IMG/VR virus record: IMGVR_UViG_3300005098_000001
Source: an uncultured virus (IMG/VR IMGVR_UViG_3300005098_000001)
Lineage: Duplodnaviria > Heunggongvirae > Uroviricota > Caudoviricetes
Strand: one strand, 5' to 3'
DNA: 20,000 nucleotides
Shown here: in pieces, positions 1 to 20,000 of the stretch
Position numbering within the stretch: position 1 is the first letter of the stretch
Layout of the letters: every line of letters begins with the position of its first letter
The notes under the pieces: generated by a model
Database searches by the model: none
The model's input: only the letters and a program-made list of their open reading frames with translations
What the model was told of the DNA's origin: nothing
Made by a program: the position numbers and the translations under genes

Positions 1-1
1 T

Positions 2-943
2 CTAGCCCCGGCTCCGGACATTTTCTTCAGTCCAGAACTTAGGGGAAGAAGTCAAGAGGGTGATCGTGCTTTTAGGAAGAGTAGAAAAAGATTAGACAAG
101 TGTGAGGGTGCAATCACAATAACCTGTTATCCAGAAGGAGGTGGAGATAAAGCAGGTTTAGGTTTGCTTTTAAAACATTTAACAGCTGGAGTTACAAGTG
201 GTACACTAAAAGGTACTGCTGATGGTCTTTCAGAAGATTACTTTCTTCATCAATTTATTCCAAAAGATAGATATGAAAATCTTCAAGCAGGTTCTACTTA
301 TAAAGTTTATGGTTTGACAGTACATGTTGGTAGAGAGGATGATTCAGGAACTCTTAGAAATTATCCTTATGTAGGTTGTAGAATTAGGAATGCTACATTT
401 TCTTGTGCTGCTGGAGAAGAATTAAAATGTTCTGTTGAATTTGTTGGTAGAAAGGCTAAAGATGCTGGGACTGCTAAGGTTCTTTCTTATACAAATTTAG
501 ATCCTTGGATGTTCGATGAAGCTGAAGTTACTATAGATGGAAATTCAAGGGATATAGACTCGTTTGAAGTTACAGTTACAAATGGAATGGCAGAAAGTGG
601 AGTCTTAGGTACAAATGTATTAGGTAGGGTAAGATTTTCTGGAATGAGGTCAGTTACTGGAAATATTACTGCTCCTTTTGAAGGTTGGGTGAAAACATTA
701 TATGATAAGTGGAGAAATCATCAAACTGCTTCTCTTAATATAAAGTTTACAAAAGGAACTTATTTTATATTTGAAATTGATCTTCCTAAGATTGTATTTA
801 CTGGAGCTCCTCCTTCTGTTGGTGGCCCTGAGGAATTGATAGTTACTCTTCCATTTCAAGCTCTTTGGGATGATTCGAATAATTATGATGTTAAGTTTAA
901 ATTAGGAAATCGTGATGAGACCATAGGCTATGATATAACATAA
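2..943 (+). CDS. Phage tail tube (major tail) protein, 5'-truncated
   Basis: The frame of the listed 164..943 ORF is open back to base 2 (LAPAPDIFFSPELRGRSQEG...CEGAITITCYPEGGG...GLGLLLKHL), so the true start is upstream of the window. Beta-rich tail-tube-like motifs (YVGCRIRNATFS, LKCSVEFVG, FEVTVTNG, RSVTGNIT, IDLPKIVF, VTLPFQA). Lies directly before the chaperone and tape measure genes. Confidence 0.85.
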   Translation, partial: LAPAPDIFFSPELRGRSQEGDRAFRKSRKRLDKCEGAITITCYPEGGGDKAGLGLLLKHLTAGVTSGTLKGTADGLSEDYFLHQFIPKDRYENLQAGSTYKVYGLTVHVGREDDSGTLRNYPYVGCRIRNATFSCAAGEELKCSVEFVGRKAKDAGTAKVLSYTNLDPWMFDEAEVTIDGNSRDIDSFEVTVTNGMAESGVLGTNVLGRVRFSGMRSVTGNITAPFEGWVKTLYDKWRNHQTASLNIKFTKGTYFIFEIDLPKIVFTGAPPSVGGPEELIVTLPFQALWDDSNNYDVKFKLGNRDETIGYDIT

Positions 944-958
944 GAAAGGAGGCACTAG

Positions 959-1423
959 ATGCCCATTAAAAGTATGCCTAAAAGTGAAATAGTATATGTT
1001 CCTGAGTATTCAGGAAATAGAGAGGATGAAAATCCTCTTTGGGTAAAGATTAAACCTCTTTCAAGAAGAGAAAGTGATTTTTACAGAAAACAAGTAAGAT
1101 ATTGGAGAAAAAAAGGTTTTAGAGACCAATGGGAGTCAAATCTCCCAGATATTGAGAAAAAGCAATTTCTAGATCATGTTTTAGAAGTGCATAATTTTAT
1201 TGATTTTGAAACTGGAGAGGAAATTACAGATGTTAATAGGTTTTATAATGAAGCTCCTGATGAGTTAATTACTGAGATTTTTAATGCAATATTAGATGCA
1301 AGTACTTTTTCTGAGGAAGAACTAAAAAACTTCAAGCGGCTTGCCGCTGGGCAGTCAGTGGCAAGCAGTGGGACTGCGAAAGTTGCTCAGAAAAAGAAAG
1401 GAGAGCAAGAAACTGTGCAATAG
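959..1423 (+). CDS. Tail assembly chaperone (lambda gpG-like role)
   Basis: AAGGAGG SD before the ATG; 154 aa; lies between tail tube and tape measure; contains in-frame slippery site A AAA AAC (L-K-N) near its 3' end. Confidence 0.8.
   Translation: MPIKSMPKSEIVYVPEYSGNREDENPLWVKIKPLSRRESDFYRKQVRYWRKKGFRDQWESNLPDIEKKQFLDHVLEVHNFIDFETGEEITDVNRFYNEAPDELITEIFNAILDASTFSEEELKNFKRLAAGQSVASSGTAKVAQKKKGEQETVQ
1324..1366 (+). promoter_or_regulatory. Programmed -1 ribosomal frameshift signal (slippery heptamer plus downstream stem-loop)
   Basis: A_AAA_AAC at 1324-1330 in correct X XXY YYZ phase; 8 nt later GCTTGCCGCTG (1339-1349) pairs with CAGTGGCAAGC (1356-1366), 11 bp with one G-U, locally GC-rich; the -1 frame is open to 1773. 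Confidence 0.85.
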
Positions 1424-1773
1424 ATTGTGATGATGTTGTTCTAGTTAAAGAAGGAGATTTTTATATTGTTTTTTCTGAGTCTATTAAAGGAAAATTTCAG
1501 CTTACTTTAGGGGATATAAAATTTAAGGTTTGTCCTTTAAGTTGGATAACTGATGATAGTTGGTTGTATTTAGAATTATTTCAATTGTGTAAGATTTTAA
1601 ATGTTCTTCCAGAAGAGGGAGGTTTATTAGATCAGGATAACAAAACAATAGAAGCTTTTCAAATAATTAATTATGAATTTGAAAAGGCTAAAGCTAAAGC
1701 AACAAAAACTTTAGATTTGAGGACTTATGGAAAAGGATTTAACTTTAAGAATCAGGGCAAAAAATTTAGCTAA
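1330..1773 (+). CDS. -1 frame extension of the tail assembly chaperone (gpGT-like; fused product 959..1773)
   Basis: The -1 frame reads LQAACRWAVSGKQWDCESCSEKERRARNCAIDC...KVCPLSWIT...LPEEGGLLDQDNKTIEAF... without a stop and is continuous with the listed 1564..1773 ORF, whose TTG start has no SD. Confidence 0.8.
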   Translation, partial: LQAACRWAVSGKQWDCESCSEKERRARNCAIDCDDVVLVKEGDFYIVFSESIKGKFQLTLGDIKFKVCPLSWITDDSWLYLELFQLCKILNVLPEEGGLLDQDNKTIEAFQIINYEFEKAKAKATKTLDLRTYGKGFNFKNQGKKFS

Positions 1774-4087
1774 GGCTGCTTTTGAGGAGGTTAAAACTGG
1801 TTTAAATAGATTAGGAAAAGTTTTAAAATCAGTAGAGTCTCAGGTATTTTCTTTTAAAGGAGCAATTGCTGCTCTAGTTGCTGCTTTGGGTGCTAGGGAA
1901 TTAGGTTCTAGTTTACATACTGCGGGTACAGATATTGAGAAATTTAGATCTCAGCTTCAAGCATTATATCAAGGAAACATTGAATTAGCAGAAAGAGCTT
2001 TACAAACTGTTATAGAATTTTCTGAAAAGACACCTTTTTATACTAAAGATGTTGTTGATGCTTTTATTCTTTTAGAAAGTACAGGAATAGGTGGTTCTAA
2101 AAGACTTCTTACAGTTCTTGGCGATACTGCTTTTATTTTTAACCGAAATATTAGTGACGTAGCTTCTGCTTTGATAAGTATGGAAACTGAAGTTTGGAGG
2201 AGACTTGGTGTAGTGATTGATAGAACTGGAAAAAAAGCAATACTTACATCTGGTAATGTTAGAATGGAAGTGGATAATAATATAGCTTCTATCCGTGCAG
2301 CACTTGTAGATCTCTTAGAAAAAAGATTTTCTGGAGGAATGAAACAGGCTGAGAAAACCTTTACTGGTATTATGAGAATAATTGGATCTATCTGGGACAT
2401 TTTTCTCTATCAGGTTACTGAATCAGGCCTCTGGGACTATATTAAAGCGGTTTTTCAAACTTTGTTGGATTATATTAATAAATTTAGAAAAGAAGGTAAA
2501 TTAGATGAATGGGCTAAAGATATCTCTAAAGCACTAGTATGGTGTTTCCAAAAAGGTGTTGAAGCAATTGGACTTTTTATTAAAACTATAGATGTCTTAA
2601 AAATGGCTTGGGAAGGAGTTAAAGGTGTAATTGCATTAGCCTTGTCTACAATACTTACAGGAATATCTGGAGTTCTAGAAAGTTTAGGGAAAGTAGTAGG
2701 ATTTTTTAAGAAAGATTGGGGAGAAGCACTTCAAAGTGCATCTGAAAGTCTTAGGGATCTTAAAGATAAACTTCTTAGTAGTGCTAGTGAATCCTTTGCT
2801 GCAGTAGATAAAAATTATCAAAAAGTATTAGAACACCATGAGGCTTTTCAAAAATTAGAAAATGAGATCAATGAAAGGTTTAAACAAAATTTACAGGTTA
2901 CTCAACAGTTATCAGAGGTTAAGCATTCAGCAGCACAATTAGAATTAAAAGATAGGACAAAGATTGCAGAACAGGAAGAAAAAGATAGAAAAAGAAGACT
3001 AGAAGAAGAAGAGGAAAGAAAGAAATTTGAGGAAGAAAGGTTAAAGTACTTTGAGAAAATTAAAGAAGAAATGATGTCAAAGTCTGAACTGTATGCCAAG
3101 AAAATGGAAGAAGAAATTGAAAAATATGCAAAGACTGAAGAAGAAAAGGAATTAATAAGACAATACTACTCTCAAAAAGTTGAAGAAGCAAAACAAAAAG
3201 AATTAGAAGAAGAAAGACAGCGTCAAGCTGAACTTCTATCAATAAAACTTACAGGTAATAAAGATTTTATTGATGCAACAAAGGCTGATTTAGAATATAT
3301 TGCAAAACTATATGATGACTTTTCTAAACAATATGGTGAAAGTTTAGCAAAACCTATGACTGCTTTCATAGCTGGCATTGATATGGCTATAAATGAACTT
3401 CCAAAAAAGAATGAACTCATTGCAAAGATGGGAAGAGACTTAGTTAATAATTTAGATGAAGGATTTAGAAATTTATTTAAAGGACTTGTAACTGAAGGGA
3501 TAGGTGGAGTAAAAGATGCTTGGAAACAATTTTGTAGTACTATGAAGGATACTTTTTTAGATACTTTAGCTGAAATAGCTGCTTCACAAACCTTACGACT
3601 TTTAAAACATGCAATTATTAAAATATTTGAGGATATACTTAAATCTAAGGCAGTTCAAGGAGTGATAAGTTTATTTGAAAATCTTTTTCATGTAATTATT
3701 CCTGGTTTTGATTTTTTAAAGTTGCCTCAAAGTGTAAGTAGAATGAATATTCCTAATGTTACAAGTGCACCAGTAGTTGGATCAAAGCTGTATAGGAGAA
3801 GACCTGTTCCTGTTAATTATCTTTATGGAGGAAGAAGAGGAGTTCCTTCTGGTGGGATAGCTTATCCTTTAACTCCTTCTCCTGAAAAAGAACTTACAAT
3901 TTCTCCTGTTGAAATGACTCCAGAAACTAAAATGGTAAGACCTACAGTGATTAATGTAAATATTGAAGTTAAAACCTGGGATACAGCTACGATGCAAAAA
4001 ACAGTTAGAAATCAAATTATTCCTAATATTGTAGAAAATATTAGAAATTATGGTATCTTACATTCAGAGATCAAAAGAGTTGTTTAA
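1727..4087 (+). CDS. Tail tape measure protein (copy 1)
   Basis: 786 aa, helical; tape-measure-type N-terminus (LTLRIRAKN; FSEKTPF..DVVDAF...LGDTA), E/K-rich coiled coil, C-terminal VINVNIEV..D motif; follows the chaperone frameshift pair. Confidence 0.9.
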   Translation: MEKDLTLRIRAKNLAKAAFEEVKTGLNRLGKVLKSVESQVFSFKGAIAALVAALGARELGSSLHTAGTDIEKFRSQLQALYQGNIELAERALQTVIEFSEKTPFYTKDVVDAFILLESTGIGGSKRLLTVLGDTAFIFNRNISDVASALISMETEVWRRLGVVIDRTGKKAILTSGNVRMEVDNNIASIRAALVDLLEKRFSGGMKQAEKTFTGIMRIIGSIWDIFLYQVTESGLWDYIKAVFQTLLDYINKFRKEGKLDEWAKDISKALVWCFQKGVEAIGLFIKTIDVLKMAWEGVKGVIALALSTILTGISGVLESLGKVVGFFKKDWGEALQSASESLRDLKDKLLSSASESFAAVDKNYQKVLEHHEAFQKLENEINERFKQNLQVTQQLSEVKHSAAQLELKDRTKIAEQEEKDRKRRLEEEEERKKFEEERLKYFEKIKEEMMSKSELYAKKMEEEIEKYAKTEEEKELIRQYYSQKVEEAKQKELEEERQRQAELLSIKLTGNKDFIDATKADLEYIAKLYDDFSKQYGESLAKPMTAFIAGIDMAINELPKKNELIAKMGRDLVNNLDEGFRNLFKGLVTEGIGGVKDAWKQFCSTMKDTFLDTLAEIAASQTLRLLKHAIIKIFEDILKSKAVQGVISLFENLFHVIIPGFDFLKLPQSVSRMNIPNVTSAPVVGSKLYRRRPVPVNYLYGGRRGVPSGGIAYPLTPSPEKELTISPVEMTPETKMVRPTVINVNIEVKTWDTATMQKTVRNQIIPNIVENIRNYGILHSEIKRVV

Positions 4088-7000
4088 ATGGCAAAAGAAT
4101 TACTCCTTACTGTAAGAGCAAAAAATCTTGCTTCTCCTGTATTCAGTGAAGTTTCTAGAGAAGTTAAAAAACCTTTTATTCCAAGAACTTTAAAGGTTTT
4201 AGGTTTAATAGCCCTAGGTTATGAATTTAGAAAATTATTTAATGCTTATCTTAGAACTCAAGCAGAATTAGAAAATTATTTAATCCAAATACAAATTGCA
4301 GAAAATATATCAAAAGAAGAAGCTTATGAAATACTTTCTCAGTTAAAGAGTTTTGCAAGAATACTTCCTTTTGAAACATCAGATATAATAAGAGCCTGGA
4401 TTCTTCTACATTCTGCAGGCTTTCCAGTAACAATTGAACATTTGAAAATAATTGCAGATACTGCTTTTGTATTTAATAGAACTATGACAGATGTTGCTTC
4501 TGCGATGGTTTCACAAGAGACAAGAGTACTAAGAAATTTAGGTTTGATTATTACTAAAGAACATGATAAATATAGGATAGTTGCTGGAAAATTACAAAAA
4601 GAGATAGATGCTAATAGGATTTCTCTATTTAATGCAATTTTGGAGGCACAAAAACAATATGAAGGGGCTTCAAGCAGAGCTTATTATGATGTATCTGGTT
4701 TAATAATGATTTTTAGGAGTGAGTGGTGGGAGTTTTTGGCTTTAATAAGAGAAAAAGGTTTGGCTGATTATATATTGGCCGCATTATTTACATTAGAGGA
4801 CTTTATTCTTAAAAAGAAAGAACAAGGAATTTTAAAAGGTTGGGCTGAGAGAATTTCAGAAAGATTAACTTATTATATGGATATAATGGTTAAAGCTAGT
4901 ATTTTATTTTTACAATCTTTAAAGGAAATAATAGGTACCTTTGCTTCTCTTTATGATTACATTGTGAAATTTGGAAATTTTTTGAGTTCTTTGACTTTAC
5001 GTGTTAGACCTCCCGAAATAGTAATCGAAAAGAAAACAATTGGGATTGGTAATTTAGAAAAATCAAAAAATAAATGGATTGATGCATTAGATAATTTTAC
5101 TACAGCTTATACACAGTTTTGGAGTGATGTAAATCAAAGATATAGTAAAAATAGAGAAGAAACTAAAAAGACCCTGGAATTAATTAAGGAAAAAGAGAAT
5201 TTGGAATTACAGACTAATTTGGACAGATTAAAGCAAGAAGAATTAGAAATACAAAAGAGAAGAGAGAGAATAGAAGAAGAAAAGAAAAGAGAAGAAGAAA
5301 GACGGAAATACTTTGAAAATCTTTTAAAGAAAATGCAAGATTTTTCAGAGGCATTGGTAATTTGTTATGAAAGAGATAGAAAAGTATATGCAAAGACTAT
5401 TGAAGAAGAAGAACAAATTAGAGCATATTATCAACAAAGATGGATTGAAGCAATTAAACATAGATATGATGTTTTAATAGATATGATGGATCAGGATAAG
5501 CTTTTGACTGAGGAAGCTTATTTAAATTATACAAATGCGTTTTATAAAAATGCTAGAGAATTAAAGGAACTTTTAGATACGTATTATAAAAAATTTGGTT
5601 CAACCTATGCTCAAGAAATTCAAAAAGCTAAAGTAGATCCAAGAGAAATTATTGGAAGAGCTAATGAATTACTGAGTGAAATTCCTTTGATTGACCAATA
5701 CTTTGAATATGATTTGGGAAAAGCCTATTCTTCTATTCCTAAAAAGATTCATGAGTTTTTTACAGCTAAAGGTATTAAAGTTGAAGGCAAAACTTATCCT
5801 GGGTTTTTTGAATATTTCAGAACAGGTTTTATTAATGATGTTAAAGCAACTGCAAAGGAGATTAGAAGTTCTCTTTCATATAGATTTAATTTAGAAAATT
5901 TTAATGTATGGTTTTCTGATGTTTTTACTTCTAGTGCAGTTCAAAGATTTTTTAGTTTGGTTGATACTCTTTTTCATCCTAATGTAGATAATGTTTTTCT
6001 TAGTAAGTACACATCAAGTTTAAAAAGTGCAATAATTCAATCAGCAGAAAAACTTGCTGTTAAATTTATGGCTAAATTATTTGGAGTTGCAATTTCTGAA
6101 TTAGGTTGGTTTTTTGCAAGTTTAAATGCACTTAAGTTGGTTAGAGGATTATTCAGTATGTTTGGATTAAAACTTGGACCTGGTGCGAGTGGGATTGGTC
6201 ACTTTGGTTGGTTAATGGGGATTACAGTAAATCCAATTTATGGAGGTTTGATTGGGGCTTTTATTGGTACTATAATTGGGGCTGCTTTAGATGCTTTAGG
6301 TTTTTTTAAGGCTGAAAAGACAATTTATCAATTTGCAGGTCCATTTTATAGTATTGCAGTTACTCCTACTGTTCTTTTTAAAGCAGGAGGAATTGAAACT
6401 GCAGTGACAATTGACCACCTTATGATACCCTCACTTGCTGCTCAATTCTCTTTTAGATTAATGGTACTTCAAAAGATTGCAGAAGTCAAATCTTATGTAA
6501 GAGAACAATTAGTTGGAGTTCAAAGTCGTAAACTTGGAGCAACTATATCAATTGCTTATTATAAAGCACTTGCAAATTGTGCAGGCTGTGAACCTGGGGC
6601 CCTTCCTTCTGCTATCTTTGTTTCGAATACTCCGGAAGGAGCAATAGGTAAGATGTATTCTTTTTTAATGGACTTTGCTTATTATTATATTGATGAAGCG
6701 GCTTTCTGTGATGCTATTTATAAAGTTCTTCCTCCAGAATATGCAGGACCTACTTATTCTGAGTATGCAAAAAGTATGATTGAATCAATTAGAAGTTCAC
6801 TTATTACTCCTCGTGAACCAGAAGAAAAATGGAAATGGTGGAAAGAAAGTGTTTATTCAGAATCTACTGGAATAGCAGTAAGAAAATTAGAAGAAATAAA
6901 GCATAGAATGTATTATACAAGTGAGACCTATTGGACTGAGCATTTAACTCCTGTTTATGGAGAAGGTATTCCCAAAACTTTTACTATAAGAACTCCTACA

Positions 7001-7531
7001 AAGTGGGAAGTAGTGAGAGAAACTGTAGTAGAAAAGAGATTTAGAACAGTAAAAGTTTTGAATTTTATTAAAAAGATGGCTATTACATATACAGTAGGAG
7101 GGGTAGAAAAAACTCGATGGATAGATATTTATAGTGCAAGTTATTATACTTATCCAGAAACAATCGTTAAAACTATAGAGAAAAAAGTTCCTACTAAATG
7201 GGAAGAAAAAGTAATACAATATACAGAAAGAAGAATTAAAGGATATTTGGTAAGAATGGTTCCTAGAGTTTCTTATACTCCTATTATTAGTCCTGAAGAA
7301 CAAGAATTATTAAGTGTAAGTGGTGCATTAGGAGCTTATTTATATCATTTTAGACCTGGAAAGTTTATGACTGTAAGCTATGGAAAAGAAAGAGAACTTG
7401 CTAGACATATTCTACCTGAAGAAATTTTTAATGTTACTATTATTGGAACAGATTTAGAAGGAAATCCAGGACATGAAAAAATCAATGAAGCAATTGATGA
7501 TGCATTTAGGGAGTTAAATAAATGGCTATAA
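4088..7531 (+). CDS. Second tape-measure-like protein (paralogue of 1727..4087)
   Basis: 1147 aa, abuts the stop of copy 1. Colinear similarity: MAKELLLTVRAKNLA vs MEKDLTLRIRAKNLA; DTAFVFNRTMTDVASAMVSQETRVLRNLG vs DTAFIFNRNISDVASALISMETEVWRRLG; YAKTIEEEEQIRAYY vs YAKTEEEKELIRQYY. Gly-rich hydrophobic segments in the C-terminal half. Confidence 0.8.
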   Translation: MAKELLLTVRAKNLASPVFSEVSREVKKPFIPRTLKVLGLIALGYEFRKLFNAYLRTQAELENYLIQIQIAENISKEEAYEILSQLKSFARILPFETSDIIRAWILLHSAGFPVTIEHLKIIADTAFVFNRTMTDVASAMVSQETRVLRNLGLIITKEHDKYRIVAGKLQKEIDANRISLFNAILEAQKQYEGASSRAYYDVSGLIMIFRSEWWEFLALIREKGLADYILAALFTLEDFILKKKEQGILKGWAERISERLTYYMDIMVKASILFLQSLKEIIGTFASLYDYIVKFGNFLSSLTLRVRPPEIVIEKKTIGIGNLEKSKNKWIDALDNFTTAYTQFWSDVNQRYSKNREETKKTLELIKEKENLELQTNLDRLKQEELEIQKRRERIEEEKKREEERRKYFENLLKKMQDFSEALVICYERDRKVYAKTIEEEEQIRAYYQQRWIEAIKHRYDVLIDMMDQDKLLTEEAYLNYTNAFYKNARELKELLDTYYKKFGSTYAQEIQKAKVDPREIIGRANELLSEIPLIDQYFEYDLGKAYSSIPKKIHEFFTAKGIKVEGKTYPGFFEYFRTGFINDVKATAKEIRSSLSYRFNLENFNVWFSDVFTSSAVQRFFSLVDTLFHPNVDNVFLSKYTSSLKSAIIQSAEKLAVKFMAKLFGVAISELGWFFASLNALKLVRGLFSMFGLKLGPGASGIGHFGWLMGITVNPIYGGLIGAFIGTIIGAALDALGFFKAEKTIYQFAGPFYSIAVTPTVLFKAGGIETAVTIDHLMIPSLAAQFSFRLMVLQKIAEVKSYVREQLVGVQSRKLGATISIAYYKALANCAGCEPGALPSAIFVSNTPEGAIGKMYSFLMDFAYYYIDEAAFCDAIYKVLPPEYAGPTYSEYAKSMIESIRSSLITPREPEEKWKWWKESVYSESTGIAVRKLEEIKHRMYYTSETYWTEHLTPVYGEGIPKTFTIRTPTKWEVVRETVVEKRFRTVKVLNFIKKMAITYTVGGVEKTRWIDIYSASYYTYPETIVKTIEKKVPTKWEEKVIQYTERRIKGYLVRMVPRVSYTPIISPEEQELLSVSGALGAYLYHFRPGKFMTVSYGKERELARHILPEEIFNVTIIGTDLEGNPGHEKINEAIDDAFRELNKWL

Positions 7532-8082
7532 ATTTTTTAGTAGAGTGGGAAGCTAAATGGGATCCTCCAGAAGGTCCTAAACTTTTATCGAGAGTTTTAG
7601 AGGGGCTTGATGAAAGGATTTTTCAATCTGGTTTTTTAGATAGATTTTGGAAAAAGGTTCATAGGGATATTGCAAAAGCTGTAGATAGAAAATTTTCTAC
7701 TAAGCCAGGTTGGCCTCCTCTTTCACCTAAATATAAACATAAAAAAGAAATTATGGTAAAAAGAGGCTATAAAATTAGAGTAGGAACTTTTGGCAGAAAG
7801 GTTTGTAAATTTACAGAAATGGGGAAATTGACTGGAGTCATGTATCTTTCAGCAACAAAAAAAAGATATGCTCATATTTTTGAAGTAATGGATGCTCCAA
7901 ATTTTAAAAAAGCAAAAATGAAATATGCTATAGATCTTTCTAAGATTCCTTATCCTAAATATTTTGATAAAAAAAGACCTTTTTTCTATTTGACTGAAAC
8001 TGAAGCACAAAAAGTAATGAAAGGTTTGCATTATATTTGTTGGAGAGAGATGAGGAAAGTAATTTCTAAAGGAGGACCTTAA
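7522..8082 (+). CDS. Phage virion morphogenesis / tail completion protein (P2 gpS / Mu gpG-like)
   Basis: Basic 186 aa protein with F....GWPPLSPKYKHKK, central LTG.M..S and C-terminal KRPFF motifs typical of this family; overlaps the upstream stop; GGGAG SD. Confidence 0.65.
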   Translation: MAINFLVEWEAKWDPPEGPKLLSRVLEGLDERIFQSGFLDRFWKKVHRDIAKAVDRKFSTKPGWPPLSPKYKHKKEIMVKRGYKIRVGTFGRKVCKFTEMGKLTGVMYLSATKKRYAHIFEVMDAPNFKKAKMKYAIDLSKIPYPKYFDKKRPFFYLTETEAQKVMKGLHYICWREMRKVISKGGP

Positions 8083-8514
8083 ATGGACACAACAGATTAT
8101 GTTACAGAGGGAATAGGTAAGATATATGATGCTTTGAATTCTAATAAAAGTTTTTTACGTTTTAAAACTCTATTAAAATCAGATGCTCCTTTTATAACCA
8201 GATATCCTGCAATTACTATTGAATTTGATTCTTCTTCTGAGGAGTGGATTAGACTTCCTAAAGTAAAAAGACTTCATCTAACTTATGCAGTTACAATTTA
8301 TTATGAGGAATTTTCAGAAAAAACTAGAAGAGAAAAAGTAAGAGAATTTCTAAATAAAATTTGTAATGTTTTAAGGGAAAATTATAACTTTGGAGGTTGG
8401 GCTCTTTTTTCAGATATTGAGGATGTAGCCCCTTATATTATTGCTGGAGGAGAAAAGTTAATCGCGGGTGGACAGATTATGGTGACACTACATAAAGATG
8501 TCAAATTATCGTAA
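8083..8514 (+). CDS. Putative tail terminator / tail completion protein
   Basis: 143 aa, AGGAGG SD; YPAITI strand, YAVTIY strand, then helix (ICNVLREN..FGG), a pattern resembling siphophage tail terminators; paired with the gpS-like gene. Confidence 0.55.
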   Translation: MDTTDYVTEGIGKIYDALNSNKSFLRFKTLLKSDAPFITRYPAITIEFDSSSEEWIRLPKVKRLHLTYAVTIYYEEFSEKTRREKVREFLNKICNVLRENYNFGGWALFSDIEDVAPYIIAGGEKLIAGGQIMVTLHKDVKLS

Positions 8515-8536
8515 AAATTTATTAATTCGGTAATTT

Positions 8537-8564
8537 TTGAGATCTTTTCTTATTTTGATATAAT
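8537..8564 (+). promoter_or_regulatory. Sigma70-type promoter with extended -10
   Basis: TTGAGA (8537-8542), 16 nt spacer ending in TGa, TATAAT (8559-8564), followed by SD AGGAGGT (8571-8577). Confidence 0.65.
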
Positions 8565-8584
8565 AAAAATAGGAGGTAAAAAAA

Positions 8585-8716
8585 ATGCCAAAAGGAAAAT
8601 CTAGACCTTGTCCAGGAAGTAAAATTAGAAGTGGAGGAAAAGGAAGAGGCTTAGGACGTGGAAAAGGGAAAGGTCCAATTGGAAGACCAATTGGAATGGA
8701 TAAAGGTAGTAAATAA
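8585..8716 (+). CDS. Small Gly/Lys/Arg-rich basic protein (43 aa, not in ORF track)
   Basis: MPKGKSRPCPGSKIRSGGKGRGLGRGKGKGPIGRPIGMDKGSK*; AGGAGGT 7 nt before the ATG; promoter immediately upstream; fills the intergenic gap. Confidence 0.75.
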   Translation: MPKGKSRPCPGSKIRSGGKGRGLGRGKGKGPIGRPIGMDKGSK

Positions 8717-8721
8717 TAACT

Positions 8722-9210
8722 TTGAGAAATTTTGAAAATTTTAGTGCAATGGTCGTAGATAGTAAAACTTTGGAAAGATTAAGAAGAAATTATGAGAATA
8801 AAAAGGAGTTGATTGTTCGAGATTTAGATAATAGGTGTATACTTTGTGGGAAAGAGGCAAATAGTTATCATCACTTAGTTCCTCTTAAATATTCTAAAGG
8901 ATATGAGAAATATATCAATAGGAGTTATAATCTTGTTCCGTGTTGCTTAAGGCCAGGTTCTTGGTGTCACTTCAAATTAAATGGAGTTTCTTGGTGTTTT
9001 TTGTCTCAAAATAGGAAGTATTTTGGGAAAGTTCCATTAGAAGTATTATCACTTTTGATAAAGGATTGGATAATTAGAAATAAAGAGGAATTGTTGGAGA
9101 AGAAAGCAGTTGATTTAAAAGAAAATATGAAAATTCAATTTTTAAGATTAAAAAATTCTAGTTTGGAGGTAAAATATGAAAAAGAAAAGCATTTTTATAG
9201 GGTTGTTTAG
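8722..9210 (+). CDS. HNH endonuclease
   Basis: RD..RCILCG.....HHLVP......N...NLVPCC.....CHFK: CxxC plus His-Asn-His pattern. Start uncertain (TTG 8722 or ATG 8749), no clear SD. Confidence 0.75.
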   Translation: MRNFENFSAMVVDSKTLERLRRNYENKKELIVRDLDNRCILCGKEANSYHHLVPLKYSKGYEKYINRSYNLVPCCLRPGSWCHFKLNGVSWCFLSQNRKYFGKVPLEVLSLLIKDWIIRNKEELLEKKAVDLKENMKIQFLRLKNSSLEVKYEKEKHFYRVV

Positions 9211-9634
9211 TTTAATATTGATTTTTGTATTAACTAAATCTTCTTTTTCTTTTCATGTTTACCATCAATATATAGGTTCTTATTTAGATATCTTTTGTGT
9301 TAAAGAGGTTACAAATAAAAGTCATTCTCTCACATCCTTAGGTTTCTTTAGGGATATTCGTAGATTTTTTACTTACTCGAATAGAAAGTTCTATTGTATA
9401 TTTATAATGAAAGATAAAAATGTTTTTTATTATCCAGTTTATTGTTTTGTTCCAGGTAAAAATAAAGTGTTTCGTATAAATTTAACAAAAGGACTTCTTG
9501 TGAATAAACTTGCCTATTTAGTTCTTAGTAATGGAGAAAGGAATGCTATAGATCTATTGACTGAAGAAAAAGAATTTATAAGTGAATTGTTTAGGAAACT
9601 TTATAATAATGAACTTCAGGTAGATACTTTTTAA
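9176..9634 (+). CDS. Hypothetical protein with N-terminal signal peptide/membrane anchor
   Basis: GGAGGT SD; MKKKSIFIGLFSLILIFVLTKSSFS has basic then hydrophobic N-terminus; 152 aa. Confidence 0.65.
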   Translation: MKKKSIFIGLFSLILIFVLTKSSFSFHVYHQYIGSYLDIFCVKEVTNKSHSLTSLGFFRDIRRFFTYSNRKFYCIFIMKDKNVFYYPVYCFVPGKNKVFRINLTKGLLVNKLAYLVLSNGERNAIDLLTEEKEFISELFRKLYNNELQVDTF

Positions 9635-9646
9635 TAGGAGGAAGTA

Positions 9647-9859
9647 ATGATTTATCTTTTTGCAATTTCTTTTATAATATTAGTAATATCTGCTATTTGT
9701 TTAACTTCCTATGGGATAGTATTTCTTTTAAACTATTTAGGTATAAGCTTTAAATTGGTTTTATCGATTGTAATTGGGTCTTTAATTATAGTATTTCTAA
9801 GTGCTTTTATTGAGACAATTAGAAGAGATTCTAAGATGTTCAATGGATTTTTGAAGTGA
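9647..9859 (+). CDS. Small two-TM membrane protein (paralogue A)
   Basis: AGGAGG SD; 70 aa with two hydrophobic stretches; near-identical N-terminus to 9970..10176. Confidence 0.75.
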   Translation: MIYLFAISFIILVISAICLTSYGIVFLLNYLGISFKLVLSIVIGSLIIVFLSAFIETIRRDSKMFNGFLK

Positions 9860-9913
9860 TAAATCTATTGTAAAGTCTTCGTAAAGTAAAAAAATTTTAT
9901 TTTTCTTGAAAAA

Positions 9914-9966
9914 AAGTATTTACATTTAAGATAATATGTACTATAATATATATAGAAAAGGAGGAA
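9914..9966 (+). promoter_or_regulatory. Repeated promoter+RBS cassette, copy 1
   Basis: TTTACA (9919-9924), 17 nt, TATAAT (9942-9947), then AAGGAGG; A/T tracts upstream; 52/53 identical to 10838-10890. Confidence 0.85.
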
Positions 9967-9969
9967 CAG

Positions 9970-10176
9970 ATGATCTATCTTTTTGCCATATCATTCATAA
10001 TTTTACTGATATCTATTACTTGTCTAACTTCTTATGGAATAGTGTTTCTATTGAACTATCTCAATATAAGTTTTGAATCAGTTTTATTGACTGTACTTAT
10101 ATCTTTTATCGCAATTCTTTTATGTGTTATTATTGAAGCACTCAAAGAAAGACCAAGATTTCAGAGAAAAATGTAA
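9970..10176 (+). CDS. Small two-TM membrane protein (paralogue B)
   Basis: 68 aa; MIYLFAISFIIL.IS..CLTSYGIVFLLNYL shared with 9647..9859, with many synonymous differences; AAGGAGG SD. Confidence 0.75.
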   Translation: MIYLFAISFIILLISITCLTSYGIVFLLNYLNISFESVLLTVLISFIAILLCVIIEALKERPRFQRKM

Positions 10177-10217
10177 AGTTCTTGTAAAGCAAAAAAAATT
10201 GATTTTTCTTGAAAAAA

Positions 10218-10256
10218 AAGTATTTACATTTAAGATGATATGTACTATAATATATA
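10218..10256 (+). promoter_or_regulatory. Repeated promoter cassette, copy 2
   Basis: TTTACA (10223-10228), 17 nt, TATAAT (10246-10251); 38/39 identical to copy 1, with similarity extending upstream to about 10172 (vs 9869). Confidence 0.85.
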
Positions 10257-10293
10257 CAAGATGAAAGAAAATAACAAAAAAGGAGGAGAAAAG

Positions 10294-10839
10294 ATGGAAA
10301 AAACGATGATAATAAATTTTAGAAATGAAGTCCAAGTTGCTTTGTATGAATGTGAATTGAAAGGCCAGATTTCAGATGGTCATTGGGAAAATTCTCGCCC
10401 TTATGATCATTGGATTCGCATGTGTAAGGCTAAAGCTAAAGTTGGTGAACCTTTAGGACCTAATTTTTATCCTATGCGTACTTATAATTTTGCAGCTAAA
10501 CCTCTTGTTGATGTAGTAGGTCAAAGAATGTTGTTTATAGCTAAACTGAAGATGCTTTTTCCACATTTATCTTATCAAACTATAAGAGAGCTTGATGATT
10601 TAGTGGATTGTGAAACAGGTGAGTCTAGAGTAAAGGAACTTGTAGAGCTAGCAAAAGAAAGAGATTACTGGGAGAAAAAATTAGCAATTATTAAACAATC
10701 CCTTAATGTTGGGACAGAACAAGAGTTAGAAGATGTTGTAAAAAGGATAATTGATTTTAAAGGCTATGATTTGAGAAAACTGAGAAAAGATTTAAGAGAT
10801 ATGAGCCAGATAGTAAATAAAAAGCTGAGGGAAGGATAA
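10294..10839 (+). CDS. Hypothetical early-type phage protein
   Basis: Start reassigned to ATG 10294 (AGGAGGAG at 10281-10288); the listed 10240 start lies within the promoter. Distinctive ELKGQISDGHWENSRPYDHW motif; function unknown. Confidence 0.75.
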   Translation: MEKTMIINFRNEVQVALYECELKGQISDGHWENSRPYDHWIRMCKAKAKVGEPLGPNFYPMRTYNFAAKPLVDVVGQRMLFIAKLKMLFPHLSYQTIRELDDLVDCETGESRVKELVELAKERDYWEKKLAIIKQSLNVGTEQELEDVVKRIIDFKGYDLRKLRKDLRDMSQIVNKKLREG

Positions 10840-10890
10840 GTATTTACATTTAGGATAATATGTACTATAATATATATAGAAAAGGAGGAA
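10838..10890 (+). promoter_or_regulatory. Repeated promoter+RBS cassette, copy 3
   Basis: TTTACA (10843-10848), 17 nt, TATAAT (10866-10871), AAGGAGG; starts within the TAA stop of the preceding gene. Confidence 0.85.
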
Positions 10891-10895
10891 AAAGA

Positions 10896-11108
10896 ATGAA
10901 GGGAAGGAAAATAAAAAAGAAAAAAAGAGAAAGAAAGTTTTTTATTACTTGTCAAGGTTGGAGAGATTATGGACTTTATATTCAGAATTTTGATCATTGT
11001 GGAATACCATTTGCTGATTGGGATTATCTAGGTTCCTTTCCTAGCCCTAATGAAGCTCGTAAGTTTGCTAAAAAATTAGCAAATAGAGAAATTTCTCCAA
11101 TTTTCTGA
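10896..11108 (+). CDS. Hypothetical small basic protein
   Basis: Start reassigned to ATG 10896 after the cassette SD; 70 aa; K/R-rich N-terminus, C-terminal LGSFPSPNEARKFA. Confidence 0.7.
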   Translation: MKGRKIKKKKRERKFFITCQGWRDYGLYIQNFDHCGIPFADWDYLGSFPSPNEARKFAKKLANREISPIF

Positions 11109-11122
11109 GAAAGGAGGTTTTA

Positions 11123-11404
11123 GTGATGAGAGTAAAAATTTTATCTAAGAAAGAATTAGAGGAAATTTATGGGCAAAAGTGGGAAGATTTAGCAATCTCA
11201 GATGAAGCTTATCCAGTTGATGAGAATGGAATTACAAAGGAAGAATTAGAATTCCTAGTAAAAGTTGCTAAAGAATATCAAATTGAGGTTAAAAATCTAG
11301 AGTATCTTGAAACTACTCCTTCTTTAGTTTCATTTGTTTTAAGAAGAGATGAGGATCATCAAGTCTATTTATCTACGCTAGATTATCTTTTAAGAAGGAG
11401 GTGA
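11123..11404 (+). CDS. Hypothetical acidic protein
   Basis: AAGGAGGT SD before GTG/ATG; 93 aa. Confidence 0.7.
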   Translation: MMRVKILSKKELEEIYGQKWEDLAISDEAYPVDENGITKEELEFLVKVAKEYQIEVKNLEYLETTPSLVSFVLRRDEDHQVYLSTLDYLLRRR

Positions 11405-11410
11405 ATACAA

Positions 11411-12055
11411 ATGAATGAAAGTTTTAAAGTAGGTGATAAGGTCGTTATTAAAAGACATCCTGACAATCATTACAATGGAGTAGAAGATAAGATTGTGTTT
11501 ATCTATGGAGGTTCTTGTCTAATAGAAAGTGACAGTATAGTTTATGAAGTGAGATTAAATTGGTTAAAAAGCCAAAGAAAGGAGGTGAAAAAGATGAGAA
11601 AGTGTTTATTGGTTTTGGTTACTTTAGTTTTCATTACTGCTTGTTCTCCACCTTCTGCATATCAGCATGTAGCGAGGAAATTAGGGTTGGATGCGGATAA
11701 GTACATAGGACAAAGTTGGGAGACAGTTCATGAGGACCTATTACAGAATAATTTCAAAATTGTAAAACCTAAAGTTGGGGCTCTTAGGATGTTAAATTGG
11801 AGATTACAAGGATTGAAGATCTGGGTGGCCTATAAGGGATTGAATAGGTATGTAAAGACTGCTTGTAGGACTTCTGGATATAGGATCTACTGCGATAAAA
11901 TCTATTTAAGGAAGTACCTGATTGCTAAGATTGGCGTTGATAAGGATAATATAGTGAGAAAAGTTAGTTATGATTTTCAGCTTAAGGAAATGGGTTTTGA
12001 TTATATGGGAACTCCTTTTATCTTCAATAAAAAGGAATGGAGTAAAAATTATTAA
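11411..12055 (+). CDS. ORF with N-terminal KOW/SH3-like segment read in frame into a predicted lipoprotein (internal start 11594)
   Basis: AGGAGGTG before ATG 11411 (MNESFKVGDKVVIK); second AAGGAGGTG before in-frame ATG 11594 (MRKCLLVLVTLVFITAC, signal peptide with lipobox-like ITAC). Confidence 0.7.
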   Translation: MNESFKVGDKVVIKRHPDNHYNGVEDKIVFIYGGSCLIESDSIVYEVRLNWLKSQRKEVKKMRKCLLVLVTLVFITACSPPSAYQHVARKLGLDADKYIGQSWETVHEDLLQNNFKIVKPKVGALRMLNWRLQGLKIWVAYKGLNRYVKTACRTSGYRIYCDKIYLRKYLIAKIGVDKDNIVRKVSYDFQLKEMGFDYMGTPFIFNKKEWSKNY

Positions 12056-12067
12056 GGAGGATTAGAG

Positions 12068-12223
12068 ATGCATTTAGTTTTATCACAAAATTTGGAAATT
12101 AGGTACAAAAATAACTTCTACATTGTTATAGTTTTTGGCGAGGAAGTTGCAAGGTTTAAGCATGCAGATGATTTACTAGATTATATTTTTAAAGTCATTA
12201 AAGAGAATGAAGGAATTGTGTAG
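12068..12223 (+). CDS. Hypothetical small protein (51 aa, not in ORF track)
   Basis: AAGGAGG 7 nt before the ATG; MHLVLSQNLEIRYKNNFYIVIVFGEEVARFKHADDLLDYIFKVIKENEGIV*; its stop overlaps the next SD. Confidence 0.7.
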   Translation: MHLVLSQNLEIRYKNNFYIVIVFGEEVARFKHADDLLDYIFKVIKENEGIV

Positions 12224-12233
12224 GAGGTGCAAA

Positions 12234-12461
12234 ATGTTAGGACAACAATTAAGAGAATTAAAGGTTGAGGAAATTAAAAAATTTTCCTCAAGGAAAGGGG
12301 TTAAAAAAATTGCAGTTGAAAATTTTCTTCTTAGTGTGCATAATAATGTCACCAAAAGTGTAGCTCTAGATAATCTTTTCTATGATGCCAAGATCTATAA
12401 ATGGAATGCTGCAACTGTCAAGGCCATTTTAGATGGAATTAACTTAGCAGCAAGAGGATAA
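12234..12461 (+). CDS. Hypothetical small protein (75 aa)
   Basis: Start reassigned to ATG 12234 after AGGAGGT; RKGVKKIAVENFL...DAKIYKWNAAT..AI..GI; last gene before the terminator. Confidence 0.7.
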   Translation: MLGQQLRELKVEEIKKFSSRKGVKKIAVENFLLSVHNNVTKSVALDNLFYDAKIYKWNAATVKAILDGINLAARG

Positions 12462-12471
12462 TCCTCTCCCT

Positions 12472-12510
12472 TGTGTAGCCGGTTGACGCCGGCTACACAT
12501 CTTTTTTCTT
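12472..12510 (+). terminator. Rho-independent terminator
   Basis: Perfect 11 bp stem TGTGTAGCCGG (12472-12482) / CCGGCTACACA (12489-12499), loop TTGACG, followed by TCTTTTTTCTT; 10 nt after a stop codon. Confidence 0.9.
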
Positions 12511-12614
12511 CTAAATATTTTTTTATTTAGAACTATTTAAGTGTGCTTCTGGCTTTAAAATTACCCAGAGTCATTATTATGCTTACGTGTTCTTTTTTGA
12601 TTTATAATACTAAT

Positions 12615-14141
12615 ATGAAAAAGATTAATCCAAAATTATTAAGAGAATATCTCAAAAATCCTTTAAAATTCCGTTTAGAACAGTGGATAATGGATAATGG
12701 TCAAGTTTTAGAAAAGACAGTTACAGATTGGCAAATCAAATTTATTCTAAAACCATTAGATGATCCAAGGTATAAGTTGTATTATATACAGCTTCCAAAA
12801 AAGGTTGGAAAATCAACTTTTGCTGCTTTTGAGGCAGTAACAAGGTTATTTTTAGAAGGACTTCAAGACCCAACTTGGGAGGGTTACTTTTTAGCTGGGA
12901 CTGAAGATCAAGCAAAATATCTTTTGGACAAAGCAAAGAAATTGATTGAGAGAAATCCTAATTTTAAAGGAGTCTTAGTTCCTCAAAGGGAAAGAATAAT
13001 ATTTCCCGCAAGAAGAGTTGAATTGAAAATTTTAGCCTCTGAGTATAAATATACTCATCAGTATAACCCAAATTTCTTTGTCTTTGATGAATTTTGGAAT
13101 CAACCAGACGATAAACTTTTTACTTCAATTTATGCCTCTATGGTAAAGCCAAGATCTAAGGGTTTAATAATTACAAATGCTGGTGAAGTAAAAATGGGAA
13201 TTTGTTGGGAAATAAGACAAAAATGTAGAAAGAATCGTCCATATAATTGGTATTATTACGAACCAACTGATATTCATATAAACCCAATTTTAAAACCTCA
13301 TTGGATAGATGATTCATGGCTGGAAAGTCAAAGAACTACATTAAGTGAATCCGAATTCAATAGGTTGATCTTGAACCAATGGGGAGACAAAAAACCCGAT
13401 GAAATAAAGTTTTTGCCCGATGAAGTTATAGAAAGTGCAATAGATGATAATTTAGAGTGGGGAATAAAAGAAGTAGATCCCGAATCTATTTATATTTTAT
13501 CAGTAGATATTGGGGTTGCTAATGACAAAACTGTAGCTCTTTTAATGAAATTTAAAGATAATGAGTGTACTTTAGAAGATTTAAAACTTTGGAGAGGATC
13601 TAAGTTCAAAAATGTTGAAATAAAAGAGGTAGAAGAATACATATTGAGAGTTGAAGAAAAATATAAAAATAGATTAGTGATTACAGGAGATACCTGGCAA
13701 GCAGTTTATCTTTTTCAAAGATTAAAAGATAAAGGACTGAAAGTTATTGAAGTGTATTTGCAAAATTTACAACCTAAATTAGCAACTTTAATGAAAGATG
13801 CATTTCTAAATGAAAGAATCAAATTTCCTTATCATGAAATTTTAATTTGGGAATTAAAGCATTCTATGATCGATACTTCAGAAAAATTAAATTTAGCAAG
13901 GATAAAAAGAACTTATGGTAAAAGAAGTTTAGATATAGTCTTTGCAATTGGGATGGGACTTATAACTTATGAAAGAATTAGAACTGGAGAAGTTTATCTC
14001 GAATTTGTATCTTCTTCTAGTTTTTTTAAAGATAAATCTTCTCTCCCTAGACACTTTGGAAAAAGAAAAATACAAATTGAAGAACCATTAGTAGAAATAT
14101 CTCAAAGAAGATCTAGTTTCCAATATTGGAAGGTTTTCTAA
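12615..14141 (+). CDS. terL: Terminase large subunit
   Basis: Q motif (TDWQ), Walker A LPKKVGKST, Walker B FFVFDE, motif III ITNAG, RNase H-like nuclease ILSVDIG...DKT, D.WQA and C-terminal DIVFAIGMG. Start most likely ATG 12615 (frame open from 12543). Confidence 0.92.
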   Translation: MKKINPKLLREYLKNPLKFRLEQWIMDNGQVLEKTVTDWQIKFILKPLDDPRYKLYYIQLPKKVGKSTFAAFEAVTRLFLEGLQDPTWEGYFLAGTEDQAKYLLDKAKKLIERNPNFKGVLVPQRERIIFPARRVELKILASEYKYTHQYNPNFFVFDEFWNQPDDKLFTSIYASMVKPRSKGLIITNAGEVKMGICWEIRQKCRKNRPYNWYYYEPTDIHINPILKPHWIDDSWLESQRTTLSESEFNRLILNQWGDKKPDEIKFLPDEVIESAIDDNLEWGIKEVDPESIYILSVDIGVANDKTVALLMKFKDNECTLEDLKLWRGSKFKNVEIKEVEEYILRVEEKYKNRLVITGDTWQAVYLFQRLKDKGLKVIEVYLQNLQPKLATLMKDAFLNERIKFPYHEILIWELKHSMIDTSEKLNLARIKRTYGKRSLDIVFAIGMGLITYERIRTGEVYLEFVSSSSFFKDKSSLPRHFGKRKIQIEEPLVEISQRRSSFQYWKVF

Positions 14142-14256
14142 AAGCCAGATGCACAGCAAAAGATGTCTGAATATAAAATTATTTAGTGACCTCTTGATGT
14201 GCACCTGGCTTCATCCTCGTGAGTCTGATATTGCCTTTCAAAAAACTCTCAGATGA
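14142..14256. other. Intergenic inverted repeats (one long hairpin plus a weaker adjacent one)
   Basis: AAGCCAGATGCACA (14142-14155) vs TGTGCACCTGGCTT (14198-14211), 13/14 complementary, with imperfect pairing continuing inward; weaker second stem TCATC..GAG / CTC..GATGA over 14211-14256. Confidence 0.6.
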
Positions 14257-14274
14257 TTTAAAATAATATTAAGT

Positions 14275-16452
14275 ATGCCTATTCAATGGTTAAGAGAAAA
14301 TTTTTTGGAGGATGTAGAAAGTTTTGTAGATCAAGATGATGAACCAATTTTAGAGCCAACTCCAAATCATGGAACTGAATATCTAAATGACTACAATACT
14401 GTAACCTTCTGGTCAGGTAAATCTAAATCAAATGCTAGAATCCTTGCTAATTTAGGAACTTCAATTGCAATAGATACATGTATTGTATTAGGGACTTTAA
14501 AGGATTGTGAAAACCTAGTCTTGAGATATGGAGATACTAAAAGTGTTCCTTTTTCAAGAACTCTCCCAAAACCTTTAGATGGAACTAGCTTTGGGACACT
14601 TTTAAATGTAGGAACTTATCAGTATTGGAGATTAGATATTGAAACCAATAAGGTTCCTGCTTTAAGAAGAGGGCAAATTCATGCGAGTATTTATGGCCAG
14701 CCAAAAGAAAATCGTTTAGGATTAAATAGTGGAGATAGTTTAATTTGGAGTTTGGGAGATAATTTAACAAGTTACATTAGAGAAAGCTTTAATTGTTATC
14801 AAGGAGCAATAAGATTTAGATTTGTTCCAAAGTGGAGTGGAACCACATTTGGGACAAAATCAATTCTATCAATGGGGCTTTATGTTTCCCTTACAGATTC
14901 CTTTTATGAAAGATTCAAACTTAAAAAGATAGGAGAAAAAATTCGATTAGAAATTAACCCTGGAAGTGGTTGGCTTAAAACAGAGGTTTCTGGCACAAAG
15001 ATTGTTCCTTATGGTACTTATCACTTAGTATTTACCTGGAATTATCAAAATGAAGTAATTCCAGGGTATTATATGGCATTGTATTTGGATGGAAATGTAG
15101 GAACAATCAATGAAGGAACAAAAAAGAATAATCTCAGATTATCATCAATGTATTCTTTATGTTTAGCCTATCCTTCTATTGAACCTAATGACTTAGGGAT
15201 AGAATCTCTATTAATTACTGATTGTCATTGGGGAAGTTCTAAAGTAGAAAGTGACTATTTAAATAAACCAAGAACACTGATGAAAATTAGTACTTGTATA
15301 TTTGCTCCTTTCATCTCTAAAAATTCAGATACTAGATTAACAGATGATCCCGACTATGGTCAAGGTTGGGTAGAATCAGATATTTTTTATTGGAAAAAGA
15401 GCCAAGAGGAAACTGACTTCGTTATAAGAGTAAATGACGTAACTTATCCAAGTAAAGGTAATTGGGACTTCGATCAAAATCCTAGTATTATGGGAACTGC
15501 AGAAATCCAACTTTCTAAAGATACATTAAAATATTTTAGATCAGTAACTGGATCTTGTTTTATTCCTACTTCCGAAGGAACTTTAGATGCAAGTATAAGT
15601 TATATTGATACAATTGAATCTGGCTATCACTTTGGATATGTTTTAGTACATACCTCTGAAAACCCTTATAATATGAAATACACATTCAATATCTTTGGAA
15701 CTAGTGGAACTTCTAGCCTTTTTGGGACAGATTTGTTGGAGGGAACATGGAATGAAATTGATTATTATATAAAGGTAGATGAAAAACAACAACTTAGATG
15801 GACTTTTGGAATATGGGGAACAGTAAATTACACTGGAACTGGAACTTTCCTATTTAAAGTTTCAGAAATCAGCCTTTATAAAGGTGTAACAGAAACTGGA
15901 ACAACACGTTGGTACAGTAGTGCAGGAACGACTAGTCTTGAAGGAAATTGGGGAACTTTTAAATGGTTCTTCTATAAGGCAGGAACTACCGGTATTTATG
16001 ATGAATCAGGAACAGTCCCAGTTTCTCATTATTGTTTTGAAGTAGGAACAAGAGGTCCTTTAGCTTTTAATTGGAAAACTAAGTCTGAAAAACATATAAT
16101 CCATGAATGGTATTTAGGAAAAAAGATTGAATTAAGCGAAAATCCAGAGGCAATTTATAATATTAAAGATCATTTTGATACTGATACTTATACTTCAAGA
16201 GGAGGAAAACATTTCTCTTATTATAAGTGGCAAAATAGAACATGGCAATTTACATATAGCTGTATGTCAGATGATGATAGAGATATTTTGAGAGAAATTA
16301 TTAGAAAGTGTAAAGGACCTTATAAACCATTATATTTCGTTTTATATCCAGAAAATCCAGAGGTTACAAGAGCAAGGCTTACTCAAGATCACGAATGGCA
16401 GGATGTTATTGGAGGTTTTAATTATACCTTAATTTTGGAAGAAAGTAAATGA
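14275..16452 (+). CDS. Putative distal tail protein with discoidin-like N-terminus and inserted LamG/lectin-like domain(s)
   Basis: N-terminal ILANLG..IAIDTCIVLG...YQYWRLDI; internal GAIRFRFVP.W...YHLVFTWN...LYLDG (concanavalin/LamG-like); C-terminal TSRGG......RTWQFTY..MS...KG..KPLYF...YTLILEE resembling Dit/gpM-type proteins; very Gly-Thr rich. Confidence 0.6.
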   Translation: MPIQWLRENFLEDVESFVDQDDEPILEPTPNHGTEYLNDYNTVTFWSGKSKSNARILANLGTSIAIDTCIVLGTLKDCENLVLRYGDTKSVPFSRTLPKPLDGTSFGTLLNVGTYQYWRLDIETNKVPALRRGQIHASIYGQPKENRLGLNSGDSLIWSLGDNLTSYIRESFNCYQGAIRFRFVPKWSGTTFGTKSILSMGLYVSLTDSFYERFKLKKIGEKIRLEINPGSGWLKTEVSGTKIVPYGTYHLVFTWNYQNEVIPGYYMALYLDGNVGTINEGTKKNNLRLSSMYSLCLAYPSIEPNDLGIESLLITDCHWGSSKVESDYLNKPRTLMKISTCIFAPFISKNSDTRLTDDPDYGQGWVESDIFYWKKSQEETDFVIRVNDVTYPSKGNWDFDQNPSIMGTAEIQLSKDTLKYFRSVTGSCFIPTSEGTLDASISYIDTIESGYHFGYVLVHTSENPYNMKYTFNIFGTSGTSSLFGTDLLEGTWNEIDYYIKVDEKQQLRWTFGIWGTVNYTGTGTFLFKVSEISLYKGVTETGTTRWYSSAGTTSLEGNWGTFKWFFYKAGTTGIYDESGTVPVSHYCFEVGTRGPLAFNWKTKSEKHIIHEWYLGKKIELSENPEAIYNIKDHFDTDTYTSRGGKHFSYYKWQNRTWQFTYSCMSDDDRDILREIIRKCKGPYKPLYFVLYPENPEVTRARLTQDHEWQDVIGGFNYTLILEESK

Positions 16453-18884
16453 ATATAGACGAACGACTAGAAAAGATTGGAAAAGGATTAGAGGAAACAA
16501 GAGATTTAAGAATTATTCTACAATTGACAATAGGAACAATCAATAGGTATTTTACAGACTCTGAAAACGTAATTGACCTAAAAGGAACCTATTGTGAACC
16601 AAGGATTGTAGATTTTTCTCCTTTAAATGAAAGTTATAATCCAGAGAATCTCGAATTTCAAATAAGTGATATGTCAGTAGATTTAGCCAATGGAGACTTA
16701 TACTTTTCCAAACATCCTTTTAACCATCAAATGTTAATTGGAGCAACCGGAAAGTTATATATTGGTTATGAAGATATAGAATTTGAAAATTGGAGATGTA
16801 TTATAGATGGAAAAGTCAATAAAGTAGTTTGGCAAAATTTACTTTTTAAAGTTAATATTAGTGATTCATTAAAAAAATTAGATAGATTAATTCCAGATTA
16901 TACATTAGGAACTTCAGAATTTCCAGAATTAGACAGAGATTACATAGGAAAATCACTTCCTTATTTTTATGGAGATTGGACAGGAGGAACAACCTCTTTT
17001 GTAGAAATTCTAATGGGAACAGAAACCTTAAGAGGAAATTGGGCAGGAACATATTGGTCAAGTGGAGGTGGTCATATCTTAGATCATTACCAAGGAACTT
17101 TGAGAATAAGTCCTACTGGATTTAATTGGGATATTGGAACAATTGCTCCAGGAACAAGATTTTTATGTCTAAAGCAATTTGGAAATAAAGTCTTTTTAGG
17201 TGACAATAAAGGGAATGTCTATTCTTTTTCAGATCCCAGGATGAGAACCTTAGAAAAAGTTCATGTTGGAACTTATAGTTATTACGCCGATAATTGGATT
17301 CAGACAATGGAGGAAAAGCCAATTTTAGGAACAAGCCATCTCTTTGTAGGAGTTGGAAAAGCTTTATTAAAAACTTTAGATGGAGAGAACTTTGAAGAGG
17401 TCTGGAAGTTTGAAGGTAGAATATCGAAAATGAAAACAAGTAAGGATAAAAAATATCTTTATGTAGCAATTGACACTCCTAGGAGTATCTTGGCTTCCGA
17501 ATCAGGAACACATAACTGGCAAAATATAACTGGAACTACTACTTATTATTTTTGGGATGCAACTATTTTTGGAACTAGCACTTACTTTGCCGCAGACGGA
17601 GGAAATGTTTTTAGGATTACAGGAACAAATGTTGAAGTTCAAAATTTAGAGTATTGGAGGAGTGTCAAACATATTATAAGTAGTTATAAATATCTATATG
17701 CAATAAGCGAATATATGTTAAATTACAAAGCATATATCTGGAGATATGGAGGAGATAAGTGGGAAAAGATAATGGTAAAAGAACATCCATTTCATACCCT
17801 CTTATTTTTCAAAAATAAAGTTTTTACTGGGGCTTATGTCTTATATAGAGAACCAACTTATCCAGGCGGTAAATTTGAAGCAATACCAATTTCTAATGAT
17901 AGAAGAAAATTTATCCTTTCAAGAAGATACATAAATAAAGCTGATATATGGATTGGTAAATGCCAATTAAAAAGTTATTATACAATTGAACATGGTACTC
18001 TCTATAATTTTGGAACTAAAGTTCTTACATATTTAAGAATTCTTGATGATATAACAGATGATGAAATTGGAACTAAGATAGTTACATTTAATCCTTGTTG
18101 TTGTGAGTATGGAACAGTTGCTCCTGATATACTTAAAGATATTTTGGTTTCAAATGAATTAGGAGCTTTTGGAACTGCCGGGACTTCCTTTGATGTTTCT
18201 AAAACAAATTTCCCAAATTCTAGTCTTAATGTATACATTACTAAACAGATTAGATTAGGGGAATTAATTAGTGATATAGCAAGACAAAATTATGGTGTAG
18301 TCTATTTTGAAGGAGGTCGTCCTGAATTTAAGATCTTAAAAGATTTAGAAGAAGAATCAAGCTCAAAGGAAATAAATAAAGATGAAATATTAGAGTTTCA
18401 ATTAGAAAGAAGTATTGATGTTATTACAAATGAAGTAAAAGTTTATTATAATTATAATGAAATACAGAAAGTTTATAGATCGCTTTTGACACTTTTAGGA
18501 ACCAATGCTTATTTAGAATATGGAATTAAGCAATCAATGATACTCCATGGAAGATATTTAGTAGATGATTCTTGGGCATTAAATGTTGCAAGAAGATGGC
18601 TTAATGCGTTACAGGTTGGTTATTATAAACTTTCTCTCTCTCTACCTTTAAAGTTTTGTACTTTGGGTCTGGGAGACGTAATTTCAATTACTTATGATGA
18701 AGGAGTATCAAGAGAAGGAGGCTTCAATAATAAAAAATTTAGAATTTACTCGATTAAAAAAGATTTTTCCAGCTTTAGAACAGATATAGAAGCTTTTTCA
18801 CCAATAGAGATGTATCCATTAAGGGAAGATTATCCAACAATGTTAAGTTGGAATGAGCATGTAGTAATAGGAGGAACTACATGA
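16449..18884 (+). CDS. Putative tail tip/baseplate hub protein with inserted beta-propeller
   Basis: ATGA overlap with upstream gene; hub-like N-terminus (SVDLANGD.YF, IIDGKV, GKSLPYFYGD) and C-terminus (NEVKVYY, YG......YL.D...A...ARRWL, LGLGDVISIT, FRIYSI); central blade-like repeats. Confidence 0.65.
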   Translation: MNIDERLEKIGKGLEETRDLRIILQLTIGTINRYFTDSENVIDLKGTYCEPRIVDFSPLNESYNPENLEFQISDMSVDLANGDLYFSKHPFNHQMLIGATGKLYIGYEDIEFENWRCIIDGKVNKVVWQNLLFKVNISDSLKKLDRLIPDYTLGTSEFPELDRDYIGKSLPYFYGDWTGGTTSFVEILMGTETLRGNWAGTYWSSGGGHILDHYQGTLRISPTGFNWDIGTIAPGTRFLCLKQFGNKVFLGDNKGNVYSFSDPRMRTLEKVHVGTYSYYADNWIQTMEEKPILGTSHLFVGVGKALLKTLDGENFEEVWKFEGRISKMKTSKDKKYLYVAIDTPRSILASESGTHNWQNITGTTTYYFWDATIFGTSTYFAADGGNVFRITGTNVEVQNLEYWRSVKHIISSYKYLYAISEYMLNYKAYIWRYGGDKWEKIMVKEHPFHTLLFFKNKVFTGAYVLYREPTYPGGKFEAIPISNDRRKFILSRRYINKADIWIGKCQLKSYYTIEHGTLYNFGTKVLTYLRILDDITDDEIGTKIVTFNPCCCEYGTVAPDILKDILVSNELGAFGTAGTSFDVSKTNFPNSSLNVYITKQIRLGELISDIARQNYGVVYFEGGRPEFKILKDLEEESSSKEINKDEILEFQLERSIDVITNEVKVYYNYNEIQKVYRSLLTLLGTNAYLEYGIKQSMILHGRYLVDDSWALNVARRWLNALQVGYYKLSLSLPLKFCTLGLGDVISITYDEGVSREGGFNNKKFRIYSIKKDFSSFRTDIEAFSPIEMYPLREDYPTMLSWNEHVVIGGTT

Positions 18885-20000
18885 GGTATCGTTTTGCAGG
18901 AGTTTACTTGGCACAGAAAGGAGATCAACTGACCTCTGTTCCTTATGCAAAAGTTTCGATTTATCTTGCTGGATCGACTACTCCTGCAACTATATATACA
19001 ACTGCTGAAGGACCTAATTATATTTCTCAAACTCCACAGCTTACTACAAATAGATATGGTGAGTTTGAATTTTACATAGATGAAAATGATTATTCCGGAA
19101 CCCAAAAATTTAAGATTGTCTGTGAAAAGCCAGGATATGAAACAAAGACATGGGATAATGTAGCAATTCTTCCTTTAGTATCTGAAATTGACAATATTAG
19201 AGGAATTCCAGTTACAGGTCTTGAAGGAACAATCCAGCCCTCAGATCTTTTACATTATCAAGGGACAAAATTTGTTCCTAATAACATAGATGAGCTATTA
19301 GGAGATTATTATGATCCTTCTGTAAATGATTTTCTTTGGTACGATGGAACTCATTTTATTGGAACACAATATAGTGTTGGAGGCGGAGGAGGAACTTGTG
19401 ATGCTGATTATATTAAGGGGATTCCTGTCACAGGCCTCGAAGGAACGATCCAACCTTCAGATTTATTACATTACCAAGGAACAAAATTTGTTCCTAATAA
19501 TATAGATGAATTGCTGGAAAATTATTATAACCCTTCAGCAAATGATTTTCTCTGGTATGATGGGACTAAATTTGTAGGAACACAATACAGTACTGGTGGA
19601 GGTGGTGGTGGAACTTGCGATGCCGATTACATTAAAGGAATAGAAATAATAGAACTTCAAGGGACAATTCAGTCTTCAGATCTACTTTATTATGAAGGAA
19701 CTAAGTTTTCAATTAGGAATGTAGATGAAGCATTAAAGGAATATTACAACCCTCAGCAAAAAGATCTAATAATTTATTTTGGAACTCAAGGTACTAATTT
19801 TCAAGTAAAACATATAGATAGTGTTCTAAGGGATTATTATAATCCTTCTGATAAGGAACTTTTGAAGTACGATCAATCAGGTAGTGCCTTTCAATTAAGA
19901 AATATAAATGAAATATTAAGGGATTATTATAATCCTTCTGATAAGGAACTTTTGAAGTACGATCAATCAGGTAGTGCCTTTCAATTAAGAAATATAAATG
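18881..20000 (+). CDS. Virion fibre protein with tandem repeats, 3'-truncated (not in ORF track)
   Basis: AGGAGGA SD and ATGA overlap; open to window end (373 codons). N-terminus AKVSIYLAGSTTPATIY...LTTNRYGEFEFYID resembles fibre/tailspike attachment domains; then P..D.L.Y.GT.F repeats and poly-Gly hinges. Confidence 0.8.
   Translation, partial: MRYRFAGVYLAQKGDQLTSVPYAKVSIYLAGSTTPATIYTTAEGPNYISQTPQLTTNRYGEFEFYIDENDYSGTQKFKIVCEKPGYETKTWDNVAILPLVSEIDNIRGIPVTGLEGTIQPSDLLHYQGTKFVPNNIDELLGDYYDPSVNDFLWYDGTHFIGTQYSVGGGGGTCDADYIKGIPVTGLEGTIQPSDLLHYQGTKFVPNNIDELLENYYNPSANDFLWYDGTKFVGTQYSTGGGGGGTCDADYIKGIEIIELQGTIQSSDLLYYEGTKFSIRNVDEALKEYYNPQQKDLIIYFGTQGTNFQVKHIDSVLRDYYNPSDKELLKYDQSGSAFQLRNINEILRDYYNPSDKELLKYDQSGSAFQLRNIN
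19196..19826 (+). repeat. Coding repeat, 216-219 bp (72-73 aa) period, two close copies and one diverged
   Basis: Units begin I[RK]GI at 19196, 19412, 19631; GIPVTGLEGTIQPSDLLHYQGTKFVPNNIDELL is identical in units 1 and 2. Confidence 0.9.
19827..20000 (+). repeat. Exact tandem coding repeat, 90 bp (30 aa) period, runs off the window
   Basis: 19827-19910 is identical to 19917-20000 (84 nt); encodes RDYYNPSDKELLKYDQSGSAFQLRNIN. Confidence 0.95.

Follow-up and report, generated by a model that had tools for sequence, protein, structure and literature searches.

The DNA analysed here, a stretch of 20,000 nucleotides from an uncultured tailed phage (hereafter the window), raises the question of why three neighbouring tail genes encode the dipeptide Gly-Thr (G-T) several times more often than their composition predicts. 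Judging from sequence comparisons, we put at about one in two the probability that Gly-Thr is the acceptor motif, or minimal 'sequon', of a system encoded by the phage for O-glycosylating proteins in the cytoplasm. The window genes that bear on this question are as follows.

2..943, + strand: tail tube protein (Phage_tube_2, PF18906, E 2e-27), 5'-truncated by the window edge; 6 Gly-Thr
1727..4087, + strand: tape measure-like protein 1, 786 aa (phrog_973 tape measure, E 2e-22)
4088..7531, + strand: tape measure-like protein 2, 1147 aa (phrog_973, E 6e-6)
12543..14141, + strand: terminase large subunit, TerL (TerL_ATPase, phrog_9)
14275..16452, + strand: p725, Dit-like protein of 725 aa with an inserted lectin-like region of ~470 aa (LamG / galactose-binding-like); 27 Gly-Thr
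16449..18884, + strand: p811, tail hub / tip protein of 811 aa with a central beta-propeller and a C-terminal Phage-tail_3-like part; 23 Gly-Thr
18881..19999, + strand: tail fibre, N-terminal 373 aa, running off the window; 15 Gly-Thr, mostly in 72-aa repeats with Y-x-G-T-x-F

Gly-Thr was counted directly, and each protein was compared with 5000 composition-preserving shuffles of itself. The counts in p725 (27), p811 (23) and the fibre fragment (15, cut by the window end) stood against 5.6, 4.9 and 3.0 expected by chance (z = 9.8, 9.0 and 7.9), and 0 of 5000 shuffles reached the observed values. When the three proteins were pooled, 65 Gly-Thr were observed and 13.5 were expected (O/E 4.8), and GT was the top-ranked dipeptide in each of them. 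In p725, 27 of the 60 Gly precede Thr, with only 5 TG and 3 GS, and p811 has 6 TG versus 23 GT. In the pooled proteins, TG was at expectation (14 vs. 13.5), GS was depleted (6 vs. 11.7) and GN was not enriched (7 vs. 9.1), so the signal is Thr-specific and directional. For the tube fragment, z was 2.1 (p 0.044); in the ten remaining ORFs of the window, Gly-Thr was at expectation. The tape measure-like proteins, taken as internal negative controls, had 1 (2.45 expected) and 3 (3.5 expected), and TerL, the non-virion negative control, had 1 (0.86 expected). The initial annotation had counted the dipeptide by hand in these seven proteins and proposed a test of observed against expected values with shuffles; its counts were reproduced exactly, and the test gave the z values above.

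These counts might also stem from composition, from repeats or from a motif in the DNA itself (GGAAC). The fibre count is partly inflated by repeats, as the initial annotation had noted, since the gene contains a 216-nt repeat of 2.3 copies and a 90-nt repeat of 1.9 copies. GGAAC[AT] dominates among the Gly-Thr codon pairs because GGA and ACW are the preferred codons. However, GGNACN was found in frames 0/1/2 at 27/2/0 in p725, 23/0/0 in p811 and 15/1/3 in the fibre, and few copies lay on the reverse strand. The Gly of the motif is encoded by all four of its codons, and this, together with the confinement to frame 0, places the signal at the protein level. Furthermore, codons change freely at conserved Gly-Thr sites, with many synonymous changes at the sites that are kept. 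Neither p725 nor the hub has tandem repeats, and the two show no detectable similarity to each other (profile comparison, probability 0.2%), in agreement with the earlier view that the motif is directional, uses every Gly codon and does not belong to one repeat family. A DNA-level motif is refuted by the shuffles, the reading frame and the codon changes at kept sites, and an artefact of any of these kinds is scarcely credible.

We also asked whether beta-rich tail proteins are enriched in general. Six control phages, which include two thermophilic Marinitoga phages, contributed 95 long ORFs; in these, the maximum z for Gly-Thr was 2.7 and the pooled O/E was 1.06, and the large tail proteins of these phages had O/E values of 0.36-1.54. 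The enrichment is therefore not general to beta-rich tail proteins. In G001, a complete 79.7-kb relative (56% identity), 5 of the 79 ORFs were Gly-Thr-rich, and all five lie within the virion modules (cement-like protein, z 6.5; 105-aa protein, z 3.1; 179-aa protein, z 4.5; Dit, z 8.0; hub, z 8.3). The pooled O/E in G001 was 2.30 in the virion modules versus 0.75 in 40 replication/other ORFs. Thus, neither a similar frequency in the tail proteins of unrelated phages nor an equal enrichment in non-virion proteins, both of which the initial annotation had named as arguments against its proposal, was seen.

The earlier suggestion that the motif marks the outside of the whole virion held in part. 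Internal and non-virion proteins lack it, but the mark is not virion-wide. The major capsid proteins of relatives contained 0 Gly-Thr in 303 and 311 aa, and a 732-aa beta-helix protein of G001 was not enriched (z 1.1). The tubes of the Marinitoga phages, which are free of the sugar cassette described below, have 6 Gly-Thr each (z 2.1-2.3), and the window tube equals them (6, z 2.1). Gly-Thr enrichment is restricted to a subset of virion proteins. This speaks against the acceptor reading, in that the abundant proteins with the greatest exposure lack the enrichment, with none in the capsid and the tube at family background in this lineage.

Gly-Thr sites were strongly conserved between relatives, which points to selection acting on these residues. 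In alignment rows of 54-62% identity, the Thr of Gly-Thr was kept at 0.85 and 0.83 versus 0.46 and 0.43 for other Thr, and the Gly at 0.93 and 0.89 versus 0.67 and 0.77 for other Gly. Compared with its relative of 54% identity, p725 keeps 22 of its 27 Gly-Thr, the remaining five being GS (three), QS and ET, and a hydroxyl residue is retained at all 27 sites (23 Thr and 4 Ser). In p811, 19 of the 23 Gly-Thr do not vary across 4 homologues, the most distant at 56% identity. The Thr of Gly-Thr was conserved to the same degree as Trp, a level no less expected of a structural residue than of a surface acceptor.

Such a structural role is the content of a rival explanation, in which the lineage standardised its beta-hairpin turns on G-T and the sugar genes act elsewhere (host envelope, DNA). 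Gly would sit in the turn, the beta-branched Thr would open the next strand and its hydroxyl would cap the backbone, perhaps to stabilise virions that are long-lived or occur in hot environments. Sequences of the form G-[T/S/N] are well known as two-residue hairpin turns, the proteins are all-beta and very highly conserved at both Gly and Thr of the motif, and Gly-Thr precedes strand-like alternating hydrophobic patterns. AlphaFold models were poor for p725 (mean pLDDT 30.5) and the hub (40.8), so that hub residues ~240-450 alone were used; these were modelled as a propeller (pLDDT 60-86) for which Foldseek matched WD40/Ycf48-like chains. As judged by hand, 6 of 6 Gly-Thr in this model (residues 240-450) would lie in loops or two-residue hairpin turns and 0 inside a strand, a placement that would suit the acceptor reading. 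Three of them (294, 375 and 392) are predicted to occupy two-residue hairpin turns, as the structural rival expects. Heat-labile Asn-Gly is also avoided in the window (1 vs. 9.1 expected in the three proteins and 3 vs. 7.9 in nine others), while mesophilic controls had NG O/E values of 1.2-1.6.

On the other hand, several results do not fit a purely structural origin, which we consider rather unlikely. The six control phages show no such bias in their beta-rich tail proteins, the thermophilic Marinitoga phages included, and neither does the beta-helix protein of G001. Ser and Asn are not co-enriched after Gly. Runs such as GTSGTSSLFGT and GTGT within the Gly-Thr-rich proteins, together with the Gly-Thr in inserted flexible loops, cannot all form hairpin turns. 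Avoidance of Asn-Gly is absent from the Gly-Thr-rich proteins of G001 (0.60 vs. 0.75 background) and G003 (1.09), yet Gly-Thr is enriched 4.4-fold and 3.3-fold there, so that Asn-Gly avoidance as the driver was ruled out.

The family of the 179-aa protein of G001 provides a control for a requirement of the fold. This protein has 8 Gly-Thr, whereas its five homologues from cultured phages, with similar Gly and Thr content, have 1-2 each (z -0.8 to 0.3). At the eight sites, GT was found in only 3 of 40 homologue cells, and the homologues otherwise have GN, ST, KT, GP or AR, indicating that the fold does not require the motif. Some sites gained Gly before an existing Thr and others gained Thr after an existing Gly. 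Note that this control covers one family only, as the cement-like protein has no cultured-phage homologue. By these comparisons, the origin of the enrichment is lineage-specific.

No glycosyltransferase was found among the ORFs of the window by Pfam search, in agreement with the initial annotation, and the window begins inside the tube gene. In relatives, where it had proposed testing for co-occurrence, a sugar cassette was found that ends at the tube gene, namely just 5' of the window's first base. In contig L021, which is 85.6% identical in nucleotides to window positions 3-7941, the order before the tube is GT2, GT1-like, epimerase, GT9-like, a 123-aa ORF and a two-domain GT2. The two-domain GT2 stops at 10216, 48 nt ahead of the start of the tube at 10264 (+ strand). 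G001 has the same cassette genes plus a GT4-type enzyme and a methyltransferase, with the two-domain GT2 at 20303-22354 and the tube from 22356 (+ strand), and in L023 the end of a GT2 at 11992 is followed by the tube from 12174 (+ strand). In all three, the cassette enzyme genes adjoin virion structural genes on the same strand. Besides L021, a homologue of the two-domain GT2 with 58% identity exists. A second, more distant lineage, whose GT2 is 39% identical, retains the order GT9-like, GT2, tube, and NeuB-like and PseF-like genes adjoin the pair. Against Pfam Glyco_transf_9 (cut-off 22 bits), the GT9-like protein scored 45.2 for G001 and 35.8 for L021, and its PDB match was 3tov, a GT9 protein (E 3e-6). 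Because the window starts inside the tube gene, we infer rather than observe that its own genome carries the cassette.

The occurrence of cassette and motif was then compared. In the second lineage, the tube, Dit-like, hub-like, cement-like and small head proteins were Gly-Thr-rich, and 0 of 32 other ORFs were; the extra Gly-Thr of its tube lie in inserted Gly/Ala/Thr-rich loops. In 29 viral loci whose GT2 matches were all distant or partial, none of 427 ORFs was Gly-Thr-rich; these loci may be without tail-tip genes. The GT2 was not found in the five cultured phages of the 179-aa family or in three tube relatives, while the G001 positive control was found. Gly-Thr enrichment is found again in the lineages with the GT9-like and two-domain GT2 pair. 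The co-occurrence that the initial annotation had suggested looking for was seen, but it rests on three related lineages and is confounded by common descent.

The motif could also be read by something other than a glycosyltransferase, through another Thr modification, a shared contact made in assembly or with a chaperone, or a recurrent element by which the adsorption apparatus touches its ligand. The restriction to peripheral virion proteins and the origin within the lineage do call for a lineage-specific reader, and they leave its identity unspecified. However, no kinase, other transferase or dedicated chaperone was found beside these genes with Pfam and PHROGs, and the sugar cassette is the sole conserved enzyme block in the virion modules. 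A receptor-binding role fits poorly because cement-like and small head proteins also carry the motif. We therefore regard a reader of this kind as improbable.

For the preferred reading, in which Gly-Thr is a glycosylation acceptor, we infer that the cassette acts on proteins and recognises G-T, although glycosyltransferases of phages can equally have DNA or the surface glycans of the host as substrates. The conserved core of the cassette is the GT9-like enzyme followed by the two-domain GT2, accompanied by GT2, GT1-like, epimerase and lineage-specific sugar-synthesis genes. Late in infection, one of these enzymes would attach a sugar through the Thr hydroxyl where G-T lies in an exposed turn or loop of a peripheral virion protein, and other enzymes of the cassette would extend it. 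The proteins modified would be the hub, the fibre and the Dit-like protein including its lectin-like insertion; in relatives, small head proteins and the cement-like protein of the capsid would join them. A fuller version, to which we give somewhat less than even odds, is that Gly-Thr is the two-residue sequon of a previously undescribed cytoplasmic O-glycosylation system (GT9-like plus two-domain GT2). Tailed phages whose uncultured hosts have low G+C would use it to cover selected peripheral virion proteins with sugar, and selection for this coat would have converted turns and loops to G-T across unrelated folds.

If the acceptor reading is true, O-glycosylation of phage proteins would have in Gly-Thr its first simple sequence signature, the glycosylated part of a virion proteome would be predictable from sequence alone, and the enzyme and its tag would form a compact pair for glyco-engineering tests. 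If the motif is purely structural, a lineage-wide conversion of beta-turns to one dipeptide across unrelated folds would still be unusual, and it is testable. Among the literature matches listed, nothing relevant was found on a Gly-Thr motif in phage tails or on an O-glycosylation sequon in phages. We know of no acceptor protein or site assigned to the many glycosyltransferase cassettes that adjoin phage tail genes, and to our knowledge virion glycosylation has been shown chemically in mycobacteriophages only. Freeman et al. reportedly found, in 2023, glycans on the capsid and tail-tube subunits of Che8, Corndog and Myrna. In contrast, the capsid here lacks Gly-Thr and the candidates are Dit-like, hub, fibre, cement-like and small head proteins; the enzyme families are GT9-like and two-domain GT2, the host is of low G+C, and a simple dipeptide scattered through folded domains is proposed. 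Common to both is the view that glycosyltransferases encoded by the phage, accompanied in certain relatives by methyltransferases, modify structural proteins of that phage inside the cytoplasm; the mycobacteriophage work is summarised in PMC12582341 and PMC10955285.

Two bacterial systems resemble the proposed one. Aah and TibC of E. coli are cytoplasmic GT9-type enzymes that place sugars on many Ser/Thr of an all-beta surface protein, and Aah, a GT9-like heptosyltransferase, recognises a strand-loop-strand structure and not a sequence, as described in PMC3835316. The phage enzyme likewise has a GT9 fold match and its candidate acceptors are all-beta; however, compared with that account, a strict G-T is enriched here, with the Thr at the turn's end. 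The phage GT9-like proteins are also shorter (297-307 aa) and reached no curated heptosyltransferase family above cut-off: in NCBIfam, only LPS heptosyltransferase I/II/III matched, at 19-42 bits (cut-offs 134-185), with no autotransporter heptosyltransferase model, and the TibC chain was absent from the PDB sequence matches (E up to 0.1). Flagellin O-glycosylation (Maf, FlmG; nonulosonic acids; PMC7591256) is also cytoplasmic and acts on exposed Ser/Thr of a self-assembling extracellular structure. The NeuB-like and PseF-like genes of the second lineage recall this system, but homologues of Maf and FlmG did not turn up, an epimerase takes the place of nonulosonic-acid genes in the window's lineage, and flagellin sites are not known to have a dipeptide sequon.

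The architecture of the Gly-Thr-rich proteins offers a further comparison. For p811, the Phage-tail_3 match was 24.6 bits (cut-off 23), and no match to the hub was found in cultured phages, IMG/VR (single-protein patterns) or GTDB genomes; a PDB sequence search with the p725 and hub profiles gave none either. A single full-length relative of p725 was present among 1.84 billion representatives, and p725 matched no Pfam or PHROG family. Its residues 35-131 and ~600-715 match unnamed proteins of ~255 aa (HMMER), themselves without a Pfam family, and Atlas structure rows give, as a lead, a phage protein of 255-290 aa with a Laminin_G_3/F5_F8_C insertion (TM 0.7-0.8 by row). The evolved Dit of siphophages such as lactococcal and lactobacillus phages carries inserted carbohydrate-binding modules. 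p725 may similarly be a small Dit-like core split by a large lectin-like insertion, a likeness that is weak given the lack of a Pfam match and the poor model. We know of no counterpart to the Gly-Thr saturation of a Dit insertion; in p725, residues 470-600 hold 15 of the 27 Gly-Thr. In the fibre, relatives have the N-terminus and the repeats in common, and their C-terminal domains are swapped.

The listed genes of the window (G+C ~31%) all lie on the + strand and are as follows.

Genes of the window
Window start, +, tail tube protein (Phage_tube_2), 5'-truncated
1727-7531, +, two tape-measure-like proteins of 786 and 1147 aa
Within the window, +, small ORFs
12543-14141, +, large terminase (TerL)
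14275-16452, +, p725, a Dit-like protein of 725 aa
16449-18884, +, hub of 811 aa
18881-19999, +, fibre of 373 aa, running off the window end

The initial annotation had counted the dipeptide Gly-Thr by hand and read it as a candidate virion-wide modification signal; each count was reproduced by our recount. As judged from 5000 composition-preserving shuffles per protein, Gly-Thr was far above expectation in p725 (27 observed, 5.6 expected, z 9.8), the hub (23 observed, 4.9 expected, z 9.0) and the cut fibre (15 observed, 3.0 expected, z 7.9), and 0/5000 shuffles reached the observed count for any of the three. In all three it ranked first among over-represented dipeptides, with Thr-Gly at expectation and Gly-Ser below it; at the nucleotide level, the GGNACN signal was confined to frame 0 and drew on all four Gly codons. 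The tube held 6 Gly-Thr (z 2.1), and TerL, the tape measures and the other small ORFs were at expectation.

All ORFs of at least 200 aa (n = 95) of six phages, Marinitoga MPV1 and MCV1, Vibrio 1.207.B, lambda, TP901-1 and SPP1, served as controls. Their top z was 2.7 and their pooled observed/expected ratio (O/E) was 1.06, with 0.36-1.54 for the large fibre, hub and J proteins, indicating that the bias is not ordinary for beta-rich tail proteins. The enrichment is thus confirmed, far beyond chance and beyond controls. Note that the MPV1 and MCV1 tubes, distant relatives of the window tube, match it with 6 Gly-Thr each, so its modest excess is a trait of the tube family.

No modifying enzyme had been seen in the window. 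In the IMG/VR contig G001 (79,661 bases, CheckV 100% complete), whose hub is 56% identical to that of the window, a cassette directly upstream of the tube gene encodes a GT4-type transferase, a methyltransferase, a GT2, a GT1-like (Glyco_trans_1_2) enzyme, an NAD-dependent epimerase, a GT9-like enzyme, a small ORF and a two-domain GT2 of 683 aa, which stops two bases short of the tube gene. An IMG/VR scan with an alignment of the two-domain GT2 found a closer contig, L021, with 85.6% DNA identity to window 3-7941; immediately before its tube lie a GT2, a GT1-like enzyme, an epimerase, a GT9-like enzyme, a 123-aa ORF and the two-domain GT2. Since the window lacks about the first 41 codons of the tube gene, the cassette of its lineage, whose presence in this genome we infer from these relatives, would lie just 5' of the window, which would explain why no enzyme was seen. 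A more distant second lineage (G002 and G003; GT2 39% and tube 45% identical) keeps the order GT9-like, GT2, tube, with NeuB-like and PseF-like sugar genes ahead of this block. At the G002 locus (L023 1570-9039), the NeuB-like synthase scored 214 bits, below the cut-off of 400, and is accompanied by a PseF-like cytidylyltransferase, dehydrogenases, a rhamnosyl-O-methyltransferase-like enzyme and a BFO_1060-like transferase, which suggests a nonulosonic-acid-type sugar.

Five of the 79 ORFs of G001 were rich in Gly-Thr, and the second lineage had a comparable set.

Gly-Thr-rich proteins of relatives
G001, cement-like protein of 199 aa just before the capsid gene, 8 Gly-Thr, z 6.5
G001, 105-aa ORF after the capsid gene, z 3.1
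G001, 179-aa phrog_8123 protein, 8 Gly-Thr, z 4.5
G001, Dit-like protein, 25 Gly-Thr, z 8.0
G001, hub, 21 Gly-Thr, z 8.3
Second lineage, tube, z 4-5
Second lineage, two Dit-like proteins, z ~4
Second lineage, hub-like protein with Phage-tail_3, 699 aa, z 6.6
Second lineage, cement-like protein, z 3.2
Second lineage, head protein of 119 aa, z 4.2

The major capsid protein had 0 Gly-Thr in both, and the tube (z 1.3), the 732-aa beta-helix protein (z 1.1) and the short fibre (z 0.9) of G001 were unenriched, as were 32 other ORFs of the second lineage. The idea of a coating over the whole virion therefore narrows to a subset of peripheral virion proteins. All five Gly-Thr-rich ORFs of G001 lie in virion modules; pooled O/E in G001 was 2.30 for virion modules (31 ORFs), 1.85 for the cassette (8 ORFs) and 0.75 for replication and other genes (40 ORFs). 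L021 stops within the second tape-measure gene and hence has no Gly-Thr-rich ORFs; in its lineage, these are the genes seen in the window. Among 29 viral loci with only a partial or distant GT2 match, 0/427 ORFs (at least 120 aa) were Gly-Thr-rich (z ≥ 3.5 with ≥ 5 Gly-Thr). The cassette thus tracks the motif in G001 and in G002/G003, as an association and not as independent events, since the phages compared are related and tail-tip genes may be missing from the negative loci.

The sites are conserved. Only three hub relatives (87%, 56% and 56% identity) were found in 5.8 billion clustered proteins, and 19 of the 23 hub sites were invariant among them; six metagenome loci (L001-L006) carry relatives' Dit-like, hub and fibre genes, all Gly-Thr-rich (z 4-10). 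In rows of 54-62% identity, Thr of Gly-Thr was kept at 0.85 and 0.83 vs 0.46 and 0.43 for other Thr, and Gly at 0.93 and 0.89 vs 0.67 and 0.77. Codons vary freely at conserved sites, indicating selection on the protein. The five changed sites of p725 were Gly-Ser (three), Gln-Ser and Glu-Thr, so that a hydroxyl residue was kept at 27/27; in the hub, 4 of 22 aligned sites were changed, and the hydroxyl was not kept at those 4.

Five cultured phages (hosts Acidovorax, Pseudomonas, Methanosarcina, Vibrio and Bacillus) encode homologues of the 179-aa protein at 30-35% identity. With similar Gly and Thr content, they had 1-2 Gly-Thr (z -0.8 to 0.3) vs 8 (z 4.5), and only 3/40 homologue cells at the eight aligned sites were GT, the others being GN, GS, ST, KT, GP, AR etc. 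The lineage therefore gained Gly before an existing Thr, or Thr after an existing Gly, depending on the site. The two-domain GT2 was found in none of these five phages, MPV1, MCV1 or Vibrio 1.207.B, and G001, the positive control, was detected. Between the two cassette-bearing lineages the sites partly turn over: cement-like proteins kept 6/8 and gained one in an insertion, small head proteins kept 2/4 and gained 3, and the second-lineage tube has extra Gly-Thr in inserted Gly/Ala/Thr-rich loops.

p725 had one full-length relative among 1.84 billion representatives, and its ends (35-131 and ~600-715) matched unnamed proteins of ~255 aa. The ESM Atlas, taken as a lead only, points to a phage protein of 255-290 aa into which a Laminin_G_3 / F5_F8-type-C region is inserted. 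We read p725 as a putative Dit-like protein with a lectin-like insertion; residues 470-600 hold 15/27 Gly-Thr. The fibre has 72-aa repeats with Y-x-G-T-x-F in each. The hub gave a weak Phage-tail_3 match, and its residues ~240-450 are a predicted beta-propeller, the only well-modelled stretch (pLDDT 60-86) in otherwise poor AlphaFold models (pLDDT 30.5 for p725, 40.8 for the hub). All six Gly-Thr of this stretch fell in loops, with 0 inside a strand, and half of them (294, 375 and 392) were in two-residue hairpin turns of the predicted model. Gly followed by Thr, Ser or Asn is a classic two-residue hairpin turn, and the main rival explanation, which we consider unlikely, is that Gly-Thr is a structural beta-turn motif. 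Asn-Gly was strongly avoided in the three Gly-Thr-rich proteins of the window (1 observed vs 9.1 expected) and in nine others (3 vs 7.9), with O/E of 1.2-1.6 in mesophilic control phages, which hints at a hot habitat in which heat-labile turns were replaced. However, the Gly-Thr-rich proteins of G001 and G003 were not specially Asn-Gly-depleted (0.60 vs a background of 0.75 in G001; 1.09 in G003), and they still hold Gly-Thr at 4.4x and 3.3x. Moreover, Gly-Ser was not co-enriched but depleted, not every Gly-Thr in runs such as GTSGTSSLFGT or GTGT can be a hairpin, and a turn preference leaves unexplained the restriction of the bias to this lineage and to some of its beta-rich proteins. The two readings are not exclusive, as an enzyme may recognise Gly-Thr because it lies in exposed turns, in the manner of Aah, whose recognition element is a strand-loop-strand structure (PMC3835316).

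The best explanation, to which we give about an even chance, would be that a phage system for protein O-glycosylation uses Gly-Thr as its acceptor motif. The proposed modification signal has partial support, from a glycosylation cassette that adjoins the tail genes in close relatives and goes with the motif, although only a subset of peripheral virion proteins is marked. Passages of two reports (PMC12582341, PMC10955285) describe virion glycosylation by phage-encoded transferases as established in mycobacteriophages; the system proposed here would differ in enzyme families, in targets that exclude the capsid protein, in host group and in a dipeptide motif spread through folded domains. By sequence, the phage GT9-like enzyme lies outside the Aah/TibC family.

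Several minor observations were made. Over all 12 larger window ORFs, Asn-Gly occurred 4 times vs 17 expected, and in nine of the 12 Asp-Gly occurred 3 times vs 10.2 expected; this may be a thermophile-like signature, weaker in G001 and G003. The fibre gene has a 216-nt unit x2.3 (75% matches, 19224-19729) and an exact 90-nt unit x1.9 at the window end (19827-20000); relatives keep the ~100-aa N-terminus and the repeats and differ at the C-terminus, where one of the domains matches C1q in Pfam. In G001, PAPS-reductase-like, PLP-dependent and radical-SAM genes in the replication module (40850-41674, -; 53923-56119, +) may make up a pathway for DNA modification, distinct from the sugar cassette. 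Small ORFs with a conserved CKCGCGGQIE-like or KSG/KNG...W..F.C motif recur across tail and other modules of the second lineage (L023 5992-6546, 16603-17349; G003, reverse-oriented, 2654-3304, 12151-12795, 18531-19094, 36145-36807) and are probably homing-endonuclease-like genes. The tandem tape-measure-like genes of the window have similar N-termini, and the pair recurs in G001 (24216-29985; 786 and 1135 aa). In the window, small ORFs at ~8500-12500, one of them HNH-like (8722-9210), form a block that looks like an insertion; G001 has nothing corresponding in the interval from the o8083 homologue to the terminase. The TerL gene lies within the tail module, flanked by tail-assembly genes and the Dit-like gene; relatives of 56% identity have it at the same place but on the opposite strand, its start 16 nt from the Dit-like start (G001 31090-32601, -; L003 2-964, -; L006).
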